Assembly: GCA_003223395.1 (NCBI GenBank)
Contig: QHUZ01000036.1
Location: 627-64,626 of the forward strand
Source of the DNA: Gemmatimonadota bacterium
Lineage (GTDB): Bacteria > Gemmatimonadota > Gemmatimonadetes > Gemmatimonadales > GWC2-71-9
Direction: 5' to 3'
Length of the DNA stretch: 64,000 nt
Positions 1-64,000 of the stretch are shown one piece after another; within the stretch, counting starts at the first letter, position 1; the number at the start of each line of letters is the position of its first letter. The translations under genes were made by a program, and so were the position numbers. Below the pieces are notes generated by a model. It was not told the DNA's origin. It worked only from the letters and a program-made list of their open reading frames with translations, and made no database searches.

Positions 1-425
1 GCGGTCATCAGCACCGACGAGGGCAGTGGATAGCGCCCGCCGGGCGCATAGCATCCGGCACGCTGCAGCGGCGCGATCCAGTGACCCGCCGCACCGCCGG
101 GGACGGTGAGGGTCACCACGCTCAACGCATGCCGCTGCGCCTCGGCGAATCGCCGAATCCGTTCGGCAACGCGCTCGAGGCGCGCGCGGTCGTCGGCCGG
201 CAAGCCCGCGCGGACGCGATCGAGGGCGCGCCGGTCGAGGAACAACGGTCCGCCCCCCGGGACGTCACCGAAGCGCTCGGCGTACTCGCGCAGCGCGGCT
301 TCGCCGCGCGCCCGCACCGCGTCGACGATTGGTGCCGCGACCGCCAACGCTTCCGGCGTCACGGCACCGCCGCGCCGACGTATCAGCTCGGTGACGGAGC
401 GATGCGGTATCAGGCGCGCGCTCAT
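1..425 (-). CDS. hisD: histidinol dehydrogenase, N-terminal part (gene runs off the window start)
   Basis: Not in the ORF track because there is no stop in the window. Reverse translation from ATG 425-423 reads [20 protein letters not shown]...RAGCYAPGGRYPLPSSVLMT, which is HisD-like. ATGA overlap with the hisA-IE stop at 422-424. Confidence 0.85.
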   Translation of the reverse strand, partial: MSARLIPHRSVTELIRRRGGAVTPEALAVAAPIVDAVRARGEAALREYAERFGDVPGGGPLFLDRRALDRVRAGLPADDRARLERVAERIRRFAEAQRHALSVVTLTVPGGAAGHWIAPLQRAGCYAPGGRYPLPSSVLMT

Positions 426-1681
426 GTTTTCCTGGCCATCGGCCGGCGGTTCACCGCGCGGTGCCGGCGCGCGAGCTCGGCACGCACTTCCGCCAATGTC
501 GCGCCGCTACGCGCCAGAGCAACGAGCGCCATGTAGAACACGTCGGCCGTCTCACGCACGACGTCTTCAGATGACCTCGCCTCGGCCAGCTCGTCCGCTT
601 CCTCGCGCAGCTTTGCCCCGAGCAACTCGGGGTCGGCCAGCAAGCGCGCGGTTCCCGATCCGGGGACGGGTCTGGCGACGCGGTCAGCGAGCGTCCGCTC
701 CAGATCGGCCAGATCGAACTCCGCGGGCCAGCACGAGCGGCGATTCAGATGGCAGAACCCGGCGCCCGCCTGGCGTACCGTGAAACGCAGCGCGTCGCGG
801 TCGCAGTCCAGGTCCACGCGCACGAGCTGCTGGGAGTTCCCCGAAGTCTCGCCCTTCACCCAGAGCGATTGGCGTGAGCGCGACCAATAGATCCCGCGCC
901 GCTCGGCGACTGCGCGCGCGAGCGATTCCCGCGTGCTCCAGACGAGGCCGAGCGTATGGCCTGCCTCGTCGCAGACCACGGTCGGCCATACGTCGCCCGC
1001 CAACGGCTTCACGAGCGGCGCGGCGACCGCGTCGCCGAGCGACAGCTTGCCCGTGTAGATCGCCATACCGATCTGCGCATCCGCACCGAGGCGATCGAGC
1101 TCGGCCACCTCCTCCGAGGTGGTAATCCCACCGGCGGCAGTCACGCGCGCTCCCTCGGCTGAGCGCACCACGGCTGCGACCGCGGCGCAGTCGAACCCTC
1201 TCATCTCTCCTTCCTTCTCCACCTGTGTGAAGAGGAAGCCGCCTACGACCGGCGCGAGCGCGCGGACCTGCTCGAGCACAGGGACGCCTGTCTTTCGGCG
1301 CCACCCGTCGACCACGACCTTGCCGCGTTTCGCGTCCACAGCCGCGATGACGCGCTCGCGCGGCAAGGCGCCACAGAACTTCGGTGTGGCGGCGGTCCCG
1401 ATCATGAGCTGGACAGCGCCGGCGTCGAGCCAGCGACGCGCTGTTTCGAGATCGCGGATGCCTCCACCGACGCGACAGGGCGCGCGACGCACCAGATCCC
1501 GGATCAACGCGGCGTTCGAACCCTGGCCGAGCGCGGCGTCCAAATCCACGACCGCCACGTCTCCTGCGACGGAGAACTCATTCAACCGTTCGCGGGGATC
1601 GCCGCCGTCCAGGACGAATTCGCTGCCGCGCCGCAGCTGCACCGCGCGTCCACCCATGATGTCGATGCTCGGTACGATCAT
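422..1681 (-). CDS. hisA-hisIE: fusion protein: ProFAR isomerase (HisA) + PR-AMP cyclohydrolase (HisI) + PR-ATP pyrophosphatase (HisE)
   Basis: Single 419-aa ORF. Residues 1-218 form a HisA barrel ([21 protein letters not shown]). Residues 232-318 are HisI ([17 protein letters not shown]...DCDRDAL). Residues 325-410 are HisE ([15 protein letters not shown]...[11 protein letters not shown]). Confidence 0.85.
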
Positions 1682-3060
1682 TGCCGCACCCGAAATCCCC
1701 GGACCGCGAGGTCCGCCTTGATGCCATCAACCGTGTCGTCGCCATCGTGAAAGACCGATGCCGCCAGGACAGCGTCGGCCCCTCCGGCGAAGGCCGCGGC
1801 GACATGCGCCCGCGTTCCGACGCCGCCTGAAGCGATCACTGGGACCCGAACCGCGTCGGACACCGCGCGTAGCAGGTCGAGATCGTGCCCCACCCGCGTG
1901 CCGTCGCGATCCCAACTCGTGAGCAAGATCTCGCCCGCGCCAAGATTCTCACCTTCACGGGCCCACGCCACCGCGTCGGGCCGTGCGATCTCGCGGCCCC
2001 CGATCACCAGCACTTGCCAGTTCTCCGCCGCGCGCCGCGCATCGATCGCGAGCACGACACATTGGCGGCCAAAGGCCTGCGCCAACTCGGTCAGTAGCTC
2101 AGGACGACGGACCGCGGCCGTGTTGACGCTCACTTTGTCGGCGCCGGCGGCGAGCAGCTGCCGCGCATCGTCCACGCTGCGAACGCCGCCGCCCACGGTC
2201 AGTGGAATCCGGATCGCCGCACGGACCCGCCGCACCGTCTCGACCTGCGTGTCGCGCCCCTCGGCGGAGGCTGCAACATCGAGGATCACGATCTCGTCGG
2301 CGCCCTGCGCTTCGTACCGCGCCGCCTGCTCAGCGGGGTCGCCGGCGTCGCGCAGATCCTGGAAGCGGATGCCTTTGACAACGCGGCCGTCTTTCACATC
2401 GAGGCACGGAATGATGCGCCGAAACAAACCAGGCGATCCGTTCCCGGGGATACCCTCGGAGACCGGCCGCCCCGTCAGCCAGCGCTCCAGCAGCGCGGCG
2501 CCATACGCGCCCGACAGCTCCGGGTGAAACTGGCATGCGACCGTGGGTCCGCGTTCGAGCGCGGCAATGAACGGAACACCGTGCGTTGTCCAAGCCGGTG
2601 TCCATCCGTCTGGACTCTCGCACAACGCGTAGGAGTTGGCGAAGGCCGCGACGCCGCTCGTCACACACCGCGCTCCCGGCTCAGCCGTGACGCTGTTCCA
2701 GCCGAGGTGTGGGATTCGCACGGAGGGTGGCAGACGTCGACACGTTCCCGCCACAACGCCGAGCCCTCGGACTCCCGGCGCCTCCTCACTCGCGTCGCAG
2801 AGCATCTGCATCCCGAGACACACGCCGAGCAGCGGCGTTCCGCGGAGAGCGACATCGCGAATGATGATATCGAGACCCCGGGCGCGGAGCGCCGCCATGC
2901 CCGCGCCAAACGCGCCGACGCCCGGCAGGACGAGGCGCGCCGCGGTCCGCACGACGTCGGGGTCGGCGGTGACGGCGATCGTCGCGTTCAGACGGCGGAA
3001 CGCGCCGGCGATCGAGGCGAGGTTTGCAACCCGCGAGTCCACAATCACGAGCTCACTCAC
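1678..3060 (-). CDS. hisHF: imidazole glycerol phosphate synthase, fused HisH (glutaminase) and HisF (cyclase) subunits
   Basis: The track ORF 1678..3393 is over-extended. GTG at 3060 (VSELVIVDS) sits 8 nt inside the hisB end. HisH motifs are GVCLGMQML and QFHPE. A linker [16 protein letters not shown] is followed by HisF motifs [16 protein letters not shown] and [11 protein letters not shown]. Confidence 0.85.
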
Positions 3061-3658
3061 GCGGCTTCCCCAGCGTCCCTTTGGTGGATGGCACGTCGTC
3101 GAACGGTGTGATCTGTACGGCCTGCCGCAGGGCGAGGGCAACGGCCTTGAACGCCGCTTCCGCGCGATGGTGGTCGTTGGCTCCCTTGATGACCTCGACG
3201 TGCAGCGTGAGTCGCGCTGCCGTCGCGAGCGAGCGCAACACGTGCGGCACATTCTCGCAGGACAGACCGCCAATCGATTCCCGGCGCAGACCCAATGACA
3301 CGTCAGCGTACGCGCGACCGGAAAGATCCACCACCGCCCGGGCGAGTGATTCATCGAGCGGCGCATAGGCCCACCCGAAGCGGGCAATGCCACGCCGCTC
3401 GCCCAGTGCGCGGTCGAGCGCCTCGCCCAGCGTCAACGCGCAATCCTCCGCGGTGTGGTGATCGTCGACTTGGAGATCGCCGCGCGCTTCGACGGTGAGA
3501 TCCAGGCGGGCGTGGCGGGCCAGTGACTCCAGCAAATGGTCGAGAAAGCCGACGCCGGTGCGGATTTCGGTCCGCCCCGACCCGTCGACGGTAACCTCGG
3601 CGCGGATGGACGTCTCCCGCGTGGTACGTTCCGCGTTGGCTGTCCGGTCAGGCTTCAT
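3053..3658 (-). CDS. hisB: imidazoleglycerol-phosphate dehydratase
   Basis: 201 aa with [21 protein letters not shown] and [12 protein letters not shown] motifs. ATGA overlap with the hisC stop. Confidence 0.95.
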
Positions 3659-4665
3659 AGCGCGGGAGCCTCCTGCCCGAGCACCGACTCGAGCGCAGCG
3701 CTCAGACGCGCATAATCAGCGGGGTCCCCGGGCAGCGTGATTCTCAGACTCGTCTCGAGACCCGCGCGACCAGGGAAGTCGCGAACGAGTACTCCGCGCG
3801 CGCGGAGTCCGTCGCGGACGAAAGTCGCGCTCCCCCCGAAGTCCGCAAGCACGAAGTTCGCCTGTGAGGCGCGTGCAGCGGCGCCACGTGACACCAGCAA
3901 ATCACGAAGCGTCGCTCGTTCTTCGCGAACTCGCGTGACGTGATCGCGCAGAGTTGCTTCGCCAGCCCGCAATCGTGCGAGTGCCAGAGCGAGTGAGGGA
4001 GCCGCCACAGGATATGGCGCGCCCGCAGATCGTACTACAGCGATCACACTCAGGCTGCCGATCGCGTAGCCCACGCGGCACCCCGCCAGACCCCAGGCCT
4101 TCGACATCGTTCGAACGACTATCACGTTCTCGAGATCGAGCAGTGCGGGAGTGAGATCCTCGTCGGCGTACTCGACGTATGCGTGATCGATCAGCACCAC
4201 GGCGTTCCGAGCTGCGGCTGCGATGCGGCGCACGTCCTGCCGCGATGCGACCGCGCCCGTGGGGTTGTTGGGGGTCACGACGACTACGACGCCTGTGCGG
4301 GCGTCGAGGCGGCCGAGGACGTCGTCGACCGGAAACCCATTCTCGGGCCACGGCACTCGCACAATCGGCGCCCCAGCGAGTGCGGCGAACCGCTCGAACA
4401 TGTCGAAAGTGGGCACGGGGAGCAGCACTGAGCGATCGGGACCTGCATACGCCCGGCAGATGCGATCGAGCGCTTCATCGGCACCGGCCGTGACGACCAC
4501 ACGGTCAGGCGTCACGTCGATCCGGTCAGCGAGCGCCGCTTCGAGCACCGACGAATCGGAGTAGCGTCGAAGCAGCTCCGGGTCCAGCGCCGCCAGCTCG
4601 GCGAGCAGGGCTCGCGGTGGTGGCGGGCCTTCGTTGCTGTCGAGACGCAGGAGGCGCGCGCTCAT
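3655..4665 (-). CDS. hisC: histidinol-phosphate aminotransferase
   Basis: In-frame ATG at 4665 (MSARLLRLDSNEGPPPP) gives an ATGA overlap with the hisG stop. PLP lysine motif TMSKAWGLAGCRVGY is present. The upstream 62 codons of the track ORF overlap hisG. Confidence 0.85.
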   Translation of the reverse strand: MSARLLRLDSNEGPPPPRALLAELAALDPELLRRYSDSSVLEAALADRIDVTPDRVVVTAGADEALDRICRAYAGPDRSVLLPVPTFDMFERFAALAGAPIVRVPWPENGFPVDDVLGRLDARTGVVVVVTPNNPTGAVASRQDVRRIAAAARNAVVLIDHAYVEYADEDLTPALLDLENVIVVRTMSKAWGLAGCRVGYAIGSLSVIAVVRSAGAPYPVAAPSLALALARLRAGEATLRDHVTRVREERATLRDLLVSRGAAARASQANFVLADFGGSATFVRDGLRARGVLVRDFPGRAGLETSLRITLPGDPADYARLSAALESVLGQEAPAL

Positions 4666-5555
4666 GGCACGATCTGCGAGAGTGTGGAGACGACAACGTC
4701 GGTGCCGCCGGCCGCTTTCACCGCCGGGATCACTTGCGGCAGCAGCTCGCGCGGCACCGCGGCCTTCACTGCGTATCCGGTGTCGCCAAACAGCCGTGAT
4801 ACTGTCGCTTGTCGCATGGACGGCAGGACGGCCACGACCGCGTCGAGACACGCCGCCGAGGCGTTCACCTCCAGCATCACGCGGCGCCGCGCCTCGAGCA
4901 CGGAGTTTATCAGCAACACCAGATCGTCGATGAAGCGTCGCCGCACCGGATCATCGAGGGCCGCACGGTGGGCATACAGTCGCGTGGACGAGCGCATCAA
5001 CACATCGACAATCGCGAGGCCGTTTGCCCCGAGCGTCGCACCGGTTGCGGTGTTGTCGACGATCACGTCGGCGTCCTCGGGCGGAAACACTTCGGTCGCA
5101 CCGTAGGACCGAACGAATTCGGCGCATAAGCCGCTCGCGCTGATCCAGCGCCGCGCCAGTCGATCGTACTCCGACGCAACGATCAGGCGACGCTTGGGCA
5201 GTTGCCCGCCCTCGAGCAGCGCGACCGGCGCGGCGGCGACCAGCTGCACCGGATCGAGCCCCGTGTCGAGCAACTCGACGACGTCCGCGCCGCCCGCGCT
5301 GCCCTCGAGCTCCGCCACCCAGTCCGCCCCGGCGAAGCCCACGTCGCGGCTGCCGAGGGCCAGCATCTCCACGATGTTCTGGGGCTTCAGCATCTTCGCT
5401 TCGGCGCCCGCCAACGACACATCGGGCCGATAGCCGCGGGCGCTTGGGCGCACGCGAATGCCCGCGTCGGCGAGAAGCGTCAGGACGGCCTGCTCCATGC
5501 GGCCTTTGGGAAGGCCGAGCCGGAACGGGACAGCGCGTGGGACAAATGTGGACAT
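4662..5555 (-). CDS. hisG: ATP phosphoribosyltransferase (long form)
   Basis: Start at ATG 5555 (MSTFVPRAVPFRLGLPKGRM) with GGAG 9 nt upstream. About 297 aa, including a C-terminal regulatory-domain-like region. Confidence 0.9.
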   Translation of the reverse strand: MSTFVPRAVPFRLGLPKGRMEQAVLTLLADAGIRVRPSARGYRPDVSLAGAEAKMLKPQNIVEMLALGSRDVGFAGADWVAELEGSAGGADVVELLDTGLDPVQLVAAAPVALLEGGQLPKRRLIVASEYDRLARRWISASGLCAEFVRSYGATEVFPPEDADVIVDNTATGATLGANGLAIVDVLMRSSTRLYAHRAALDDPVRRRFIDDLVLLINSVLEARRRVMLEVNASAACLDAVVAVLPSMRQATVSRLFGDTGYAVKAAVPRELLPQVIPAVKAAGGTDVVVSTLSQIVP

Positions 5556-5610
5556 CGATCGGCTCCATGTTGGCCGACCCGACTCCCCCAGGTCACTCGG
5601 GCGCCGCCCC

Positions 5611-5647
5611 AAAAGCACGACGCCGGCCCTGGGGGGGGCCGGCGTCG
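5611..5647 (-). terminator. intrinsic terminator of the his leader (attenuator stem-loop)
   Basis: Perfect 12-bp GC stem (5618-5629 and 5636-5647, 6-nt loop). On the minus strand it is followed by TGCTTTTGGGG. It lies between the leader ORF and hisG. Confidence 0.6.
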
Positions 5648-5677
5648 GTGATGACTCAAGACTCTACACGCCTCCGG

Positions 5678-5734
5678 CTATCCCCCGTGCTCCGAGTGAC
5701 CGTGATGATGCCGGTGCGAAGAAGTGCGCTTCAT
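5678..5734 (-). CDS. hisL: his operon leader peptide, MKRTSSHRHHHGHSEHGG
   Basis: 18-codon ORF (ATG 5734, TAG 5680-5678) with 6 His codons. It is located between a promoter-like element and a terminator upstream of hisG. Confidence 0.65.
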   Translation of the reverse strand: MKRTSSHRHHHGHSEHGG

Positions 5735-5741
5735 TGACCGT

Positions 5742-5770
5742 GATATAGCGCAGCGGCGAAACTGTGTCAA
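5742..5770 (-). promoter_or_regulatory. sigma70-like promoter of the his leader/operon
   Basis: On the minus strand: TTGACA (5770-5765), a 17-nt spacer, then TATATC (5747-5742). The leader ATG begins 7 nt after the -10. Confidence 0.5.
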
Positions 5771-6804
5771 TGCGCATCAGCTTCATACCTCACACGCGCG
5801 GGGGCCGCATACGCATGATCGCGCTCGCGGCCATCCTGCCGCTGCTGTTCCTTGCCATCTGGCTCTTCACCGTAAAGATGCCGGGGCCAGCTTTCGCCGG
5901 CCCGTTACCGCCGCTCACGCCAAATCAGGAGCTGATCCGAGCGGGACTCCAACGCCACGTCCAGGCGCTGGCCGGCGACATCGGTGTGCGCAGCGACGAG
6001 ACCTATTCCAACGTCCAGCGCGCGGCGGTGTACATCGAACGCCGCCTGAAAGATCTCGGGTTTACCGTGATGTCGCAGGAGTACACCGCCCGCGATCACA
6101 GCTATCGCAACATCGAAGCGACGCTCTCCGGCCTGCCGGGCCATGCGCACGAAGTCGTGATCCTCGGCGCACACTACGACACCGCCGAGGATGCGCCGGG
6201 CGCGGACGACAATGCGAGCGGCGTCGCGGGCGTCCTCGAGCTCGCGCGGATCTTCGCCCAGGAGCACCAGGCGCGCACGATCCGCTTCGTGTTCTTCCCC
6301 AATGAAGAGCCGCCGTCATTTCCGACGGCCGACATGGGCAGCCGCCAGTACGCGACGGCCGCGCGCGCGCGCAACGATCAAATCGTGGCGATGCTGTCGA
6401 TCGAATCGATCGGTTATTACGACATGGACAAAGGCAGCCAGCGCTACCCGTTCCCGCTGAACCTCGCGTATCCGAATGTGGGCGACTTCATCGGGTTCGT
6501 GTCGAATCTCAGATCGCGCTCACTGCTGCATCGCGCGATCGGCGCGTTTCGCGCGCATGCCACGCTGCCGACACAAGGCGCGGCCGCTCCAGCGTGGGTC
6601 CCGGGCGTCTGGTGGTCGGACCACTGGTCTTTTTGGAGGGTGGGTTATCCCGCGATCATGATCACCGACACCGCGCCGTACCGGAACCCATTCTACCACA
6701 CACCGCAGGACACGCCCGACAAGCTCGACTACGACCGCATGGCCCGCGTCGTGCACGGGCTCACGCACGTCGTGCGGGCCCTCGCCGCACCATCGGGGAC
6801 GTGA
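5764..6804 (+). CDS. M28 family metallopeptidase (aminopeptidase-like), membrane-anchored or secreted
   Basis: Motif HEVVILGAHYDTAEDAPGADDNASGVAGVLELARIF. N-terminal hydrophobic segment. Start is GTG 5764 or ATG 5770. Confidence 0.85.
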   Translation: MSMRISFIPHTRGGRIRMIALAAILPLLFLAIWLFTVKMPGPAFAGPLPPLTPNQELIRAGLQRHVQALAGDIGVRSDETYSNVQRAAVYIERRLKDLGFTVMSQEYTARDHSYRNIEATLSGLPGHAHEVVILGAHYDTAEDAPGADDNASGVAGVLELARIFAQEHQARTIRFVFFPNEEPPSFPTADMGSRQYATAARARNDQIVAMLSIESIGYYDMDKGSQRYPFPLNLAYPNVGDFIGFVSNLRSRSLLHRAIGAFRAHATLPTQGAAAPAWVPGVWWSDHWSFWRVGYPAIMITDTAPYRNPFYHTPQDTPDKLDYDRMARVVHGLTHVVRALAAPSGT

Positions 6805-7728
6805 TCACGGGGACATCGTGACCGGCGGCGTCGGGGCGGTCGGGGGGGTGGGGGGGGTCGGGGGGGTCGGCGGCACAGTCAACCGTTGCGCAGGATCTTG
6901 TCGATAGAATTCTCGCAACGCGTCATACAGCTCCGGTTGCTGCCGCCGGAGCTGGATCGGCTGCTCGAAGAACGTCTCGGTCGCGACCGCAAAGAATTCG
7001 GCCTTGTTCGTGGCGCCGTAGTAATCGAGAACGGTGTCCCGTCCACTGGCGGCGGCCGATACGAGATCGTCATAGTGCCGTGCGATGATCGCAGCCCAAT
7101 GCCGCACCGCGGACGGCGACTGCAGCGCGGGAGTGCCGTCGGCGACACCGTCCTGCTGATCCAGTTGGTGTGCGAACTCGTGCAACGTGACGTTCCGGCC
7201 ATCCAGGCTATCTACAGCCTGGGAGGCGACCGAGTCCCACGACAGAATCACGACACCATGCCGCCACGACTCACCCAGTCGAGCCTCGGTTGAGCCCAGA
7301 TCGTACTTGAACCAGGTAGGACTCCGCGGCCGGTACGTCCCTGGATACACCAGCACCGTGCGCAGCCCCGGATAGCACCCCGCATCCAGATGGAGCAGCA
7401 GCACACACGCCTGCGCGGCGATCATGACCTTCATTTCTTCGGTGACGTCCAACCCGTCGCATCCTTCAATGATTTTTTCTCGCAGGAACACCTGAACCAG
7501 ACGCAGCAGCTTCTCGCGTTCTGCGTCCGTGAGACGTCCGGCGACGGGGACCCGACGGCTGACGATCTCGCGCCAATGATCCGGGATGGGATCGGAAGCG
7601 AGCGTGGGCCGACGCCGCCACCGAACACCCATCAGCATGCGCCAGGTGAGGAAGTAGCTGCCGAAAATCAGTACGGCGGCGAGAACTGCGATTTCAAACG
7701 CCTCGAGGGCACTTCCGGAGCCCGTCAC
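6805..7728 (-). CDS. M90 (MtfA-like) zinc peptidase with N-terminal TM helix and C-terminal Pro-Thr repeat
   Basis: HEFAHQLD motif and YGATNKAEFFAVATETFF. C-terminus is PPTPPTPPTPPTAPTPP. GTGA overlap with the upstream cyclase gene. Confidence 0.75.
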   Translation of the reverse strand: MTGSGSALEAFEIAVLAAVLIFGSYFLTWRMLMGVRWRRRPTLASDPIPDHWREIVSRRVPVAGRLTDAEREKLLRLVQVFLREKIIEGCDGLDVTEEMKVMIAAQACVLLLHLDAGCYPGLRTVLVYPGTYRPRSPTWFKYDLGSTEARLGESWRHGVVILSWDSVASQAVDSLDGRNVTLHEFAHQLDQQDGVADGTPALQSPSAVRHWAAIIARHYDDLVSAAASGRDTVLDYYGATNKAEFFAVATETFFEQPIQLRRQQPELYDALREFYRQDPAQRLTVPPTPPTPPTPPTAPTPPVTMSP

Positions 7729-8393
7729 GAACCCAGCCGGGCGAATGCGCGCACCGGGAAGCTCCCCATTCCTCTCACGCGCGGCGGCACGGCAAAGAAC
7801 CGGAAGCCCGAGTCGGGGAGCGACGCCAGGTTGGTCAGGTGTTCGACGATCGCGACGCCGGCGCCGAGCAGGATCGTGTGGGCGGGGCGGGTGCCGTCCT
7901 TGTCGTCGTCGATGTTCAGCGAATCGATGCCCACCAGCATCGCGCCGCTCCTGGCGAGATACTCGGCAGCGTCTTTCGTGAGGAAGGGATGCTGGCCGCT
8001 CGAGTATGTCTCAGAACGCCAGTGCTTGTCCCAGCCGGTGTGCACGAGGACGGCCTTCCCTTTTACGTCGCCGCCCGTGAAGCGTGCGGCATCGATCGCA
8101 CGCTTCGCTCCGACATTCGCGCGCACGACAACACCGGTCAGATCGGCGACTGCTTCCAGCGCGTACCCCGCGACGTCGCGGCCGTCTTCGTAGCGATGGA
8201 ACGGGGCATCGATGTAGGTCCCGGTGTTCGCAAGCAGCTCGATCTTCCCGATCTGGAAAGTCGTGCCCGGCGCGTACCGTGCTTTCGACGCGTCGCGCGA
8301 GAGCCAATCGCTGATCGTCGGCGAGGGGAGACCGCGGTAGGTCACCATGCCGTGCTCGATTTCGTGACTCAGATCGACGAGACGCTCAGCCAT
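7725..8393 (-). CDS. cyclase family protein (kynurenine formamidase-like)
   Basis: Motifs GTYIDAPFHR, VLVHTGW and GIDSLNIDD. Confidence 0.8.
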   Translation of the reverse strand: MAERLVDLSHEIEHGMVTYRGLPSPTISDWLSRDASKARYAPGTTFQIGKIELLANTGTYIDAPFHRYEDGRDVAGYALEAVADLTGVVVRANVGAKRAIDAARFTGGDVKGKAVLVHTGWDKHWRSETYSSGQHPFLTKDAAEYLARSGAMLVGIDSLNIDDDKDGTRPAHTILLGAGVAIVEHLTNLASLPDSGFRFFAVPPRVRGMGSFPVRAFARLGS

Positions 8394-8778
8394 TGAACAC
8401 GCGCGCGAGTGCTTTCAACAGCTGCCCATCGGGCGATGCCCCATCCGGCGCCTCGGACAGCACCGTCACCAGCCGGCGACGCAGCAGCGGATCGCGCGTC
8501 GCCTGAGCGGCAAACTGTACCGTCAGCGGGATGAACCAGGGAGCCTGACGGGCGCCCGAGCCGGCACGCGCCACCGCAGCGTACTGCTCGAAGAGCGCGA
8601 GCAGGAAAGCACCCTTGGAGGGGAAATGGCGATAGATCGCGCCCTTGGTGAATCCAGCGGCGAGCGCGACCTCATCAAGCGTCGCGATCTCGAAGCCGCG
8701 CTCCGCGAACAACTCGAGCCCAGCCGAGACGAGCAGTGCCCGGGTTTCAGCCTTGCGCCGCTGGTGAATGATTCCCAC
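8386..8778 (-). CDS. TetR family transcriptional regulator (unusually short, 130 aa)
   Basis: N-terminal HTH ATLDEVALAAGFTKGAIYRHFPSKGAF. GTG start at 8778. Confidence 0.8.
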   Translation of the reverse strand: MGIIHQRRKAETRALLVSAGLELFAERGFEIATLDEVALAAGFTKGAIYRHFPSKGAFLLALFEQYAAVARAGSGARQAPWFIPLTVQFAAQATRDPLLRRRLVTVLSEAPDGASPDGQLLKALARVFNG

Positions 8779-8859
8779 GGGTATCTAGGATACTGGCTGG
8801 GACCTTTGGCGCAAGCATCCACGAGGCTAAACTAGATACCAGTGGGTATCGGAGATACC
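8774..8859. promoter_or_regulatory. candidate TetR operator array (GGTATC/GATACC hexamers)
   Basis: A 15-bp inverted repeat, cccacgggtatctag (8774-8788) and ctagataccagtggg (8832-8846), matches 14/15. There are also local palindromes GATACC-AGTG-GGTATC-GGA-GATACC (8835-8859). The array lies between the divergent TetR and ferredoxin genes. Confidence 0.45.
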
Positions 8860-8945
8860 GTTTGGTCCCTTGACTGAGCTAAGCGTCAGTCTAGGTTTGC
8901 GATTCGCCGCTTCATTGCGCGTCGGTTACGTACTCAGGAGAAGGA

Positions 8946-9218
8946 ATGCCGTACATCATTGCCGAGCCGTGCATCAACGTCAAAGACCGCTCCTGCGTGG
9001 ACGTCTGTCCGGTGGACTGCATCTACGAAGGGCCGGACATGCTGTACATCCATCCCGACGAGTGCATCGATTGCGGCGCCTGCGAGCCGGAGTGCCCGGT
9101 GACGGCGATCTTCCCCGAAGAGGACACTCCGCCGCAGTGGAAGGACTACATCGCGAAGAATCGCGACATCTTCCAGAGCGAGAACCCGCCCGGCAAGCCG
9201 CAGCGCAAAGGCTCCTAA
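8946..9218 (+). CDS. fdxA: ferredoxin (7Fe FdxA-type)
   Basis: Sequence [27 protein letters not shown]...[24 protein letters not shown] upstream. Confidence 0.9.
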
Positions 9219-9219
9219 C

Positions 9220-9966
9220 TCAGAGTTGAGCCAGGAAGGCGTTCACGGCGTCGTTCACCAGCTGCGGTTGTTCCAGCGGCGACAGGTGACCCGATCCCGG
9301 GATGACCGTGAACTGCGCACCCGGAATAGCGCGAGCCATTTCCTCCATTCCTTCCGCCGGCGCAATCTGATCGTCGTCGCCCGCAACCACCAGAATCGGA
9401 ATCCGAATTTGTCCAAGTAAGGGCGTCGAATCGGGGCGGTCTCGGAGCGCGCGCAGCGTGACGATCATTCCATACACCGGCTGTCGCTCGATCATTGTCG
9501 TCACCTCGCGCACCACCGCCGGTTGACGTTCGAGCGTGACCCGCGCGAGCAGCTTGGGCACAAGCTCCGCAGCGATCGCCCCGGGGCCCTCGCGTTCGGC
9601 TTTTGCGGCCATGATGTCGCGCGCGCGTTTTGCCTCCGGGGTGTCCGCAGTCGCTTTCGTGCTGCAGAGAATCGCTGCGCGCACGCGCGTCGGGAACGCG
9701 CGGAGCAACTCGAACGTGATGTAACCGCCCATCGATTGACCGCACACCACTACCTGGTCGACCTGCAGGTCATCGAGCATACGGACAAGACCGGTCGCCT
9801 GATCGGCGATCGAGTACGGACCAGCGCCAGCGGGAATATTCACCAGGCCCGCGCCCCAGACGTCCGGTACAACGCGTTCCCAGCGCGACAGCGCGGCGAT
9901 TTGGTGCCGCCACATCGCGCTGTCGAACGGGAACCCATGAATGAAGAGTACCGGGAGATCAATCAT
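9220..9966 (-). CDS. alpha/beta hydrolase
   Basis: Motifs HGFPFDSAMW and nucleophile elbow GQSMGG. Confidence 0.8.
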   Translation of the reverse strand: MIDLPVLFIHGFPFDSAMWRHQIAALSRWERVVPDVWGAGLVNIPAGAGPYSIADQATGLVRMLDDLQVDQVVVCGQSMGGYITFELLRAFPTRVRAAILCSTKATADTPEAKRARDIMAAKAEREGPGAIAAELVPKLLARVTLERQPAVVREVTTMIERQPVYGMIVTLRALRDRPDSTPLLGQIRIPILVVAGDDDQIAPAEGMEEMARAIPGAQFTVIPGSGHLSPLEQPQLVNDAVNAFLAQL

Positions 9967-10925
9967 GGCCAGGCAAAGGTATGCCAGAAAACGACTCGTT
10001 GAACGTTCGCGTCGGCACGTTGCAAAACGCTGAAGGCCTTTGCCCCATACGTCGGATCGAGACGCACGCCATGCTCGGCCGCTAACGCGCCGGCGCGCTC
10101 GCCCTCCTCGGTCGGATGACCATAACCCTTCCCCATCGCGTCCACCACGCGAATGCGGAGCGCGGAGCGCGGAACGCTGAACTCAATTCCTGCGCGACGG
10201 ATCAGCGCCGCTGTTTTGCGCGCGAGCCGCAACGTACGCCACCGATTGGCGACGATCCGCGGCGCGACACGTACCCCGACGACCGCGGTGGACCACCCGA
10301 GCCACGCGACACCGAGTGCGATGCCTGCGGCTGTTCCCCCGGTGCCCAACGGGACGACGATCGTGTCGGGCGGCGCATCGAGCTGCGTGCCCAGCTCGAG
10401 CGCGGCGAGGAACTGGCCGAGCACTGCGCGCGGGTCGGCGCCGCCACCGGGAATCCAATGCGGCGCTCCTCGCCCGAGGTGATGCGCCGCGCGCCACGCG
10501 CGCAGCACCGCCCACGGCAAAGTGAAGAGGGAGGATGCGGAGACGACCAGATTCGCCGTGGCCGCGGTGCACGCCGCGACGGCCCGACTCACGCCGGTGT
10601 CGGGCTGCGGAAATGTGGCGACGGCGGTGCGGTAGCCTTGAGTCTTTGCGGAACGCGCGGTCGCGAGGCAGTGACTCGACCCGGTGGCACCGACGGTCAC
10701 AAAAACCGACCGGGGCGGAACACCCGCGAGCAAAAACTCGAGACCGCGCACTTTGTTGCCGCCGGTCAGATCTTCACGTTTCAGCCACAGTGCCTGCAGT
10801 CCCAACGCGCGCGCGAGCGCCGGGTGCGCCTCGAGCGCCGCAGGCCAGGTCCCCAGACTGCACGGCGCGAACGCGGTGCGTATCTTTGTGGCCAACACTG
10901 CGGAGCGATTCATGCAAGTGACCAC
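9963..10925 (-). CDS. PLP-dependent enzyme, ACC deaminase / D-cysteine desulfhydrase family
   Basis: GGNKVRGLEFLL motif (PLP lysine) and fold-type II pattern. Start is GTG 10925 or ATG 10913. Confidence 0.75.
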   Translation of the reverse strand: MVTCMNRSAVLATKIRTAFAPCSLGTWPAALEAHPALARALGLQALWLKREDLTGGNKVRGLEFLLAGVPPRSVFVTVGATGSSHCLATARSAKTQGYRTAVATFPQPDTGVSRAVAACTAATANLVVSASSLFTLPWAVLRAWRAAHHLGRGAPHWIPGGGADPRAVLGQFLAALELGTQLDAPPDTIVVPLGTGGTAAGIALGVAWLGWSTAVVGVRVAPRIVANRWRTLRLARKTAALIRRAGIEFSVPRSALRIRVVDAMGKGYGHPTEEGERAGALAAEHGVRLDPTYGAKAFSVLQRADANVQRVVFWHTFAWP

Positions 10926-11082
10926 CGATTACATCCGTCATGCGGCGCGAGCCGCCCGCAAATGCGCGGGCGATCCGCTCGGCGGAGCCCCCCAGGCTCC
11001 CGATCCCGAATTCTACAAGACGTTAGCGAAGGCGCTGGAGCAAATCGCCGCCGGGATGGAGGCGCTAGGGAAGCAGGAGTGA
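10912..11082 (+). CDS. hypothetical small protein (56 aa)
   Basis: MQVTTDYIRHAARAARKCAGDPLGG...ALEQIAAGMEALGKQE. Mostly G/C at third codon positions. Its stop overlaps the rnd GTG (GTGA). Confidence 0.35.
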   Translation: MQVTTDYIRHAARAARKCAGDPLGGAPQAPDPEFYKTLAKALEQIAAGMEALGKQE

Positions 11083-12215
11083 AATACGTCGACACGCCGC
11101 AGGACCTGACGGCGTTCATCGCTGCCGTGCGCCGCGAGTCCGGGGGGCGGGTCGGCGTCGATACCGAAGCGGCGAGCTTCCATAGATACCGCGATCGCAT
11201 CTACCTGATGCAGGTCTCGAGCCCCACACAAACCGCGCTCATCGATCCGGTCGCCATCGCTGCCCCCGACCTCGGCCCGGTCGGGGTCTTACTCGCCGAC
11301 CCCCACCTCGAAAAAGTCTTCCACGACGCTGACTACGACCTCCGCGTGCTCGACCGGGACTACGGCTTTCACGCCGTCCGCCTGTTCGACACCCGGGTCG
11401 CGGCGCAGCTTGCCGGCGAGCCGGCGATTGGCCTGGCCGCACTGCTCGAGAAGTACGCCGGAGTGAAGCTCGATAAGCAACACCAGAAGGCGGACTGGTC
11501 GCTCAGGCCCCTGACCCCGCCGATGCTGGCGTACGCCGCCGCCGATACGCAGTACTTGTTGCCGCTGCGCGATGCCCTGGAGCAGCGGCTGCATGCGTTA
11601 GGGCGCCTCGGGTGGGCTCAAGAGGAGTTCAAGCAGCTCGAGGCGTTGCGCTGGACCGGCCCCGCGGCGGCCGGAGAAGAAGACACCTATTTGAGGCTAA
11701 AAGGCGCGAAGGGACTGGGCCCGCGCAGTCTGGCGGCGCTACAACTGTTGCATCGCTGGCGGGATAGTGTCGCTGAGCGGGAAGACAAGGCGCCGTTCCG
11801 AATCATCGGCAACGACTCGCTGGTCGCGGTCAGTCGCACGCTGCCCGCGAGCCGGGCCGATCTCTCCCACATCCGGGAGCTGCCCGGCTCGTTGGCGCGA
11901 CGTCATGGCCACGCGTTGCTCGACGCCGTGGCGCGCGCCAAGGCACTCAGCGACGGCGAGCTGCCTCGCCTCGAGCGCCGCCCGCGGCCGCACAAAGACG
12001 CCGGGTTCGATGCGCGTCTGGAGAAAGTCAAAGCCGTGCGCAACCGGGTGGCGTTGGAGTTAGGACTCGAGCCGGGCGTGTTGTGTGGCCGGACGACGCT
12101 GGAAGCGGTGGTGCGGGCCCGACCCGCGGACCGCGCCGCGCTCGAGCAGGTCGGGGAGCTGCGACGTTGGCAGATCGACGTGCTGGGCGACGCCTTGCTG
12201 GAAGCGCTGCGCTAG
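11079..12215 (+). CDS. rnd: ribonuclease D
   Basis: DEDD exonuclease motifs (GVDTEAASF, HDADYDLRVL, YAAADTQYL) plus a C-terminal HRDC-like region. The track ORF 10116..12215 is over-extended at the 5' end. Confidence 0.85.
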   Translation: MKYVDTPQDLTAFIAAVRRESGGRVGVDTEAASFHRYRDRIYLMQVSSPTQTALIDPVAIAAPDLGPVGVLLADPHLEKVFHDADYDLRVLDRDYGFHAVRLFDTRVAAQLAGEPAIGLAALLEKYAGVKLDKQHQKADWSLRPLTPPMLAYAAADTQYLLPLRDALEQRLHALGRLGWAQEEFKQLEALRWTGPAAAGEEDTYLRLKGAKGLGPRSLAALQLLHRWRDSVAEREDKAPFRIIGNDSLVAVSRTLPASRADLSHIRELPGSLARRHGHALLDAVARAKALSDGELPRLERRPRPHKDAGFDARLEKVKAVRNRVALELGLEPGVLCGRTTLEAVVRARPADRAALEQVGELRRWQIDVLGDALLEALR

Positions 12216-12508
12216 AACCCCATCATCGCGCGGATTTTCGGATCGATGCGCTCGGGGGTCCAGTACGGCTCCCACACGATATCGATGTCCACGTCCTTCA
12301 CGCCGTCGATGGCGCGAACGACTTTGTAGATGTCGTTCGTGATCATCGGCCCCGCCGGGCAGCCGGGCGAGGTCAACGTCATGTTGATGCGCACCAGACC
12401 GTCGTCCACTTCGACGTCGTAGACCAGGCCGAGGTCGACGATGTTCATGTCGAGCTCGGGATCCTTCACCTGGCGCAAAGCCTGTCGCACTGCTTCGGCA
12501 CTGAGCAC
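12212..12508 (-). CDS. Fe-S cluster assembly protein, DUF59/SufT family
   Basis: Sequence VKDPELDMNIVDLGLVYDV...TLTSPGCPAGP. Confidence 0.85.
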   Translation of the reverse strand: MLSAEAVRQALRQVKDPELDMNIVDLGLVYDVEVDDGLVRINMTLTSPGCPAGPMITNDIYKVVRAIDGVKDVDIDIVWEPYWTPERIDPKIRAMMGF

Positions 12509-12529
12509 TGCTCCCTCCTCCTGGCGAAC

Positions 12530-12928
12530 CTAGCGACCTGGAATACTCCGCACCAGACAGTGCCGCCGCATCGCAAGCTGGGCGTAGATCCGCCGGGCGA
12601 GTGGGAGCACACCGGGGATCCAAAACAGCGGCGCCAACCAGCGCTTACCAGAAAACAGCCGGAGCAGCTCCGGGATCGCATCCGCCCCTGGATATACTCG
12701 GCCGTCGGGTAGGACGAGATGCATGGCAGCAGCGAGAGCGGGGAGCGCGATTCCAAACCTGGCTACGGCGACTGCGTCCTGAAACGGGATATAGTGGAGA
12801 ACATGTTCCCGGTCCCAGCGCCGCAGCAGCGCCACCGCCTGCTGACAAATGCCACACTCGCCGTCGTAGATCAGCGTGGGGTGTTTCGGATTAGCGGCCA
12901 AGGGCGTCGATGGCGCGCGCTGCGGCAT
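12530..12928 (-). CDS. thiol-disulfide oxidoreductase DCC family (DUF393)
   Basis: LIYDGECGICQQAV motif. Confidence 0.8.
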   Translation of the reverse strand: MPQRAPSTPLAANPKHPTLIYDGECGICQQAVALLRRWDREHVLHYIPFQDAVAVARFGIALPALAAAMHLVLPDGRVYPGADAIPELLRLFSGKRWLAPLFWIPGVLPLARRIYAQLAMRRHCLVRSIPGR

Positions 12929-14129
12929 CGGCCACGCGCCCGCGGACTTCCTTCAGCTTGGTAAACGAGCCGCGTACTCTGGGGGCGTAGGCGCGGTTCG
13001 TGAGCAACAACACAAACAGGTCACGGTCGGGATCGATCCAAAGTGACGTCCCGGTCCAGCCGGTGTGTCCAAAGCTGTGCGGACCGAAGATCGTGCCGGC
13101 ACTCGACGTCTCCTCGCCGGTCGGCAGCGCCTCCCAGCCGAGGGTCCGCGCACTGACTCCACGGCGCGCGGGCACGGCAATCTGGGTGAACTGGTGAACC
13201 GTTTCCTTTTTTAGCAGCCGTGGGCGATCCGGTAGCGCGCCTTCATTCAACATGAATTGCGCAAAGCGGGCGAGCCCGCGTGCCGTGGCGAAGACGCCGG
13301 CGTTGCCAGAAACGCCGCCGAGCATTCCGGCACTTGGATCATTGACGACGCCGGCAATCGGATGCCCGCGCCAGAGGTTCGTCGGAGCGATCCGCGGCAC
13401 CAAACGCTTCGGCGGCCGGAACAGCATCTGCTGATCGAGGCCCAGGGGGGCGTAGATCGCGCGCGTCACGAATGCATCGAGGGTCTGACCGCTCACGTGC
13501 CGGACGATCTCCCCCAAGAGAATGGCGTTGAGATCGGAGTACACCATGCGCGTCCCGGGCGGCGCGACCGGCACCGTGGTCAGCACCATGCGCAACGCCG
13601 CCGCACTATCCGGCGCCTCGCGCAGCGGCAGCGTCGCGCGCAGACCCGACGTATGCGTCAGGAGATGCCGGACCGTGATGCCCGACGTGCCGGGACTCTT
13701 GAACTCGGCGAGGTAGTGAACCACCGGGCTATCGAGGGAGACTTTTCCCTGCTCGAGAAGCAACATGAGCGCGGGTGTCGTTGCCACGACTTTGGTCAGC
13801 GACGCGACATCCCAGAACGTGCTGTCGACGCTGACGGCCGGACTTGTCGGGCTCCATGTCAGGTGACCGTAGCCCTTGGCGAACAGGATCGTGTCGTGCC
13901 GGCCGACGACGAGCACCGCGCCCGGGTAGACGCCTTGCTGAATCCCACCCAGGACCGCGCTATCGAACGCGGGGGGAACAGCACCCTGCAGCAGCGTGAG
14001 AACGAGCGCTACGACCAAATGCCTGGTATCCGCCGGCTGCAGGAGGGACAGCGCCCGTCGGATCCGACGCGCTGCTGCTTGATGACGTAGCCGTAGCGTT
14101 CGATGAGCAGGTCCCCGCAATCGGGGCAA
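12891..14129 (-). CDS. serine hydrolase, beta-lactamase/transpeptidase-like
   Basis: SxxK motif ASLTKVVAT and class C-like body. The start is uncertain: ATG 14129 overlaps the upstream gene by 120 nt, and TTG 14018 is an alternative. Confidence 0.8.
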   Translation of the reverse strand: MPRLRGPAHRTLRLRHQAAARRIRRALSLLQPADTRHLVVALVLTLLQGAVPPAFDSAVLGGIQQGVYPGAVLVVGRHDTILFAKGYGHLTWSPTSPAVSVDSTFWDVASLTKVVATTPALMLLLEQGKVSLDSPVVHYLAEFKSPGTSGITVRHLLTHTSGLRATLPLREAPDSAAALRMVLTTVPVAPPGTRMVYSDLNAILLGEIVRHVSGQTLDAFVTRAIYAPLGLDQQMLFRPPKRLVPRIAPTNLWRGHPIAGVVNDPSAGMLGGVSGNAGVFATARGLARFAQFMLNEGALPDRPRLLKKETVHQFTQIAVPARRGVSARTLGWEALPTGEETSSAGTIFGPHSFGHTGWTGTSLWIDPDRDLFVLLLTNRAYAPRVRGSFTKLKEVRGRVADAAARAIDALGR

Positions 14130-15076
14130 TAGGTGTGCTCCCAGCGGCCGACGCGCCCCGGGAGATTTCCCGCGTAGACGAATCGCAGCCCCGCGCGCGC
14201 GCCGATTTCACAGGCGCGGAGCAATGTCGCGGCGGGCGTGTTTTCGGGGTCGGTCATCTTGTAATCCTTGTGGAACGCCGTGACGTGCCACGGAATCTCG
14301 GGCGACACCGACGCGATCAGCTCGGCTGCGCGCGTCAGCTGCGCATCATCGTCGTTGAAGCCGGGCACGATCAAGGTCACGATCTCGAGCCAGAAGCCCC
14401 GCTCGTGGACCATGCGGATGGCATCGACGACGTGCTGCAGGACGCCGCCCAGCTCGCGATAGCGTTTATCGTCCATCGCCTTCAGGTCGATCTTGTAGCA
14501 ATCGGTCCAGGGCCGGATGTAGTCCAGCACTTCGGGCGTGGCGTTGCCGTTCGAGATGAACGCGGTCTTCAGACCGGCGGGCCGGGCCGCCTTGAATACA
14601 TCGACCGCCCATTCGGCGGTGATCAGCGGCTCGTTGTACGACGAGCCCACCATGCGCGCCCCCTGCCGGCGGGCGAGGGCGACGAGCGCGTCGGGCGTGA
14701 CGTCGCTGGGCATGACGCCGGCGGCGTCGTCGCGCAGCGCCTGCGACGTGAGCCAGTTCTGGCAATAGCCGCAGTGAAAGTCGCAGCCGAGCATCCCGAA
14801 CGTCAGCGTGTCGCTGCCGGGGAGACAGTGAAAGAACGGTTTCTTCTCGGTGGGATCGCACTGCAGCGCGGCGACGTAGCCCGCGGGCGTGAAGAGCGTC
14901 CCTTCCTTATTGAATCGGACTTTGCAGATGCCGCGCCGGCCCGGCTTCACGAGACAGCGGTGGCCGCAGGCAAAGCAGCGGACCGCGCCGCCGTCCAGCT
15001 TTTCAATCAGCTCGGCTTCGCGAACACGGGTATCGAGCGTCTGCGCCAGCGATTGCGGAGGTGCGACGTGCTGCAA
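14009..15076 (-). CDS. AmmeMemoRadiSam-system-type radical SAM enzyme
   Basis: N-terminal VRCFACGHRC, DPTEKKPFFH, CX3CX2C motif GCDFHCGYCQNW, and a C-terminal YCPDCG...CPSC zinc-ribbon-like tail. TTG start. Confidence 0.8.
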   Translation of the reverse strand: MQHVAPPQSLAQTLDTRVREAELIEKLDGGAVRCFACGHRCLVKPGRRGICKVRFNKEGTLFTPAGYVAALQCDPTEKKPFFHCLPGSDTLTFGMLGCDFHCGYCQNWLTSQALRDDAAGVMPSDVTPDALVALARRQGARMVGSSYNEPLITAEWAVDVFKAARPAGLKTAFISNGNATPEVLDYIRPWTDCYKIDLKAMDDKRYRELGGVLQHVVDAIRMVHERGFWLEIVTLIVPGFNDDDAQLTRAAELIASVSPEIPWHVTAFHKDYKMTDPENTPAATLLRACEIGARAGLRFVYAGNLPGRVGRWEHTYCPDCGDLLIERYGYVIKQQRVGSDGRCPSCSRRIPGIWS

Positions 15077-15099
15077 AAACGAGGTGATGCCGCGAGGGC

Positions 15100-15930
15100 T
15101 CAGCGCAAATTCCCCGGCGTCAATTGATACAGCAGCATCACTGTCCGCACGTCACGGTCCGACAGGTCTCGGACCTTGGCGGTCGGGAACATGATGTCGG
15201 TCGAGTCCTTGGAGTGATCGAGCCCCAGCAGATGGCCGACTTCGTGCGTCGCGACGATGCGGATGTCGTCCGAGTCCATCGGCCGCCCCTTGGGATCGAA
15301 CGTGGCGAGCGTGATCGTCGCGCCTTGAATGTGCCCGTTCTCGTCCCAGGTGACGTCCGTTTGCCCCGTCCGCTCGATCTCGAACTGGATGCGCCACTTC
15401 ACCGTGACTTCCGCATTCGTCGAGTCGCCCTCGAAGTCGAACCGGACCGGGACACCAGCGTTGGTCCACAGGCCGAAGGCTCGCTTGATCGCCTCGATGA
15501 ATGCCGGCTGGAAGTTCGCGGCGTGCGTTGGGGCGAACCACACGTGGATCGGCGCGGTCGTGCGATTCTCCCAGCGGCGCAGCGTGGAGTCCCCGCCCGT
15601 CTCGAGCATCTCGCCCAGATAGGTGCTCGAACCGCTCGATCGGATGCGGCGCCGGGTCTCCGAGCGCGCCAGCAGCTCGATATAGGAGGGCTCCCGGCCG
15701 TTCGGACCGGCGGGGACGGTGGTGCCCTGGGAGGTCGTCGTCGGCGGGGTCGGTTGCGGGAGCGGGGACGGCGGTGCCGGCGGTGGCTCGGCGATGCGGA
15801 GCGGCGCGTCGGCATCGGGATCCCGCGCCGCGCTGCGACGGGGCGTGGGCTTAAACGCGTCCCAGACAATGAACAGGACGATCAGGACGACCGCGGCGGC
15901 GATCATGCCCGTGAGCCGACGTTCCACCAT
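15100..15930 (-). CDS. matrixin (M10) family zinc metalloprotease, membrane-anchored
   Basis: HEVGHLLGLDHS motif, N-terminal TM helix and a Pro-rich linker. Confidence 0.8.
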   Translation of the reverse strand: MVERRLTGMIAAAVVLIVLFIVWDAFKPTPRRSAARDPDADAPLRIAEPPPAPPSPLPQPTPPTTTSQGTTVPAGPNGREPSYIELLARSETRRRIRSSGSSTYLGEMLETGGDSTLRRWENRTTAPIHVWFAPTHAANFQPAFIEAIKRAFGLWTNAGVPVRFDFEGDSTNAEVTVKWRIQFEIERTGQTDVTWDENGHIQGATITLATFDPKGRPMDSDDIRIVATHEVGHLLGLDHSKDSTDIMFPTAKVRDLSDRDVRTVMLLYQLTPGNLR

Positions 15931-16020
15931 ACGCGCAATATGCGAAGATCCTAGGTCGCGCCGCTAGCTTTGCACTTCGCACGTCCCTATGATTGTGGCC
16001 CGCATGTGCTTGGATCGTAG

Positions 16021-18291
16021 GTGATCGCGCTACCCGCGAGGCAGCTCATCCGCTGGCGCGGGTGGGTCATCGGCGCGTGGGCGGTGCTCGCGCTCCTGTT
16101 CGTCCCGAAGGCCGCCCATGTGCAACGCGTGCTCGCCGTGCGCGGCATGAACGTCGAGCAAACGGAATCCGCTCGGGCTTCGCAGCTCATCCGCGAGTCG
16201 TTCCCCAATCCCATTGCGGAATACGTGGCGATCGTCGTCCACGGCCCCGTGCGCTACACGAACCCGCGATTCGCGGCCGTCCTCGATACCGTCTCGGCGG
16301 CGCTGGCGCAGCAGCCGTACATCAGTCAGGTCATCTCGGTCCGCAGCATCGGCGAGTCGACGTTTGTCAGCTCCGATCGTCGTACCACGTTTCTCATTGC
16401 CGCCCTCACGCCGGCCAGCACCAGCGACGTCGGCCGGACCGTGGTCCCCGAGCTGCGCGAGACCGTACAGGGCGCGCTCGCGCAACTGCCGAATGCGGAC
16501 GGGTTCGACGTGAAGGTCACGGGGAACCCGGCGCTCGATTACGACGTGCGCACGATCAGTGCCGCAGATACTCGGGATGCCGAGCGACGCGCGCTGCCGC
16601 TGACGCTCGCCGTGCTGGTGCTGGCGTTTGGTGCGCTGGTCGCCGCCACGCTGCCGATCATCGTCGGGGTGCTCGCGATCACGATCGCCCTCGGCATCGT
16701 CGCGGTCGCCGCGCAGTTCCAGACGATGTCCGTCTTCGTGCTCAACATCACCACGATGGTCGGTCTCGGCGTCGGGATCGACTACTCGCTGCTCATCGTC
16801 ACCCGCTTCCGAGAAGAGCTGAACCGCGGCCTGTCACCCGGCGATGCGGCGATCCGCACGATCCAAACCGCGGGCTCGGCGGTGGTGACCTCGGGACTGA
16901 CTGTCGTGGTCGGGTTCGCGGCGCTGATTCTGACGCCGCTCACCGAGACGCGCTCGGTGGGGGTCGGCGGGCTGATCGTCGTCGCGGTGGCGGTTCTGCT
17001 CGCGACGACGTTCTTGCCCGCGGCGCTCGCGATGCTCGGCCGCAACATCGACCGGCCCCGGTGGCTCGCGCGGATGCTCGCGTTCATTCATACGCCGCAA
17101 GGGTGGGAGCGCTGGGCGCGCTCGCTCGGGCACCATCCGTGGCGCGTCATACTCAGCGGCGGCCTCGTCGCTGCCCTGCTGACGTTTCCGCTGACGCAGA
17201 TCAAGATCGGGCTTCCCGCGCGCAACTGGTTTCCGCCGGATGCCGAATCGGGACAGGGGCTCGCGGCGCTGCGGGAGATGGGGGCGAGCGGCGTGATCCA
17301 GCCGCTCCGGGTCGTCGTACAACTCCCGTCCGGCGAGTCCGCGTTGTCGGGGCGCCGGCTCCCGGGACTCAAGGCGTTGAGCGACTCGATCGCGAAGGAC
17401 CCGCGCGTGCGCGAAGTGCGCGGCGTCGTGACGCTCCGGCCGGGCATGTCCACGCTGCAGCTGGCCATGTTTTACGGCGATCCGGAAGGGGTCCGCGAGC
17501 GCTATCCCGAATTCTTCAATGCATACCTGAGCGCCGATCGGCGAACGACGCTGATGGATGTGATCGCCACAGACTCGGTGTCGTTGACCGGGATGATGGA
17601 CCTGGCGCGTCACGTGCGCCAGACGATCACCCGGAGCACACGCCTGCGCGGCGTCGAGGTGGTCGTCGGAGGATTTGCCGCCTCGAGCCTGGACCTGCAG
17701 GAGAATCTGCTCGCCCGCTTCCCCGGCATCGTCGCGATGATCCTCGGCGTCACCGCGATCATGCTGTTGATCGCGTTCCGCTCGGTGCTCGTGCCACTGA
17801 AAGCGGTCGTCCTCAACTGCGTATCCGTCAGCGCGGCGTTCGGGATCACCGTCCTCGTGTTCCAGCACGGGTATGGAGCCAGCTTCTTTGGTCTCGAGGG
17901 ACCGACCGAAGCGATCTTCGTCGTCGTGCCGGTCCTCGTCTTCGCCACGGTGTTCGGGCTGTCCATGGATTATGAAGTGTTCTTGTTGACACGCGTGAAG
18001 GAGGTGTTCGACAGGACCGGGCGCAACGATCATGCGACCATGGAAGGTCTGTCCACGACGGCCTCAACGATCACCTTTGCGGCCCTGATCATGATCATCG
18101 TGTTCGGCAACTTCGCGTTCACGCGCGTGCTCGCCGTCCAGTTCATCGGGTTCGGGCTGGCGCTCGCCGTGCTGCTCGATGCCACGCTGATCCGCATGGT
18201 GCTCGTGCCCGCGATCATGCACATCGCGGGACGGTGGAATTGGTGGCCGGGGGTCCGAGCCCCCCGGCGCGATGTCGAAGAGGTTACGTAG
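16021..18291 (+). CDS. MMPL family (RND superfamily) transporter
   Basis: 756 aa with two 6-TM bundles containing GIDYSLLIVTRFREE and GLSMDYEVFLLTRVKE motifs. Confidence 0.85.
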   Translation: MIALPARQLIRWRGWVIGAWAVLALLFVPKAAHVQRVLAVRGMNVEQTESARASQLIRESFPNPIAEYVAIVVHGPVRYTNPRFAAVLDTVSAALAQQPYISQVISVRSIGESTFVSSDRRTTFLIAALTPASTSDVGRTVVPELRETVQGALAQLPNADGFDVKVTGNPALDYDVRTISAADTRDAERRALPLTLAVLVLAFGALVAATLPIIVGVLAITIALGIVAVAAQFQTMSVFVLNITTMVGLGVGIDYSLLIVTRFREELNRGLSPGDAAIRTIQTAGSAVVTSGLTVVVGFAALILTPLTETRSVGVGGLIVVAVAVLLATTFLPAALAMLGRNIDRPRWLARMLAFIHTPQGWERWARSLGHHPWRVILSGGLVAALLTFPLTQIKIGLPARNWFPPDAESGQGLAALREMGASGVIQPLRVVVQLPSGESALSGRRLPGLKALSDSIAKDPRVREVRGVVTLRPGMSTLQLAMFYGDPEGVRERYPEFFNAYLSADRRTTLMDVIATDSVSLTGMMDLARHVRQTITRSTRLRGVEVVVGGFAASSLDLQENLLARFPGIVAMILGVTAIMLLIAFRSVLVPLKAVVLNCVSVSAAFGITVLVFQHGYGASFFGLEGPTEAIFVVVPVLVFATVFGLSMDYEVFLLTRVKEVFDRTGRNDHATMEGLSTTASTITFAALIMIIVFGNFAFTRVLAVQFIGFGLALAVLLDATLIRMVLVPAIMHIAGRWNWWPGVRAPRRDVEEVT

Positions 18292-18520
18292 GATCCAGCA
18301 GGCGCAGCTTGTCCCCCCACACATCCCAGTGCCAGGCTTCCACGCGGATTCCCGTGTCCGGATCCTTGAGCGGCTTGTATTGGAGCCAACGGGCGTGAAA
18401 GCCGAGGGTGCGGCCCAGCTCGAGGAGCCGTTCCTTATCTGAGCTCACCAGGTGGACCATCGGCTCATCATGAATCTTGTGACGGTGAAGCCAAACGCCG
18501 CCGTTGAGGGCGAAGCGCAT
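18284..18520 (-). CDS. hypothetical protein, DUF4031-like
   Basis: MRFALNGGVWLHRH...HLVSSDKERLLELGRTLGF...WHWDVWG. Start is trimmed to ATG 18520 to avoid overlapping the pilin gene. Confidence 0.4.
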   Translation of the reverse strand: MRFALNGGVWLHRHKIHDEPMVHLVSSDKERLLELGRTLGFHARWLQYKPLKDPDTGIRVEAWHWDVWGDKLRLLDPT

Positions 18521-18558
18521 CCCCTCACGGCGGCGTTGGAATTCCCGATACGGCGGCG

Positions 18559-18936
18559 CTACGTGCAGGTAATCTTGCCCTCGGCGGTGGCCGGGGCGAC
18601 CGGCGCCGCGTTCCCCTGATACAGCACGCACTGCCGGGTCGTCTGCGCGTGGACGGCCTGTGCCGACCAGCCGCCAGGCGTCGCTTCCGTGACGCTCAGC
18701 GTCACGCCGGTCGATGCCCGGAAATTGTTGAGCGCCGCCAAACTCGTCGTGTAGTACGTGCTGTCGTAGAAGAAGGCTTCCTCCGCCGTCGCCAGATTCT
18801 TGAGGTCGGACTTCATCTGCGCGACGTACGCCTTCTGCTTCGTGGTGGAGAGCTTCGGGATCGCTATAACTGCTAGCAACCCGATGATCACCACCACGAT
18901 CAGTAACTCAATCAGGGTGAAACCACGTGCTTTCAC
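18559..18936 (-). CDS. type IV pilin-like protein (prepilin N-terminal cleavage/methylation domain)
   Basis: GTG 18936 is preceded by GGAGGG. The N-terminus is VKARG/FTLIELLIVVVIIGLLAVIAIP. Confidence 0.8.
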   Translation of the reverse strand: MKARGFTLIELLIVVVIIGLLAVIAIPKLSTTKQKAYVAQMKSDLKNLATAEEAFFYDSTYYTTSLAALNNFRASTGVTLSVTEATPGGWSAQAVHAQTTRQCVLYQGNAAPVAPATAEGKITCT

Positions 18937-18951
18937 TGCCTTACCCTCCGG

Positions 18952-18992
18952 GCGCGAAAGGGCGTCGATCCGAAAAGCCCGGATCGACGCCC
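18952..18992 (-). terminator. candidate intrinsic terminator downstream of polA
   Basis: Perfect 13-bp stem (18960-18972 and 18980-18992), followed on the minus strand by TTTCGCG. The U-tract is weak. Confidence 0.45.
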
Positions 18993-19032
18993 CTATTGTG
19001 GGCAACGCCCCCCATTCCTGCAAGAGGCGTGC

Positions 19033-21858
19033 TTAGCCCTTCGCGTCGATCCAATTCTTTCCAGCGCCTATAGTTACGACGAGCGGCACCCGCAAATTCG
19101 CTACTCCCTCCATCTCGCGTTTTACAAGGGCCGCGGCATCCGACCGCTCACGCTCAGGGGTCTCAAACACCAGCTCGTCATGCACTTGCAGGAGCATGCG
19201 GGTGCGCAGGTTCGCCTGCTTGAGCGCCGCGTGGATCCTGATCATCGCGATCTTGATGAGGTCAGCCGCCGATCCCTGCAGTGGGGAATTGGTTGCCGTA
19301 CGCTCGCCAAAGGAGCGGATACTGAAGTTGCGATCCCGGAGCTCGGGGATGTAGCGGCGCCGGCCGAACAGCGTCTCCACGAACCCCCGCTGGCGTGCCT
19401 CATCGATCGTCTTGTCGAGCCAGGCGCGCACACCGGAGAATCGCTCGAAGTAATGCTTGATGAAGGCCTTCGCCTCTTCGAGCGTGATGCCCAGCTGCCG
19501 GGACAACGCCAGTGCGCCCTGACCGTAGATCGTCGCAAAGTTGATGGTTTTGGCGCGCGCGCGCATCTCGCCCGTCACGTTTTCCTCCGGCACGCCGAAA
19601 ATGACCGCCGCCGTCTGGCGGTGGATGTCGCCGCCGCGCTGAAATGCCGCGACAAACGCCGGATCGTCCGAGAAATGCGCCAGCAGCCGCAGCTCGACCT
19701 GCGAGTAGTCGGCGATCAGGAGCAGGTGCTCGGGGGGCGCGACGAACGCGCGCCGGATCTCTCCGCCCCGGCGCGTGCGCACCGGAATGTTCTGGAGATT
19801 GGGATCGGAGGACGAGAGACGGCCGGTGGCCGCGCCAGTCTGATTGAAGCTCGTGTGGACGCGGCCGTCCGCCTGGATGTACCCGGGGAGCGCGTCGATG
19901 TAGGTGGACTTGAGCTTCGTGAGCTCGCGGTATTCGATCAGGAGGCGGGGGACTTCGTGACCCATGGTCGCGAGCTGCTCGAGCACTTCCACGTCGGTCG
20001 ACGCGCCCGTTTTGGTGCGCTTCTGCACGGGCAGCTTCAAGCGCTCGAACAGGACGGTCCGGAGCTGCGGCGTCGAGTTGATGTTGAACTCGCCGCCGGC
20101 GGCGCGATAAATGTCCAGCTCCAGCTGCGTCAGCTCTTTATTGAAGCCCCGCGACATCTCGCCGAGCAACACGCGATCGACGAGGATCCCGGTTGCCTCC
20201 ATGTCGACGAGCACCGGGACGAGGGGAATCTCGATTTCGTCGAGTAGCCGCACGAGGTGATGCGCCTCGATATCGGCACGGAACGTTGCCTCGAGCCGCA
20301 GGACCATTTCCGCCTGCGCGGCAGAGACGCGTGCTGCGTCCGCCGGTGGGACCTGGGGGAACGTTCGCTCCGTTGCCCCGCCCTTCCCTTTCCCCAACAA
20401 CTGCGCCGTCGTGGGGAGCTCGACCGAGAGATGCTCCCGCGCCAAATCGTTGATCGCGTGCGAGCGATTCCCAGGATCGAGGACGAAGCTCGCCAGCATC
20501 GAGTCGTAGGCGACGCCCGCGAATGGCACGCCGGCGCGCGAGAACGCGACCCAAGCGGCCTTGATGTCGTGCCCCGCCTTCCGCACGGTCGGATCGGCGA
20601 GCACCGCGCGCAGCGGTGCGAGCGCGTCACTCGAGAGCGGCGGAAGGTTGCGGGGCGGTGTGGCGTCGAATTCTCCTTCGCGCGGCTCGTGACCGAAGGA
20701 GAGATACCACGAGCGTCCAGGGGCCACCGCGAACGCGAGGCCGGTGAGCCCCGGCTCGGTCTGCAGCGCGACGAGTGGCGCAGCGCGTAACTCCTGGACC
20801 AGCGCGGGAAGATCGGCCGGATCGTCAACGATGCGCGGATCGGCGAGTTGTGCCGCCCGGGGGCCCGCGGCCGGCGCGGGAGGCGCGCTTGCCCCGGGCT
20901 CGACCGGCGGGGCGATTCCCACTGCAGCCAGATCGTCGAGCTTCGGGATCAGCGTCCGGAATTCGAGCTCGGTGAACAACGCGGCGAGCGTGTCGGTGTC
21001 GGGGGTGCGGACGCGCAGTTGCTCGAGATCCAGCTGCACCGGGACGTCGCGCTGCAGCGTCACCAGCTGCCGGGACAGCCGCGCGTTGTCCGCCTGCTGC
21101 AGTAGCGCTTCGCGCGGACGCTTGCCGGGGATGTCGGCCGCCCGGGCGAGAATCGCATCGAGATCGCCGTAGGTCTCGAGGAGCTGGACCGCGGTCTTGT
21201 CGCCAATGCCTTTCACGCCCGGAATGTTGTCGGAGCTATCGCCGACGAGCGCGAGATAATCCACGACGCGCTGGGGCGGCACGCCGAGCCGCTCGCTCGC
21301 GTTGGACTCGTCCACCCATTGCTCCTCGACCGCCGCCTGCCCGCCACGCCCCGGGTTGAGGAGCGCGATCCCAGCGCCGATCAGCTGATAGAAATCCTTG
21401 TCGCCCGACACGATGACCGCCTGCAACCCGTCGTGCGCCGCGCGCTCGGCGAGGGTCGCGACCACGTCGTCGGCTTCGTAGCCATTGATCGCGATGACGG
21501 GGATGTGAAAGGCGTCGAGGATTTGGCAGACGCGCTCGAGCGAGCGGTCGAAGTCCTGCTGCAGCTCCTCGCCCAACTTCTCGCGCGTCGCCTTGTACTC
21601 CGGGTACTGCTCCGAGCGGAAGGAAACGCCGCGGTCGTGCACCCAGCCGATGTACTCGGGCCGGTAGTTCTCGTAGAGGCGCAGCAGGAAGTTGGTGATG
21701 CCCCAGACCGCCGATGTGTTCTCGCCGCTCTTGGTGGTGAGCGGCCGCGCGATCATGGCGAAGAAGGCACGATAAATGAGCGCGTAACCGTCCACGAGGA
21801 AGACGCATTTCTTCCCGGCGGCAGTAGCGGGAATGGGCGGGGCGGGGCGCGGCGGCAT
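19033..21858 (-). CDS. polA: DNA polymerase I
   Basis: 941 aa with a 5'-3' exonuclease domain, a 3'-5' exonuclease-like domain and a pol A palm (RRxAKxxNFGxxYG-like RARAKTINFATIYG, QVHDELVFE). Confidence 0.97.
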   Translation of the reverse strand: MPPRPAPPIPATAAGKKCVFLVDGYALIYRAFFAMIARPLTTKSGENTSAVWGITNFLLRLYENYRPEYIGWVHDRGVSFRSEQYPEYKATREKLGEELQQDFDRSLERVCQILDAFHIPVIAINGYEADDVVATLAERAAHDGLQAVIVSGDKDFYQLIGAGIALLNPGRGGQAAVEEQWVDESNASERLGVPPQRVVDYLALVGDSSDNIPGVKGIGDKTAVQLLETYGDLDAILARAADIPGKRPREALLQQADNARLSRQLVTLQRDVPVQLDLEQLRVRTPDTDTLAALFTELEFRTLIPKLDDLAAVGIAPPVEPGASAPPAPAAGPRAAQLADPRIVDDPADLPALVQELRAAPLVALQTEPGLTGLAFAVAPGRSWYLSFGHEPREGEFDATPPRNLPPLSSDALAPLRAVLADPTVRKAGHDIKAAWVAFSRAGVPFAGVAYDSMLASFVLDPGNRSHAINDLAREHLSVELPTTAQLLGKGKGGATERTFPQVPPADAARVSAAQAEMVLRLEATFRADIEAHHLVRLLDEIEIPLVPVLVDMEATGILVDRVLLGEMSRGFNKELTQLELDIYRAAGGEFNINSTPQLRTVLFERLKLPVQKRTKTGASTDVEVLEQLATMGHEVPRLLIEYRELTKLKSTYIDALPGYIQADGRVHTSFNQTGAATGRLSSSDPNLQNIPVRTRRGGEIRRAFVAPPEHLLLIADYSQVELRLLAHFSDDPAFVAAFQRGGDIHRQTAAVIFGVPEENVTGEMRARAKTINFATIYGQGALALSRQLGITLEEAKAFIKHYFERFSGVRAWLDKTIDEARQRGFVETLFGRRRYIPELRDRNFSIRSFGERTATNSPLQGSAADLIKIAMIRIHAALKQANLRTRMLLQVHDELVFETPERERSDAAALVKREMEGVANLRVPLVVTIGAGKNWIDAKG

Positions 21859-21861
21859 GGC

Positions 21862-21897
21862 GGGAAAACTAAACCCCGCCCAAAAAATCGGGCGGGG
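21862..21897 (-). terminator. intrinsic terminator of cspA
   Basis: 8-bp GC stem ccccgccc/gggcgggg (21874-21881 and 21890-21897), followed on the minus strand by TTTAGTTTTCCC. Confidence 0.7.
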
Positions 21898-21920
21898 CGG
21901 AATCGGGTGAAGGGCGCGCT

Positions 21921-22121
21921 TTAGACGCGCACGACGTTCGTGGCGTGGAGCCCCTTGTCCCCCTGCTGCACTTCGAACTCCACCACCTGACCCTCGGCGA
22001 GCGTCTTAAAGCCGTCCATCTGAATCGCCGAGAAATGCACGAACACGTCTTCGCCGCCTTCCTGCTCAATGAAGCCGTACCCTTTGGCGTCATTGAACCA
22101 CTTCACCTTTCCCTTGATCAC
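21921..22121 (-). CDS. cspA: cold-shock protein (CspA family)
   Basis: GTG 22121 with AGGAGG upstream. Sequence (M)[32 protein letters not shown]. Confidence 0.95.
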
Positions 22122-22235
22122 AATCCGCCTCCTGCAGAGTCTGTTACTGGGCGCCCAACGTTGGATGCCTGCCCGGCCGTGGTGCCGGGCCGCGTAGAAA
22201 TGATCCGCGGTCCGGAAAGCTGTCAAGCGGGATTT

Positions 22236-24476
22236 CTACGGTTCGTACAACGCGCGATACAACTCGCGATTGCGCAACAGGCTGCGCACGTAACCCCGGG
22301 TTTCCGGATAGGGGATCAGCTCGATGAACCGATCGGGATCGGTCGCGCCCGCGCGGTCGAGCCAGCGGCGCACCGGCGACGGGCCGGCATTGTACGCCGC
22401 GATCGCGGCGTCCACGCGCCCGAATCGCTTGAGCAGCTCCGCGAGATGCGCCGCGCCGAGATGCAGGTTGAGGTCGGGAACGGTAATCCACTCCGGATAG
22501 AACGTGACGTCCAATCCACGCGCCATCAGCGAAGCGGTGCTCGGCAGCAGCTGCGCCAGGCCGCGCGCACCCGCGGGCGACAGCGCTTCGACGTCGAACA
22601 CACTCTCCTGACGGACCAGGGCCGCGAGGAGGAGCGCGTCGACGCCGAACTCCTGCGCCTCGGCTTCGACCGCCGCACGATTGGGCCAGGGGAAAATCGC
22701 GCGCAACACGCGCGTGTCGCCGGGCGCGAGGAGGGCCGCCTGCCAGCCGAGCCGGACACCGGCCGAGCCGTAGCCGCGCAAACCCAGCCCCTCGCTCCAC
22801 GCGAGCAGCGCGTCGAGATCGGCAGGGGGGCGCGCCAGCACGACGCGGACTTCCGCCTGGGCTTCGGTGTCGAGCCCGGCGAGCAGCAGCGTATCGATGC
22901 GCGCGAGACCGGCGGAAACGAAGGCCGGCGGGGTCGTGGTCACGACTGGTGCGGAAAAGGCCAGTGGTGGAAGGCCGGTTTCGCGCCGAGCGCGCATCCC
23001 GTAGTAGCCAAGCGAATCCTCGTGCGCCAGCGCCAACCAGATGCGCCTGGCCTGCTCCGCATCACCGCGAGCGTCCGCCATCTTGCCGAGCCAGAATCGT
23101 GCGGCGGTGCGCTGTGGGCCCGCTGCGTCGATCTCCGACTGATAGAGTGACGCGGCGCTATCGGGGTTGCTGGTGGCCTCGGCACGGGCGGCGAGCCGGA
23201 AGCGCGCGAGCGAGGCCCGCGCGTCAGCAGGATATCGCTTGATCAACTCGCCGTACCAGCGGCCGGCCTGCCCCCAGTCGTCCCCGCTGTCGTGCAGATC
23301 GCCCAGGATGTACAGCGCTCCGGGGGCCGCGCTGTCGGTTGGGTAGCGGTCGGCGAATCCGGAGAGCGCGGCAACCGCCGTGGAATCACCGAGCCGCACC
23401 AGCACGCGCCCGCGCCGGTACAGCGCGAGTGGCCGGGCCGCAGAGTCGCGCGCCGCCGCGGCGTACGCACGCACGGCGTCCCGCAGCAGTCCCGACGACA
23501 CGAGCAGCTCGCCATAGAGCAGAAGCGTGGCCGCCGTCGAGTCGCCGGCGCGCAGCGCGTGCTCGACATGGATCCGGGCATCGCGCACCGATGCGCGGCG
23601 ATTCAGCGCGCGCGCCATGGCGACGTGTTCGTCGGGGGCGTGCGGCGGTAACGGGCCGAGGGCCAGACCAACGCCGGCGGCGGCGTCATCGCTGAGCGGA
23701 TCACGCGTCAGCAAGCTGTACAGCAGCGTGCGGGCACGCGCCGAATCGCCCGTTGCGAGCGCGAGACGGGCCGCATCGAGCCCCTTCCCTGCCTTCGCAA
23801 ACGCTGCGAGCGCGCGCGTCGTATCGCCGGCCAGCAGCAGCGAGCGCGCCCGCGCGACCGGCACGTCGCGCGCGGCCGGCGCCGCCACGTCGACGACGAG
23901 CTGGCTCGCAGCCGCCGTGTCGCGCGTGACGCGTGCCTGCCGCACGCGGAGCCAGGTGTCGATGCTCGCCAACTTGCCGCCCGCCCGGGCCGCCGCGAAG
24001 GCGGCCGCCGCACTGTCGGCCTGTCCCGCCGCGTCGAACGCGAGGCCCGCCCGAACGGCCAGCAACGGCACACGCGCGGCGGGCGCGCGGGTGCGCGCCA
24101 TCTGGAAATGCGCCGCCGCCTCGGCGAAACGGTCGACGCCGAACTCCGCCTGCGCGAGCACGGCCAGCGCCTCACCGTCGAGATAATCGAGGAGCCACGG
24201 CTGGCCGGCCAGCAACGCGCGCGCATGCTCGTACCGCTTGGCCTGGACTTCTGCCTTGGCGCCTTCGACGATCAAAAAGGCGTTGGGGTTCGGGTCGCGC
24301 CGCGCCGCGGCGAGCAGCGTCTCGGCGGCATGCCAAGGACGCCCGGACAGGCGCAGCGAATCCGCGCGATAGGTTGCGGTATGATCCGGTGGAGCGGGGG
24401 TCTGGGCCCGGCTCGATGACGCCAGCAGCAGATCCCCAGCGAGCGCCGCGATCCAAAAGGCGCTGTGGCGTCTCAC
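22236..24476 (-). CDS. soluble lytic murein transglycosylase (Slt70-like: superhelical repeat domain + SLT domain)
   Basis: C-terminal SLT motifs (RQESVFD, GARGLAQLLPSTA, AAYNAGP). GTG 24476 (VRRHSAFWIAALAG, signal-like) gives a GTGA overlap with the upstream gene. The track ORF is over-extended. Confidence 0.8.
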   Translation of the reverse strand: MRRHSAFWIAALAGDLLLASSSRAQTPAPPDHTATYRADSLRLSGRPWHAAETLLAAARRDPNPNAFLIVEGAKAEVQAKRYEHARALLAGQPWLLDYLDGEALAVLAQAEFGVDRFAEAAAHFQMARTRAPAARVPLLAVRAGLAFDAAGQADSAAAAFAAARAGGKLASIDTWLRVRQARVTRDTAAASQLVVDVAAPAARDVPVARARSLLLAGDTTRALAAFAKAGKGLDAARLALATGDSARARTLLYSLLTRDPLSDDAAAGVGLALGPLPPHAPDEHVAMARALNRRASVRDARIHVEHALRAGDSTAATLLLYGELLVSSGLLRDAVRAYAAAARDSAARPLALYRRGRVLVRLGDSTAVAALSGFADRYPTDSAAPGALYILGDLHDSGDDWGQAGRWYGELIKRYPADARASLARFRLAARAEATSNPDSAASLYQSEIDAAGPQRTAARFWLGKMADARGDAEQARRIWLALAHEDSLGYYGMRARRETGLPPLAFSAPVVTTTPPAFVSAGLARIDTLLLAGLDTEAQAEVRVVLARPPADLDALLAWSEGLGLRGYGSAGVRLGWQAALLAPGDTRVLRAIFPWPNRAAVEAEAQEFGVDALLLAALVRQESVFDVEALSPAGARGLAQLLPSTASLMARGLDVTFYPEWITVPDLNLHLGAAHLAELLKRFGRVDAAIAAYNAGPSPVRRWLDRAGATDPDRFIELIPYPETRGYVRSLLRNRELYRALYEP

Positions 24477-25846
24477 GGTCGCGCTTGCCTCACGCGCATC
24501 AGCACGCGCTGGAACTCGGCGCGTGACGTCGGGGTCAGCCGATAGCGGCTGAACCCGGTTTGATCCTGGAAGTACAGGACGAGCCGTTCCGAGGCGTAGG
24601 TCCAGCGCAACACCCGCATGCCGCTGCGATCGATCCCGTTCGAGAGATCGAGCATCTCGTCGGGCTCGCCGAGGGTGATGAAGACCTCCCCCCGCTCCGT
24701 CTGCCACCCCGGCCCTCCTTCATCCGCGAATCGGATGTTGGCTTGCTGGACCCGCCGGAAGTAGTCATCGATGGCTTCATTTTCGGGAGTCATCGGGACC
24801 GGATCGGTGGCCTTCCAGAACTCGCGCCAGACGTCCGGGCGCCGGTCGGCCGGCGCCCGGCGGAGGGAATCCACCCACTCCTGGCGTGGGAAAAAGCGGA
24901 GCAAGCTCATCATCTCTTCAAAGTTCGTAATGACCCACTGATTCGAGAAGCTCACCAGGAAGCGCGTGCGCGTCGTATCGCCGCCCGCCAGCGGCAAGGT
25001 CTGCAGCTCGGCCTGGCCGACGGGCAGATTCGCGGGCACCACGACAATCGTCGCCGACGACACATCGGGACCGCCAGCCAGCCGGAGCGAGTCGCGCCAC
25101 AACTCGTGGCCGGCTCCATCCACCACACGAGCAACGATCGGCCCCGCCCCCGGTGGCGCCCCGTACCGCTCAACATAGAAGCGCATCGAATCGGGGCCGT
25201 ACGGCAGGGTCGCGCGCGGGTTGACGACCAGCTTGGGAATGGCGGTGCGCGCGGGGCGGCCTTCCGCCGTGTAGACCGCGATCGGTTTCGTCAGCGCCGG
25301 CCCGGCGAAGCGGGGCGCAGTGTCGGCGCGCTCGGCCCGCGCGAACGCGGGCCCATTGCGGTCGCGCACCATCGCGATGACGTAGTAGACGCCCGGCGGC
25401 AGCATCAAGAACTGTTGATAAATGACGCTCTCGTCTGTCCGCAGCGTCTCCTGGAAGTTGCGCACCCGCACCTGCTCATCGCTCCCGAGTTGCCGGACGG
25501 CTACCAGGCTCGTGCTGTCAGTGCGAAACGACACCTCCACGTGATACTCCGCGACGAACTCCGACCCACGCCGCTGGAACGTGAGCGTCTGGTTCGTGAG
25601 CGAGACCGAGAACAGCGTGAGCGTGGAGTCGGGCGTCGGTCCGGCGAGATAGCGCACCGACGCGATGAACGGCAACGCCCCGCCACCGACGAGTGCGCCC
25701 ATCGAGCGGTAGACCGACGACGCGTCGAACAGGCGCGGCGCGGCGCTGCCACGGCGCGGCGCGGTCCCGGGTCTTCCCGCTTGCTGCATCCCTCCGCAGC
25801 CCGCGACCAGAACCGCCAGCACCACGAGTGTCGCGCATCGCATCAC
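24473..25846 (-). CDS. GWxTD domain-containing lipoprotein
   Basis: Lipobox LVAGC. C-terminal GPGWQTERGEVFITLGEPDE. Confidence 0.8.
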   Translation of the reverse strand: MMRCATLVVLAVLVAGCGGMQQAGRPGTAPRRGSAAPRLFDASSVYRSMGALVGGGALPFIASVRYLAGPTPDSTLTLFSVSLTNQTLTFQRRGSEFVAEYHVEVSFRTDSTSLVAVRQLGSDEQVRVRNFQETLRTDESVIYQQFLMLPPGVYYVIAMVRDRNGPAFARAERADTAPRFAGPALTKPIAVYTAEGRPARTAIPKLVVNPRATLPYGPDSMRFYVERYGAPPGAGPIVARVVDGAGHELWRDSLRLAGGPDVSSATIVVVPANLPVGQAELQTLPLAGGDTTRTRFLVSFSNQWVITNFEEMMSLLRFFPRQEWVDSLRRAPADRRPDVWREFWKATDPVPMTPENEAIDDYFRRVQQANIRFADEGGPGWQTERGEVFITLGEPDEMLDLSNGIDRSGMRVLRWTYASERLVLYFQDQTGFSRYRLTPTSRAEFQRVLMRVRQARP

Positions 25847-25881
25847 TTGCCGAGCCTCAAATCGGGACGTTAGTTAACCGC

Positions 25882-26796
25882 ATGGCTCTTGAAAACCTGG
25901 CCGGCAGGTCCATCGCCGGCTACCGTCTCCTCGAGCGTATCGGCGAAGGAGGGACGGCGGAGGTCTATCGCGCCGAACATCCCGAGCGCGGCGCCTGTGC
26001 GTTCAAGGTATTGCGCGAGCGCCTCAGGGGCGACCCCGTCGTGGTCAAACGATTCCTGCGGGAAGCGGGATATGGGTCCCGCGTCGTGCATCCGGGTGTG
26101 GTTCGCACCTACGACTTCGGTGAAGCGGACAGCCTCTACTATCTCGCGCTCGAGTGGGCCACCGGTGAGCCGCTCGCCGATTTCCTACACCGCGAGAGCC
26201 CGCTCGCTCCGGCGGACACCGTCGCGCTGGTGCGCCAGCTCGCCGACGCGCTCGCCGCGGCGCACGCGGCCGGCATCATTCATCGCGACTTGAAACCCGA
26301 GAACATCATGTACGATCCGCGCACGCGGAGCGTGAAGCTGCTCGATTTCGGAATCGCGCGCGACGCGGAGCAACCGCTGGAAGAGCGCCTGACCAAGACC
26401 GGCTTTTTCGTCGGGACACTCCAGTACGTCGCGCCGGAAGCATTGTCGGGTGAGCTGGTGGACGGCCGCGCCGACATCTACAGCCTCGCGAAGATCACCT
26501 ACTACATGCTCACGGGGCGCCATCCGCACGACGGCCGCAGCCCGCGCGAGCTGTTTCAGCAACTCTTGAGCGGCAAGGCGACGCCGCTCTCCGAAGTGAG
26601 CGATCGCACGTTCCCGCCCGCGCTCGAGGCGGCCGTGATGAAGGGGCTGGCGCGGCACCCCGGCGAGCGCCAGCCAACGGTCAGCGCATTTGCCGCCGAT
26701 CTGGAAGCGGCACTCGCGAAAGCGAAAGACGGGGCCAAGGCCGGCGGGCTGCTCGGAGCCCTCAAAAACATTGTCGGCAAGCGGCGCAGTGAATAG
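25882..26796 (+). CDS. Ser/Thr protein kinase (kinase domain only)
   Basis: ATG 25882. Motifs GEGGTAEVY, HRDLKPEN, DFGIA and APE. Confidence 0.85.
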   Translation: MALENLAGRSIAGYRLLERIGEGGTAEVYRAEHPERGACAFKVLRERLRGDPVVVKRFLREAGYGSRVVHPGVVRTYDFGEADSLYYLALEWATGEPLADFLHRESPLAPADTVALVRQLADALAAAHAAGIIHRDLKPENIMYDPRTRSVKLLDFGIARDAEQPLEERLTKTGFFVGTLQYVAPEALSGELVDGRADIYSLAKITYYMLTGRHPHDGRSPRELFQQLLSGKATPLSEVSDRTFPPALEAAVMKGLARHPGERQPTVSAFAADLEAALAKAKDGAKAGGLLGALKNIVGKRRSE

Positions 26797-27367
26797 TAGT
26801 AGCGACTACTACTACCTCAGAGATACGCTTAAGGATCTCCTCCTGACGCGCTCGGTCCAGCGCGGCGATTTCGTCCTCGCGTCCGGCCGCCGGTCCTCGT
26901 TCTACGTCGACGCCCGCCGCACCACCATGTCCGGCGAGGGGCTCGCCGTTATCGGCGGGCTCGGGCTCGATCGCCTGGCGGTGCGCGGCTGGTCGCCCCG
27001 GGCCGTCGGCGGTCTCACCCTCGGCGCCGATCCCATCGCGTACGCCCTCGCCCTGACCGCAAAACGGCGCGGCCAGCTGCTGGACGCGTTTACCGTGCGC
27101 AAACAACCGAAGGACCACGGGACCGGCCAGCGCATTGAGGGCTGCTTCGCGTCCGGCTTCGCGGTCGTCGTCGTCGAGGACGTGCTCACCACGGGACGAT
27201 CGGCACGCGAGGCGATCAGCGCCGTCGAGAGCGAAGGCGGGCACGTGCTCGGCGTGCTGGCGGTGCTGGATCGCGACGAAGGCGGCCGCGCGGCGATCGA
27301 ACGGGACGGATATCTCGTCGAAGCGTTTCTGACCGCGGCGGATCTTGGCCTGGGACTCCCCACGTGA
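26789..27367 (+). CDS. pyrE: orotate phosphoribosyltransferase
   Basis: Motifs [16 protein letters not shown] and [17 protein letters not shown]. The only in-frame start near the expected N-terminus is GTG 26789. Confidence 0.85.
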
Positions 27368-29058
27368 CCGATCCTACGCGCCGGCTCTCGTTCGCGGCTC
27401 GGGCGCGCGGGTGGCACGACGACGCCACCGCGCTGGAACAGCGGTTCAAGGACCTCGAGACGTTCGAGCGCAGTCACCGCCGCCGGTGGTGGATTGCGGC
27501 GGCGCTCTTCGTGCTCGGTGTGCTGGGGCGACTGGGCGGCGTCAGCAGCACGCGGCTCGGCACGATCGTGCTGGTGGCAGGCGGCGCCGCCATCCTCAAC
27601 GCCATCGTCGGGCTCATCAATGAGCGCGGCTGGTATCGCTGGTGGTTCATCTATCTGCTGCCGTTGCTCGACGTCCTGCTCGTCAACGTCCTCGTCGTCT
27701 GGTTCGGTCACGGCGGCGTGGTCGCCGCGCTGTTCATTGCCGTACTGCCCTACGCGTTCGACCAGGGTCAGGCCGTCGGCGACTTCCTCGTGCTCGTCGC
27801 GTCGATCGCGTATTTGCTCGCGAGCTGGTTGCACGGCGCGCTCTATCCCGGCGGGTCCGGTCTCGACACCACGGCGTATCTCGAGACCGGCGTGTTCATC
27901 GTCGTCGCGATGGCGCTCAAGCGCATCCCCGCGACGCTCATCCAGCGCATCCGTCGCGCGCGCAGCGTGATGGGCGAAGCGGAGCAAGGCTACCTCGCCG
28001 TGCGGGCGGCCGCCGCGGAGGCCGACGAGCTCGGCTTCCTCGAGAAGAGCTTCAACCGCATGCTCGAAGAGATCGGGACGACGATTTCGTCGGTGCAACG
28101 CGAAGCGGACGAGGTCGCCGCGTTTGCCGAGGAGCTGGCCGCGGCGGCGCAGGAGCTGCACGCGACCACCGAATCCCTGACGCAGACATCGCAGCGGCTC
28201 GCCGGAGACCTCGGCAATCAACGCGGCCTGGCCGATGGCGCGCGCGGTGAAAGCGCCAAAGCCGCGGATCAGGCGGAATCGCTGCGCGTGCGGGCGGAGC
28301 TGATGCAGGTCGATGCGTCGCGGCTCGTCAGCACGGCCGAGCGGGGACGTGAACGCGTCGCGCGCGCGAGCGCGACGCTGCGCGCAGTGGGAGAAGAAGT
28401 ACGCGCGACGGCGTCGACGGTCGCGGGGCTCTCCGGGATGTCGGAACGGATCGGGGTCTTCGCGCAGACGATCGCCCGGATCGCGCGGCAGACGCACCTG
28501 CTCGCACTCAATGCGGCGATCGAAGCGGCGCGCGCCGAGGAGCGCGGCGAAGGCTTCGCCGTCGTCGCCGACGAGGTCCGCGCGCTCGCCGCCGAGGCAG
28601 GGAAGTCGGCGCGCGAAGTGGCGGAGCTGGTGAGCGACCTGCGCACGGGCATCGAGGCGGCCGCGCGCGCGATGCAGTCGGGCGAGGCCAAGGTGCGCGA
28701 CATCGGTGCCGTCGCGGCGGAAGCAGACGGCGCACTGCAGGAGCTGCATCAAGGCGTGCAGTTGATGGGCGACCTCGTCAACGCGACCGCAGAGGTCTCG
28801 CGCAGCCAGGCGCAGCGGCTCGCCGACCTTGCACAATCGCTACAGCAAGTCGCCAGCATCTCGACAGCATCATCCGACAGCGCCAACAGCACGGCGGCTG
28901 CCACGGAAGCCCAGATCACGTCGATGGGCGAGTTGACGGCAACATCGCAGCAGCTCGCGCAGCTCGCCGAGCGCCTGCGCGGCGGCATCGCCCGCTTCTC
29001 AGTACTGCGGCGCGATCAAGCCACGACCGAACACCAGGTCCGGCCCGCCGCCGACTAG
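27364..29058 (+). CDS. methyl-accepting chemotaxis protein with multi-TM N-terminal domain and HAMP
   Basis: Highly conserved signalling hairpin [38 protein letters not shown] overlap with pyrE. Confidence 0.85.
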
Positions 29059-29073
29059 GCCTCACCCCCTGTT

Positions 29074-29119
29074 CCCCTCTCCCCTTCGCTTCCCTCAGGC
29101 AGGCTGTTCCGGAGAGGGG
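29074..29119. terminator. candidate bidirectional stem-loop between convergent genes
   Basis: cccctctcc (29074-29082) and ggagagggg (29111-29119) form a 9-bp perfect inverted repeat with a 28-nt loop. There are no clear U-tracts. Confidence 0.35.
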
Positions 29120-29122
29120 GGA

Positions 29123-29995
29123 TCACCCCGCCCGGGAGACCGCTGCGACGCTCGGGCCTTGGTCCCACGACCCCGCGTTGAAGGGGTGGAGCGCGCGCAG
29201 GGCCTCCCGGTACGGGGTGATGAGCAGATCGATGTAGCGGGCCAGCGCCACGTCGAACGGAAAACGGAGGCGAAATTCTCCAGCCGTAACGCCGAGCACC
29301 GCGCGCAGATGACGGCCAAAACTCTGCGGCGACGAGTAATCCATCCGGTACGCCACGTCCGAGACCGACAGGCCGGGGTTCTGGAAGAGGAACGCGGCGT
29401 GCAGCAACCGCATGCCCGCGAGATAACTCTTCGGCGAGGGCAGCGCGGCACGATGGAAGCGCGACATCAACGTGCTGGGCCCCACGCGCAGATGGCGCGC
29501 CAACCCGCGGACGGTACTCAGCGCCGGCGCGAGCCGCGCCACGGCCTCGAAAAACAGCCGCGTTTCTTCCGACGCATCGCCCAGCGCGGGACCGAGGCGC
29601 GCGAGGATCCGGGCGGCAACCGGCGAGGCGGGATGCCCCACGAGATCGCGCAGGCGGCGCCAGCCGTCGGGCTCGGTGCAATCGATGGCGCTGCGCACAC
29701 CGGTCGCGCCCAGGCGCAGCAGCGTCTCTGTCGCCTCCCGATCGTGCCGCGAGACGAGTGCGACGGCGGGAATGGCGGGGAACTCGCGCACAAAGCGCGC
29801 GACGCCGGGCAGCGCCTCGCCGTGGCAGCGGTGCACGGAGATGATCACGGCATCCACGCGCCGGCGGCGCGCGACGTACAGCGCCTCACGCAGGGAATCG
29901 GCATGCAGAGTGTCGAAGCAGCCGTCACCCGCCGCGTCGATGCGCGGGCGCTCAGGCGGCGGGAGAACCGTGCATACCGTGACCATGCGCATCAT
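29123..29995 (-). CDS. AraC family transcriptional regulator with N-terminal receiver-like domain
   Basis: C-terminal AraC HTH (SVSDVAYRMDYSSPQSFGRHLRAVLGVTAGEFR). The N-terminal CheY-like fold lacks an obvious phospho-acceptor Asp. Confidence 0.75.
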   Translation of the reverse strand: MMRMVTVCTVLPPPERPRIDAAGDGCFDTLHADSLREALYVARRRRVDAVIISVHRCHGEALPGVARFVREFPAIPAVALVSRHDREATETLLRLGATGVRSAIDCTEPDGWRRLRDLVGHPASPVAARILARLGPALGDASEETRLFFEAVARLAPALSTVRGLARHLRVGPSTLMSRFHRAALPSPKSYLAGMRLLHAAFLFQNPGLSVSDVAYRMDYSSPQSFGRHLRAVLGVTAGEFRLRFPFDVALARYIDLLITPYREALRALHPFNAGSWDQGPSVAAVSRAG

Positions 29996-30101
29996 GGTAC
30001 CGCAGGCGGTTCAACGGTCGATCATCGGGACCGCATAAAGCCGAGCCAGTACGGCGGGTGAATTTCCGACGCCGCCTGTGCCAAAAAATGCCGGCGCGAT
30101 T

Positions 30102-31844
30102 CTAGCGCGACTGCACCGCTGCCACCCACGCGTGGATGCGCGCGTCAAGCACATCGAGCGGCACTGCCCCGGCGCCCAGCACCTGGTCGTGGAACGCGCG
30201 CACGTCGAACCGGTCGCCTAAGGTCCGCGCCGCGTAGACGCGCAGCTCCTTGATCTTGAGCTCGCCGATCTTGTAAGCGAGCGCCTGCCCCGGCCAGACG
30301 ATGTAGCGATCGACTTCCACCGTGATGTCGTGTTCCGTCTTGGCAGCGTTTTCCTTGAAGTAGTCGATCGCCTGCTGGCGAGTCCATCCCATCGTGTGTA
30401 TCCCGGTGTCGATGACCAGGCGAATCGCACGCCACATTTCGTAGGTGAGCTGGCCGAACTTGCTGTACGGATCGGCATAAAGGCCGAGCTCTCCCCCCAG
30501 GCTCTCGCTGTACAGTCCCCAGCCCTCGACAAACGCGGTATAGCCGCCGAAGCGGCGGAACTCGGGCACGCCCTCGAGCTCCTGTGCCAGCGCGATCTGG
30601 AGGTGGTGACCGGGCACGGCTTCATGGAGCGAGAGCGCTTCCATCTCCCACTTGGGACGAGCCGGGAGATTGTAGGTGTTGACGAAATACGTCCCGGCGC
30701 GATGTCCGAGCGGGCTGCCCGGCTGGTAGTACGCAGTGGTCTGGGAGCGCTCTGAATAAGATGGAATGGGAGCGACGCCATACGGAAGGCGGGGCAGGGT
30801 GCCAAAGAGCCTGGGGAGCTCGGGATCGATGCGCTTCATGAGCTCGCGGGACGCGCGGATCAAGTCGTCGGCATTCGTCCAATAGAAGCGCGGATCGGTC
30901 CGCAGGAACTGCACGAATTCGGCGAAGCTGCCCTTGAATCCGCTCGCGGTGATGACGCTGTCCATGGCGGCGCGAATGCGCTTCACCTCCGCCAGGCCAA
31001 TGGCGTGAATCTGCTCGGGGGTAAGGTCGGTCGTGGTGGACGCCCGTGCGCGGACCTGGTACCAGGCGATCCCATTGGGGAGATCGCGGATCCCGGTCGT
31101 GGTGCGCGCCCCCGGGACGTATCGCTCCCGCAGGAAGGTGCTCAACTTCCGAAACGCCGGTGCGACCGAGTCGCGATACGCGGCGAGCGCCGCCGCGCGC
31201 AACCGCTGCTGGTCTGCGGGAAGCACGCCCGCGGGAAAATGCGCAAAGGCGCTCAGCAAGGGACTCGTGAGGGGATCATCCACCACGAGGTCCTGCGCTT
31301 GCGACGGGACGTCGCGCAGCGTGATCTGTGGCGGGGTGATTCCGGACGTGAGCCCGCGCTCGAGCAGCACGATCGTCTGGTTGACCAGGACGGGCACGGC
31401 CCGCAGCCGCGCCAGAATGTCCTCATAGTCCCGCACCGTACCGGCCGGCATTTTCGCGATCGTGCTGGGGACATCCTGCTGCACGCCGTCGAGCTGGTTG
31501 ATCGCCAGCAACTCACCGGGGAAGCGGCTTTCCTCGATGGCGGTGGTCAGATTACGGCGGAACAGATCGTAGTTCAGCTGATCGGTGGGGCCGAGTTTCG
31601 CGCGATCGATGGTGCGGAGGACGTTCAAGGGATCGTTCAGCTCGCGCTTGCGCCGCGCAATCGCCTCGAGCGAGTTGTCGGTCCACCGCCCATTCTGGCC
31701 GGGATAGCCCACCGAGGTCGCGAACTCTGGAAACTCGCGCATCGTGTATTCCCAGCGTTGCGCGAACAGCTGATGGAGGCGGACACTGTCCGAGCCCGTC
31801 TGCGCGAGGATGGTGACCGGTAGCAGGAGCATGAACGCCGACAC
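30102..31844 (-). CDS. DUF885 family protein (putative metallopeptidase), secreted
   Basis: HEAVPGHHLQ motif, signal-like N-terminus, GTG start. Confidence 0.8.
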   Translation of the reverse strand: MSAFMLLLPVTILAQTGSDSVRLHQLFAQRWEYTMREFPEFATSVGYPGQNGRWTDNSLEAIARRKRELNDPLNVLRTIDRAKLGPTDQLNYDLFRRNLTTAIEESRFPGELLAINQLDGVQQDVPSTIAKMPAGTVRDYEDILARLRAVPVLVNQTIVLLERGLTSGITPPQITLRDVPSQAQDLVVDDPLTSPLLSAFAHFPAGVLPADQQRLRAAALAAYRDSVAPAFRKLSTFLRERYVPGARTTTGIRDLPNGIAWYQVRARASTTTDLTPEQIHAIGLAEVKRIRAAMDSVITASGFKGSFAEFVQFLRTDPRFYWTNADDLIRASRELMKRIDPELPRLFGTLPRLPYGVAPIPSYSERSQTTAYYQPGSPLGHRAGTYFVNTYNLPARPKWEMEALSLHEAVPGHHLQIALAQELEGVPEFRRFGGYTAFVEGWGLYSESLGGELGLYADPYSKFGQLTYEMWRAIRLVIDTGIHTMGWTRQQAIDYFKENAAKTEHDITVEVDRYIVWPGQALAYKIGELKIKELRVYAARTLGDRFDVRAFHDQVLGAGAVPLDVLDARIHAWVAAVQSR

Positions 31845-31909
31845 GCGAGAGACTCCTTGTGAACGGGTGAGCAGAATGCGAAGCTACCCGCGCGCACTGG
31901 AGGGCGCCA

Positions 31910-32416
31910 TTGACCTCAAGACGCCTGCTCATCGGACTGTCATCGCTGGTCGTCATGCTCACCATCGCGGGTGCGGTGAGCTTCGTGCGCTACGCGCACC
32001 GGCACACGCCCGACCCGCAGCTCGCCGCGGTTGCGCCGTTCGATATCTTCGTGACCGGCCTCGAACCGTGGCGCGTGCGACTTGCCCAGGGGCTGACGGC
32101 GCAGCTCGACAGCTTGCCGCCGCTGGCCGCCGTCTCCCAGGACGTCGTGCGGGAGCGGTGGCAGGGGCAGTCCAGCCCCGCGCTCGCGGCGATGGATCTC
32201 GCGCGCCGCACGAGCGCCGGCCTCGCGATCTATGGCCGCCTCGACCCGGTTGCGACGAGCCGCGACTCGGTTCGGGTGCAGATGATCCTCGTCGCGTCGG
32301 GCGACGGGCGCGTGCTCCTCACGAGCGACCGGCCCTGGGCCGTCGCCGACCTGGAATGGCTACCCCGGGCGCTCGCAGAGCAGGTGCGCCAGAACTATCG
32401 TTATCCACGTGACTAA
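31910..32416 (+). CDS. membrane-anchored hypothetical protein resembling the extracytoplasmic domain of the downstream kinase
   Basis: TTG start, one TM helix, then AVAPFDI...GLTAQLDSL...GLAIYGRL...VRVQMILV. This parallels residues ~335-460 of the kinase at 32409. 8-nt overlap with that kinase. Confidence 0.6.
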   Translation: MTSRRLLIGLSSLVVMLTIAGAVSFVRYAHRHTPDPQLAAVAPFDIFVTGLEPWRVRLAQGLTAQLDSLPPLAAVSQDVVRERWQGQSSPALAAMDLARRTSAGLAIYGRLDPVATSRDSVRVQMILVASGDGRVLLTSDRPWAVADLEWLPRALAEQVRQNYRYPRD

Positions 32417-34892
32417 TCCGTTTGCAGAATTGAACGCCGCGCTCCCCGGTCATTACGTGATCGATCGGGAGCTGGGTCGCGGCGGGATGGCGTTGGTGTA
32501 CCTCGCGCGCGACACGCGCCACGAGCGCTTCGTCGCGCTCAAGACGTTGCGGCCCGAGATCGCCATCGCGCTCGGCCGCGAACGGTTCCTGCGCGAGATC
32601 AGACTCGCTGCGCGCCTGCAGCATCCCAACATCCTGCCGGTCTACGATTCGGGCGATGCGGGCGGCACGCTCTACTACGTCATGCCGTTCGTCGAAGGTG
32701 AATCCCTACGCGACCGGCTCGACCGCGAGCCACAGCTGCCGGTGGACGATGCGCTGCAGATCGCGCGCGAAGTCGCCGACGCGCTCGCGTATGCGCACGA
32801 CCACGACGTCGTGCATCGCGACATCAAGCCCGAGAACATCATGCTGTCGGGCGGTCATGCGATCGTCGCCGATTTCGGCATCGCGCGCGCCGTCAGCGCC
32901 GCGGGCGGCGACAAGCTGACGCAGACCGGACTCGCCATCGGGACACCCGCGTACATGCCGCCCGAGCAAGCCTCGGGCTCGGGACAGGTGGATCGCCGCA
33001 GCGACATCTACAGTCTCGCGTGCGTGCTGTACGAGACGCTCGCGGGCCAGCCGCCGTTCACCGGCCCGACCGCGCAAGCGATCATGGCGCGGCACTCGCT
33101 CGACGCGGTGCCGCGGCTCAAGATCGTGCGCGACGCGATTCCGGACGAACTCGAAGTCGTGATCGAGCGCGCGCTCGAAAAAGTGCCCGCCGATCGGTAT
33201 CAAACATCGGGAGAATTCGCCAAAGCACTCACCAACGCGAGCACCGGCCAGGTCTCGCGGGTCACCGCGGCACGGCGGACCCACTCGCGGAAGCCGTGGC
33301 GCCGTCCGATTCCCGTGGCGATCGGCGTCACGCTCCTGGTCGGGGCCGCGGCCCTGGCGATCGCGCTCGCACCACGTGGAAACGGAGGCAGCGCCGCACC
33401 GGGCATCGATTTGCGTCGCGTCGCGGTGCTCTACTTCCAGGATCTGAGTCCCGACAGCACGCTCGGCTATCTTGCCGACGGACTCACCGAAGGACTGATC
33501 GATCAGTTGTCGCAAGTCCGCACGCTCGACGTCATTTCACGCAACGGCGTGCTGCCCTTCCGTAACTCCGATCTGCAGCCTGACAGCATCGCGCGAGCGG
33601 TTGGCGCCGGAACACTGGTCGAAGGCAGTCTCGAGCCGGTGCGCGATCGCGTCCGAGTCACGGTGCGACTGGTGGACGGGGCGACCGGCGGCGATCTGCT
33701 GGCGCGCGCCAGCTTCGAAGCATCGGCCGGCAATCTTCTCGTGATCCGCGATACGCTCGCGACTCAAGTCGCACGCGTATTGCGCGAGCGGCTCGGGCAA
33801 GAAGTGCGACTGCGCGAGGAGCGGGCCGGTACGAGAAGCACGGCCGCGTGGACGCTCGTGCAGCAGGCCGAGCGGATCCGCAAGGATGGGGAAGCACTGG
33901 TGCCGGCGGGAAAGATGGACGCCGCCAATGCGCTGTTCGGCCGCGTCGATTCCCTGCTGACGGCAGCCGAGCGCGCCGACCCGCGGTGGGTCGACCCGAT
34001 CGTGCTGCGCGGTCAGCTCGTCGAACGACGCGTCCGGCTCACCCGCAACGCGGCCCTGATAGACGAAGGGCTTGCACACGCCGGCCGCGCGCTCACCCTC
34101 GCACCGCAAGACCCACCCGCCCTGGAATTGCGCGGCACACTGCGCTATCGGCGCTGGCAATTGGCTCGCCCGTCCGATCCGCAACAGGCGAGCGCGCTGC
34201 TCGACGATGCGCGCGGCGATCTCGAGCGCGCGACCAATATCGATCCGACGCTGGCGGGCGCGTATGCCACGTTGAGCAGCCTGTATTACCAGACCAAGGA
34301 TTTGCCGGGGGCCGCGTTGGCGGCCCGGCGGGCGTACGAGGAGGACGCGTATCTCAGTAATGCATCGGATATTCTCTACCGGTTGTTTTTCACGTCGTAC
34401 GATCTCGACCAGCAGCGCCAGGCGCAGCACTGGTGCCAGGAGGGGACGCGTCGCTTTCCGCGGGATTTCCGCTTCCTGGAGTGCCAGCTTTACATGATGA
34501 CTCGCGGGGAGCAACCGGACGTTCCTCGTGCCTGGCGACTGCTCGCGGGAATCGATTCCCTCGTGCCGGCCCCCCGGCGGCCGGTCTTCCATCTGCGCGA
34601 GCAGATGATGGTCGCGGCCACCATCGCCCGCGCCGGCCTGAAAGACAGCGCGCATGCCGTGATTGAGCGCTCGCGGGGGACACCAGAGCTCGATCCCGAG
34701 CACGATCTGGTCGCCCTGGAGGCGTTCGTCCGTACGCTCCTGGGCGAGCAAGATGAGGCTATCCGTTTGCTACAGCGCTACGTAGCCGCTAACCCCGAGC
34801 ACTCTTTCCAGGTAGGGGGCGACGTCTTCTGGTGGTGGTGGGACCTCCGGGAGCGTCCGGGCTTCCAGGCGCTCGCTCGACCCCATTCGTGA
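32409..34892 (+). CDS. Ser/Thr protein kinase with TM helix, TolB-N-like periplasmic domain and TPR-like C-terminal region
   Basis: Motifs GRGGMALVY, HRDIKPEN, DFGIA, PPEQ. TM helix around residue 305. VAVLYFQDLS...GLTEGLIDQL. Confidence 0.85.
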   Translation: MTNPFAELNAALPGHYVIDRELGRGGMALVYLARDTRHERFVALKTLRPEIAIALGRERFLREIRLAARLQHPNILPVYDSGDAGGTLYYVMPFVEGESLRDRLDREPQLPVDDALQIAREVADALAYAHDHDVVHRDIKPENIMLSGGHAIVADFGIARAVSAAGGDKLTQTGLAIGTPAYMPPEQASGSGQVDRRSDIYSLACVLYETLAGQPPFTGPTAQAIMARHSLDAVPRLKIVRDAIPDELEVVIERALEKVPADRYQTSGEFAKALTNASTGQVSRVTAARRTHSRKPWRRPIPVAIGVTLLVGAAALAIALAPRGNGGSAAPGIDLRRVAVLYFQDLSPDSTLGYLADGLTEGLIDQLSQVRTLDVISRNGVLPFRNSDLQPDSIARAVGAGTLVEGSLEPVRDRVRVTVRLVDGATGGDLLARASFEASAGNLLVIRDTLATQVARVLRERLGQEVRLREERAGTRSTAAWTLVQQAERIRKDGEALVPAGKMDAANALFGRVDSLLTAAERADPRWVDPIVLRGQLVERRVRLTRNAALIDEGLAHAGRALTLAPQDPPALELRGTLRYRRWQLARPSDPQQASALLDDARGDLERATNIDPTLAGAYATLSSLYYQTKDLPGAALAARRAYEEDAYLSNASDILYRLFFTSYDLDQQRQAQHWCQEGTRRFPRDFRFLECQLYMMTRGEQPDVPRAWRLLAGIDSLVPAPRRPVFHLREQMMVAATIARAGLKDSAHAVIERSRGTPELDPEHDLVALEAFVRTLLGEQDEAIRLLQRYVAANPEHSFQVGGDVFWWWWDLRERPGFQALARPHS

Positions 34893-35055
34893 CGTAGCTC
34901 ACAAAACCCGTGACCTACCTCACTTCTTGACGGGTCGCCATTTTGGCGCCCTTTTTACTCCGCACCGCGAAAACCGTAGTCAAGCAGGCCGTCGCAACCG
35001 TCCCAGATTCGCGCCCAGCTGGGGGTTGTACTAGGCCCCAACTGGGAGTCGCCCT

Positions 35056-36231
35056 ATGAATCGAATCGCCTTGCTGTCTCTCGTTCTTGTCGGAATCGTC
35101 GGCTGTCGCGCAGATCGGGCGTTACCGCCAGGACCGTCGGCGGAAATCCAGGACGCAACGCACCTCAATGGTAACTCGTTTTTCTTTTGGCTCCCACCGA
35201 CCGTAAACCAGCACGCTCCATCAAGCCAAGTCTTCTCGAGCAAACTCCGCCCGGTGATCACAATCGTCGACCAAGGACCTGCCGGCGCAGCCTCGGCCAA
35301 CTGCCATGCCGGCAGCACGCTGCGCACGTTCTCCGGGTCCGACATCACGGTGAGCAACGCGGCCTACCATGCGAACTGGCGCACCGACCAGGATGCCCTC
35401 TACCCGGAGTGCACGTATCGCATCACGGTAAACGTCGGGCCGAGACTGAATTCTCCAGAGCTGGGTTATGCGGACGTCGATGTCGTAAGCAGTGGTCGGC
35501 AGCTAAAGAACGTCGATACCGACGAATTTATTCCCCTGCTCGATGATCGGACGTTGCCGATCACGTTTTTCATCGGAGTGGGAGCGACCTGCAGCCGAGA
35601 CGGGGGCTCGGACTGCGGGGAGGGGGTGGCAAAGCCGGGTGAGAACACGCTCATTGTCACCAACAGCGGCAACGCGGGTGTGTTCATTCCCGCGGGTGCG
35701 GTCGATGGTGAAACCACCATCACCATCCAGTCAGTCGACCAGCGATTTAATGAGGGCCAAGAATGCATTCCGCGGTTGGCCGACCAATTCCCCGGCACGC
35801 CAAAGACACTCGATAACGGCTGTTACGACTTCCGCGCCGACCCGCCGCTCGCTGACGTCAACGACAATGGCGGCACCTTTAATGCAGGGTTCAACGCGAC
35901 CGTCGGGATCTGCCCGCCGACCGCCGCAATGAACCTGGATCATGGGACGCTCGATCGGATTCAGCTCTTCCGGATCGATGATCTTGGCGAGGGAAATGCC
36001 GTCGCGCTCGCCGACGTCCAGGCCCCGTTCCTGCGTTGCGACCCTCACTACTCACCATCGTTTGGATCGCGCGGCTCGCTCTTTGGGGACTTGGCGCGAG
36101 CGTTGGCGGGTATCGTCAGTCCGCGCCCGCTCTACGCGGGCACCCGGCGCATGATGTTTGATGTGGGCGCCGGCGGCAGCACGGATGGCTTCAGCCGTTT
36201 CGGGTGGGCTCTGCCGTTCAGCATCCAGTAG
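35056..36231 (+). CDS. Cys-rich lipoprotein of unknown function (paralog 1)
   Basis: Lipobox LVGIVGC. No recognisable domain. About half of the positions are identical by eye to the next gene. Confidence 0.7.
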   Translation: MNRIALLSLVLVGIVGCRADRALPPGPSAEIQDATHLNGNSFFFWLPPTVNQHAPSSQVFSSKLRPVITIVDQGPAGAASANCHAGSTLRTFSGSDITVSNAAYHANWRTDQDALYPECTYRITVNVGPRLNSPELGYADVDVVSSGRQLKNVDTDEFIPLLDDRTLPITFFIGVGATCSRDGGSDCGEGVAKPGENTLIVTNSGNAGVFIPAGAVDGETTITIQSVDQRFNEGQECIPRLADQFPGTPKTLDNGCYDFRADPPLADVNDNGGTFNAGFNATVGICPPTAAMNLDHGTLDRIQLFRIDDLGEGNAVALADVQAPFLRCDPHYSPSFGSRGSLFGDLARALAGIVSPRPLYAGTRRMMFDVGAGGSTDGFSRFGWALPFSIQ

Positions 36232-36240
36232 GACAATTCA

Positions 36241-36271
36241 GGGCGGCTCTTTGGAGCCGCCCTTCCTTTAC
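36241..36271 (+). terminator. intrinsic terminator
   Basis: gggcggctc-tttg-gagccgccc followed by ttcctttacc. Confidence 0.7.
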
Positions 36272-36394
36272 CTCATTCCTTGGATGTAGCTCCAACGTCC
36301 GGTCCTCAATCCATCTCTCGTCTGATGGTTTTTCCCCGCGCGGTATTTATTCATCTATTTCCATGTTGCGACTGAGCCCTTTCTCGACGCGGAC

Positions 36395-37999
36395 ATGAAG
36401 TATCCAGGATTCGTAGTCGTCGTTGTGCTTGGAGCCGTGGCGTGTCACGGCGACCGCAGCTACTCGGCAGGCCCGTCCTATCTGATCCAGGATGGCGGCC
36501 ACGCCGGTGGCAATGCGTTTTTCTTCTGGCTCCCGCCGGTCATGAACCAGCAGCAGGCAGCCGGGCAGGTGTTCTCCCGGCAGCTGACTCCGACCATCAC
36601 GATCAGTAATCTCTGCACCGGCGACGTCATCCGCAGGTTCGCGGGCTCCGACGTGCAAGTCGAGGACGGTCAATATCACGCCAACTGGCATACCCCCGAC
36701 GACAACCTCGACCCCGCGTGCACGTACCGCATCGCCATTCAGGCCGGTGCGCGACAGCTCGGGGTGGCCGATGTGGACGTCGCCGATAATGGCTCGGAAC
36801 TCAAGAACGTCGACACAGACGAGTTCATCTCGCTGCTCGACGACCGCACACTCCCGATCAAGTTCTTCATCGGAGTCGGCTCACAATGCGAGCGCTCCGA
36901 TTCGGATTGCGGCGAAGGCACCGCGCAGCCGGGGGCAACCACAACCATCGTCACGGAAAATGGCCAGGCCGGGGTCGTCATCCCGGCAGGCGCGGTGGAC
37001 CAACCGGTTACGATCATCATCGAGTCCGCGGACGATCGCCCCTGCATTGCAGGCTTGCTCGAGCCGGTGTACTCGGGAAGCATCGGGGCGATCGGCAATT
37101 CGTGCTACGATTTCCATACGGAGCCGCCGCTGGCCGAGATCAACGCAAGCGGGAAGTTCAACACCAACGTCACGGTCGGGATCTGCGCGGACGTCGGGAA
37201 TCTCGATCATGCGACGCGGGACTTGCTCCAGATTTTCCAGCTCCACGCCGGAACACAGCTCTTCGCGCTGAATAACGTGCCCGCTCCGTTCCTGCACTGC
37301 GATCCGGCGTATCAACTCCTCGGCTCGCGTCCCCCCCCCTCCCGGTTGGGGAACCTGCTGGCACGACTCGGCTCCCTCTTCATGCCGCGACCGCTCTTCG
37401 CCAAGACAACCGCCGCGTTTGATGTCGGCGCCGGCGGGAGTACGGACGTCTTCAGCCGCTTTACCTGGGCGCTGCCGAGCGAACTCAACCTGAATTTCGA
37501 TCAAGCGCCGGATCTGGGCGCGATCTTGCCCGGAGCTGTCGTCAACACGGTCTACGCCCGGCTCGGCGTCACGTTCAGCCGCAGCAATACGCTCGGCCTC
37601 TGCCCGGGTACCGCGGTCTATGCCAACGACTACGGCTTACTCGCACCCCAGTCCGGTCAAAACAACATCAGCGTCTGCCCCCTGGGGATCGCCTCGGACT
37701 TCAGTGAATACGGATACGGGACCATCACGGCGACATTCGTCAAACCGGCCGTCCGGGCGTGCATTTCGGCGACACCGACGGGATTTCACAACCTCTTCCC
37801 GGGTGGCGTGGCGTTCCTCGAGGCCCTCGACGCCAACGGCAATGTCATCGGCAGGACCGAATCGACGACCCAGCGAGCCCCTCAGCGGCTCTGCGTCCAG
37901 GGCGACGGCATCGCCGCGGTGCGGTTCGCGGGCGAGGGTGGGGCATTCGCCATCTTCGACGACCTCCAGTGGACGCGCGCGTTGCCGGCCATTCCGTAG
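36395..37999 (+). CDS. Cys-rich lipoprotein of unknown function (paralog 2, with ~150-aa C-terminal extension)
   Basis: Lipobox-like LGAVAC. Shares FFFWLPP, YHANW, CTYRI, KNVDTDEF..LLDDRTLPI.FFIGVG, SDCGEG, CYDF, VGIC and FDVGAGGSTD.FSRF.WALP with paralog 1. Confidence 0.7.
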   Translation: MKYPGFVVVVVLGAVACHGDRSYSAGPSYLIQDGGHAGGNAFFFWLPPVMNQQQAAGQVFSRQLTPTITISNLCTGDVIRRFAGSDVQVEDGQYHANWHTPDDNLDPACTYRIAIQAGARQLGVADVDVADNGSELKNVDTDEFISLLDDRTLPIKFFIGVGSQCERSDSDCGEGTAQPGATTTIVTENGQAGVVIPAGAVDQPVTIIIESADDRPCIAGLLEPVYSGSIGAIGNSCYDFHTEPPLAEINASGKFNTNVTVGICADVGNLDHATRDLLQIFQLHAGTQLFALNNVPAPFLHCDPAYQLLGSRPPPSRLGNLLARLGSLFMPRPLFAKTTAAFDVGAGGSTDVFSRFTWALPSELNLNFDQAPDLGAILPGAVVNTVYARLGVTFSRSNTLGLCPGTAVYANDYGLLAPQSGQNNISVCPLGIASDFSEYGYGTITATFVKPAVRACISATPTGFHNLFPGGVAFLEALDANGNVIGRTESTTQRAPQRLCVQGDGIAAVRFAGEGGAFAIFDDLQWTRALPAIP

Positions 38000-38017
38000 G
38001 CGACGCGTAACGACGAA

Positions 38018-38052
38018 GGGGCGGCTCCGCGCGGGCCGCCCTTCCTTTTTCT
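38018..38052 (+). terminator. intrinsic terminator
   Basis: gggcggc...gccgccc stem followed by ttcctttttct. The sequence is related to the terminator at 36241. Confidence 0.65.
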
Positions 38053-38078
38053 GGCTGCGGGCCTCCTATTCTGCCGCG

Positions 38079-38754
38079 ATGGCTCGCGAACTGATCGGAC
38101 GGGTGCGCCAGGCGCTGGGCGACCGCTACAACGTCATCACGGCGGTGGGCCGCGGATTACCTGCTCTGGTTCGTGATGCCCTTCGTCGCCGGAGAAACCC
38201 TGCGCCAGGTGATGCGGCGCGAGCGCACGCTCCCGATCGACCGCGCAGTGCGCGTCGCCACGGACGTGCTCGACGCGCTCGGCCACGCGCATGACCACGG
38301 CCTCGCGCACCGCGACATCAAACCCGACAATATCGTCCTCTCGGCGGACGGCGGCGGCGCCATTCTCGTGGACTTCGGAATTGCGCGCGCGATCGCCAGC
38401 TCGGGCGAAGACCGGGTGACGCGCAGCGGATTCGTCGTAGGCACCGAGGAATACATGAGCCCCGAGCAGGCGGGCGGCTCTCCCGATATCGACGGCCGGA
38501 CCGACATCTATTCCCTCGGCGTCGTGCTGTTCGAGGCGCTCGCCGGCCGGCCGCCGTTCGCCGCCGCGAGCGCCGCCGCGGTGCTCGACATGCAACAGCA
38601 CGCGCCGCCGCCCGATCTCCGGAAGCTGCGGCGTGACACGCCGCGGGCGCTCAGCGATACCGTGATGAAGTCACTTTCCAAAGCACGCGAAGCGCGCTGG
38701 CAAACCGCCGCCGATATGCGGCAAGCATTGCTCCCCTACGCCGCGGCGACGTGA
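38079..38754 (+). pseudogene. Ser/Thr kinase remnant with internal deletion of the N-lobe plus a frameshift
   Basis: ATG 38079 encodes MARELIGRVRQALGDRYNVITAVGRG (kinase N-terminus up to the Gly-loop). The reading then jumps to frame +1, YLLWFVMPFVAGETL...HRDIKPDN...DFGIA...SPEQ (track ORF 38173..38754). Confidence 0.6.
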
Positions 38755-39947
38755 TGCTCCGCACCGTGGTACTCCTGTCCCTGCTGAGCGCGCCGCTCGG
38801 CGCCCAAGCGCGACCCCGCGCCCGCGACCTCGGCGTCCCCTTCGACGGCACGCCCGGTCCTCTCAACGCAATCACCGACGTGGCGGGCGTGACGGTCGGG
38901 CACAGCACGATCATCACAGGCCAGGGCCCGCTCGTGGTAGGGCAGGGTCCCGTGCGCACCGGAGTCACGGCCATCTTTCCCCGCGGCGCGACGAACGGCG
39001 ATCCGGTGTTCGGCGGCTGGTTCACGCTGAACGGCAACGGCGAGATGACCGGCACCACCTGGCTCGAGGAGTCGGGGTTTCTCGCCGGCCCCGTGATGAT
39101 CACGAACACGCACAGTGTGGGAGTGGTGCGCGACGCCGTCATCGAATGGCTCGTGCGCAAGGGATTCGAGTTCGACTGGTCGCTGCCGATCGTGGCCGAG
39201 ACGTGGGATGGCGCGCTCAACGACATCAACGGCTTTCACGTGACGAAAGCGCACGCATTCGCGGCGCTGGACAGTGCACGGGGCGGGCCCGTCGCCGAAG
39301 GCAACGTCGGCGGCGGGACCGGCATGATCTGCAATCAGTTCAAGGGCGGGATCGGTACGGCCTCACGACGGCTCCCCGCCGACCGTGGCGGGTATACCGT
39401 CGGCGTGCTGGTCCAATGCAACTACGGCTCCCGCGCACGGCTCTCCATCGCCGGCGTTCCGGTTGGTCAGGAGATCTCCGATCTGCTCCCCTGCTATGAT
39501 TCGATTCCCGGTGTCGCACGAGGCGGAGGGGGAGGGGGACGACGCTGCGCGGACGGCGAGAAAGGCTCGATCATCATCGTTGTGGCTACCGATGCACCCT
39601 TACTGCCGCACCAACTCAAGCGGATCGCGAAACGCGCAGCGCTCGGCGTTGGCCGGCTCGGCGGGACGGGGGGCAATCCCTCCGGCGACATATTCGTCGC
39701 CTTCTCGACCGCCAATCCTGGCGCCGCGAAGCCCGATGCCAACATGACGGTCACGATGTTGCCGAACGAGCGCATCGACCCCCTGTTCGCCGCCACCATC
39801 CAGGCAACAGAGGAAGCGATCGTCAACGCCATGGTGGCCGCCGAGACGATGACGGGGGTCAACGGCCTGCGGGTGTACGCGCTCCCGCATGACCGGCTGC
39901 GTGCCGCGCTGCGCAAATACAACCGTCTGGTCGAGCCGCGACGGTGA
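38751..39947 (+). CDS. P1/S58 family peptidase (DmpA-like aminopeptidase)
   Basis: Signal peptide followed by ITDVAGVTVGHSTI, VRTGVTAIFP and NGNGEMTGT. Confidence 0.8.
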   Translation: MMLRTVVLLSLLSAPLGAQARPRARDLGVPFDGTPGPLNAITDVAGVTVGHSTIITGQGPLVVGQGPVRTGVTAIFPRGATNGDPVFGGWFTLNGNGEMTGTTWLEESGFLAGPVMITNTHSVGVVRDAVIEWLVRKGFEFDWSLPIVAETWDGALNDINGFHVTKAHAFAALDSARGGPVAEGNVGGGTGMICNQFKGGIGTASRRLPADRGGYTVGVLVQCNYGSRARLSIAGVPVGQEISDLLPCYDSIPGVARGGGGGGRRCADGEKGSIIIVVATDAPLLPHQLKRIAKRAALGVGRLGGTGGNPSGDIFVAFSTANPGAAKPDANMTVTMLPNERIDPLFAATIQATEEAIVNAMVAAETMTGVNGLRVYALPHDRLRAALRKYNRLVEPRR

Positions 39948-41761
39948 GGAGCCTATACCTCTTCCTGCTGTTGCTCGTTGCAGCGTGCCAGACGGAGGCG
40001 CATCGCCTTCTCGTCGTTGACCTGACACTCGCCGATCCGCTGACGCTCGAAACCACCGCCGCGCCCTGGCATGCGGCGGGCTACCGCGTGGAGTATCGCC
40101 GCTTCTATCCGCATCTCACCCGGGAGGATCTCACCCGCTATCGCACCGTGCTCGTCCTCGGTGGCCGCCAGCCTGAGAGTTTGTCCGACGCGCTCACGAT
40201 CGGCGATCTCGCGATTCTCAACGAGTGGGTGCGCCGTGACGGCGTCGTGGTGCTCGCGTACGCCGAAGACGCGGGAGCACTCGACCGCTGGATCATCAAC
40301 CAGTGGCTCGCGTCGCAGGGCGCCGGCATCGCCATCGGAGGGGGATCTGGACCTAGCCGGGCGCAGCTGCTCGACGCGACGCCACTGCCCCATTCGGCGC
40401 TGGACAACGCGGGCTTCGCCGCATTCCCCGCCGGTCGCAATTATCCCTTGCAGATCCGCGACAAGAACCAGACCCTGGCGCGCGGCGGCAGCTCGGCGGT
40501 CGTCGCGGCGAGCCGGGTGAACGATGGCCTGATCGTCGTGGCCAGCCGCAGCCTGTTGGCGTCGGCCGATGCCGACCCGGGGGGGCGCGCGCGCGACTTT
40601 CTCGTCGCGCTCGCCCGCTGGACCCGCCGCCCCGCCGAGTGGGCCGGCATCGGCGCCGCGACCCGTCCCGCCCTGCTGCAACTTGCCGGCGGGCCGGCGC
40701 AGGTCGCTGTCCACGCACCCCCGCGCGCCCCACCAGCGGGGGCCGCCGCGATCGTGCTGCCGCAACCGGTCTCCGCCGCCCGCGCGGATCCTGTCGTGGC
40801 CCCCGGTTGGATCAACCGGCAGGGTATGCGCGTGTTGTGGAGCCGCTTCACGCTCCCGGCACTCGATTCGTTGCTCGGATTCGTGGAAGTCGCCGCACTC
40901 AACGCGCTCGCGACGCGGATTCCCGAGCAGGCGATCCTCGATACCGCGAGTACGCGCACGCTCTGGAAGATCGCCGCCGACCGGTTGCAGGCGACGAGCA
41001 TCCGCTGGTTCCCCGCGGTCTCGTTGGCCGCGATCCCGTCGCAGGGTGCCGATGAAGTGGACCTGCATGGGAAGCTCACACCGGTCGCCTGTGGGCTCGA
41101 TTCGCTGTACTGGCGCGGCGCGCTGCGGCCTTCCTACCGCGTCATGAGCCGGCTCGGTGGCGCGCGGCCCGAAGTGATCGGCGGTGTCGCGCTCGATCTC
41201 GACAGCGCGATGACGTTGTACCGCGGCAGCGGCTTCTGTGACGCGGACTATAGCGTGGGATTGACGTCACTGGGTTTGGGCCGCGACGAAGTGGAACGGC
41301 TCGCCGCACTGCCACCGGTGGTTCGCTACGACACGTTGCTCGAGCGCGGCTTGCTGGGCGGTTACTACGAGGGGCTCGAAACCGCGGTCGCCGAGCGCGC
41401 CATCGTGTTGCGGAGCGAGCTGCGACGGCTGCATCCCGATGTGCGCTTCGCGTTCCACGCGAGCGATGCGCCAGCCGACTGGTTCACGCTCGGGTTGCTG
41501 CGCGGCTTCTCCAGTCCCGACGCGCCCGTGCTGCTGTGGCTCAAGGAGCGCCGCGGCGGAGGCCGCGCGCTGGTGCGACGCTATCGGGAGCGCGGCGTGT
41601 ACGCGCTCTCGGCGTTGGGATTGGAGCCGGACCGCGCGCTGTTCGCGCAGAGCGAATGGCCGCGGTTGCGATTCGCTGCATTCAGCGACCATGCGGGGTT
41701 TTGGCTCGATGGCGCGGCGACCGACAGTTTGGGTCGCGTGATCCGGCGCTTCACCAAGTAA
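39944..41761 (+). CDS. hypothetical lipoprotein (605 aa)
   Basis: Lipobox LLLVAAC. No domain recognised. GTGA overlap with the DmpA-like gene. Confidence 0.6.
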   Translation: MRSLYLFLLLLVAACQTEAHRLLVVDLTLADPLTLETTAAPWHAAGYRVEYRRFYPHLTREDLTRYRTVLVLGGRQPESLSDALTIGDLAILNEWVRRDGVVVLAYAEDAGALDRWIINQWLASQGAGIAIGGGSGPSRAQLLDATPLPHSALDNAGFAAFPAGRNYPLQIRDKNQTLARGGSSAVVAASRVNDGLIVVASRSLLASADADPGGRARDFLVALARWTRRPAEWAGIGAATRPALLQLAGGPAQVAVHAPPRAPPAGAAAIVLPQPVSAARADPVVAPGWINRQGMRVLWSRFTLPALDSLLGFVEVAALNALATRIPEQAILDTASTRTLWKIAADRLQATSIRWFPAVSLAAIPSQGADEVDLHGKLTPVACGLDSLYWRGALRPSYRVMSRLGGARPEVIGGVALDLDSAMTLYRGSGFCDADYSVGLTSLGLGRDEVERLAALPPVVRYDTLLERGLLGGYYEGLETAVAERAIVLRSELRRLHPDVRFAFHASDAPADWFTLGLLRGFSSPDAPVLLWLKERRGGGRALVRRYRERGVYALSALGLEPDRALFAQSEWPRLRFAAFSDHAGFWLDGAATDSLGRVIRRFTK

Positions 41762-41803
41762 GCCTTGCCCCTTGGCCCGGGAGGCCGGTAATTTCCTCCC
41801 TTG

Positions 41804-42175
41804 GAGGTGGTGGGGCCGATGGTCGCGGGTGGCTGGCTTGAGGGGCCATTCGAGGAAAGTCCGAGCTCCACAGGGCAGACCGCCAGGTAACGCCTGGGCG
41901 CCGCAAGGCGACGGAACAGGGCCACAGAGAACAGACCGCCCTTGTATCCAAAGGGTAAGGGTGAAACGGTGGGGTAAGAGCCCACCGCGTGCCTGGCAAC
42001 AGGCACGGCACGGCAACCCCCGGTCGGAGCAAGGCCAAATAAGCAGCGAGACCCGGCCCGGGTCGTTCGAGCTGCGGGTAGGCCGCACGAGATGGCTGGC
42101 GACAGCCATCCCAGAGAGATGACCATCTGCTCGTACCAACGAGTAAACAGAACTCGGCTTATGGTCTCACCACTT
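41804..42175 (+). ncRNA. rnpB: RNase P RNA, bacterial type A
   Basis: Universal blocks GAGGAAAGTCCGAGCTCCACAGGGCAG, GGTAAGGGTGAAACGGTGGGGTAAGAGCCCACC, AGCAAGGCCAAATA and ACAGAACTCGGCTTAT. P1 pairs 41806-41817 with 42163-42173. P2 is GATGGTC/GACCATC. Confidence 0.9.
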
Positions 42176-42183
42176 CCTCCTCT

Positions 42184-42402
42184 GTGACCACACAGCCGCC
42201 CGGCTCAGCGAAATCCGTTCCCTATCCTCCCCACTGGGAGAATGTCGCCGACCTCCGGGTCTTCCGGGCCACGGCCGGAGAGTGGGAGAAGCTCATCGGG
42301 TGGCGGACCGACATGCGGAAACGGGGATGGAAATTGCTCAAGGTCACGAGCGAAGAGACCGAGGTGGTCGCCATCTTCGGACGTACCAAGACCAAGGAAT
42401 AG
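42184..42402 (+). CDS. hypothetical small protein (72 aa)
   Basis: GTG start. Strong G/C third-position bias. Its stop lies 2 nt before the next gene's ATG. Confidence 0.45.
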   Translation: MTTQPPGSAKSVPYPPHWENVADLRVFRATAGEWEKLIGWRTDMRKRGWKLLKVTSEETEVVAIFGRTKTKE

Positions 42403-42404
42403 CG

Positions 42405-43301
42405 ATGCGTCGTGTGCTTCTCGTGGCGGCGGCATTCACCGCGCTCAGCTGCACGCCAAAGAATCCGGCGTCCGGTCCTACGCCCGCGAACCCGCCCGGT
42501 GCTCCCCCGGCCCCCCCGCCCCCCCCGCCGCCCCCGCCCCTTCCTGCGCCGCCGCCGGCCGCACAAAGATTGCGCGTGGGACCGAGTGTGCTGCACTACA
42601 TGGCGCATCAAACACTCCATGCAGAACAAGAGCTCCAAGGTCAGACGCAAGTCATCATTCGCGGAACGCGATTGTTTTTCGCGGCGACCATCGTCGGCCC
42701 CGCCGATAGCCTGGGGTACCGGCTGACGTTCACCATTGATTCGATTGCTCTCGATTCCGGCACGACCGTTCCGCCGACAGTCGACCTGTCGGCTGCGCGA
42801 GGCTTGGTCTACGATGGCAGGCTCACCCCCGCCGGGGTGTCGAGGCTCACGCTCGTGTCCGACTCTACGCGCGCGGCTCCGTTTGTGCAGCTCTTGGGCC
42901 TCCTGCAAACCTTCTACCCTCGTCTCCCAGCAGCAGGGCTGATCGCCGGTGCCGAGTGGACCGACACCACCACGAGCGATGATCGAGTCGTGATCGACGT
43001 AAAGCGGCAGTCGATCCATCGTTCTCGGGCGGCGACGTGGGAAGACCGAGCGGGAATTCGCGCGCTGCGACTCGAGGTGACCTCGACATACGGTGTCGCA
43101 GGTTCCGGCAGCCAATTGAATCAGCCCGTGGAGGTCACGGGATCGGGAACAGGAACGGCGCACTACTTTATCGGCGTCGACGGACGGTACCTGGGCGGCG
43201 AAGGGACGGATAGCTCGACGATCACGGTCAAATTCCCCTACCAATCTGCTGTTATCCCGGCGACTCGGATCCTCCGCTCAACGACCATCCTGTTGCCGTG
43301 A
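42405..43301 (+). CDS. lipoprotein with poly-proline linker, unknown function
   Basis: ATG 42405. MRRVLLVAAAFTALSC lipobox. GAPPAPPPPPPPPPLPAPPP linker, then a beta-rich body. Confidence 0.65.
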   Translation: MRRVLLVAAAFTALSCTPKNPASGPTPANPPGAPPAPPPPPPPPPLPAPPPAAQRLRVGPSVLHYMAHQTLHAEQELQGQTQVIIRGTRLFFAATIVGPADSLGYRLTFTIDSIALDSGTTVPPTVDLSAARGLVYDGRLTPAGVSRLTLVSDSTRAAPFVQLLGLLQTFYPRLPAAGLIAGAEWTDTTTSDDRVVIDVKRQSIHRSRAATWEDRAGIRALRLEVTSTYGVAGSGSQLNQPVEVTGSGTGTAHYFIGVDGRYLGGEGTDSSTITVKFPYQSAVIPATRILRSTTILLP

Positions 43302-44140
43302 CAGTCTCCCGGACTGCCGCGCTTGGGTGTTGGCTTGTGTTCACCGTCGGGCCGTTGGGCCGGCCGGCCGTCGCGCAGTCCGTCGCCCCCAACCTCGCGA
43401 CCGGCTACCTCTTTCCGACCGACGTCCGTGATGCGCGCGCCATCTGGGTGAATCCCGCCGGCCTCGGCCTGACGCGGGAAGCATCGGTATACGCGGAACT
43501 GGGCGTCGGCGATCCCGGCTCGCGTGGGAGGCTGCGGCAGATCAATGCCGGGTTCAATTCGCGTGGTCTGTCGCTGGGCTATCAGCGTGACTTCCTCGAC
43601 GACGGCGTGCGCGGCACGACACTTCGCCTGGGACTCGCGGGTGGAGCGCGGGGGCTCGCGGCGGGTTTCGCCATCGCGCGGTACGGCGGGAGCGGTGCGC
43701 ACGCGACCGGCTGGGATCTCGGTGTGACCTATGCGGCCCTGCCGCAGCTCACCGTCGGCCTCGTGGCGGCGAACCTGGGCCAGCCGATCGTGCGCGGTCT
43801 GCGGCAGCGCTCCAACTTCATTCCGGGCCTGACCTGGCACCCCGGTCCGGTTCCGGCCATCGCGTTCTCGACCGCCGCCCACATCTCGACCGATTCGGTT
43901 CTGTCGTACGCCTTTGGCCTCAGCTGGCGCACCACGGGCACGTCACGCTGGCCCATCGAGATCCTCGCCAGGATGGACACGGACAAGGGGCTGCGCCGCA
44001 GCGCGTTCGCGCTCGGCGTGTCGATCGGAGGAGAGAATCGCTTCGGCGCCGTCATTGCGTCGCCGGGCGATGTGTCGCGCATCGACGCCGCGAGCGTGTA
44101 CGGGCTCGTGACGCGGGAGCCCACCACCCGGCGCCGCTAG
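43298..44140 (+). CDS. putative outer-membrane beta-barrel-like protein
   Basis: Signal peptide ...AVAQS, WVNPAGLG motif and alternating beta-strand pattern. GTGA overlap with the upstream lipoprotein gene. Confidence 0.5.
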   Translation: MTVSRTAALGCWLVFTVGPLGRPAVAQSVAPNLATGYLFPTDVRDARAIWVNPAGLGLTREASVYAELGVGDPGSRGRLRQINAGFNSRGLSLGYQRDFLDDGVRGTTLRLGLAGGARGLAAGFAIARYGGSGAHATGWDLGVTYAALPQLTVGLVAANLGQPIVRGLRQRSNFIPGLTWHPGPVPAIAFSTAAHISTDSVLSYAFGLSWRTTGTSRWPIEILARMDTDKGLRRSAFALGVSIGGENRFGAVIASPGDVSRIDAASVYGLVTREPTTRRR

Positions 44141-45573
44141 GAGGACCGTCGTGTGCGCGTGCGCGCGCGCACGCGCGGACGACTCTTTGCCGCCGAATCT
44201 CCCGCCTCACGCTCGTTGAGCTGTCCACTCAGCAGGATCAGGTCCCGGAACGACAGATTGCGAAACACCGTGTCGCTGAGCGCTCGCGCGTAGGTTCCCC
44301 GGATCACCAGCCGAAATATGAGTCCCCCGCGCAGGTCGAAGCCCATCTGGGTGCGGACGCTGTCGCGCGAGTAGGAACGCACGCCGTGCGGCGTGAGGAC
44401 GACGGTGCGGTGGCGGGTGAGCAGCAACAGCGTCGTGTCTTCCTGGCCGGCGGGTTGATAGGCGTACAGCGCGACGTCACCCGGAGCCAACGCGCGGCGC
44501 GCGCGCATGGCACGCGTGAGGCTGTCGGGAACCGGGGGCCGGATCGCGACCTTGGGTGCCTTGCTGAACACCGTGTAGGCGACGACCGCGGCGCCGGCGA
44601 CGAACGCGATCGACAGCAGGCAGCCCGCCACGCCCAGGCCGAGCAGCGACTTGTAGAACATCGCCGTGAGGCGGCGCCGGAACGGGACCCGCACGCGATC
44701 GCGCGCCGCCGTCGGCAACGCGTTGACCAGCCCGCGGCTGACCTCGCTGGCCATCTGAAAGCGTTTCTTGCGATCCTTCTCGAGCATCCGCTCCAGCACC
44801 ACGGCCATCTCTTCCGAGACGTCGGGGCGCTCGCGGCGAATCGGGGCCGGCGGTTGCGTGAGCTGCTTGGCGAGAATCGACGCCGACGACGAACCGTCGA
44901 ACGGCGGTGACCCGGAGAGCATCTGGTAGAGGACGATGCCTAACGAGTAGATGTCCGACCGGCCGTCCAGCTGGTCGCCCGCGGCCTGCTCGGGACTCAT
45001 GTACTGCGGCGTCCCGATGATCATCCCTTCGCTGGTGAGCTGGGCGCTCCCCGGACTGGCCGCCTGTGCTGCCTGGGCGGCCTTCGCAATCCCGAAGTCG
45101 GTCACGAGCACGTGGCCGCTCTTGTCGAGCAGCACGTTGTCGGGCTTGATGTCGCGGTGCACGATGTCGTGGCTGTGGGCGTACGCGAGCGCGTCGGCGA
45201 CCTGGCGCGCGATACGCGCGGCATCGCCGATCGACAGCTTCTGATGGCGTTCCAGGAGGTCGCCCAGCGAGGGGCCGTCGATGCACCGCATGATGATGTA
45301 GAAGACTTCCTCCTGCCGGCCGACCTTGTAGATCGGTACGATATGCGGATGCTCGAGTCGTGCGACGGTCTGCGCTTCGCGCAGAAAGCGCTCGGCGACG
45401 GTCGGGGAGGGGGCGAGCTCGACGTCGAGGACCTTCACCGCGACGTCGCGATTCAAGGCGTTGTCGCGGGCGCGGAAGACGGCCGCAAAGCCCCCCTGAC
45501 CCAGGAGCGGGCCAACAGTAAATTCCTGTCCGAGCGCTTGTTGCAGGCGCTTCTGGAGGGCTGCGAGGTCCAT
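44137..45573 (-). CDS. Ser/Thr protein kinase with C-terminal TM helix and uncharacterised extracytoplasmic domain
   Basis: Motifs GQGGFAAVF, HRDIKPDN, DFGIA and SPEQ. TM helix around residue 300. Confidence 0.85.
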   Translation of the reverse strand: MDLAALQKRLQQALGQEFTVGPLLGQGGFAAVFRARDNALNRDVAVKVLDVELAPSPTVAERFLREAQTVARLEHPHIVPIYKVGRQEEVFYIIMRCIDGPSLGDLLERHQKLSIGDAARIARQVADALAYAHSHDIVHRDIKPDNVLLDKSGHVLVTDFGIAKAAQAAQAASPGSAQLTSEGMIIGTPQYMSPEQAAGDQLDGRSDIYSLGIVLYQMLSGSPPFDGSSSASILAKQLTQPPAPIRRERPDVSEEMAVVLERMLEKDRKKRFQMASEVSRGLVNALPTAARDRVRVPFRRRLTAMFYKSLLGLGVAGCLLSIAFVAGAAVVAYTVFSKAPKVAIRPPVPDSLTRAMRARRALAPGDVALYAYQPAGQEDTTLLLLTRHRTVVLTPHGVRSYSRDSVRTQMGFDLRGGLIFRLVIRGTYARALSDTVFRNLSFRDLILLSGQLNEREAGDSAAKSRPRVRARTRTRRSS

Positions 45574-46426
45574 GGCGGTGGGAAAAGATAGGATTGCACG
45601 ACGGGTTGTGCTATGGACAGCCGCACTCTTTCTGGTGTGGCTGTTCGGCGTTTGGCCGCCACCGATCTGGTGGCGAACTCACGACCCCCGTTGCACGGCG
45701 ATGATGCGGTTACGTGCCGAGGTGCAGACGTGCCGTCGTGCGCCCGGGGAGTCACACGTCGGCATGTCGGCACGAGGGCGCGAGGATTCGCGACTGCTCG
45801 AGCGGATGGTCATCATCGCCGAGGATTCGCGATTCAAAACGCATCACGGGATCGATTTCATTGAAATGCGAGACGCGTGGGCCGCGGGCGGTCACCGCGG
45901 CGCGAGCACGATCACGCAGCAGCTCGCGAAGAACCTCTATCTCTCTCCGTCGCGCTCGATCTTCCGCAAACTGAAAGAAGCCGTGACGGCGGTGCGGCTC
46001 GAGTTGGCGCTCAGCAAGGACCGCATCATGGAGCTGTATCTGGAGAATGCGGAATTAGGGGCTGGGGTTTGGGGAATGGAGACCGCGAGCAGAGCCTACT
46101 TCGGCGTGGCCGTCTCGGCGCTGAGCGCAAATCAGGCCGCGCAACTGGCGGCCACGCTCCCCCAACCCCGAACCTCCAACCCCGCGTTCCGGCCCGCACG
46201 CATGCTTGCCCGGCGAGACTTGATTCTGGCGCGATACTTCGGTGGTGCGACTCCGGTGCCGCCCGCAGAGGAAGACTCGATTCCGATTCCGGTTATTCCG
46301 CCGATCGAGCCGCCAATTCTACCGCCGATACTGGACTCGCTCGTCATTCCGGATACGGTCGCGATCCCAGATACAACAAAGGACCACCCAGACTCGGGTG
46401 GTCCTCGCTTAGTCTACAAGCCGTAG
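45572..46426 (+). CDS. mtgA: monofunctional peptidoglycan glycosyltransferase (GT51)
   Basis: Motifs EDSRFKTHHGID, GASTITQQLAKN and RKLKEAVTAVRLE. Confidence 0.85.
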   Translation: MAVGKDRIARRVVLWTAALFLVWLFGVWPPPIWWRTHDPRCTAMMRLRAEVQTCRRAPGESHVGMSARGREDSRLLERMVIIAEDSRFKTHHGIDFIEMRDAWAAGGHRGASTITQQLAKNLYLSPSRSIFRKLKEAVTAVRLELALSKDRIMELYLENAELGAGVWGMETASRAYFGVAVSALSANQAAQLAATLPQPRTSNPAFRPARMLARRDLILARYFGGATPVPPAEEDSIPIPVIPPIEPPILPPILDSLVIPDTVAIPDTTKDHPDSGGPRLVYKP

Positions 46427-47521
46427 CGGCATCACGAGCGCCATGTAGGAGGCCGGATCGTTCCAGCCGACGGGGTCGATCGTCGCGGCGCGCTCGGGCG
46501 CCTTGAACGTAAAGCGCACTTCGTCGGTCGGCATGTACTTGAGGATCTCCAGCAAGTACATCGCGTTGAAGCCGATCTCGAGCGGCTCGCCCTCGTACGT
46601 CACCGCCAGCTCGTCCTGCGCCTCACCCAGGTCCGGTGTCTGGACCGAGAACTTCACGTTGCCGCCCGAGAACGCGAGGCGAATGCGATGCGTCTGGTCA
46701 CTCGCGACGACGCTCATGCGGCGCAGCGCCGCGGCCATCGCGGCCTTATCGACGGTCGCCTGCTTGTCGTTCTCGCGCGGGATCACCTGCTCGTAGTTCG
46801 GATACGGCCCTTCGATCAGCCGCGAAAAGACCAGCGTGCCGCCGGCGCGGAAGCCGATATGATTGTCACTCTTGGCGAGCTCGATCTCGGCATCGCCGGG
46901 ATAGAGTCGGCGGACCTGCTCGAGCGCTTTGGGTGGAACGATCAGATCGGCGGTGGAGCCGCCAGTCGCGGGCACGTCCATCTTGGCGAGCCGGTGACCG
47001 TTCGTCGCCACCATGCGCATCCGGTCAGGACGCAGCTCCCAGAGGACGCCGTTGAGAATCGGCCGGCTCTCTTCGGTCGATGCCGCGAACGCGACGTGGC
47101 CGACCAGCTTGTGCACCACGCCGGCCGCCGCCTTCCACGCCTTCTCGAACTTCACCGCCGGGAACGAGGGGAATTCTTCGCGTGGCAGGCCGAGCAGTTT
47201 GAACTTCGAGCGTCCTGACTCGATCGAGACGCGTGCCTCGCCGGCGGCGGTTACACGCACCGGACCCGACGGCAGCTCGCGGGCGATGTCCACCAGCTTC
47301 TTCGCGGGTAGCGTCACCGCGCCATCCGCATCCACCTCGGCAGGGACCGTGGTGCTCACCGCGATGTCGAGATCCGTGCCGGAAAGGCGCAACCCGCCGC
47401 CCTGCTTCGAGGCCTCGACCAGGACGTTGGCCAGCACGGGTAGCGTGGTCTTGGCGGGAATGGCTGCCGCCACGGCGGCGAGGCCTTCCTGCAGCTGTTC
47501 TCGCGTGATCGTGAACTTCAT
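46409..47521 (-). CDS. dnaN: DNA polymerase III beta subunit (sliding clamp)
   Basis: 370 aa. MKFTITREQL..., three-domain clamp pattern, C-terminal MPLRL. Confidence 0.97.
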   Translation of the reverse strand: MKFTITREQLQEGLAAVAAAIPAKTTLPVLANVLVEASKQGGGLRLSGTDLDIAVSTTVPAEVDADGAVTLPAKKLVDIARELPSGPVRVTAAGEARVSIESGRSKFKLLGLPREEFPSFPAVKFEKAWKAAAGVVHKLVGHVAFAASTEESRPILNGVLWELRPDRMRMVATNGHRLAKMDVPATGGSTADLIVPPKALEQVRRLYPGDAEIELAKSDNHIGFRAGGTLVFSRLIEGPYPNYEQVIPRENDKQATVDKAAMAAALRRMSVVASDQTHRIRLAFSGGNVKFSVQTPDLGEAQDELAVTYEGEPLEIGFNAMYLLEILKYMPTDEVRFTFKAPERAATIDPVGWNDPASYMALVMPLRLVD

Positions 47522-47761
47522 GCCGGGCGCGTCTTCTCCAAATGGGGAAAGTCTTTACTACTGCTTCTCTATATAGAAATACTAGTAGTAGTAGTAGACA
47601 CCGGGGATATGTGGGCGATGCCGCTAAAGCGCAACCAGTGCATCACCTGCAATCCGTCTCGCAATGTTGGCGCGCTGTTGGGACTGTTGGCGCTTTGCGG
47701 AAATCTGCGTCGTTGTCCCCACAACCCACATCCCACGATGTTTCCCACGCCGCCTTGTTAG
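47522..47761. other. putative replication origin (oriC) in the dnaA-dnaN spacer
   Basis: The 50-nt stretch 47551-47600 has 16 G/C of 50, in a GC-rich genome. It contains nested palindromes and (TAG)5. It is followed by TGTTGG(CGC) repeats and four CCCAC(A/G) motifs, including TTGTCCCCACA. Confidence 0.5.
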
Positions 47762-49153
47762 TTACAATGCGGACAATTCCTGCCGTGCCATCTCCACACG
47801 CTCTTTGAACGTCCGGTCACGCATCATCTGTCGCTCCACTTTGTCCACGCTGTGAATCACCGTGGAGTGGTCCCGGCCGCCGAATGCCTGCCCGATCTCA
47901 ACCAGCTGCATGCCCAGCATGTCGCGCGCCAGGTACATCGCCACCTGGCGGGGGATGGTGAGCGTCTTGGTCCGTGCCTTCGAGCGGAGCCCCTCGGGGG
48001 TCACGCCCCAGCGTCGCGCCACGACTTCCTGCACGCGGTCGATGCTGGGCGCCGACTGGCTGCCGCTCCCGTATCCGGCGCCTTCGTCACCTTGGCGGAT
48101 CTTGTCGGAGAGCGCGTCGCGCGCCAGCTCGATGGTGACCTCGCGGTTCTTCAGCGACGCGAACAGCAGCAGCTTGATGATACAGCCCTCGAGCTCGCGC
48201 ACGCTCGACCGGATGTGCTCGGCGATGAAGCGCAGCACGTCGTCCGGGATCGTGAGCTCGAGATGATCTTGCTCGGCCTTCTTCCGGAGAATGGCGATCC
48301 GGTGCTCGAGATCGGGATGTCCGATGTCCGCGACCATGCCCCACTCGAACCGCGAGATCAGCCGGTCCTCGAGCCCGGGAATTTCCTTGGGCGGCCGGTC
48401 CGAGGTCAGCACGATCTGTTTGTGGGCCTCGAACAGCGCGTTGAAGGTGTGGAAGAACTCCTCCTGCGTCATTTCCTTGCCTTCCAGGAAATGCACGTCG
48501 TCCACGAGGAGCAGATCCACGTCGTTGCGGTAGCGGCGCCGGAACTCGGACATGGTACGCGCGTGAATCGATTCGATCACGTCGTTGATGAACTGTTCGG
48601 CCCCGAAGTACTGCAGCCGGGTCTCGGGGTTTTTCTCGAGCACCGCGTGCGCGATGGCCTGCATCAGGTGCGTCTTGCCGAGTCCCGTCGCGCCGTAAAT
48701 GAAGAGCGGGTTGTACGTCTTGCCCGGCGCCTCGGCGACGGCATGTGCCGCGGCCGCCGCGAGCTCGTTGGACTTGCCGATCACGAACGTCTGGAAACTG
48801 TAGCGTTCGTTGAGCGGTGTGGTCCCGATGTTGGTGGCTGTTGCGACGCCCGCGCTTTCACGCGGCGCGACGAAGAAATCCATTTGGGGGCGCCGCTGCC
48901 GGTCTTCCTGGACGCGGAAGACGACGGTCGTCGGCCTTCCCAACACGCGCTCGGCCACGCGCGCCAATAGCACCGCGTGTTTGGACTCGTTCCACTCCGC
49001 GGCGAACTGATCGGGTGCGCCGAGGATCAGGCGGCCCTCGTCGAGTGCGATGGGCTCCGATGGCTCGAGCCACGTGCGCACCGTCGCCTCGGGAAGTTCA
49101 CGTCGAGCTTCGTCGAGGAGACGCTTCCAAGCTTCGTTGACCGATTGCTCCAT
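47762..49153 (-). CDS. dnaA: chromosomal replication initiator protein DnaA
   Basis: Walker [11 protein letters not shown], box VII and C-terminal DNA-binding domain ([13 protein letters not shown]). Confidence 0.97.
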
Positions 49154-49213
49154 TACGATTTTCTGATTTTAGGAAGGACGTCCAGCAAGGGCGGCCCGAA
49201 AGTACGGGCCCGA

Positions 49214-49222
49214 TGTGGAAAA
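49214..49222. promoter_or_regulatory. DnaA box in the dnaA/rpmH divergent promoter region
   Basis: TGTGGAAAA matches the TGTGGATAA consensus at 8/9. It lies 61 nt upstream of the dnaA start, next to the GTCAAccTTGAC palindrome. Confidence 0.5.
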
Positions 49223-49282
49223 GTCAACCTTGACCGTCGCATCGCACGTCGGGTAACTTTCCCGGCCTTACACGAGGAATTT

Positions 49283-49444
49283 ATGGGTCCGACATATCGG
49301 CCGCGGAATCGGCGGCGTATCAATAAGCATGGTTTCCGCGCGCGGATGAAAACCGTTTGGGGCCGCGCGACGTTATCCCGCCGGCGCAAGAAGGGTCGCA
49401 AGCGTCTCACCGTCCGTATTCCATCCAAACACCGGAGCCGGTAA
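49283..49444 (+). CDS. rpmH: 50S ribosomal protein L34
   Basis: [44 protein letters not shown]. It is the in-frame 3' part of track ORF 48977..49444. Confidence 0.95.
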
Positions 49445-49468
49445 ACGCGCGAACGGTACCCGCGCCGC

Positions 49469-49789
49469 GTGCGCATCACGCGCGGCGCGGAGCTCACCGC
49501 CTGCTGGGAAGCGGGTGGGAGTCGCCGCCGTCGCACACCGCATCTCGATCTGGCCTGGCGTCACAGCACTTTGGGTCACGCGCGTCTTGGACTCATCGTC
49601 CCGCGACATCAGTCGACGGCTGTAGCGCGCAATCGGCTGCGTCGCCGGTTGCGTGAGATCCTGCGCCGCGACGTGCTGCGACACCTTCCCGCCGTCGATC
49701 TCGTGATTCGCGCGAAGCGCTCCGCCTACACCGCCTCGTTTGCAGTGCTGCGCGCCGAATTGACGGGAGCGGTGGAGACGCTGACGTGA
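49469..49789 (+). CDS. rnpA: ribonuclease P protein component
   Basis: Synteny after rpmH. Basic protein with the [10 protein letters not shown] motif. Confidence 0.9.
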
Positions 49790-50013
49790 CGCTGCAACGA
49801 CTGCCGCGTCTGGCCGTAATGACTCTCATTCGCGGCTACCAGCTCACGCTGTCGCATCTGATGCTCACGCAATGCCGGTTCGAGCCGTCGTGCTCGCGCT
49901 ACACGTACGAAGCAGTCGAGCGCTATGGAGCGCTGAAAGGCAGCTGGCTTGGAATCCGACGCATCCTCAAGTGTCATCCGTTCCACGCGGGCGGATATGA
50001 TCCCGTTCCGTGA
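49786..50013 (+). CDS. yidD: membrane protein insertion efficiency factor YidD
   Basis: Sequence [19 protein letters not shown]...[13 protein letters not shown]. Confidence 0.9.
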
Positions 50014-50040
50014 CATGGCAGCGAGACACCGGGCGTAGCC

Positions 50041-51723
50041 GTGGATAAACGCAATCTGCTGATCGCGTTCGTGCTCATGATGATCGTGGCCGTCGCGCCA
50101 TCGCTCATCTGGCCGCCCAAGAAGCCGGTCGGACGGCCGGACGGCCGGACGGCCGACTCCGCGCAGGTTACGCCCAGGGTCGCGGACTCGAACGTCACCG
50201 CCGCTGCGCCGTCCGGCCGTCCGGCCGTCCGACCGTCCGTCGACACAGGTCGCGTCGTTTGGGTGACATCCCCTCTGTATCGCCTGGGCTTCAGCTCAAA
50301 GGGCGCCCGTCTCGTCTCCGCAGAGCTGGTGCAATACCAATCGTTTGCTCCGGGCGATTCCGGCAAGTCGGCGCAGCTCGTGACTCCGGGCGACGCGTTT
50401 CTGCGCCACCGCCTGGTCCTTCCGAGCGGCGACACCGTCTCGCTCGACGATTGGGATTTCCAGCCTAGCCCTGACGCGCCGGGGATCCTGGTAAATGCCG
50501 GGCAGGGCCCAAAGCCGTTGCGCTTCGAAGCCGAGAAGGCCGGCTCGCATGTGACGCTCGAGTACCGCTTCCTGCCCGAGGAGTATCGCTTCGAGGTGAA
50601 CGGCTCGGTGACGGGACTGGGCAGCGGCGGCGCCATCCTGCTGCTCGACCTGGCCGATGGACTTCGTTCCGCCGAGAAGGATTCGGTGGATGACTATCGC
50701 CACTACTCCGTGGTGACGAAGGCGTCCAAGACCGAGCGCACCGACTTCTCCAGCATCAAGCCGGGTGAGCGTGCCGTGCTCAACGGCCCGTTCGAGTGGG
50801 TCGGGGTGAAATCGAAGTACTTCTTCGTTGCCGCGCTCGCGTTGGAGGAAGGGCAGCCCACGTTTGCGGGCGCGATCGCGATCGGCGGTCCGCGCAGCGG
50901 CAAGCAGGCAACGCGCGCCACCGTGCTGGTCACGATGCCGGTGCAGCCTGCCGGCACGTTCCGGTACCAGGTGTTCACCGGTCCGCTCGATTCGCGTCAC
51001 CTGGCGCGGCTCGGCCACGGTCTCGACGATGCCAATCCGTACGGCGGCATCTTCCGGCCGATCATTCAGCCCGTGTCGCAGATCGTGCTCACGGTGCTGT
51101 TGTGGATGCACGAGCGCCTGAATCTGGCCTACGGCTGGGTGCTGATTCTCTTCGGCATCGTCGTCCGCATCCTGCTCTGGCCGCTCAACCAGAAGGCGAT
51201 GGAGTCGGGCATCCGCATGCAGGCGGTCGCCCCGCTCATCAAGGAGACGCAGGACAAGTACAAGAACGAGCCTGAGCGGCTGCAGCGCGAGATGCTGCGC
51301 ATCTACAAGGAGCACAAGGTCAATCCGCTCGGCGGCTGCCTGCCCATGCTGCTCCCGATGCCCGTGTTGCTCGCGCTGTTCTTCGTGTTCGCGAACACGA
51401 TCGCGTTCCGCGGTGTGCCATTCCTGTGGCTGTCGGATTTGTCGCGCCCCGATCCGTTCAAGATCATTCCCATCCTGATGGGTCTGTCGATGTTCGTGCT
51501 GTCCAAGGTCGGCCAGATCGGTGTGCCGCCGAACCCGCAGACCAAGATGATGGTCTACTTCATGCCGATCGTCATGACGCTCTTGTTCCTGAACTTTGCG
51601 TCGGGCTTGAACCTCTACTACGCGGCACAGAATCTCTTCAGCATTCCGCAGCAATACATGATCGCGAAGCGCCGCCTGCGCGAAGCGCCTGTGTCGACTC
51701 CCAAGCCTCCGCCAAAGACCTAG
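50041..51723 (+). CDS. yidC: membrane protein insertase YidC
   Basis: 560 aa with N-terminal TM helix, periplasmic domain and C-terminal 5-TM 60-kDa IMP core (KVNPLGGCLPMLLPMP). Confidence 0.95.
   Translation: MDKRNLLIAFVLMMIVAVAPSLIWPPKKPVGRPDGRTADSAQVTPRVADSNVTAAAPSGRPAVRPSVDTGRVVWVTSPLYRLGFSSKGARLVSAELVQYQSFAPGDSGKSAQLVTPGDAFLRHRLVLPSGDTVSLDDWDFQPSPDAPGILVNAGQGPKPLRFEAEKAGSHVTLEYRFLPEEYRFEVNGSVTGLGSGGAILLLDLADGLRSAEKDSVDDYRHYSVVTKASKTERTDFSSIKPGERAVLNGPFEWVGVKSKYFFVAALALEEGQPTFAGAIAIGGPRSGKQATRATVLVTMPVQPAGTFRYQVFTGPLDSRHLARLGHGLDDANPYGGIFRPIIQPVSQIVLTVLLWMHERLNLAYGWVLILFGIVVRILLWPLNQKAMESGIRMQAVAPLIKETQDKYKNEPERLQREMLRIYKEHKVNPLGGCLPMLLPMPVLLALFFVFANTIAFRGVPFLWLSDLSRPDPFKIIPILMGLSMFVLSKVGQIGVPPNPQTKMMVYFMPIVMTLLFLNFASGLNLYYAAQNLFSIPQQYMIAKRRLREAPVSTPKPPPKT
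50126..50235. repeat. perfect 28-bp inverted repeat built from 8-mer tandem units, inside yidC
   Basis: 50126-50153 (cggtcggacggccggacggccggacggc) is the exact reverse complement of 50208-50235 (gccgtccggccgtccggccgtccgaccg). The spacer is 54 nt. Confidence 0.9.
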
Positions 51724-51724
51724 A

Positions 51725-53035
51725 CTGCTCTCCGACCCCATCGTCGCGCTGGCGACGCCGCCGGGTCGCGGAGCGCTTGCCCTGATTCGCCTGTCGGGCG
51801 CCGGATCGTTCGCCATTGCCGCCCGCTGCCTCGAACCGTTTCATCCGACACCGCCGCGCACCGTGTTCCGCGCGCGACTGTCACATCCCGACTCCCGCGA
51901 GCCGGTAGACGACTGTCTGGCCGCCTGTTTCCCGGCTCCGCATTCCTACACGGGCGACGACCTCGTCGAGATCTCGACGCACGGCGGCCTGGTGGTACCG
52001 GCCGCGGCACTCGCCGCATTCGCCGCCGCCGGGGCGCGCCCAGCGCAGCCGGGCGAGTTCACCCGTCGCGCCGTGCTCAACGGCAAGATGGACTTGCTCC
52101 AGGCCGAGGCCACCGCGGATCTCATCGATGCGGGATCGCCGGCGCAGCGGCGCCGGGCGCTGCACCAGCTCGAGCGTGGCCTGTCCGACCGCCTTGTCGC
52201 ACTCCGCAGCGAAATCCTCGAGCTCGAGGCGCTGATCGCGTACGACATAGACTTTCCGGAGGAGGATGAGGGCCCCGTGTCACCGCAACGCGTGCGTGGT
52301 GCGTGGGAGGTGGTGCGTGGGCGTGTCGCCGATCTGCTTCGCACCGCCCCCGAAGGCGAGCGGCTGCGCGAAGGCGCGTTGCTGGTAATTGCGGGGCGAC
52401 CGAACGCGGGCAAGTCGTCGCTCTTCAACGCACTGCTCGGCACGGAGCGCGCGATCGTCACCGAAATTCCGGGCACGACGCGCGACGCGATCGAAGCCTA
52501 CACCGTGATCGAGGGCTTCCCGTTTCGGATTGTCGATACAGCAGGCTTGCGCGACTCGGGCGAGCGCATCGAGCAGCTCGGCATCGAGGTCAGCAAGAAG
52601 TACCTCGCCGCGGCCGATCTGGTGCTTTTTTGCGAAGAGCGCGACGACCCGTCGCGGGCCGCGTTCCTTGCGCAGGTTAGCGCTCCCGTCGTGGTCGTTC
52701 GCACGAAAGCCGACGTGACGGGCGACGGCGTGTCCGCGGTTACGGGGCGAGGCTTGCCCGAGCTGCGCCGCCGGCTTGCAGAAGTCGCGTTCGGCAAACT
52801 GCTCGCGCTGGGTGACGTCGAGCCCGTCGTCACGCGCGCGCGGCATCGGAGCGCGTTGGAGCGGGCCCTCGTCGAGCTGGATGCGTTTTGGACGGCGCGC
52901 ACGGGCGGCGTGGATGCAGCCGCGACGGCGACCCATCTCCGCGCGGCGGTGCTGGCGCTCGACGAGCTGATTGGCGCGGTTACGCCAGAGGATGTACTCG
53001 ACCGCGTGTTCGCGGCATTTTGCGTGGGGAAGTGA
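51725..53035 (+). CDS. mnmE: tRNA modification GTPase MnmE (start codon non-canonical or uncertain)
   Basis: The conserved N-terminus LSDPIVALATPPGRGALALIRLSG is encoded in frame upstream of the first ATG/GTG/TTG (51863). G-domain GRPNAGKSSLFNAL and C-terminal FCVGK are present. Confidence 0.85.
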   Translation: MLSDPIVALATPPGRGALALIRLSGAGSFAIAARCLEPFHPTPPRTVFRARLSHPDSREPVDDCLAACFPAPHSYTGDDLVEISTHGGLVVPAAALAAFAAAGARPAQPGEFTRRAVLNGKMDLLQAEATADLIDAGSPAQRRRALHQLERGLSDRLVALRSEILELEALIAYDIDFPEEDEGPVSPQRVRGAWEVVRGRVADLLRTAPEGERLREGALLVIAGRPNAGKSSLFNALLGTERAIVTEIPGTTRDAIEAYTVIEGFPFRIVDTAGLRDSGERIEQLGIEVSKKYLAAADLVLFCEERDDPSRAAFLAQVSAPVVVVRTKADVTGDGVSAVTGRGLPELRRRLAEVAFGKLLALGDVEPVVTRARHRSALERALVELDAFWTARTGGVDAAATATHLRAAVLALDELIGAVTPEDVLDRVFAAFCVGK

Positions 53036-54341
53036 GCGCTTCGATCATCGTGCGCGCCTTCGCGAGCGTTTCCTCGTACTCCGCGGCCGGCTCGGAATCC
53101 CATACGATCCCGGCGCCCGCGTGAAAGGTCGCGCTCCCATCCCGTAGCACGATCGTCCGGATCGGAATATTGAAGTCCATCGCGCCGGTGGCAGAGACGT
53201 AGCCGATCGCCCCGCAGTAGAGGCCACGCGGCGCCCGCTCCAGTTCCGCGATGATCTGCATGGCACGAATCTTCGGCGCACCCGTCACCGATCCGCCGGG
53301 GAACGCCGCGCGCAACAAGTCGAACGCGTCGGCTCCATCCCTCAGCTCACCCGTTACCGTCGAGACCAGATGGTGGACCGTGGGGTGCGCCTCGAGCGCG
53401 AACAGCTTCGGGACGCGCACTGATCCTGGGCGGCAGACTTTTCCGAGATCGTTGCGCAGCAGATCCACGATCATGACGTTCTCGGCGCGGTCCTTTTCGC
53501 TCTCCAGGAGCTCGCGCGCCAACCCGGCGTCCGTGACCGCGGTCGTCCCGCGCGGACGCGTTCCCTTGATGGGCCGCGCTTCCGCCGCGCGCGTCATGGC
53601 GTCGAGTCGCAGGAACCGCTCCGGCGAGATGCTCGCGACCTGGGCGCCACCGTACTCGAGATAGGCGCCGAAGGGGGCGGGGTTGCGGGCGCGCAAGCGG
53701 CGATACAGCGCGAGCGCGGAGCCCACGAACGGCGCGTGAAAGCGCTGCGAGAGGTTGACCTGATAGACGTCGCCCGCGGCGATGTACTCACGAATGCGCG
53801 CGACGCCGGCCTCGAACTCAGCGCGCGACACGTTGGAACGCGGCTGCTCGGGCGTCGGGGCGGGATGATCCGGAATGGCGGGCGGCTGGGCCAGGAGCCG
53901 GTCGCGGACCCAGGCCGTGCGTGCGGCTGACCGCTCCCCGTTGCCGGTCGTGATGAGCCAGGCCTTCGCCTCCAGATGATCCCACGCGATCACCCAGTCG
54001 TAGAGGGCGAGCGCGACGTCCGGCAGGTCTGGCGTCAGCCGGTCCGCGGGTGGCCGGACGACCTGCTCCTGCTCGGCACCCCAGTCGTAGCCGATGTAGC
54101 CGGCAATGCCGCCCTGGAACGGTGGTAGGCCGGCGACTGGCGGATGCCGGTGGGTGCGCAACATGTCGCGCGCCGCTTCCGGTGTGCGCGCGACGGCGAC
54201 CGGGTCGGCGGCGAGGAACGAGTACCGGCTCAGCGCGCCTTGCGCCGAGCTATCGAGAAACAGGAGGTAAGGGAGTCCGCTGAAACGAACGCAGGTGCCG
54301 AAAGGGTCGGGAGCGGGAACGAGTGGTAGAACGTGCGTCAC
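52980..54341 (-). CDS. pabB: aminodeoxychorismate synthase component I (chorismate-utilising enzyme family)
   Basis: GTG 54341 gives a GTGA overlap with the upstream gene. Motifs GSVTGAPKIRAMQII, GLYCGAIGY and GAGIVWDS. Confidence 0.75.
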   Translation of the reverse strand: MTHVLPLVPAPDPFGTCVRFSGLPYLLFLDSSAQGALSRYSFLAADPVAVARTPEAARDMLRTHRHPPVAGLPPFQGGIAGYIGYDWGAEQEQVVRPPADRLTPDLPDVALALYDWVIAWDHLEAKAWLITTGNGERSAARTAWVRDRLLAQPPAIPDHPAPTPEQPRSNVSRAEFEAGVARIREYIAAGDVYQVNLSQRFHAPFVGSALALYRRLRARNPAPFGAYLEYGGAQVASISPERFLRLDAMTRAAEARPIKGTRPRGTTAVTDAGLARELLESEKDRAENVMIVDLLRNDLGKVCRPGSVRVPKLFALEAHPTVHHLVSTVTGELRDGADAFDLLRAAFPGGSVTGAPKIRAMQIIAELERAPRGLYCGAIGYVSATGAMDFNIPIRTIVLRDGSATFHAGAGIVWDSEPAAEYEETLAKARTMIEALTSPRKMPRTRGRVHPLA

Positions 54342-54685
54342 GATCCCACGAACTTCTTCGTCGTCCCGCGCAGCGCACTGCCGGCCGGCGGCCGCCAGAG
54401 CGCGGTCTGCTCGATCACCTTTGCGAGCTCCATGTCGCTCGCCGTGACGCCGCCGGCGCTGTGCGTCCAGAGCTTCACCTGCACCTTCCCCCAGCTCACG
54501 GCGAGATCGGGATGATGGTCGGCAGCTTCGGCGAAGAACCCGATCGCGTTGACGAGCATCAGGGTCGTGGGCCAGCCATCGGTCTGGTACTCGCGCACGA
54601 TGGCGCCATCGTCGAGCCGCCACCCGGGCAGGCTCTTCAAACGATCGCCGATTTCGGCGGGCGAAAGCTTAGTCGAGGGTTTCAC
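54338..54685 (-). CDS. 4a-hydroxytetrahydrobiopterin dehydratase (PCD)
   Basis: Sequence LPGWRL...FFAEAADHHPDLAVSWGKVQVKLWTHSAGG. Confidence 0.85.
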   Translation of the reverse strand: MKPSTKLSPAEIGDRLKSLPGWRLDDGAIVREYQTDGWPTTLMLVNAIGFFAEAADHHPDLAVSWGKVQVKLWTHSAGGVTASDMELAKVIEQTALWRPPAGSALRGTTKKFVGS

Positions 54686-55163
54686 GGTAGCTCGCTGACT
54701 GGCCGAAGTTCTCCTCCACCTCCACCTCGATCGCTGTGAGGTGCACGGAGCCGAGCTCGGCGCGGACGCGGCCGGCGAGATACTGCGACAGCATCTCGAC
54801 GGTCGTATTCGGGATGGGCAGGATCACGCAATCGCGTGCGGGGAAGACGTAGCGGGGCTGGCCATCAAATGCCACGCGCACGCTGCCGTTCTCCTCGACG
54901 ATCGTGAGCTTGGGATTGTCGCGCGGCAAGAGGACGCGGTGATCGAGCTCGTCGGTGAGGCGCCGCATCAACTTCTTCACGGCGGCAAAATCGAGGACAA
55001 ACCAGCTGTCCTTCTCGAGCCCGCCCTCCACAATGACGCCGGCGCGATAGTTATGGCCGTGCAGCGTTTCGCAGCGGTGGCCGGCGAAGGTAATGAAATG
55101 CGCCGCCGCGAAGACGAGGTCTTCCTTGGTGATCGCTACCTTGAATTCGCCGCGCGTCGCCAT
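54669..55163 (-). CDS. 6-pyruvoyl-tetrahydropterin synthase / QueD family protein
   Basis: FAAAHFI...CETLHGHNY, i.e. the Cx3HGH motif. Confidence 0.8.
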   Translation of the reverse strand: MATRGEFKVAITKEDLVFAAAHFITFAGHRCETLHGHNYRAGVIVEGGLEKDSWFVLDFAAVKKLMRRLTDELDHRVLLPRDNPKLTIVEENGSVRVAFDGQPRYVFPARDCVILPIPNTTVEMLSQYLAGRVRAELGSVHLTAIEVEVEENFGQSASYRETLD

Positions 55164-55172
55164 TCCGGTAAT

Positions 55173-55403
55173 CTACTCGGGCGGACTCGCCTCGCCTGTC
55201 GACAGCCGCCACACCTCATCCGCCAGCCATTCCAGCCGCTGCTGGGCATAGTCGAGTTCCGCCGGCGTCATGGTCTTGGCGCGCCGAGCGATTTCCCGCG
55301 TATGGCTGAGGAGTTCGTCCAGGACCTCCCGCAGCGGCCGATTGTGGCGGCGCTCCGGGACACGCGACATCGGGGAAGCGGGCTTCTTGCCGCGGGGGCT
55401 CAC
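55173..55403 (-). CDS. hypothetical small protein (76 aa)
   Basis: 4-nt overlap with the upstream DUF2268-like gene. No recognisable domain. Confidence 0.45.
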   Translation of the reverse strand: MSPRGKKPASPMSRVPERRHNRPLREVLDELLSHTREIARRAKTMTPAELDYAQQRLEWLADEVWRLSTGEASPPE

Positions 55404-56350
55404 GCCGTTTGGATACCCGAGGCCCGATCATCTGCCTGCCGCAGCTCTTCGACCGCGGCCCGTACCGTGGACGGGGCGCCATGCTCGGCGAAGTAATTCT
55501 CGACCAGGCGGAGACCGAGGTAATAGCCGGAGCGCTCGGGGAGCACCTTCCCTGCCAGCAGCCGGGCCGCCGGGCTCATGCCGCCGGACAGGTAGCGCAG
55601 CCGCAGACCCAGGCCCGTCGAGTCGAGGTCGGTGGCGGACGCCCGCCGCAGGAAGGCGTCGAGCTCGCGCAGCCGGCGGTATTGGCGGCGGTTGTAACCG
55701 AAGTACTCCCACGGCTCGAAGCCGGGCGCGACCGCCTGGGATGCGGCGATCGCGGCGCCCTCGTTGACGACGAGCTCGCGCAACGTCGCGCGCGAGCCGA
55801 TTTCCCAGCTGTCGTAGTACCCGCCTCCACCCAACTCCCCGACGAGACGGCGCATCGCGGCGCGGCTCGAGGGAGAGGTGTACCGCAGCGCGTGGGCGAC
55901 TTCATGCGCGATCCACAGCGGCAGCAGCTCGGGCGCGAGCCCCATGCCGTACGTCTGCGCGTTGGCGCGACCGGTGAAATGCTCCAGGCAGACGAACGCG
56001 ATGCCGCGCCCGCCCACCACCAGCTCGCCGGCATTGGCGGCGCCGACGCCGACCATGAGGTAGAGGTCCACCGGACAATCGGCCTCGAGCATGTCGGTCG
56101 CGCGGCGCAGCGCGTCTTCGGCCACGGCGACCACATCCACGTCTTCGAGCAAACGTTTGAGATCGGCGCGCTCCGCACGCAGCGCCGTCGCGATGATCGG
56201 CTCGGCGTGGGGCGACTCCGGATCGAGCACATAATTCTGCCAATACGCGCTCAACACGGGACGATGGCGATCGAGATACTCGTGGTACGCCGCGGAGGGA
56301 TCTGGCGCGGCCAGCGTTGCGAGGAACTCCGGAACGAGATTGACGAGCAT
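55400..56350 (-). CDS. DUF2268-like putative zinc-dependent protease
   Basis: HEVAH motif (WIAHEVAHALRY). Confidence 0.65.
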   Translation of the reverse strand: MLVNLVPEFLATLAAPDPSAAYHEYLDRHRPVLSAYWQNYVLDPESPHAEPIIATALRAERADLKRLLEDVDVVAVAEDALRRATDMLEADCPVDLYLMVGVGAANAGELVVGGRGIAFVCLEHFTGRANAQTYGMGLAPELLPLWIAHEVAHALRYTSPSSRAAMRRLVGELGGGGYYDSWEIGSRATLRELVVNEGAAIAASQAVAPGFEPWEYFGYNRRQYRRLRELDAFLRRASATDLDSTGLGLRLRYLSGGMSPAARLLAGKVLPERSGYYLGLRLVENYFAEHGAPSTVRAAVEELRQADDRASGIQTA

Positions 56351-56425
56351 TGCGCTGGTTGCCGCCCAATTTGGGAAGGCACTCAGCGGATATCAATGTC
56401 GCCTGTTATCGACTCTGACTTGACA

Positions 56426-57277
56426 CTACGCCTTTGGTGGCGTACGCAACCGGCGGCTGATTTCGGTGAGAAACTTGCGCTCGGCCGGTGTCAGACTGTC
56501 GACGCCGCTCGCGATGATCTTGTCGAGCACGCGATCGATCTCGGCGTTGGCGCGGGCGTCGGGGTTACTGCGCGATTTCGGCGCTCGAGCGGAGGGAGGG
56601 ATCGCCCCGCTGCGGCTGACACGCGGCGGCTGCGACACCAGCACACTCGATTCCGACCGTTGCCGCCCACTCCGCTCGCCGCGTGTCGCGCGCCAGTCCT
56701 GCCCTTTCAGAAAGAGCAGCGCAGTACCCACACCGCCGAGGTGGGCGAGGTGCGCGATGCCGTCAGTCACACCGAGCAGCGCGATCACGAGATCGAGCCC
56801 GACCAGGAACGTGACGAGCCATTTCGCCGGAATCGGATCCGGCAGCGGAAAGACGAACAGCGGATGATCGGGCCAGTACCAGGCGAACGCCACGGCGACG
56901 CCCAACACGGCGCCCGATGCGCCGAGTACCTGCGGGACCACCACGGCCTGCGTCAGTGGGAACGACGCGACCGCGCCACCGAGGCCGCACAGCAGGTAGA
57001 AGAGAATAAACAGTCGGCCGCCCATGTGTTCTTCCACGGATGAGCCGAACACGAACAGCATGAGCATGTTGAACGCGAGGTGCAGAATCCCCGCGTGCAT
57101 GAACATGTACGTGATGAACGTCCAGGGTTGCTTCCAGGCGTCCAGGGGAGCAAACGCCAGTGCCTTCGTGAGCGTCCCGTCGACGAACAGCGTGTTCTGG
57201 ACGAGAAACACGAGTAGGTTGGCGACGAGCAGTCGCCTCACCCATGGAGTCAAACCGTACATCCGCTGCGGGCCCAT
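56426..57277 (-). CDS. rhomboid family intramembrane serine protease
   Basis: GASGAVLGV (catalytic Ser) and AHLAHLGG (catalytic His). Multi-TM. Confidence 0.85.
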   Translation of the reverse strand: MGPQRMYGLTPWVRRLLVANLLVFLVQNTLFVDGTLTKALAFAPLDAWKQPWTFITYMFMHAGILHLAFNMLMLFVFGSSVEEHMGGRLFILFYLLCGLGGAVASFPLTQAVVVPQVLGASGAVLGVAVAFAWYWPDHPLFVFPLPDPIPAKWLVTFLVGLDLVIALLGVTDGIAHLAHLGGVGTALLFLKGQDWRATRGERSGRQRSESSVLVSQPPRVSRSGAIPPSARAPKSRSNPDARANAEIDRVLDKIIASGVDSLTPAERKFLTEISRRLRTPPKA

Positions 57278-57324
57278 CGATTCTCCTACGTGTCCTTTAG
57301 GGCGTCTGGTTTTAATCCCCCCTA

Positions 57325-58332
57325 TCAGGCCCTGTTGTTCCGGGCCAGGCTTGCGATACGGTCACACAGCTCGGGAAAGGGGATCCCCGCCGCCTGCGCG
57401 GCCTGAGGGAACAGACTTGTGCGGGTCATTCCCGGCAGGGAGTTCGCTTCAAGACAGAAGATGTCCCCCTCGGGACTCACCCGGAAGTCGATCCGTGAGT
57501 AGCCGCTGAGCTTCAAAGCGCGGTGCGCCATCAGCGCATACTCCTGCAATTGTCGGGCTAGCATCGTATCGATCTTCGCGGGGAAGGTCTCTTCCGACAT
57601 TCCGGGTGTGTATTTCGTCACATAGTCGAACAACTCGTGCTTGGAAACGATCTCGCCGACAGGCAGCGGCACGTCTCCCAGGATGCCTACCGTCAGCTCA
57701 CGACCCGCAATGAACTGTTCAGCCATCACCTCATCGTCATAGCGTTCCGCCAGTTTGACCGCATTGTCCAAGTCCTGGGCTTTCTTGACCAGGGTCAGTC
57801 CAACGGACGAGCCCTGCTTGGACGGTTTGACGATCACCGGCCACCCGAGCGCAGTGGTCACGTCTTCCGCCCCAACCGGGGCCATGAACCAGGCGGGCAC
57901 CGGCACACCAGCCGCGCGGAACAACCGTTTGGACAGGTCCTTGTCCATCGCCAGCGCGCTGGCGAGCGGTCCGCTGCCCGTATACGGCACCCCGATCACG
58001 TCGAGCACGGCTTGCAGGGTGCCGCCTTCCAGGGCGCCACCGTGCACCGCGAGGAAGAGCACCTCGGCATTCCGCACCGCCTCGAGCTCACCAAGCTGCT
58101 CCGACAGCATCCGCCGCTCGCGTTCGGCCAAGGCGTCCACGCTCGGCGGTGTGAGGCCGACGTCGCCACCGAGCAGCTCACGCTCGCCGCGCTCGTCCAG
58201 GGGGCCGCCGGCGAGGTCTACGACCTGGACGTCGTGCTTGCGGCTGCGGAGCGCGGCGACGATCTGGGAGGCGCTTGCGAATGCGACGGCGCGCTCCGCC
58301 GTGGCGCCACCGGTGAGCACCGCGATTCGCAT
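57325..58332 (-). CDS. ddl: D-alanine--D-alanine ligase
   Basis: ATP-grasp pattern with FLAVHGGALEGGTLQ, VIVKPSKQGSSVG and LEANSLPGMT. Confidence 0.95.
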   Translation of the reverse strand: MRIAVLTGGATAERAVAFASASQIVAALRSRKHDVQVVDLAGGPLDERGERELLGGDVGLTPPSVDALAERERRMLSEQLGELEAVRNAEVLFLAVHGGALEGGTLQAVLDVIGVPYTGSGPLASALAMDKDLSKRLFRAAGVPVPAWFMAPVGAEDVTTALGWPVIVKPSKQGSSVGLTLVKKAQDLDNAVKLAERYDDEVMAEQFIAGRELTVGILGDVPLPVGEIVSKHELFDYVTKYTPGMSEETFPAKIDTMLARQLQEYALMAHRALKLSGYSRIDFRVSPEGDIFCLEANSLPGMTRTSLFPQAAQAAGIPFPELCDRIASLARNNRA

Positions 58333-59717
58333 CAGCGGATGCCCGCCAGCTGGTGCAGCAGATCGTAGCGCGTGACGATGCCCATGACCTTGCCGTTGCG
58401 TCGCACCAGCGCGGCCGGCGTCGTGCGCGACAGCAGGGTGGTGAGCAGCGCGACGGGCGACTCGCTGTCTACGACCGGAAACGGCGGGTCCATGACGTCC
58501 CGTATCGCGCTGTCGAGAATCTTCGGCTGGCCGATCGCGCGGGCCATCAGCGCCTGCTCGGAAATGGCGCCCACGCCGTCAGCGCCGTCCAGCACGGGCA
58601 GCTGGGACACGTTGTAAGTCGACATGAGATTGAGCGCCTGGCGCACGGACGCCTCGGGCGCCACATGGATCAGCGCCGGCGCGTCGCCCGTCTTAGCGGC
58701 CACGAGCCGGCCCACCGTCAGCCGCTCGTCGTCGATCAACTGGTTCTCGCGCAGCCATTCCTCGTTGTAGACCTTGCTGAGGTACCGCTCGCCGGTATCC
58801 GCGAGCACGGTGACGACGAGCGCCTTGGGATCGTCGATCTGGCGCGCTACGTCCAGCGCCGCGACGACATTGACGCCCGTCGATCCGCCCACGAACAGCC
58901 CCTCTTCCCTGGACAGGCGGCGTGCCATCTGCATCGCGTCCTTGTCGCTCACGACCACCCATTCGTCGATGACGTCCCAGTGCAGCGACGTCGGAATCTT
59001 GTCGCCGCCGATACCTTCGACTTTGTATGGCGCCCCATCGTGCTGCTGGCGGGTCTTCGCGTAGTCCGTATAGATCGATCCGACGGGATCGCCCGCGACG
59101 ACACGAATCTTGGGGTTCTGCTCTTTCAGGTATTTCCCGGCGCCGCTCACGGTACCACCGGTACCCGGTGCGCAGACGAAATGCGTGACCTTGCCCTCGG
59201 TCTGCTCCCAGATCTCCGGTCCCGTCGTGTGATAGTGCACGTCGGGGTTCACCGGGTTGTAGTGCTGGTCGGCGAAAATCGCGTTCTCGTGCGCCGCCGC
59301 GATGGCGCGGCCTTTCATGATGTAGTTGTCGGGGTGGTCGGGCGGCACGGCGGTGGGGGTGATGATGACCTCGGCACCAAGGGCGCGCAGCAGCCGAGCC
59401 TTCTCCTGCGACATCTTGTCCGGCATGGTGAAGATGCAGCGGTAGCCTTTCACCGCCGCCGCGAGCGCCAACCCCACGCCGGTATTGCCCGACGTCGCTT
59501 CGACGATCAAACCGCCGGGCTTGAGTTTCCCCGCGCGCTCCGCCGCCTCGATCATCGCCAGTCCGATGCGGTCCTTGACCGACCCACCGGGATTGAAGAA
59601 CTCCGCCTTCGCAAATACCGGCGTGCGGATCCCGCGCGCGACCTTGTTGATCCGGATCAGTGGGGTCCAGCCGATCGTCTCGAGGACGTTGGCGTACGGC
59701 TTAATGTGCTGTGGCAC
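58332..59717 (-). CDS. cystathionine beta-synthase (PLP domain + tandem CBS domains)
   Basis: Motifs NPGGSVKDR, SGNTG and GTGGT, with a C-terminal CBS pair. Confidence 0.9.
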   Translation of the reverse strand: MPQHIKPYANVLETIGWTPLIRINKVARGIRTPVFAKAEFFNPGGSVKDRIGLAMIEAAERAGKLKPGGLIVEATSGNTGVGLALAAAVKGYRCIFTMPDKMSQEKARLLRALGAEVIITPTAVPPDHPDNYIMKGRAIAAAHENAIFADQHYNPVNPDVHYHTTGPEIWEQTEGKVTHFVCAPGTGGTVSGAGKYLKEQNPKIRVVAGDPVGSIYTDYAKTRQQHDGAPYKVEGIGGDKIPTSLHWDVIDEWVVVSDKDAMQMARRLSREEGLFVGGSTGVNVVAALDVARQIDDPKALVVTVLADTGERYLSKVYNEEWLRENQLIDDERLTVGRLVAAKTGDAPALIHVAPEASVRQALNLMSTYNVSQLPVLDGADGVGAISEQALMARAIGQPKILDSAIRDVMDPPFPVVDSESPVALLTTLLSRTTPAALVRRNGKVMGIVTRYDLLHQLAGIR

Positions 59718-60306
59718 TCGTGTCCGGGCGCGCCTTGGTGGTATCCGCAGGTGGATGGGTGGTATCGGCTGGCGCGGGGCGAACCCGAGTCGTATCTGCC
59801 CGCGTGGTGTCGGGCTGGACGACCGGCGGACGGGGTCTGGGTCTCGCGGGTGGCGCGGGGGGCGGCGTCGGCGCGAGGGTCGGTGGCAGCGTCACGGTGC
59901 CCGTGCGCGTCGTACCCACCTGGCGGAATTCCACGGGCTGCAGGAACGCGGTCGCCACCGCGACGCCGTGCCGCTTCGCTGGCGCAAACCGCAGCGCCGT
60001 CGAGCCGGCGAGCGCGGCTGAGTCGAGCACCGGATAGCCGCTCGGTTCCGCAACACGCGTGGATTCCGGGATGAGCTTGCCGGTGGAATCGACGAACAGC
60101 CGCAGCGTCACGTCGCCTTCGACTTTCCGATCGAACAGCGCCGCCGGATACGCGATTGGGGCGTCGGGATTGAGCGCGACCGGCGCTTCCGACTCGGGTG
60201 GCGGCGCGGCCTGGCTCGTCTGCCCATCGGGCTGCCGCGATCCGCCGCGGCAGGCCGTCAGTCCGAACGCCACGAGCAACAGCGATCGCACGTCAGGAGC
60301 CTCCAT
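59701..60306 (-). CDS. TonB C-terminal-domain lipoprotein with Pro-rich ADTT-repeat tail
   Basis: Lipobox FGLTAC. YPAALFDRKVEGDVTLRLFVDSTGK...VLDSAALAGSTALRFAPA. Tail is PPPAPPARPRPRPP...ADTTR/H/K repeats. Confidence 0.7.
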   Translation of the reverse strand: MEAPDVRSLLLVAFGLTACRGGSRQPDGQTSQAAPPPESEAPVALNPDAPIAYPAALFDRKVEGDVTLRLFVDSTGKLIPESTRVAEPSGYPVLDSAALAGSTALRFAPAKRHGVAVATAFLQPVEFRQVGTTRTGTVTLPPTLAPTPPPAPPARPRPRPPVVQPDTTRADTTRVRPAPADTTHPPADTTKARPDTSATAH

Positions 60307-62902
60307 CTTTGCGGCGCTTTTGCCACGTCGCGAGCCGATTCAGGGCGTCGAGCGGCGACAGCGAGTTGACGTCGAGGCCGTCGAGCTCAAGAAGCAGGGG
60401 ATCGGGGCTCGGGGTTGGGGCCTGGCCGAATAACCCGAGCTGACTCGCATCGAGTGGTGCGGGAGCCGGTTGCTTTGCGACATGATGCCCGGCTTCGAGC
60501 AGCTTGAGCACCTGCCACGCTCGCGTGACGACCGGGGCGGGCAGCCCCGCGAGCCGGCCGACGTGAATTCCATAGGAGCGGTCGGCGCCGCCCGGCTCGA
60601 GCCGGTGCAGGAATACGATTTCCTCGCCGACCTCACGCACCGCGACGTTGAAGTTGCGGACGTGCTCGAGCTCCTCGGTGAGCTGGGTCAGCTCGTGATA
60701 GTGAGTCGCAAAGATCGTTTTGCATCCGATGCTGTTGTGCAGGCATTCGGTGACGGCCCACGCGATCGCCACGCCGTCGTAGGTCGACGTGCCACGGCCG
60801 ATCTCATCGAGCAGCACCAGGCTGCGCGCGGTCGCCGCATGCAGGATCGCGCTCGTCTCGCTCATCTCGACCATGAACGTCGATTGGCCGCGCACCAGGT
60901 TGTCGGACGCGCCGACCCGGGTGAAGAGGCGATCGACGACGCCGATGCTGGCGCGGCGGCAGGGGACGAACGAACCGATCTGCGCGAGCACGACGCAGAG
61001 GCCAACCTGGCGGAGCAGCGTGGACTTTCCGGCCATGTTGGGCCCGGTGAGCAGCACGACGCGGCCCGCCTCGTCGAGCGTCACGTCGTTGGGAATGAAC
61101 GCCTCGCGCGCCATCATCCGCTCCACGACCGGATGCCGGCTGCCCTCGAGCTGCAGCGCGAAGTCGCTCGTCACCTCCGGCCGCACGTACCGCTCGCGCT
61201 CGGCGACGTCGGCCAGTGCGGCCCATGCGTCGAGCCGAGCCAGGAGACTTGCCGTCGTCTGGACGCGGGTGACGACGCCCGCGACGCGCCGCCGCAGCTG
61301 GTCCAACACGTCTGCCTCACGCGCGGCGATGCGCTCCTCGGCGCCGAGGACTTTGGCTTCGTACTCTTTCAAGTCGGGCGTGACGTAGCGCTCTGCACCG
61401 GTCAGGGTCTGGCGCCGCTCGTAATCGGGCGGGATGCGGTCGCGATGGGTGTGGGTGACCTCGATGTAATACCCGAAGACTTTGTTGAATCCGACCTTGA
61501 GCGACGCAATGCCGGTGCGCTCCCGCTCGCGCGCCTGCAGCTGGGCGATGTACTGCTTGCCGCCGTCGCGTGTCGCCTTCAGATCGTCGAGATCGCGGTC
61601 ATATCCGGGTTTGATCGCATCCCCGTCATCGAGCTGCGCCGGCGGGTGTTCGACGAGCGCGCGCGACAGCTCCTCGCCGATGTCGGTGAGCAGGTCGAGC
61701 TCGTGCGCCGTCGCTTCGAGCAAGGCAGAGCGCTCGCGGCCGTCGAACCCGTCGACTGCCCCGGCAACGTCTGGCAGCCGCAGGATCGAGTCGCGGAGCG
61801 CGCCCATCTCGCGCGGCGTCGCCCGGCCCAGGGCTGCCCGTCCCGCCAGCCGCTCGAGATCGCGCACCCCGTCGAGTGCCTCGCGCAGGCGCGCGCGGCC
61901 GCGGCCATCGCCGACGAGCACCTGGACGGCGTCGAGTCGCGCGTTGATCGCGGCGGGGTCCACCAGCGGCGCCAACAGCCAGCGGCGCAGCAACCGGCCG
62001 CCCATCGGGGTCAGCGTGCGATCGATGACGCCCAGCAGCGTCGCGGCGTCGGCGTCTGCGCCGCCTCCGGAACGCAGCGGCTCGACGAGCTCGAGATTGC
62101 GGCGCGTCATCTCGTCGAGCGGCAGCACGTCGCCGCGCCGCACGATCGTGGGGTGTGCCAGGTGCGGCAGGCCGCCCGGCTTCAGCTCGCGCGCGTAGCG
62201 CAGCAGCGCGCCGGCGGCGCCGATCGCCGGGCCGTCGTCGACACCAACGCCCAGCCCATCCAGCGAGGCGATGCCGTACGTGCGCGTCAGATCTTCACGC
62301 GCGAGCTCGGGGTCGAATTCCCACGCTTCGCGCACCGTGACCGTCGCCCGCGGCGAGGTAACCGCTGTTTCCGCGGGCAACACGAGCTCTCGCGCCTCGT
62401 AGCGGGCGAGTGCGGTGTCGATCTCCGCAGTGGGTACGACTTCGAGAATCAGCTCGCCGGTGGTGATATCGAGGGTAGCGAGCCCCGCGACTGTGCCGCG
62501 GGGATCCACCGCCACAACGTAGTTATTGCGATTCCTCACGAGCCAGTCGTCGGTCAGCACCGTGCCGGGCGTGACCGTCTCGACCACCGCTCTGCGGACA
62601 ACGCCCTTGGCCAGTTTGGGATCTTCGATCTGCTCACAGATCGCGACGCGGTGGCCCTTGGCGATCAGCCGCCGCAGGTACTCCGTGGCGGCCTTCACGG
62701 GGACGCCTGCGAGTGGGATTTCTGCTGCGGCGCCGTTATTCCGCGAGGTAAGCGTCAGCCCCAGCTCGCGCGCGGCGAGCTTGGCATCGTCCTCGAACAT
62801 CTCGTAGAAGTCGCCCATCCGAAAAAACAGGATGGTCTGCGGGTGACGGGCTTTGATGTCACGATACTGCTGCATCAGTGGCGTTTCGGTCACTGCTGTC
62901 AC
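60293..62902 (-). CDS. mutS: DNA mismatch repair protein MutS
   Basis: 869 aa. TPLMQQY, GDFYEMF and Walker A GPNMAGKST. Confidence 0.97.
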   Translation of the reverse strand: MTAVTETPLMQQYRDIKARHPQTILFFRMGDFYEMFEDDAKLAARELGLTLTSRNNGAAAEIPLAGVPVKAATEYLRRLIAKGHRVAICEQIEDPKLAKGVVRRAVVETVTPGTVLTDDWLVRNRNNYVVAVDPRGTVAGLATLDITTGELILEVVPTAEIDTALARYEARELVLPAETAVTSPRATVTVREAWEFDPELAREDLTRTYGIASLDGLGVGVDDGPAIGAAGALLRYARELKPGGLPHLAHPTIVRRGDVLPLDEMTRRNLELVEPLRSGGGADADAATLLGVIDRTLTPMGGRLLRRWLLAPLVDPAAINARLDAVQVLVGDGRGRARLREALDGVRDLERLAGRAALGRATPREMGALRDSILRLPDVAGAVDGFDGRERSALLEATAHELDLLTDIGEELSRALVEHPPAQLDDGDAIKPGYDRDLDDLKATRDGGKQYIAQLQARERERTGIASLKVGFNKVFGYYIEVTHTHRDRIPPDYERRQTLTGAERYVTPDLKEYEAKVLGAEERIAAREADVLDQLRRRVAGVVTRVQTTASLLARLDAWAALADVAERERYVRPEVTSDFALQLEGSRHPVVERMMAREAFIPNDVTLDEAGRVVLLTGPNMAGKSTLLRQVGLCVVLAQIGSFVPCRRASIGVVDRLFTRVGASDNLVRGQSTFMVEMSETSAILHAATARSLVLLDEIGRGTSTYDGVAIAWAVTECLHNSIGCKTIFATHYHELTQLTEELEHVRNFNVAVREVGEEIVFLHRLEPGGADRSYGIHVGRLAGLPAPVVTRAWQVLKLLEAGHHVAKQPAPAPLDASQLGLFGQAPTPSPDPLLLELDGLDVNSLSPLDALNRLATWQKRRKDGGS

Positions 62903-63768
62903 GGCTCATCCACCACGAAGGGCTGCCCGCCGACCCTTTGCTTCAGGCGTGTCTGCGCGCGCTGCGCTTCCTCGCGCGTGGCGTAGCGGCCGACGCGGAC
63001 TTTGAAGAAGCCGGTCGAATCCCGCACGACGCGCGCTTCGAACCCCATCACCTTCAGGCGCGTGAGCATGTCATCGACTTGCGCGGCACTCTTCACGGCG
63101 AGCACCTGCACCGCGTAGGCGCGTGACGCCGCCGGAGGCTGAACCTTCGCGCCGGTATCAGTAGGTGGCGCCGTCGTTGTGTTGGTCGTTGTCGCAGTCG
63201 CCGGAGGGCTGCAGCGCGCCGCGTAGAAGCTGACCTGATTCTTGAATTCGACGTCGTCACCCGCGCCGTCCTGCGCTTGCCGGATCAGCTCACACCCGCG
63301 CGCCTCGTTTTTCAGCTCGAAGTACGCGCGGCCACCGTAGAAGCTCGCGCGCGGCCGCAGCGGCGAGTCCGGGTAATCACGATTCAATCGTTCGGCGGCC
63401 TGGACGGTTTGCGCGGGATCGTGTTGGGCGAAGTAGAGCTGCGTGAGCAGCAGGAGCGCGTCATCGGCCCACGGACCGGCGCCGTATTCCACGACGATGC
63501 GATTGAGATTGGAGGCCACCGTCGGCGCATCCGGCGCCATCTTCGCGGCCGCGAGGAGTGCTTGCGGAAACACCGAATCGCCGGGCGAGAGCGTCGCGAG
63601 CAACCGGCGCACGATGGCGCGGCCGGAATCGACCTGGCCCGACTGCGCCAAACGGAGCGCTTCGATGAGGCGAGCGTCTGTCTGGGCGGAAAGAGGGAAT
63701 GTTGGAATGATGGAAAGAAGTACGACAAACACTCCTACATTCCATCGTTCCATCATTCCGAGTTTCAA
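62899..63768 (-). CDS. SPOR domain protein with TPR-like N-terminal region
   Basis: C-terminal SPOR domain (YAVQVLAVKS...FKVRVGRYATREEAQRAQTRL). Confidence 0.8.
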   Translation of the reverse strand: MKLGMMERWNVGVFVVLLSIIPTFPLSAQTDARLIEALRLAQSGQVDSGRAIVRRLLATLSPGDSVFPQALLAAAKMAPDAPTVASNLNRIVVEYGAGPWADDALLLLTQLYFAQHDPAQTVQAAERLNRDYPDSPLRPRASFYGGRAYFELKNEARGCELIRQAQDGAGDDVEFKNQVSFYAARCSPPATATTTNTTTAPPTDTGAKVQPPAASRAYAVQVLAVKSAAQVDDMLTRLKVMGFEARVVRDSTGFFKVRVGRYATREEAQRAQTRLKQRVGGQPFVVDEP

Positions 63769-64000
63769 GCCGCCTCCCGATTCAGCTTCGCGAATCCCAG
63801 GACCAATTGCGTGATGATCCCTCGGTCGTCGCTCACGGTTGCCGTCTTCAATGCGTTATCGGCCGCGAGCGCGGCGCGGAGGGCCCGGCCCAGCTCACGG
63901 GTGGTCCAGAGTCCGCTCCACGCGGTCCAGCGAGCAGCTTCCTCTTTATAGCTGCGCATACCATACGGACGGACGCTCTGCATCTGCCGGTAGATCGTGT
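63765..64000 (-). CDS. C-terminal part of a gene running off the window end, possibly DNA polymerase III delta subunit
   Basis: The open frame continues to the window edge. The tail ...LGRALRAALAADNALKTATVSDDRGIITQLVLGF resembles a HolA C-terminus. Weak call. Confidence 0.35.
   Translation of the reverse strand, partial: TIYRQMQSVRPYGMRSYKEEAARWTAWSGLWTTRELGRALRAALAADNALKTATVSDDRGIITQLVLGFAKLNREAA

Follow-up and report, generated by a model that had tools for sequence, protein, structure and literature searches.

The his operon and its leader region

The window analyzed here, i.e., the whole 64-kb stretch of DNA from a Gemmatimonadales bacterium, carries a his operon on the minus strand, to which all positions of genes and leader features given below refer. 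Its first gene is a long-form hisG (HisG + HisG_C; positions 4662 to 5555), preceded by the Shine-Dalgarno (SD) sequence GGAG at 5563-5566 and followed downstream by hisC (3655-4665), hisB (3053-3658) and a hisH-hisF fusion (1678 to ~3009). The neighboring gene, coding for an M28 peptidase, is divergent, and no candidate regulator gene is linked to the locus.

Upstream of hisG lies a short open reading frame (ORF) of 18 codons plus TAG (MKRTSSHRHHHGHSEHGG; 5678 to 5734, with the ATG at 5734). The initial annotation had described this ORF as encoding six His residues, five of them in seven consecutive codons, and we verified this reading on the minus strand. More specifically, five of the six His residues fall within codons 7-13 (CAC CGG CAU CAU CAC GGU CAC, i.e., H R H H H G H; 5696 to 5716), which we take as the putative regulatory codons, and an extra His is encoded by codon 16 (5687-5689). 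A short ATG-initiated ORF with at least five His in eight codons occurs only once in the whole 64-kb window, and scanning the window for devices of similar design for other amino acids yielded none.

The ORF is directly preceded by a promoter-like arrangement consisting of a -35 box, TTGACA (5765 to 5770), a 17-nt spacer and a -10 box, TATATC (5742 to 5747), the end of which is 7 nt before the leader AUG. These elements, proposed in the initial annotation, are present base for base. A generic sigma-70 promoter scan made no call at this site, because the -10 box ends in C rather than T; conservation of the promoter among relatives outweighs the missing call. The predicted 5' UTR of the leader is ~0-1 nt, i.e., transcription would start at the AUG or 1 nt before it. 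The ORF has no SD sequence in the window, and we infer a leaderless start from the promoter-AUG geometry in relatives.

Within and downstream of the ORF, four RNA regions can be delineated. The core of region 1, CCGGC (5710 to 5714), comprises the end of His7, the Arg8 codon CGG and the start of His9, and pairs with GCCGG of region 2. Region 2, the 5' strand of the antiterminator (GGGGGAUAGCCGGAGGCGU; 5668 to 5686), encloses the leader stop codon UAG (5678-5680). Region 3 (5630 to 5647) consists of the terminator 5' arm (CGACGCCGGCCC; 5647-5636) and the loop CCCCCA (5635-5630), and region 4 is the terminator 3' arm (GGGCCGGCGUCG; 5618 to 5629). Regions 3 and 4 form a perfect 12-bp GC stem (5647-5636/5629-5618) with a 6-nt loop and a hairpin energy of -27.4 kcal/mol, directly followed by a U-tract (UGCUUUUGGGG; 5607 to 5617) that contains no more than four consecutive U. 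This terminator, which had been placed ~55 nt before the hisG ATG, was verified and was called by an independent terminator scan as well; no gene on either strand ends at the hairpin. The predicted attenuated transcript would span ~5734 to ~5611 (~120-125 nt).

The antiterminator spanning the leader stop codon, which had been proposed as 5+5+3 bp with the 5' arm and loop of the terminator, likewise exists. According to RNAduplex, positions 5687-5667 pair with the 5' arm and loop through 13 bp (5+3+5) at -23.5 kcal/mol, with the C-run in the loop of region 3 pairing with GGGGG of region 2. Since the terminator and antiterminator share the region 3 strand, they are mutually exclusive. When the nascent transcript was folded with the 3' arm not yet made, the minimum free energy (MFE) structure was the antiterminator (2:3). 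In the fold without a ribosome, CCGGCAUC pairs with GAU.AGCCGG, thus forming a 1:2 helix; this anti-antiterminator was also recovered in the RNAalifold consensus, and its presence makes the device a full four-segment attenuator. The whole-leader fold had a z-score of -1.9. The conserved 1:2 helix, formed by CCGGC of the His-Arg-His codons and GCCGG, had been overlooked in the initial annotation.

A further 10-bp complement had been noted between GGUCACUCGG in the His codons (5701-5692) and CCGAGUGACC beyond the terminator (5591 to 5600). The complement is present, but the helix is not conserved: its z-score is -2.6 in the window, and in relatives it is never below -1.9 and mostly near or above zero. 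We therefore rejected this long-range helix as part of the mechanism, since it is specific to the window.

Conservation of the leader in relatives

Among 80 regions upstream of hisG in relatives, 52 contained a His-run mini-ORF. By comparison, such an ORF was found in none of 2815 control 300-nt windows from the same loci and in none of 4000 shuffles. The complete layout recurred in all 39 Gemmatimonadota loci (39/39): a promoter abuts an AUG that lacks an SD, the ORF carries a His run, its stop codon falls within or close to the antiterminator strand, and a terminator follows ~30 nt further on. The same layout was also found in Planctomycetota/Phycisphaerae, some Myxococcota, Acidobacteriota and others.

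The arrangement of promoter and start codon was kept in 58 of 59 leaders. A TTGAC-type hexamer occupied the equivalent relative position in 58/59 leaders, and in 58/59 the distance from the end of a -10-like TAnnnN hexamer to the AUG was 5-11 nt (mode, 7). Promoter scores of at least 8.5 were obtained for 35/59 leaders, versus 0.7% of random ATGs. An SD-like tetramer upstream of the leader AUG occurred in just 5/59 leaders, consistent with the earlier suggestion of a leaderless or nearly leaderless transcript.

Within the ORF, His codons vary between CAC and CAU, and differences in the length of the His run amount to whole codons. Beyond the His run, peptide sequences diverge, and peptide lengths span 18 to 35 residues. 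In a sister clade, the region 2 block lies in frame within the coding sequence (GGQPEA), and in another clade it contains the stop codon, indicating that selection acts on the RNA. Terminators were present in 55/59 leaders, mostly starting 27-38 nt past the stop codon, and the U runs of relatives are longer than that of the window (e.g., UGCUUUUUUU in leader L001 and UUUUUUUU in leader L024). Antiterminator duplex energies ranged from -15 to -29 kcal/mol across loci. In 44/55 loci, the 5' strand of the duplex was positioned close to the stop codon (-12 to +15 nt). In a swap test, the stop region paired best with the 5' arm and loop of its own locus (0/10000 permutations), a result that held in the divergent subset, too.

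Support for the individual helices was counted in an alignment of 52 leaders (A2), as nearly all columns of a 26-sequence alignment (A1) are invariant. For the terminator (3:4), 93% of cells were paired and six pairs had changed on both sides, with covariation reached by 0/500 shuffles. For the antiterminator (2:3), 88% of cells were paired (0/500 shuffles) and the observed covariation was reached by 13/500; this modest covariation is due to the near invariance of the core. For the 1:2 helix, 85% of cells were paired, changes on both sides were found for 5/5 pairs, and covariation was 0.305 versus 0.182 in shuffles (0/500), with the counts depending on how the repetitive His codons are aligned. 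The 6-bp hairpin core is invariant in the 52 leaders while HisG drops to ~63-70% identity.

A covariance model built from the 52 leaders (R1) matched positions 5610 to 5719 with 90.1 bits (E ~1e-22), the sole significant match on its strand in the 64-kb window. Besides the window, R1 matched 60/80 loci, and all of its matches were located upstream of hisG. A regular expression for the core hairpin also matched GC-rich coding sequence and its own reverse strand; a U-tract was present at the leader copies only.

Ribosome position, proposed mechanism and alternatives

To relate ribosome position to the competing structures, we assumed a ribosome footprint of -15 to +14 nt. In equilibrium MFE folds with ribosome masks, the terminator (-27.4 kcal/mol) beat the antiterminator in every ribosome state. 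Accordingly, the proposed switch would have to act kinetically, not at equilibrium. In E. coli trp attenuation, too, the outcome is decided kinetically, the terminator being the more stable of the competing hairpins. As equilibrium folding cannot show such a switch, we used nascent-transcript snapshots and the holding energy, i.e., the energy with which upstream RNA keeps the terminator 5' arm. Holding energies were -13.5 kcal/mol with the ribosome on the His codons, -5.3 kcal/mol with the ribosome at the stop codon and -6.3 kcal/mol with no ribosome. The ranking was identical in 54/54 modeled loci, a ribosome on the His cluster always giving the strongest hold. These modeled energies agree with the earlier proposal that a ribosome at the stop codon would mask the antiterminator and one on the His codons would free it. 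In an A-site scan of the window, the energy favoring antitermination peaked at codons 9-12 and collapsed from codon 13; a ribosome stalled at His13 or His16 would cover segment 2, thereby favoring termination. In the A-site scans of the loci, His codons averaged -12.2 versus -7.8 for other codons (54/54 loci). We also counted how many nucleotides of the 5' arm were captured by upstream RNA; the signal was modest (0.72 versus 0.52) and confounded by weak 1:3 pairing via the shared CCGG cores, and the energy measure replaced this count.

On this computational evidence, we consider with a probability of roughly 85% that the locus encodes a ribosome-mediated leader-peptide attenuator tying expression of hisG-hisC-hisB-hisHF to charged tRNA-His; start site, ORF translation, termination and histidine response are all parts of what we infer. 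Very probably, the his operon of this Gemmatimonadales bacterium is switched on only when histidine is short. Transcription would begin with the AUG of the leaderless 18-codon ORF or one nucleotide earlier, and the four RNA segments would each carry a CCGG core: segment 1 within the His-Arg-His codons, segment 2 across the leader stop, segment 3 in the 5' arm and loop, and segment 4 in the 3' arm, together with the U-tract. With plentiful His-tRNA, the ribosome would reach the UAG and cover segment 2, so that the 3:4 terminator forms and a ~120-nt transcript is released. With scarce His-tRNA, the ribosome would stall on codons 7-11, masking segment 1 and leaving segment 2 free to pair with segment 3 once the latter emerges; the terminator would then come too late, and RNA polymerase would continue into hisG. 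If the leader were not translated, 1:2 pairing would allow the terminator to form. The logic of enterobacterial hisL, which the initial annotation had invoked, is thus computationally well supported, with the core elements conserved in the predicted geometry and showing covariation.

Alternatively, the leader ORF may sense histidine and yet act mainly on translation by exposing or hiding the hisG SD, the hairpin being structural and not chiefly a terminator. In relatives, a recurrent hairpin between the terminator and the hisG AUG pairs an anti-SD, CUCC(G), with the hisG SD, as such a reading would expect; mycobacterial leaderless Cys sORFs act on a ribosome-binding site, and the short U-tract in the window points the same way. 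Nevertheless, the SD hairpin is not conserved in position and is atypical in the window (RNAalifold gave no consensus for the post-terminator region, because the partners are not positionally homologous). A pure translational switch would need no U-tract, whereas a GC-rich stem with a U-rich tail was kept in 55/59 leaders. As the SD hairpin is downstream of, and separate from, the 1-4 switch, both layers could coexist, and we regard a mainly translational output as unlikely. The invariance of the core in 52 leaders goes beyond what a plain terminator needs, and could indicate that the CGCCGG...CCGGCG hairpin is a site for a trans-acting protein or RNA controlling termination, the His ORF being secondary or unrelated. 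However, the four-way use of the palindromic CCGG (1:2, 2:3, 3:4) accounts for this invariance; the in-frame His run, promoter-AUG geometry and stop placement are co-conserved with the hairpin; and the neighboring gene is an M28 peptidase rather than a linked regulator candidate, making such a factor quite improbable.

His-rich peptides can bind metals, and since the ORF is conserved, it might encode a functional micropeptide (e.g., metal-binding) co-transcribed with the his genes, next to an ordinary hairpin. The peptides vary in sequence and length (18 to 35 residues) outside the His run, however, their C-terminal conservation lies at the RNA level (coding in one clade, across the stop in another), and the ORF always stands directly before hisG with a terminator following, all of which renders this explanation very improbable. 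That the ORF is a chance occurrence beside the terminator of a neighboring gene might be argued from the missing call of the generic promoter scan and a whole-leader z-score of just -1.9. This explanation is effectively refuted: no control window (0/2815) or shuffle (0/4000) held such an ORF, the hairpin ends no gene on either strand and the neighbor is divergent, and the element is kept in 60/80 loci. The observation is not due to chance.

Relation to known attenuators

The attenuator proposed here is of a known mechanism type, but constitutes an apparently undescribed family, unmatched by any Rfam model, with a predicted leaderless leader ORF common to several little-studied phyla. The Rfam His_leader model (RF00514) gave no match at E<=10 in window positions 5300-6000 and none at gathering score in 19 diverse relatives. 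Similarly, the T-box model (RF00230) had no match at E<=10 in the same window region and none in the 19 relatives. Permissive Rfam searches of the window region returned only noise driven by the GC hairpin (6C RNA and snoRNA models), and at gathering score the 19 relatives yielded a single unrelated tRNA. We found no description of such an attenuator for these phyla in the searchable literature, in agreement with the initial annotation, which had known of none for this lineage; a broad 2010 survey or the leader table for Deinococcus deserti could still mention it.

As in the enterobacterial his attenuator (hisL), a His-codon ORF is located between promoter and hisG, only one of the terminator and antiterminator can form at a time, the position of the ribosome would decide between them, and the untranslated default would be termination. 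The RF00514 type has no detectable homology with the present leader, and its ORF is preceded by an SD in a longer 5' leader, whereas the present ORF abuts the promoter and lacks an SD. The his leader of Salmonella and E. coli has a more elaborate multi-hairpin design; in contrast, the present design is four-segment and trp-like, a conserved Arg codon, CGG, itself in segment 1, splits its His run, and the host phyla differ. The E. coli trpL leader has four segments pairing as 1:2, 2:3 and 3:4, with the leader stop near segment 2. The present device shares this architecture, the position of the stop and the more stable terminator; it differs from trpL in its amino acid, and trpL has an SD-dependent leader ORF and no repeated palindromic core.

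If the proposed mechanism holds, then, as far as we found, Gemmatimonadota, an abundant and barely studied soil phylum, would have its first defined cis-regulatory mechanism for amino-acid biosynthesis. The family is new to Rfam, and neither the RNA nor the 18-codon ORF is picked up by annotation pipelines. Conservation of the promoter-AUG geometry provides indirect but strong evidence for leaderless translation in these phyla, here within a regulatory device. At ~125 nt, the element is short, and the output predicted for it is clear (terminated short RNA versus read-through), which makes it easy to test; it could also be used as a histidine-responsive part in high-GC hosts. Whether attenuators originate repeatedly or persist for long is a question to which the invariant, four-fold CCGG core, shared across phyla, is relevant. 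We give even odds to a joint reading in which all these leaders form one homologous attenuator family that is ancient rather than convergent, obligatorily leaderless, frozen by the four-fold palindromic CCGG core, universal among Gemmatimonadota, and held in common with Planctomycetota/Phycisphaerae, some Myxococcota, Acidobacteriota, Sumerlaeota, Spirochaetota and others. Were this so, its distribution would be the widest of any known homologous leader-peptide attenuator, and leaderless translation combined with attenuation would be an old and stable regulatory design.

Independent His leaders outside RF00514, with terminator and antiterminator hairpins, have likewise been predicted by comparative genomics in Firmicutes, namely, for hisZ/hisS in the Bacillus cereus group and in Peptostreptococcaceae and Erysipelotrichales (PMC9413887, PMC2965389). 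Unlike the present family, these have other sequences, phyla and first genes, and the papers describe neither a leaderless geometry nor a cross-phylum invariant core (PMC9413887, PMC2965389). In D. deserti, leader ORFs that begin at a mapped start site (5'-AUG, or -1) precede amino-acid biosynthesis and tRNA synthetase genes, and 14 of the leader ORFs are predicted to act in transcription attenuation (PMC4007540); the main text of that report names no histidine case. The phylum differs, and start sites were determined experimentally in that study, whereas the present ones derive from promoter geometry (PMC4007540). Likewise, the leaderless polycysteine sORFs of mycobacteria serve as a ribosome-stalling sensor of the cognate amino acid for the downstream operon (bioRxiv 10.1101/834739). 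These respond to Cys rather than His and unmask a downstream ribosome-binding site, whereas the predicted output of the present leader is intrinsic termination (bioRxiv 10.1101/834739).

The his leader and its gene neighbourhood

Reading of the minus strand across 5400-5950 reproduced, at the same coordinates, every element that the initial annotation had placed upstream of hisG, namely promoter, short ORF, 12-bp stem with tail, and hisG start. A -35 element TTGACA (5770-5765) is followed after a 17-nt spacer by a -10 element TATATC (5747-5742), which lies 7 nt before the ATG of the leader ORF MKRTSSHRHHHGHSEHGG (5734-5678; ATG at 5734, TAG stop; codons ATG AAG CGC ACT TCT TCG CAC CGG CAT CAT CAC GGT CAC TCG GAG CAC GGG GGA TAG). 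Downstream, a perfect 12-bp stem (CGACGCCGGCCC/GGGCCGGCGTCG, 5647-5636/5629-5618) with a 6-nt loop runs into TGCTTTTGGGG, and the hisG ATG (5555) is preceded by GGAG (5566-5563). An independent consensus scan called the hairpin a terminator; the same scan missed the promoter solely because it demands a -10 that ends in T. Scripted scanning of the 64-kb window gave exactly one short ORF that starts with ATG and packs 5 or more His into 8 codons. Strong terminator-like hairpins (i.e., stem of at least 7 bp, at least 5 GC pairs, U-rich tail) number four in the 64 kb, at 38017-38043 (plus), 46379-46406 (minus), 21873-21898 (minus) and the his attenuator, whose terminator ranks among the strongest; canonical terminators seem rare in this genome.

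Among the downstream minus-strand ORFs, Pfam identified a hisG product of the long ATP phosphoribosyltransferase form (HisG and HisG_C; its relatives, 95% identical in soil MAGs, mark the source as a Gemmatimonadales bacterium), at the hisC position a class I/II aminotransferase, and in the hisB ORF an IGPD domain. GATase and His_biosynth domains share a single minus-strand ORF (1678-3009), i.e., a hisH-hisF fusion resembling fungal and plant HIS7, whereas bacteria usually have two genes; the next ORF (422-1681) overlaps the fusion by ATGA. The upstream neighbour, an M28 peptidase gene, is divergent, and thus no gene of either strand ends at the hairpin. The mechanically called peptidase ORF begins at GTG 5764 (plus), overlapping the opposite-strand -35 of the leader promoter; the true start probably lies further downstream, and the Pfam scan was begun at 5812 (plus). 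The two divergent promoters must share ~50-100 bp.

Conservation and coding of the leader

We compared 80 loci encoding HisG relatives, at identities down to about 63%; their labels name Gemmatimonadota and no fewer than eight further groups, and most of the loci carry an in-frame His-rich mini-ORF upstream of hisG. By a strict criterion, this mini-ORF was present in 52/80 upstream regions versus 0/2815 control windows (300 nt, same loci, both strands) and 0/4000 shuffles, so that the conservation of a His run in relatives, for which the initial annotation had advised a search, was indeed found. In 55/59 leaders the ORF is followed by a hairpin that is rich in GC and has a U-rich tail, its 5' arm mostly beginning 27-38 nt past the leader stop codon. 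Similarly, in 58/59 leaders a TTGAC-type -35 is separated by 16-18 nt from a TAnnnN -10 that ends 5-11 nt (mode 7) before the AUG. Among random ATGs of these loci just 0.7% attain the same promoter score, and their distances are scattered; an SD-like tetramer lies ahead of only 5/59 leader ORFs. Because of this promoter-AUG geometry and the scarcity of SD-like tetramers, we predict that in all carrier lineages the leader ORF is leaderless or preceded by no more than a few nt of 5' UTR.

In 60/80 loci (E ≤ 1.3e-5; nine outside the training set), a covariance model made from 52 leaders (R1) matched at full length immediately before hisG, and it also matched in the window (5610-5719, 90 bits). 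Over 560 kb, R1 found nothing comparable away from hisG leaders, the remaining weak matches being mostly the palindromic stem echoed on the reverse strand. The nineteen loci without an R1 match (L035, L045, L046, L050-L052, L054, L056, L058, L061, L063, L069-L073, L075, L079 and L080) are labelled mostly Myxococcota, Bradymonadia, Alphaproteobacteria and Sumerlaeota.

Four blocks, all built around a CCGG core, are conserved in the leader alignments: segment 1, CAC-CGG-CAU within the His run; segment 2, GGGGGnAGCCGGAGGCG (window 5668-5686, minus); segment 3, GACGCCGGCCCC and then a C-rich loop; and segment 4, GGGGCCGGCGUC and then U's. The 6-bp core CGCCGG/CCGGCG is invariant (52/52 aligned leaders), and the Arg CGG codon (window 5711-5713, minus) is invariant in 25/26 Gemmatimonadales leaders of the 26-leader alignment (exception, L047). 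The RNA accounts for this Arg inside the His run, since its codon belongs to the CCGG core of segment 1. One Gemmatimonadales clade (L010-L016, L020-L025, L036 and L049) reads segment 2 in frame as Gly-Gly-Gln-Pro-Glu-Ala, with the stop about 12 nt further on, and in the window's clade these nucleotides (GGG GGA UAG ccg gag gcg) hold the stop codon; one U-to-C or U-to-G change toggles an 8-10-codon extension and leaves the switch undisturbed. The antiterminator strand of many divergent loci carries the stop codon as a bulge (GGCCGG-UGA-nGGUGU). This clade-dependent coding and the bulged stop therefore argue that selection acts on the RNA and the stop-codon position, not on the peptide tail. 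Variation in the His run consists of CAC/CAU exchanges and whole-codon length differences, as expected of translated regulatory codons. Many leaders have His-Pro (CAC CCG) directly after the His run, as does E. coli hisL, and the CCG pairs with the segment 2 G-run in the RNAalifold consensus. Most Gemmatimonadales leaders also share a spacer motif CUUGAGUC(C)AUC between segments 2 and 3 (window 5650-5660, minus); it could be a pause site or loop element, and no pairing partner or role for it was found in the leader alignments.

Alternative pairing and ribosome position

Helices were assessed by pair counts on the 52-leader alignment against 500 shuffles and slid controls. For terminator 3:4, 93.2% of cells were paired and 6 pairs changed on both sides, with a covariation of 0.176 versus 0.128 shuffled (0/500 reaching it; slid controls ≤0.074). 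Antiterminator 2:3 had 87.9% of cells paired (0/500), 6 pairs changed on both sides (1/500) and a covariation of 0.163 versus 0.151 shuffled (13/500), slid controls being at most 64% paired. Helix 1:2, in which the His-Arg-His CCGGC pairs with the segment 2 GCCGG, had 85.1% versus 76.2% of cells paired, 5/5 pairs changed on both sides (25 cells) and a covariation of 0.305 versus 0.182 shuffled (0/500; slid controls ≤0.125). Since the core hardly varies and clades differ in their 2:3 register, we added a swap test, in which a locus's own 5' arm and loop paired better with its stop-codon region than did those of 42 other loci (difference -1.87 kcal/mol after double centring, 0/10000 permutations reaching it; -2.29, 0/10000, for the 24 most divergent loci). 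Three-way compensation was seen at L068 (CGCUGG in the 5' arm, GGCCAGC in the antiterminator strand), L031/L032 (CCGGGC with GUCCGG/GCCCGG) and L040 (upstream GCGG with loop GCU). The paired fraction and the swap test thus uphold the antiterminator first proposed, between the stop-codon region and the terminator 5' arm plus loop. A 10-bp complement proposed alongside it, GGUCACUCGG (5701-5692) with CCGAGUGACC (5600-5591), is real in the window and enters the full-leader MFE, but stands above background only there (z = -2.6) and weakly at L006/L007; the other relatives either lack it or pair no better there than shuffled sequences. We therefore rejected this long-range helix as part of the device and treat it, on these comparisons, as lineage-specific or fortuitous.

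In the full transcript without a ribosome, segment 1 pairs with segment 2, and RNAalifold recovered 1:2 and 3:4 independently. A nascent transcript ended at the loop, with no 3' arm yet, adopts the antiterminator fold (GGGGG..GCCGG/CCGGC..CCCCC). At equilibrium the terminator (-27.4 kcal/mol) wins in every ribosome state, and the device must therefore be kinetic. E. coli trp is also kinetic, 3:4 being more stable than 2:3. The energy holding the 5' arm and loop in the alternative structure, calculated for 54 loci in three ribosome states with the footprint assumed to cover -15 to +14 nt, averaged -13.5 kcal/mol with the ribosome stalled on the His cluster, -5.3 kcal/mol at the stop codon and -6.3 kcal/mol with no ribosome, the stalled state being strongest in 54/54 loci. 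In this model, a stall on the His codons would free the antiterminator and a ribosome at the stop would mask it, as originally suggested. More specifically, in an A-site scan of the window the energy formed a plateau (-14.2 to -15.4) over codons 9-12 (H H H G) and fell sharply, to between -5.6 and -2.7, once codon 13 was reached and the ribosome started to cover segment 2; family-wide means were -12.2 for His codons and -7.8 for other codons (same direction in 54/54 loci). The plateau thus places the main His cluster where a stall masks segment 1 and frees segment 2; His13 and His16 lie past the point where a stall leaves segment 2 free.

A ribosome-mediated his attenuator working by the following steps is the best explanation (probability about 0.85), supported by sequence, conservation, covariation and thermodynamics; the start site, ORF translation, termination and histidine response are predicted. 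From the promoter geometry, transcription would start at the AUG or 1 nt earlier, and a 70S ribosome would load on the 5' AUG. With ample His-tRNA, a ribosome at the UAG would cover segment 2, and 3:4 with the U-tract would end an RNA of roughly 120-125 nt, a step backed by geometry and energetics. With scarce His-tRNA, a stall at codons 7-11 would mask segment 1 and free segment 2, which would capture the emerging segment 3 and let RNA polymerase into hisG. Without translation, 1:2 would form and termination would follow.

Between the terminator and the hisG AUG (5556-5610, minus), most relatives could form a further hairpin, in which an anti-SD CUCC(G) would pair with the hisG SD (C)GGAG. 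It is possible at the equivalent position in L004, L009, L011, L016-L020, L023 and L029 with varying partners (GACUCCG/CGGAGUC, GCUCCGA/UCGGAGC, GAUCUG.CUC/GAG.CAGAUC), and the window's version (GGUCGGCC/GCCGAUC) leaves GGAG mostly in the loop. This hairpin may be a second, translational control layer.

Distribution and relation to known systems

In a HisG neighbour-joining tree, the Gemmatimonadota loci, Longimicrobiales among them, make up a single clade, and the element is present in 39/39. It was also found in Phycisphaerae (5/5), other Planctomycetota (3/3), Myxococcota (3/9), Acidobacteriota (2/3), Sumerlaeota (1/3), and single loci of Spirochaetota, Rhodothermia, Eisenbacteria and Thermodesulfobacteriota, but in no locus labelled Alphaproteobacteria (0/4) or Bradymonadia (0/3). 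These names are labels on MAG records; gross mis-binning is unlikely, because several carrier contigs span 0.1-5 Mb. That one ancient, "frozen" and obligatorily leaderless attenuator family extends across many phyla is a proposition for which we see evenly balanced odds.

Functionally, the leader is of the hisL/trpL paradigm, and the hisL logic attributed to it initially is well supported by the conservation, covariation and modelled energetics. The leader is not a member of Rfam His_leader: RF00514 gave no match in it even at E ≤ 10 and none in 19 diverse relatives, and no T-box was found in either. A 2022 survey assigned his genes attenuators in Proteobacteria and T-boxes in Firmicutes and Actinobacteria, and described novel His-leader attenuators in three Firmicutes lineages, where RF00514 was not found (PMC9413887); Naville and Gautheret reported His leader peptides ahead of hisS/hisZ in bacilli (PMC2965389). 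Full-text literature on Gemmatimonadetes yielded no leader-peptide attenuation, and the literature searched for Planctomycetes or Myxococcota no such attenuator, one broad survey (Lopatovskaya et al. 2010) lying outside this scope; to that extent, the searches agree with the initial remark that the device had not been described for such lineages. The kind of system is textbook, its mechanism holding no surprise for a specialist, and the leaderless variant has precedents. What appears new is this attenuator family and its universality in Gemmatimonadota, its presence across several phyla with recognisable sequence homology, and a design that uses the palindromic CCGG four times around an invariant core. 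The family is solid, easily testable, and useful for annotation and Rfam.

Leaderless leader peptides, predicted here from promoter geometry, have precedents in Deinococcus deserti, for which one study predicted 14 from mapped start sites (PMC4007540), and in the mycobacterial leaderless Cys sORFs, which act upon the ribosome-binding site (10.1101/834739). In a 2024 analysis (PMC10783764), the Gemmatimonadetes value is low (22) in what is apparently a percentage-SD column; if so, it would fit frequent non-SD initiation in Gemmatimonadetes.

Follow-up and report, generated by a model that had tools for sequence, protein, structure and literature searches.

Tandem Cys-rich lipoproteins as possible co-sensors of a receptor Ser/Thr kinase in a variable cassette of Gemmatimonadales

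Results

The locus lies in a window of 64,000 nucleotides, by which we mean the whole stretch of DNA analysed, from a not yet cultured soil bacterium (Gemmatimonadales), and the features given below with coordinates are on the forward (+) strand. At its centre are two paralogous genes with the coordinates and lengths given in the initial annotation: lipo1 (35056..36231, +), which encodes the short paralogue of 391 aa, and lipo2 (36395..37999, +), whose whole ORF encodes the long paralogue of 534 aa. Their products share 51% identity over 379 aa (E 2e-114), and the blocks that had been listed as common to both (FFFWLPP, YHANW, KNVDTDEF..LLDDRTLPI.FFIGVG, SDCGEG, IPAGAV and FDVGAGGSTD.FSRF.WALP) are aligned between them. 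The gene upstream encodes an 827-aa receptor kinase, composed of a cytoplasmic Hanks-type Ser/Thr kinase domain (32409..33263, +; Pkinase E 3e-48, residues 16-265), which is the conserved part of the gene, and of a juxtamembrane segment, a TM helix and an extracytoplasmic sensor (33264..34892, +), which make up its variable portion and change along with the lipoproteins. The TM helix, as read from the sequence, spans residues ~297-320, and the sensor consists of an alpha/beta part (RVAVLYFQDLS..LGYLADGLTEGL) and, behind it, a TPR-like part at residues 481-827. The flanks are as originally described: this kinase with its weak TPR matches on one side and, on the other, a broken kinase gene, a Peptidase_S58 gene and a gene for a 605-aa lipoprotein in which no Pfam match was found.

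Both proteins of the pair had been considered lipobox proteins, and a lipoprotein signal peptide was indeed recognised at each N-terminus, taking as lipobox the pattern [LVI][ASTVI][GAS]C after an N-terminal signal peptide or the looser PROSITE PS51257 form. The signal peptide of lipo1 ends in LVGIVGC, with a strict lipobox (IVGC) behind a K/R-containing n-region and a hydrophobic core; that of lipo2 ends in LGAVAC, of which AVAC fits the looser PROSITE-type form only. The conservation of the lipobox Cys is at least 90% among the 80 homologues aligned, and both proteins are predicted to be bacterial lipoproteins, that is, substrates of signal peptidase II. Besides this residue, eight Cys are invariant in all 80 aligned homologues, in agreement with the eight positionally conserved ones noted at the outset (C83, C119, C179, C187, C237, C256, C286 and C328 in lipo1; C74, C109, C165, C172, C217, C237, C264 and C302 in lipo2), such that four disulfides are plausible. 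The core also has invariant polar residues (D33, N40, D171, D303, D343, S354 and R355), and both genes are under purifying selection, with omega values of 0.23-0.26.

The lipobox is followed in both proteins by a tether, disordered and of ~20 aa in lipo1, and by a Cys-rich beta-sandwich core, which in lipo2 belongs to residues 1-365 (36395..37489, +). Models were obtained with AF2 at pLDDT values of 79.2 for lipo1 and 82.8 for lipo2. The earlier statement that the pair has no recognisable domain holds for the ~365-aa core: no Pfam family was found for either protein at E <= 0.1, the sole NCBIfam match in a scan of both reached 10.8 bits against a cut-off of 850, the core profile retrieved nothing at E <= 10 from the PDB sequences, and Foldseek searches with the pLDDT-79 core model gave nothing better than E 0.03 in the PDB or 0.018 in the viral library. 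Weak Foldseek matches to C2-domain-like folds had probabilities of 0.33 or less and were judged to be noise. The statement goes slightly too far for the long paralogue, whose extra C-terminal module (residues ~366-534; 37490..37999, +) is real and confidently folded in the model, and is predicted to be a CBM-like jelly-roll beta-sandwich with a galactose-binding-domain-like fold. With a Foldseek probability of 1.0 it was matched to the carbohydrate-binding domain 8wc1 (TM 0.53), the gingipain K2 adhesin domain 3km5 (TM 0.49) and CBM4-2 2y6j; the target-normalised TM values to 8wc1, 3km5, 2y6j, 8xmz and 4xup are 0.40-0.53 at a sequence identity of just 10-14%. This module has no Pfam match, and its type occurs elsewhere alone or at other positions in unrelated proteins, in 2-3 separate profile-matching stretches.

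The two proteins belong to a large, undescribed family found in Gemmatimonadota. The core family comprises 2,796 representatives at 50% identity, its named matches all come from soil Gemmatimonadales MAGs, and our literature search retrieved no paper on it. A strict lipobox pattern was found in 96 of the 148 newly returned representatives. The C-terminal domains vary across the family (Big_1, CARDB, Kelch/RCC1/NHL propellers, Laminin_G_3), and these added domains are binding modules rather than catalytic ones. Together with the CBM-like module of lipo2, they speak for independent binding proteins or adhesins that, as other surface lipoproteins of several domains do, capture substrates or attach to surfaces on their own, without a direct partnership in sensing; the kinase would be a neighbour because both lie in a recombination-prone island or because its pathway regulates their expression. 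Many family members that lie elsewhere in the genomes without a kinase neighbour agree with this view: around 15 of 20 distant members with the N-domain only have no adjoining kinase, nor is a kinase adjacent to the extra family copies L019 and L020. We regard this explanation as somewhat unlikely, for reasons that emerge from the kinase side of the locus.

The original proposal placed the pair in an uncharacterised envelope system tied to kinases and left open that the association might be absent from other genomes. That objection did not materialise for the upstream receptor kinase, which in 17 of 20 distant loci, whose lipoproteins are only ~30-37% identical, is the immediate upstream neighbour of the lipoprotein gene and has the same orientation; the kinases there are 46-65% identical to the 827-aa kinase where they are full length on the contig. 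The same adjacency was seen in those named MAG loci where the flanking sequence extends beyond the upstream end of the lipoprotein slot, and it spans at least three different neighbourhoods. About 30 kinases are encoded in the genome of the window, of which 2-3 only share the architecture of the 827-aa kinase. In two loci (L026 and L044) the gene upstream of the family member encodes a TM helix and a sensor but has no kinase domain, and therefore the link is to the extracytoplasmic part; the idea of a kinase-associated envelope system is thus supported and sharpened to the sensor half of the kinase. A conserved genomic pairing across rearranged neighbourhoods, which is one mark that we adopted for a lipoprotein co-sensor of a membrane kinase such as GlnH-PknG or LpqB-MtrB, is observed here. 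The other mark, a physical or genetic interaction with the sensor, is suggested indirectly by the kinase-less sensor neighbours and by the co-variation described below (r 0.72-0.80). The conserved pairing also argues against independent adhesins, for which neither an immediate same-strand adjacency kept while every other neighbour changes, nor its retention by kinase-less sensor proteins, would be expected.

The tie did not extend to the downstream kinase. This gene (38079..38754, +), the conserved downstream boundary of the variable slot, would encode a 283-aa cytoplasmic Ser/Thr kinase but is broken in the assembly sequence by a 176-nt deletion that takes out residues 27-84, with the region of the VAIK lysine, and shifts the frame; a tblastn search with intact orthologues recovered residues 1-26 and residues 85-283 in two different frames. 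It is intact in L001, L002 and L046-L049, the loci whose orthologues were examined with an intact-kinase query or carry the called gene. The presence of this kinase gene, the S58 peptidase gene and the gene for the 605-aa lipoprotein next to the pair is limited to own-genus and close named MAG loci; none of the three was found beside the pair in loci from other genera, and S58 had no match in several named loci close to the window's genus. We thus discarded these genes as parts of the same conserved module. Further upstream, the gene for a 168-aa membrane-anchored protein (31910..32416, +) overlaps the kinase start by 8 nt and precedes the kinase in own-genus and close named MAG loci, with orthologues 63-93% identical in same-genus loci; the protein resembles the kinase sensor weakly (BLASTP E 0.12), and it is context, outside the widely conserved pair.

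The downstream genes bear on one further explanation, in which the Cys-rich core would be a new catalytic fold, for example that of a cell-wall or polymer hydrolase, or an enzyme cofactor, with S58 and the 605-aa lipoprotein in the same pathway. The many invariant polar residues of the core would fit an enzyme, the appendage of lipo2 resembles the modules typical of glycoside hydrolases, and S58 and the 605-aa lipoprotein follow the pair in own-genus loci and in most of the close named MAG loci. Nevertheless, neither the PDB profile search nor Foldseek gave any similarity of the core to a catalytic fold, both downstream genes are unlinked from the pair in other genera, and what the family adds to its core are domains for binding. 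Of the explanations weighed here, an enzymatic role is the one to which we give the least credit.

Hairpins resembling terminators had been proposed behind both lipoprotein genes and were found there. The one after lipo1 (36240..36269, +) reads GGGCGGCTC-TTTG-GAGCCGCCC then TTCCTTT; its hairpin (36240-36263) has a folding energy of -22.1 kcal/mol (z -5.5) and its T-run is weak. The one after lipo2 (38017..38053, +; hairpin 38017-38043) has an 11-pair stem followed by the T-run CCTTTTTCTG. They have in common GGGCGGCT..GCCGCCCT then TCCTTT, the lipo1 hairpin aligns with that of lipo2 and with both hairpins of the related locus L001, and the lipo2 hairpin is conserved in L001. As each lipoprotein gene has a terminator of its own, each is probably transcribed alone, and the separate terminators argue against strict co-transcription of the lipoproteins with the kinase. 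Independent adhesins would account for these terminators, for the spacers of 160-190 bp and for the operator-like palindromes that lie separately before each gene.

Two of these palindromes, with the sequence GTGA-N6-TCAC, are found between the kinase stop codon and lipo1 (34889-34902 and 34910-34923; 34889..34923, +), their starts being 21 bp apart. An operator of the CRP/FNR type is recognised as a TGTGA-N6-TCACA palindrome upstream of the regulated gene in a genome that has the cognate regulator. The two sites are the only exact matches to GTGA-N6-TCAC in the whole window, where 0.69 were expected; the genome as a whole has 81 occurrences of the motif versus 10 of the reversed control; and one HTH_Crp_2 regulator is among its genes. 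Relatives have palindromes of the type (T)GTGATCTAGATCAC(A), TGTGATCTAGATCACA, at the same place. We propose both as candidate sites for a CRP/FNR-type regulator, which would probably control lipo1. The palindrome upstream of lipo2 (36280..36295, +), read from the sequence as TTGGATGTAGCTCCAA with 5-bp arms and a 6-bp spacer, has similar sequences at the same place in L001 and L002, and is a possible second operator.

We then compared the variation of the kinase and of the lipoproteins. Within the genus, identity is 84-97% for the kinase domain, 85-95% for the downstream kinase and 84-94% for the S58 peptidase, whereas it goes from 92% down to 45% for the TPR-like sensor and from 88% down to 28% for the lipoproteins. 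Sensor and lipoprotein distances are correlated (Mantel r 0.73-0.80), also when controlling for the kinase-domain distance (partial Mantel r 0.66-0.76, p 0.0002), and in 34 non-redundant loci r is 0.72, with sensor and lipoprotein types nearly one to one. Linkage in a recombination hot spot can also yield co-variation of adjacent DNA, and a large share of the Mantel signal comes from comparisons between genera. Pairings of sensor and lipoprotein are seen again in loci that differ in their number of genes (L059, L064, L063). There are exceptions as well: sensor type 3 is combined in L048, L052 and L053 with lipoprotein types that elsewhere accompany sensor type 5, and in L056 and L057 with a further lipoprotein type, and its lipoprotein partners are of two or three types. 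The lipo1 proteins of the window and L001 differ strongly (57% identity), yet their sensors are 92% identical, and lipo1 appears to have been swapped between the two without the sensor. This partial decoupling of sensor and lipoprotein types is a further point for independent adhesins.

The variable island has sharp edges, one at ~33260 and the other at the junction of the lipoproteins and the downstream kinase. Nucleotide identity to L017 is 83-89% up to ~33260 and then falls, and identity to L001 drops from ~90% to 51-67% across lipo1 and the spacer behind it (~35047-36343), to be near 90% again from ~36493; the lipo2 core is 87% identical to its L001 orthologue (omega 0.23). For lipo1, dS is 1.25 compared with 0.25-0.36 in the flanks and omega is 0.26, and we rejected accelerated evolution; with a dS four times that of the flanks at this omega, lipo1 in the window's lineage is a replaced allele, an old one that arrived by recombination. 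An island that ends exactly at the kinase-domain boundary, with no gradual decay, is not what independent adhesins would leave; moreover, a periplasmic sensor is not under surface-directed diversifying pressure, so that its parallel variability would need another cause.

These properties of a cassette, namely its sharp bounds, the deep allelic lineages at one locus within a genus and the nearly one-to-one types, would also suit a strain-specific ligand and receptor pair, by analogy with pherotypes, in which lipoprotein and sensor would serve self/non-self or kin-type signalling. However, there is no sign of a lipoprotein that is released by the cell which makes it or that gets to an adjacent one, both proteins are of large size, lipid-anchored and non-diffusible, the omega values speak of no positive selection at the level of the whole gene, and the pairing of types is imperfect. 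We consider such recognition between cells very unlikely.

Discussion

The reading that we prefer, tentatively and with a probability of roughly 45%, is that lipo1 and lipo2 serve the receptor Ser/Thr kinase as co-sensor lipoproteins and lie in a swappable cassette, with function and localisation predicted from the sequence and its comparison. Both would be lipid-anchored envelope lipoproteins in which a flexible stretch of ~20 residues tethers a core of ~330 residues that is mainly a beta-sandwich, and the jelly-roll of lipo2 would probably bind a glycan or another surface ligand. Their slot would be directly behind a membrane receptor Ser/Thr kinase with one TM helix, for whose sensor the lipoprotein may act as the outside partner: it would bind a ligand or report the state of the envelope, and dock on the TPR-like domain, thereby setting the activity of the kinase. 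One hypervariable cassette would be formed by the lipoprotein gene or genes together with that half of the kinase gene which encodes the sensor; recombination would carry it from lineage to lineage and leave the kinase domain and the genes downstream of the slot as they are. From such an exchange on a constant kinase it would follow that related strains differ in sensor and lipoprotein specificity on the same signalling chassis. More specifically, a modular receptor of Gemmatimonadales can be imagined in which recombination re-equips a constant Hanks-type kinase with matched cassettes of an extracytoplasmic TPR-like sensor and one or two large Cys-rich lipoproteins, whose fold matched neither solved structures nor viral models, for the strain-specific recognition of an external or neighbour-cell ligand; this extended version we hold to be quite unlikely.

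Envelope lipoproteins are outside sensors or modulators of membrane kinases in LpqB-MtrB, NlpE-CpxA and RcsF-Rcs. By analogy, the lipoproteins described here would likewise be outside partners of a membrane kinase, in this case a Ser/Thr kinase. Those three systems have histidine kinases, with lipoproteins that are conserved, single-copy and of unrelated folds, and we know of none among LpqB, NlpE and RcsF that is held in a swappable cassette with a sensor domain. A cassette in which a sensor domain and an adjacent gene product vary while the cytoplasmic signalling part is constant is found in the comQXP system of Bacillus and in agr of Staphylococcus, where the partner is a small diffusible peptide. 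Unlike in comQXP and agr, the partner here is a lipid-anchored protein of 390-540 aa that is not strictly paired with the sensor, and nothing points to cell-cell signalling.

To our knowledge, the activators of bacterial receptor Ser/Thr kinases are largely unknown, and hardly any molecular work has been done on Gemmatimonadota, which are abundant in soil. The locus suggests a concrete and testable sensor partner for one type of kinase, defines a large unannotated lipoprotein family (~2,800 clusters at 50% identity) with a confidently predicted core fold that has no solved analogue, and shows a cassette architecture where the outside half of the kinase and the neighbouring lipoprotein are exchanged and the inside half is retained. 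Should the partnership be real, it would widen the short list of routes for sensing from lipoprotein to kinase and open a way to study how soil bacteria come to differ in what they sense. Were the modular strain-specific receptor true, it would be a protein-based, lipid-anchored counterpart of pherotypes and a new class of sensory partner for Ser/Thr kinases.

A close parallel is the nutrient-sensing system GlnH-GlnX-PknG of Actinobacteria, where a lipoprotein is encoded beside a Ser/Thr kinase and extracytoplasmic sensing is proposed to be passed on to the kinase by protein-protein contact (PMC6069109). In both cases the kinase has a TPR protein-interaction domain and the link was first inferred from a conserved gene neighbourhood (PMC6069109). 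GlnH is presented there as a classical solute-binding protein (PMC6069109), whereas the core of our family matches no solved or viral-model fold. PknG is a soluble kinase with a cytoplasmic TPR domain and depends on the membrane protein GlnX (PMC6069109); the kinase studied here itself spans the membrane and carries its TPR-like domain outside. The abstract describes no hypervariable cassette for GlnH-GlnX-PknG (PMC6069109).

The family can also be compared with the surface lipoproteins of Bacteroidota, a related super-phylum, which form large families with binding domains and in which the lipidated Cys is directly followed by a conserved motif (PMC5080379). Their export signal is K-(D/E)2 or S-D-D-D-D at +2 to +6, and two acidic residues are needed (PMC5080379). 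A conserved post-Cys motif, C-[QR]-x-D-[RQ], is likewise present in our family; 91 of 96 members have an acidic residue between +3 and +5. We rejected an export signal of the Bacteroidota type, since the family motif has one acidic residue where two are required and just 12 of the 96 members have at least two within +2 to +6. The pair in the window follows the family in this respect, the residues after the Cys being C-RADR in lipo1 and C-HGDR in lipo2, with one acidic residue each.

A lipoprotein gene pair behind a receptor kinase

Two adjacent genes for paralogous lipoproteins, proposed in the initial annotation, are present as the ORFs lipo1 (35056-36231, 391 aa) and lipo2 (36395-37999, 534 aa), whose products are 51% identical across 379 residues (E 2e-114). 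Both carry the predicted lipoprotein signal peptide at the N-terminus. Across 80 aligned homologues the lipobox Cys is at least 90% conserved, the eight further Cys residues pointed out in that annotation, predicted to form four disulfides, are invariant, and so are many of the conserved blocks it quoted. A GC hairpin with the common arms GGGCGGCT..GCCGCCCT, then TCCTTT, follows each gene and recurs in a relative, in agreement with the near-identical terminators described earlier. The window has a GC content of 63-70%, and its named relatives are, without exception, MAGs of uncultured Gemmatimonadales from soil.

The flanking genes were also correctly recognized: an 827-aa protein upstream, with a cytoplasmic Hanks-type Ser/Thr kinase domain, a transmembrane helix and an extracytoplasmic sensor with weak TPR matches, and, downstream of lipo2, a broken 283-aa Ser/Thr kinase gene (38079-38754), a Peptidase_S58 gene and a gene for a 605-aa lipoprotein with no Pfam match. 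In the broken kinase gene a 176-nt deletion removes residues 27-84, including the region of the ATP-binding lysine, and shifts the frame. Orthologues that were checked with an intact kinase as query, or that have a called gene, are intact and 84-95% identical. The broken gene may be a genuine pseudogene or may reflect a fault in the MAG assembly. A 168-aa membrane-anchored protein (31910-32416) overlaps the start of the 827-aa kinase by 8 nt and shows marginal similarity to its sensor (BLASTP E 0.12 across 56 residues); it precedes the kinase in loci of the window's genus and in named MAG loci close to the window.

The lipoproteins accompany the kinase in other genomes

Absence of the kinase elsewhere had been named beforehand as the observation that would speak against the association. 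The association does recur there. Of 20 loci from other genomes whose lipoprotein is only about 30-37% identical, 17 have a same-strand gene resembling the 827-aa kinase immediately upstream, and these kinase-like proteins are 46-65% identical where full length on the contig; of the other three loci, two are extra copies and the third is a contig end. The kinase is also directly upstream in 26 named MAG loci, wherever the flank extends upstream of the lipoprotein slot. Two metagenome loci keep the whole block in order (168-aa protein, 827-aa kinase, lipoprotein 1, lipoprotein 2, an intact 283-aa kinase, S58 peptidase and a protein of about 605 aa). In the loci of other genera the pair keeps neither the downstream kinase nor the peptidase nor the 605-aa lipoprotein, and the neighbours vary (two loci carry a histidine kinase and EPSP synthase, a further one UPF0182 and HipA), so the kinase-lipoprotein pair persists through changes of context. 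As only two or three of the roughly 30 Ser/Thr kinases in the window's genome have the full architecture of the 827-aa kinase, chance adjacency is very unlikely.

Very distant members, which share the N-terminal module only, retain a sensor or kinase-like neighbour in 4 of 20 cases. Directly upstream of the family members in loci L026 (5825-7663) and L044 (8786-10645), the ORFs read encode proteins of 612-619 aa with a membrane anchor, an alpha/beta part and a TPR-like region as in the 827-aa kinase and with no kinase domain. By their sequences these are predicted stand-alone sensor proteins, which argues that the conserved link of the lipoproteins is to the extracytoplasmic sensor and not to the catalytic domain.

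No tblastn match to the S58 peptidase was obtained between the 283-aa kinase and the ~605-aa lipoprotein genes in the named Gemmatimonadales MAG loci L061-L063, L072, L074 and L075, so the peptidase is a facultative member of the block; in L061-L063 the two genes are only about 45 bp apart. In another locus, L073 (QHUE01000076.1, 2466-4967), the lipoprotein matches are fragmented and overlapping, and the slot possibly holds three family genes, or else a rearranged or frameshifted copy.

Sensor and lipoproteins vary together

The window and the closely related locus L001 show about 90% nucleotide identity along the kinase and once more beyond about 36490, with a drop to 51-67% over lipo1 and the following spacer (about 35047-36343). 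For lipo1 dS is 1.25 and omega 0.26, against a dS of 0.28-0.31 and omega of 0.23-0.24 for lipo2, and a dS of 0.25-0.36 and omega of 0.06-0.15 for the flanking genes. These values do not speak for decay or rapid drift; they point to an old lipo1 allele that was brought in by recombination and remains under purifying selection.

Over eleven loci of the same genus, the kinase domain of the 827-aa protein stays 84-97% identical to that of the window, the 283-aa kinase 85-95% and the S58 peptidase 84-94%; identity falls from 92% to 45% for the TPR-like sensor (residues 481-827) and from 88% to 28% for the lipoproteins, of which the slot holds one or two. Against the type-II locus L017, identity breaks where the kinase domain ends, at about 33260. 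A polymorphic recognition cassette is one possible explanation of the locus, which we regard as improbable.

Sensor and lipoprotein distances are correlated (Mantel r 0.73-0.80), also with kinase-domain distance controlled (partial r 0.66-0.76, p 0.0002), a co-variation to be read with the linkage of adjacent DNA in mind and with much of the signal lying between genera; the reverse partial, for the kinase domain with the sensor controlled, is only 0.20-0.26. For 34 non-redundant loci r comes to 0.72, and the 13 sensor types and 12 lipoprotein types obtained by clustering correspond nearly one-to-one. Three more loci, with an added lipo2-like gene, repeat the pairings of sensor and first lipoprotein seen in L017 and L049.

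The best-supported reading, to which we give a probability of about 0.45, is that lipo1 and lipo2 are extracytoplasmic partners of the TPR-like sensor of the receptor kinase. Alternatively, though less probably, they could be independent binding or adhesin lipoproteins in a variable island. The co-variation also has exceptions: sensor type 3 pairs with two or three lipoprotein types, and lipo1 has been swapped between the window and L001 with the sensor unswapped.

As partners of the sensor, the lipoproteins would bind ligand through variable modules, such as the C-terminal domain of lipo2 considered below, and would thereby modulate the receptor kinase. The closest described logic is that of GlnH-GlnX-PknG, in which a lipoprotein is proposed to sense amino acids and its gene adjoins that of a TPR-bearing kinase (PMC6069109); the window's system differs in fold, topology and cassette behaviour. 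The two proteins would then be accessory sensing lipoproteins for a membrane kinase, a known kind of role; new with respect to the known ones would be the unmatched core fold, the Hanks-type partner and the swappable cassette of sensor plus lipoprotein.

An unmatched core and a carbohydrate-binding-module-like C-terminus

Neither protein matches Pfam or NCBIfam, and a search of PDB sequences with the 80-homologue profile gave nothing even at E <= 10. AlphaFold2 models built from the same alignment were confident for lipo2 (pLDDT 82.8, pTM 0.76) and lipo1 (pLDDT 79.2). In both, the model secondary structure shows a disordered tether at residues ~11-37, behind the lipid anchor, then an all-beta stretch (~40-165) and a mainly-beta one (~170-300), a low-confidence loop (~309-339 in lipo2) and, as closing strands, the FDVGAGGSTD.FSRF.WALP block. 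Foldseek with the 391-aa core model reached at best E 0.03 in the PDB and 0.018 in a viral library. A further alternative, an unrecognised enzyme, we consider very improbable.

The whole lipo2 model, in turn, gave high-probability compact matches of ~150-200 columns to jelly-roll or CBM-like domains (probability 1.0, target-normalised TM 0.4-0.53), including a gingipain K2 adhesin domain, several CBMs and phage tailspike C-termini. Because the core-only model matches nothing, these were placed at residues ~366-534, and the C-terminal module, which has no Pfam model, is predicted to be a CBM-like beta-sandwich by fold. The earlier statement that the pair lacks any recognisable domain thus stands for the core and is slightly too strong where this module is concerned.

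The module (37490-37999, ~165 aa) is a mobile domain that recurs in the otherwise unrelated proteins P0153, P0155, P0216, P0218 and P0260, where its profile matched in two or three separate stretches; one of these proteins also contains an NHL propeller and matches a T9SS sorting domain weakly.

Family size and distribution

A word-indexed search returned 240 close homologues, all 'hypothetical' and without Pfam domains, in a short (~370-395 aa) and a long (~530-555 aa) form. An exhaustive profile search of 1.84 billion representatives gave 2,796 family proteins at E <= 1e-3 and 511 at E <= 1e-30; among the matches listed most have 500-1,500 aa, with the core N-terminal behind the lipobox and the motif ISDGAH.GGNP.FFFLPP. 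A scan of 61 long members found Big_1 in 23 and CARDB in 13; others contain CarboxypepD_reg, RCC1, Kelch, NHL or PD40 propellers, or Laminin_G_3. A family match is found in 92 of 401 genomes of the phylum, full-length matches chiefly in the window's own genus and a few others; outside these, the first ~160 residues alone head other architectures. The window's genome has only lipo1 and lipo2, and no paper on the family was found in the literature searched.

The predicted lipidated Cys opens a family-specific pattern, C-[QR]-x-D-[RQ], with an acidic residue at +3 to +5 in 91 of 96 members; among 162 crude lipoprotein candidates from the window's genome, only 5 carry CxxD[RQ]. The Bacteroidota lipoprotein export signal requires two acidic residues (PMC5080379), a definition that this pattern does not satisfy.

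Putative regulatory sites

Between the kinase stop codon and lipo1 are two GTGA-N6-TCAC palindromes (34889-34923) whose starts are 21 bp apart, the only exact copies within the 64-kb window. At this position relatives have palindromes of the (T)GTGATCTAGATCAC(A) type, the half-site arrangement of the CRP consensus. A different palindrome, TTGGATGTAGCTCCAA, lies upstream of lipo2, and the separate terminators together with the palindromes before each gene suggest that the two lipoprotein genes are regulated and transcribed as separate units. The whole genome contains 81 copies of GTGA-N6-TCAC and 10 of the reversed control, an eight-fold enrichment suggesting that this uncultured member of the Gemmatimonadales has a CRP/FNR-type regulon of considerable size. 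One perfect GTGATCTAGATCAC is located on contig C27 of this genome, and its one clear HTH_Crp_2 regulator gene on contig C89.

Follow-up and report, generated by a model that had tools for sequence, protein, structure and literature searches.

The incC region of the Bacillus subtilis origin consists of DnaA boxes #6 and #7, a GC cluster, a series of DnaA-trios and an AT-rich 27-mer (Pelliciari 2021, 2023). In this region the sequence 5′-CTACTATTACTTCTACTA-3′ is the complement of the trios, and the boxes lie on its 5′ side. The same oriC unwinding system is reportedly also to be credited to the work of Richardson from 2016 and 2019. In a cryo-EM structure of the B. subtilis complex, residues N187, I190, K222, E223 and R264 of DnaA serve in trio reading and filament building. 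The published definition of such a system (BUS) comprises a DnaA box with at most two mismatches to TTATCCACA or to a species-specific box, a spacer of no more than 16 bp (with a peak at 10–13 bp) and at least three trios with a central A, 3′-GAT-5′ being the preferred form; the published tables put the complement of the box and the trios on one strand. A BUS has been predicted in 85% of 2070 origins; in the published data the short gap just before the first trio averages 4 bp. One of these predictions concerns G. aurantiaca T-27, a member of the order to which the organism studied here belongs (DoriC ORI97017024; Pelliciari et al. 2021, supplementary table): its boxes are TTGTACACA and AGTCCACA, with 2 and 3 mismatches, respectively, followed by four trios, GAC GAC GAT GAT. 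For Listeria, the same table lists a 9-mer and an 8-mer box, a gap of 4 bp and a spacer of 12 bp.

We analysed a window of 64,000 nucleotides (the whole stretch of DNA under study), which lies on contig C78 of a draft Gemmatimonadales assembly of 123 contigs and 3.41 Mb. The spacer between dnaA and dnaN occupies positions 47522–47761; it is 240 bp long and has a GC content of 54%, vs 66% for the genome. Both neighbouring genes lie on the minus strand. The dnaA gene (47762–49153) encodes a 463-aa protein with domains I, III and IV (Pfam Bac_DnaA, 3.6e-70; Bac_DnaA_C, 1.7e-27; DnaA_N), which scores 512 bits against TIGR00362 and for which the best-matching PDB entry is 8BTG, the BUS complex of B. 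subtilis DnaA (E-value 3.6e-120), while dnaN (46409–47521) encodes a beta clamp of 370 aa with all three DNA_pol3_beta domains of Pfam. The minus-strand GGAGA at 47535–47539 is the ribosome-binding site of dnaN. To the right of dnaA, rpmH (about 49284–49445, read from the sequence, with no Pfam match), rnpA (49469–49789) and yidC (50041–51723), both assigned by Pfam, are found on the plus strand together with yidD. The gene order rpmH<>dnaA-dnaN, from which the original prediction had argued for an origin in this spacer, is thus borne out by Pfam and, for rpmH, by the sequence, and every motif that it listed was found in place when the sequence was re-read. An Rfam search of positions 46000–50500 returned nothing relevant.

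Read on the minus strand from dnaA towards dnaN, the spacer contains two abutting variants of the DnaA box (TCGCCCACA and ATATCCCCG), a 4-bp gap, (CTA)5 and a 19-bp AT-rich core, with dnaN further on. In its dnaN-proximal half, this strand of the spacer reads 5′-TCGCCCACA, TATCCCCG, GTGT, CTA CTA CTA CTA CTA GTA TTT CTA, TATAGAGAAG, CAGTAGTAA, ..GGAGA..ATG. Box 1 (47610–47618, minus strand) has three mismatches to TTATCCACA and two to the high-GC form TTGTCCACA. The word at these positions, TGTGGGCGA, adjoins the TAG run; it is a fifth box, absent from the list of the original prediction, and functionally the most telling of the boxes in the spacer. Box 2 (ATATCCCCG, 47602–47610, minus strand), which points the same way as box 1 and shares one base with it, likewise has three mismatches to TTATCCACA. 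The sequence between box 2 and the first trio (47598–47601, 4 bp) takes the position of the ‘GC cluster’. The trio array itself (47574–47597, plus strand) starts with (TAG)5 at 47583–47597 and goes on with TAC, AAA and TAG, so that eight triplets in a row have A at their centre, five in the consensus form 3′-GAT-5′, followed by CAT, AAA and GAT. The end of box 1 is 12 nt from the first trio. What had been described as the end of a palindrome, (TAG)5, is instead a DnaA-trio array at 12 nt from a co-oriented box. DnaA-trios are sites at which DnaA binds single-stranded DNA, and a placement of this kind is also found in B. subtilis, in C. difficile and in the published prediction for G. aurantiaca.

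The AT-rich core at 47564–47582, a candidate DNA unwinding element, has 26% GC and falls within the lowest-GC 50-mer of the window. It holds the perfect palindrome TCTATATAGA (47568–47577) and overlaps the three distal trio-like triplets. There are 16 G/C among the 50 positions 47551–47600, and the lowest-GC 50-mers of the window begin at 47547–47549 (15 of 50). Genome-wide, about 21 loci have 16 or fewer G/C per 50 bp, so the AT-rich stretch of the spacer, being among them, is notable, not unique.

The features of the spacer go beyond chance expectation. (CTA)5, or (TAG)5 on the other strand, occurs once in the 3.41-Mb assembly (0.0005 occurrences expected), and even (CTA)4 is found only once. 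A search for CCACA followed, after 2–16 nt, by (CTA)3 with at most one mismatch gave a single match in 3.41 Mb, at the dnaA–dnaN spacer. Other trio-like runs of the genome were considered and set aside, as they seem to be located inside coding sequence (Tyr-Tyr-Tyr codons) or have no box. The same rare triplets are also present elsewhere in the window, in a perfect 9-bp hairpin, TAGTAGTAG-CGA-CTACTACTA (26797–26817), which directly follows the TGA of a gene ending at 26796, stands just before a phosphoribosyltransferase-like frame and has no DnaA box nearby.

Judged on sequence, the locus appears to combine the features by which a BUS is recognised: the neighbourhood of dnaA, a 12-bp spacer, trios, the polarity of box and trios, an AT-rich element and the DnaA residues concerned. 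We put the probability at about 0.85 that the 240-bp dnaA–dnaN spacer is the DNA-opening part of oriC, of the B. subtilis type, and we infer that DnaA binding, DNA opening and helicase loading take place here. As each of the two platform boxes has three mismatches, the published search rule, which allows two, would narrowly miss the module.

The likeness to B. subtilis extends to the location in the dnaA–dnaN spacer, the two co-oriented boxes, the short gap, the trios opposite the dnaA coding strand, the AT-rich element beside dnaN, the coding strand that reads 5′-CTACTA..-3′ and the retention of the trio-reading residues of DnaA. Unlike in B. subtilis, both boxes are degenerate (CCCACA and TCCCCG cores), the trios are perfect five-fold GAT repeats instead of a mixture of GAT, AAT and GAA, the AT-rich core is about 19 bp long compared to a 27-mer, DciA is present, and a single box stands upstream of dnaA, in the place of the box-rich incA/B region of B. 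subtilis. With G. aurantiaca T-27 the module shares the 9-mer box, the abutting 8-mer box, the 4-bp gap and the 12-bp spacer; it differs in having three mismatches in each of the two boxes and five consensus trios. The oriC2 of C. difficile is also placed in the dnaA–dnaN spacer and has a trio run, 5′-CACCTACTACTATTACTACTATGA-3′, upstream of the experimentally mapped unwinding region (Front Microbiol 2020); its polarity agrees with that of the locus. C. difficile differs in its low GC content, in its canonical boxes and in a bipartite origin that, in vitro, depends on oriC1 to melt. Finally, the TTGTCCACA origins of actinobacteria (Mycobacterium, Streptomyces) resemble the locus in high GC content, in location in the dnaA–dnaN spacer and in a G at box position 3, whereas position 4 of the box is C here and not T, and the module here is compact. 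Actinobacterial dnaA–dnaN origins carry many more boxes.

The comparison with the spacers of relatives, which the original prediction had proposed as a check, revealed the module across the order, at the same spacing in most spacers. All 29 relatives, from three families, that yielded both genes have the dnaA–dnaN synteny, and nearly all of the spacers concerned show the module. With 80 further Gemmatimonadales loci added, the set comprised 98 distinct spacers, 93 of them with a recognisable trio array; in 76 of these 93, the distance from the end of box 1 to the first trio is exactly 12 nt. The core of box 1 reads CCCACA in 52 cases, CCAACA in 10, TCCACA in 7 and TCAACA in 3, and the box 1 of our window fits the clade consensus YCSCCCACA derived from 78 spacers. 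In sister families canonical boxes occupy the place of box 1 (ATATCCACA in locus L027, TCGTCCACA in L028). At the position of box 2, TWTCC is nearly invariant, and GATCCACA or ATCCACA is aligned with it in families f2 and f3. Textbook modules are seen in the sister families, for example TATCCACA GATCCACA TGCC CTACTACTACTAC and TCGTCCACA ATCCACA CCTTT CTACTACTTCTACTAG.

Within the genus, the most conserved block in an alignment of 18 species is CCCACATATCCCC..TCT(A/G)CTACTACTACTAGTA, comprising CCCACATATCCCC and five triplets. The number of trio repeats is constant across the 18 species while the flanks diverge, and in this fixed number the array is unlike a neutral microsatellite. TATATAG of the core is also kept in the genus, and an AT-rich stretch follows the trios in all families. 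In one near-complete genome of the same genus (G011), the dnaA gene (C1:228754–230139, L019) contains one in-frame TGA and has 82% identity, compared to 97% for dnaN; an error of assembly or damage to this copy may be the reason.

The remaining repeats of the spacer are arranged in two families. Three direct repeats of TGTTGG, at 47665, 47676 and 47685 (TGTTGGCGC occurs twice, 20 bp apart), correspond on the minus strand to weak DnaA boxes whose core is CCAACA; all three share the orientation of box 1 (47665–47693, spacing 11 and 9 bp). At the dnaA-proximal end (47713–47751), CCCAC(A/G) forms the core of four words that resemble boxes; they are on the plus strand and point the opposite way from boxes 1 and 2. 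The first is inside TTGTCCCCACA (47713–47723), and the four cores fall within 47718–47748. In the genus alignment the CAACA cores of the former are invariant, the same columns reading CCCACA in G018, G005, G007 and G013, and the GTGGG cores of the latter are invariant or nearly so. Since CCCACA, CCAACA and TCCACA interchange at aligned positions among relatives, both families of repeats are, to judge by these alignments, degenerate DnaA boxes in two orientations. A further degenerate box-like word, TTTCCCCAT (47542–47550, minus strand), is located downstream of the core and shows C/T variation within the genus; near its position, relatives with 88–91% DnaA identity, as well as L024 and L027, have a clear co-oriented TCCACA or CCCACA. 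In the density of YCCACR the spacer ties for the genome maximum, with 7 per 250 bp vs about 0.65 expected.

Upstream of dnaA, a near-consensus box, TTTTCCACA (49214–49222, minus strand), can be read in the divergent rpmH–dnaA region. It was the only one seen in these 130 bp when a second box cluster upstream of dnaA, as in a bipartite oriC, was looked for, and it probably has a role in dnaA autoregulation, outside the unwinding module. Canonical boxes are found elsewhere in the genome too, namely in two intergenic clusters on contigs C24 and C70. The C24 cluster (C24:13990–14245, L175:2990–3245) consists of the near-consensus boxes TGTGGATAC, TTTTCCACA, TTGTCCACTATCCACAG, TGTGGAAAA and others, without trios; it is located between aroB and a gene for a 297-aa protein of the sigma-70 family, upstream of the latter, and is probably a DnaA-regulated promoter or a titration site.

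The original prediction took the lack of canonical 9-mer boxes in the spacer as a sign either that the sequence recognised by DnaA has diverged or that another initiator-binding repeat is used. The DnaA protein gives no indication of this. A 19-residue stretch of domain IV, which we take to be the box-contacting one as in the E. coli complex, is nearly invariant across the order, including families with canonical TCCACA boxes; together with the interchange of cores and the canonical boxes in the genome itself, this leaves a changed specificity unsupported. Co-variation of the T-to-C change at box position 4 with domain IV was considered and rejected, the contact region being alike in TCCACA and CCCACA lineages. 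No other initiator gene was seen beside the spacer with Pfam. Residues N190, I193, K226, E227 and R268 of DnaA align with N187, I190, K222, E223 and R264 of the B. subtilis protein.

The genome also encodes a 655-aa protein (C79:71788–73755, L177:1288–3255) with two tandem DnaA-type AAA+ (domain III) modules, which are 42% and 39% identical to DnaA. Its Walker A/B motifs and arginine fingers are intact, and it has no Pfam match to DnaA domain I or IV; paired matches to the two modules were found in most of the 31 Gemmatimonadales genomes searched. Scoring 518 bits against an NCBIfam DnaA cut-off of 344, it would probably be mislabelled as DnaA by annotation pipelines. It may be a duplicated DnaA regulator of the Hda kind.

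By analogy with B. subtilis, ATP-DnaA would bind the two abutting co-oriented boxes (47602–47618) via domain IV, and from this platform the AAA+ domains would oligomerise onto the adjacent plus strand, each protomer capturing one 3′-GAT-5′ trio (47583–47597, with three looser triplets beyond). The filament would then stretch the plus strand and open the AT-rich core at 47564–47582, after which the replicative helicase would be loaded, presumably with DciA, which is encoded in the genome. The CCAACA and CCCAC words towards dnaA may act as low-affinity boxes that feed or regulate the DnaA oligomer.

The palindrome TCTATATAGA is flanked by TACTACT (47556–47562) and AGTAGTA (47584–47590). The former belongs to an inverted arm, across the core from the trio run and complementary to it (47555–47564; plus strand TTACTACTGC, minus strand GCAGTAGTAA), which was also recovered as the inverted repeats I1, I6 and I14. 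Of the 92 spacers in which this feature was analysed, 80% have a word of the TAGTA/AGTAG type downstream of the core and 60% contain a complement of at least 6 nt; the longest complement averages 6.2 nt vs 3.8 nt in shuffled sequences. In many relatives a third co-oriented DnaA box comes after the arm. The arm may be part of the dnaN promoter or leader.

We also considered an inverted second BUS that would use the arm together with TTTGGAGAA, which has two mismatches to TGTGGATAA and is 12 nt from the TAA/TAG arm. This candidate was rejected, because conservation within the genus is limited to GGAGA (the ribosome-binding site), and the bases before it, TG included, vary from species to species. 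In addition, the box of the arm is wrongly oriented for a mirror-image BUS, and reversal of boxes 6 and 7 inactivates the B. subtilis origin. A different and unlikely idea is that the Gemmatimonadales, which are of the DciA type and may be devoid of DnaD, have a mirrored feature beyond the BUS: a trio-like run on the opposite strand, across the core (coding strand 5′-..CAG TAG TAA-3′, 47555–47564), would be engaged by DnaA or a partner so that both strands are held open. If true, this would bear on the loading of the second helicase.

The position of the origin was further approached by nucleotide skew, another check put forward in the original prediction. GC skew inside the window alone is uninformative, and gene-orientation bias on the genome's own contigs is too noisy to locate an origin. 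In two sister families the skew flips at dnaA. In G027 (family f2), 21 of 22 10-kb windows to the left of dnaA are negative and 10 of 10 to the right are positive, with the flip in the window of dnaA itself; the cumulative minimum (1,191,140) is about 0.4 kb from the dnaA start (1,191,514). In G020 (family f3), the skew is negative for about 340 kb, approximately zero over the 40 kb before dnaA and then positive, and the cumulative minimum is separated from dnaA by about 1.1 kb and from the spacer by about 2.5 kb. The expected switch at dnaA is seen in these two genomes, while in the window's own lineage the skew is weak, with minima 16–155 kb from dnaA on either side. In G014, a genome of the same genus, the skew stays below zero over 200 kb towards dnaN, is flat across some 40 kb and then becomes positive (minimum 16 kb from dnaA). 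The minima of G031 and G032 (91% and 89% DnaA identity) are 46 and 47 kb away, and that of G011, at 70.6 kb within the sampled 30–430 kb, is 155 kb away; the switch points obtained for G011 from skew, from k-mer strand asymmetry and from a crude count of gene orientations were broad or conflicting (70, 185 and 170–250 kb). When the contigs of our genome were ordered by synteny with G011, the skew was negative on the whole dnaN side and approximately zero for about 100 kb on the rpmH side, with two near-equal minima, at the spacer and at the box cluster of contig C70. Relative to the sister families, this genus has weak GC skew and a weak replication-related bias in gene orientation; over the 17 kb to the right of mnmE (53000–64000 of the window, and on C78 up to 70388) almost all genes lie on the minus strand, head-on to a fork coming from the proposed origin. 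We conclude that the origin is in the neighbourhood of dnaA, and that its exact site within the genus rests on the module and not on skew.

The C70 cluster raises the question whether the true origin is elsewhere near dnaA, the spacer being a relic or a regulatory site. In this intergenic cluster (C70:21620–21710, L176:3120–3210), which is some 150 kb off by synteny and close to a gene for a plsB-like acyltransferase, five to six canonical boxes of the TCCACA type are packed into 100 bp. The cluster is kept in G011 at about 74.1 kb, 3.6 kb from the skew minimum of that genome, and on our own contigs the cumulative skew is slightly lower at the cluster than at the spacer. The cluster, however, has neither a trio array nor an AT-rich element, and it is absent in families f2 and f3, being missing beside the homologous gene in G020 and G019. 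In G031 there is no box cluster at the skew minimum, and the only cluster in 400 kb is the dnaA–dnaN spacer; the skew of G014 turns positive within 16 kb of dnaA; and the minima of the lineage scatter to both sides of dnaA, as noise would give. Extra DnaA-box clusters outside oriC are normal in bacteria (for example, in B. subtilis, or datA/DARS of E. coli), which also counts against an origin at C70. We consider such an origin improbable, and the C70 and C24 clusters look like ordinary DnaA regulatory or titration sites.

The elements of the spacer could alternatively serve mainly in the control of dnaN transcription, with the boxes as operators and the palindrome as a promoter or as the site of a dimeric regulator, while replication starts elsewhere. 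Transcription of dnaN requires a promoter or must read through from dnaA; the stretch 35–60 nt before the start of the gene contains TCTATATAGA and the conserved block GAAGCAGTAGTAAAGAC, and a box-like word lies between the core and the ribosome-binding site. Yet a scan of positions 47300–49500 found no sigma-70-type promoter, and a terminator scan of the same region yielded a single weak candidate on the non-coding strand, a result within what shuffled sequences give. An operator role also leaves unaccounted for a five-fold 3-nt repeat kept at a fixed 12 nt from a co-oriented box in 76 of 93 spacers. The two roles are compatible, the B. subtilis origin also being situated just upstream of dnaN, and we regard dnaN control in place of an origin as very improbable. 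Nested inverted repeats around 47551–47601 and the recurrence of the arm in relatives would fit the alternative of the original prediction, a cruciform- or hairpin-extruding origin or a non-DnaA initiator that reads the TGTTGG or CCCAC repeats. This alternative is hardly credible: single-strand hairpins are no stabler than those of shuffled sequences (–6.3 and –5.2 kcal/mol, z –1.3 and –0.8; two relatives gave z –2.4 and –0.3), canonical DnaA-box cores take the place of the repeats, and vice versa, among relatives, and Pfam revealed no other initiator gene beside the spacer.

The proposal of an oriC in the dnaA–dnaN spacer is thus supported by anatomy, by order-wide conservation and by the skew switches at dnaA in relatives. 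The unwinding module is genuine, well-formed, conserved and of a known kind, its sole departure being that both platform boxes are degenerate, and the current picture of bacterial initiation is unchanged by it. A perfect DnaA-trio array can flag an origin although the degeneracy of both boxes would hide it from standard origin finders. The module marks the likely start of replication in a large group of uncultured Gemmatimonadales from soil, which aids genome orientation, growth-rate estimates from read depth and annotation.
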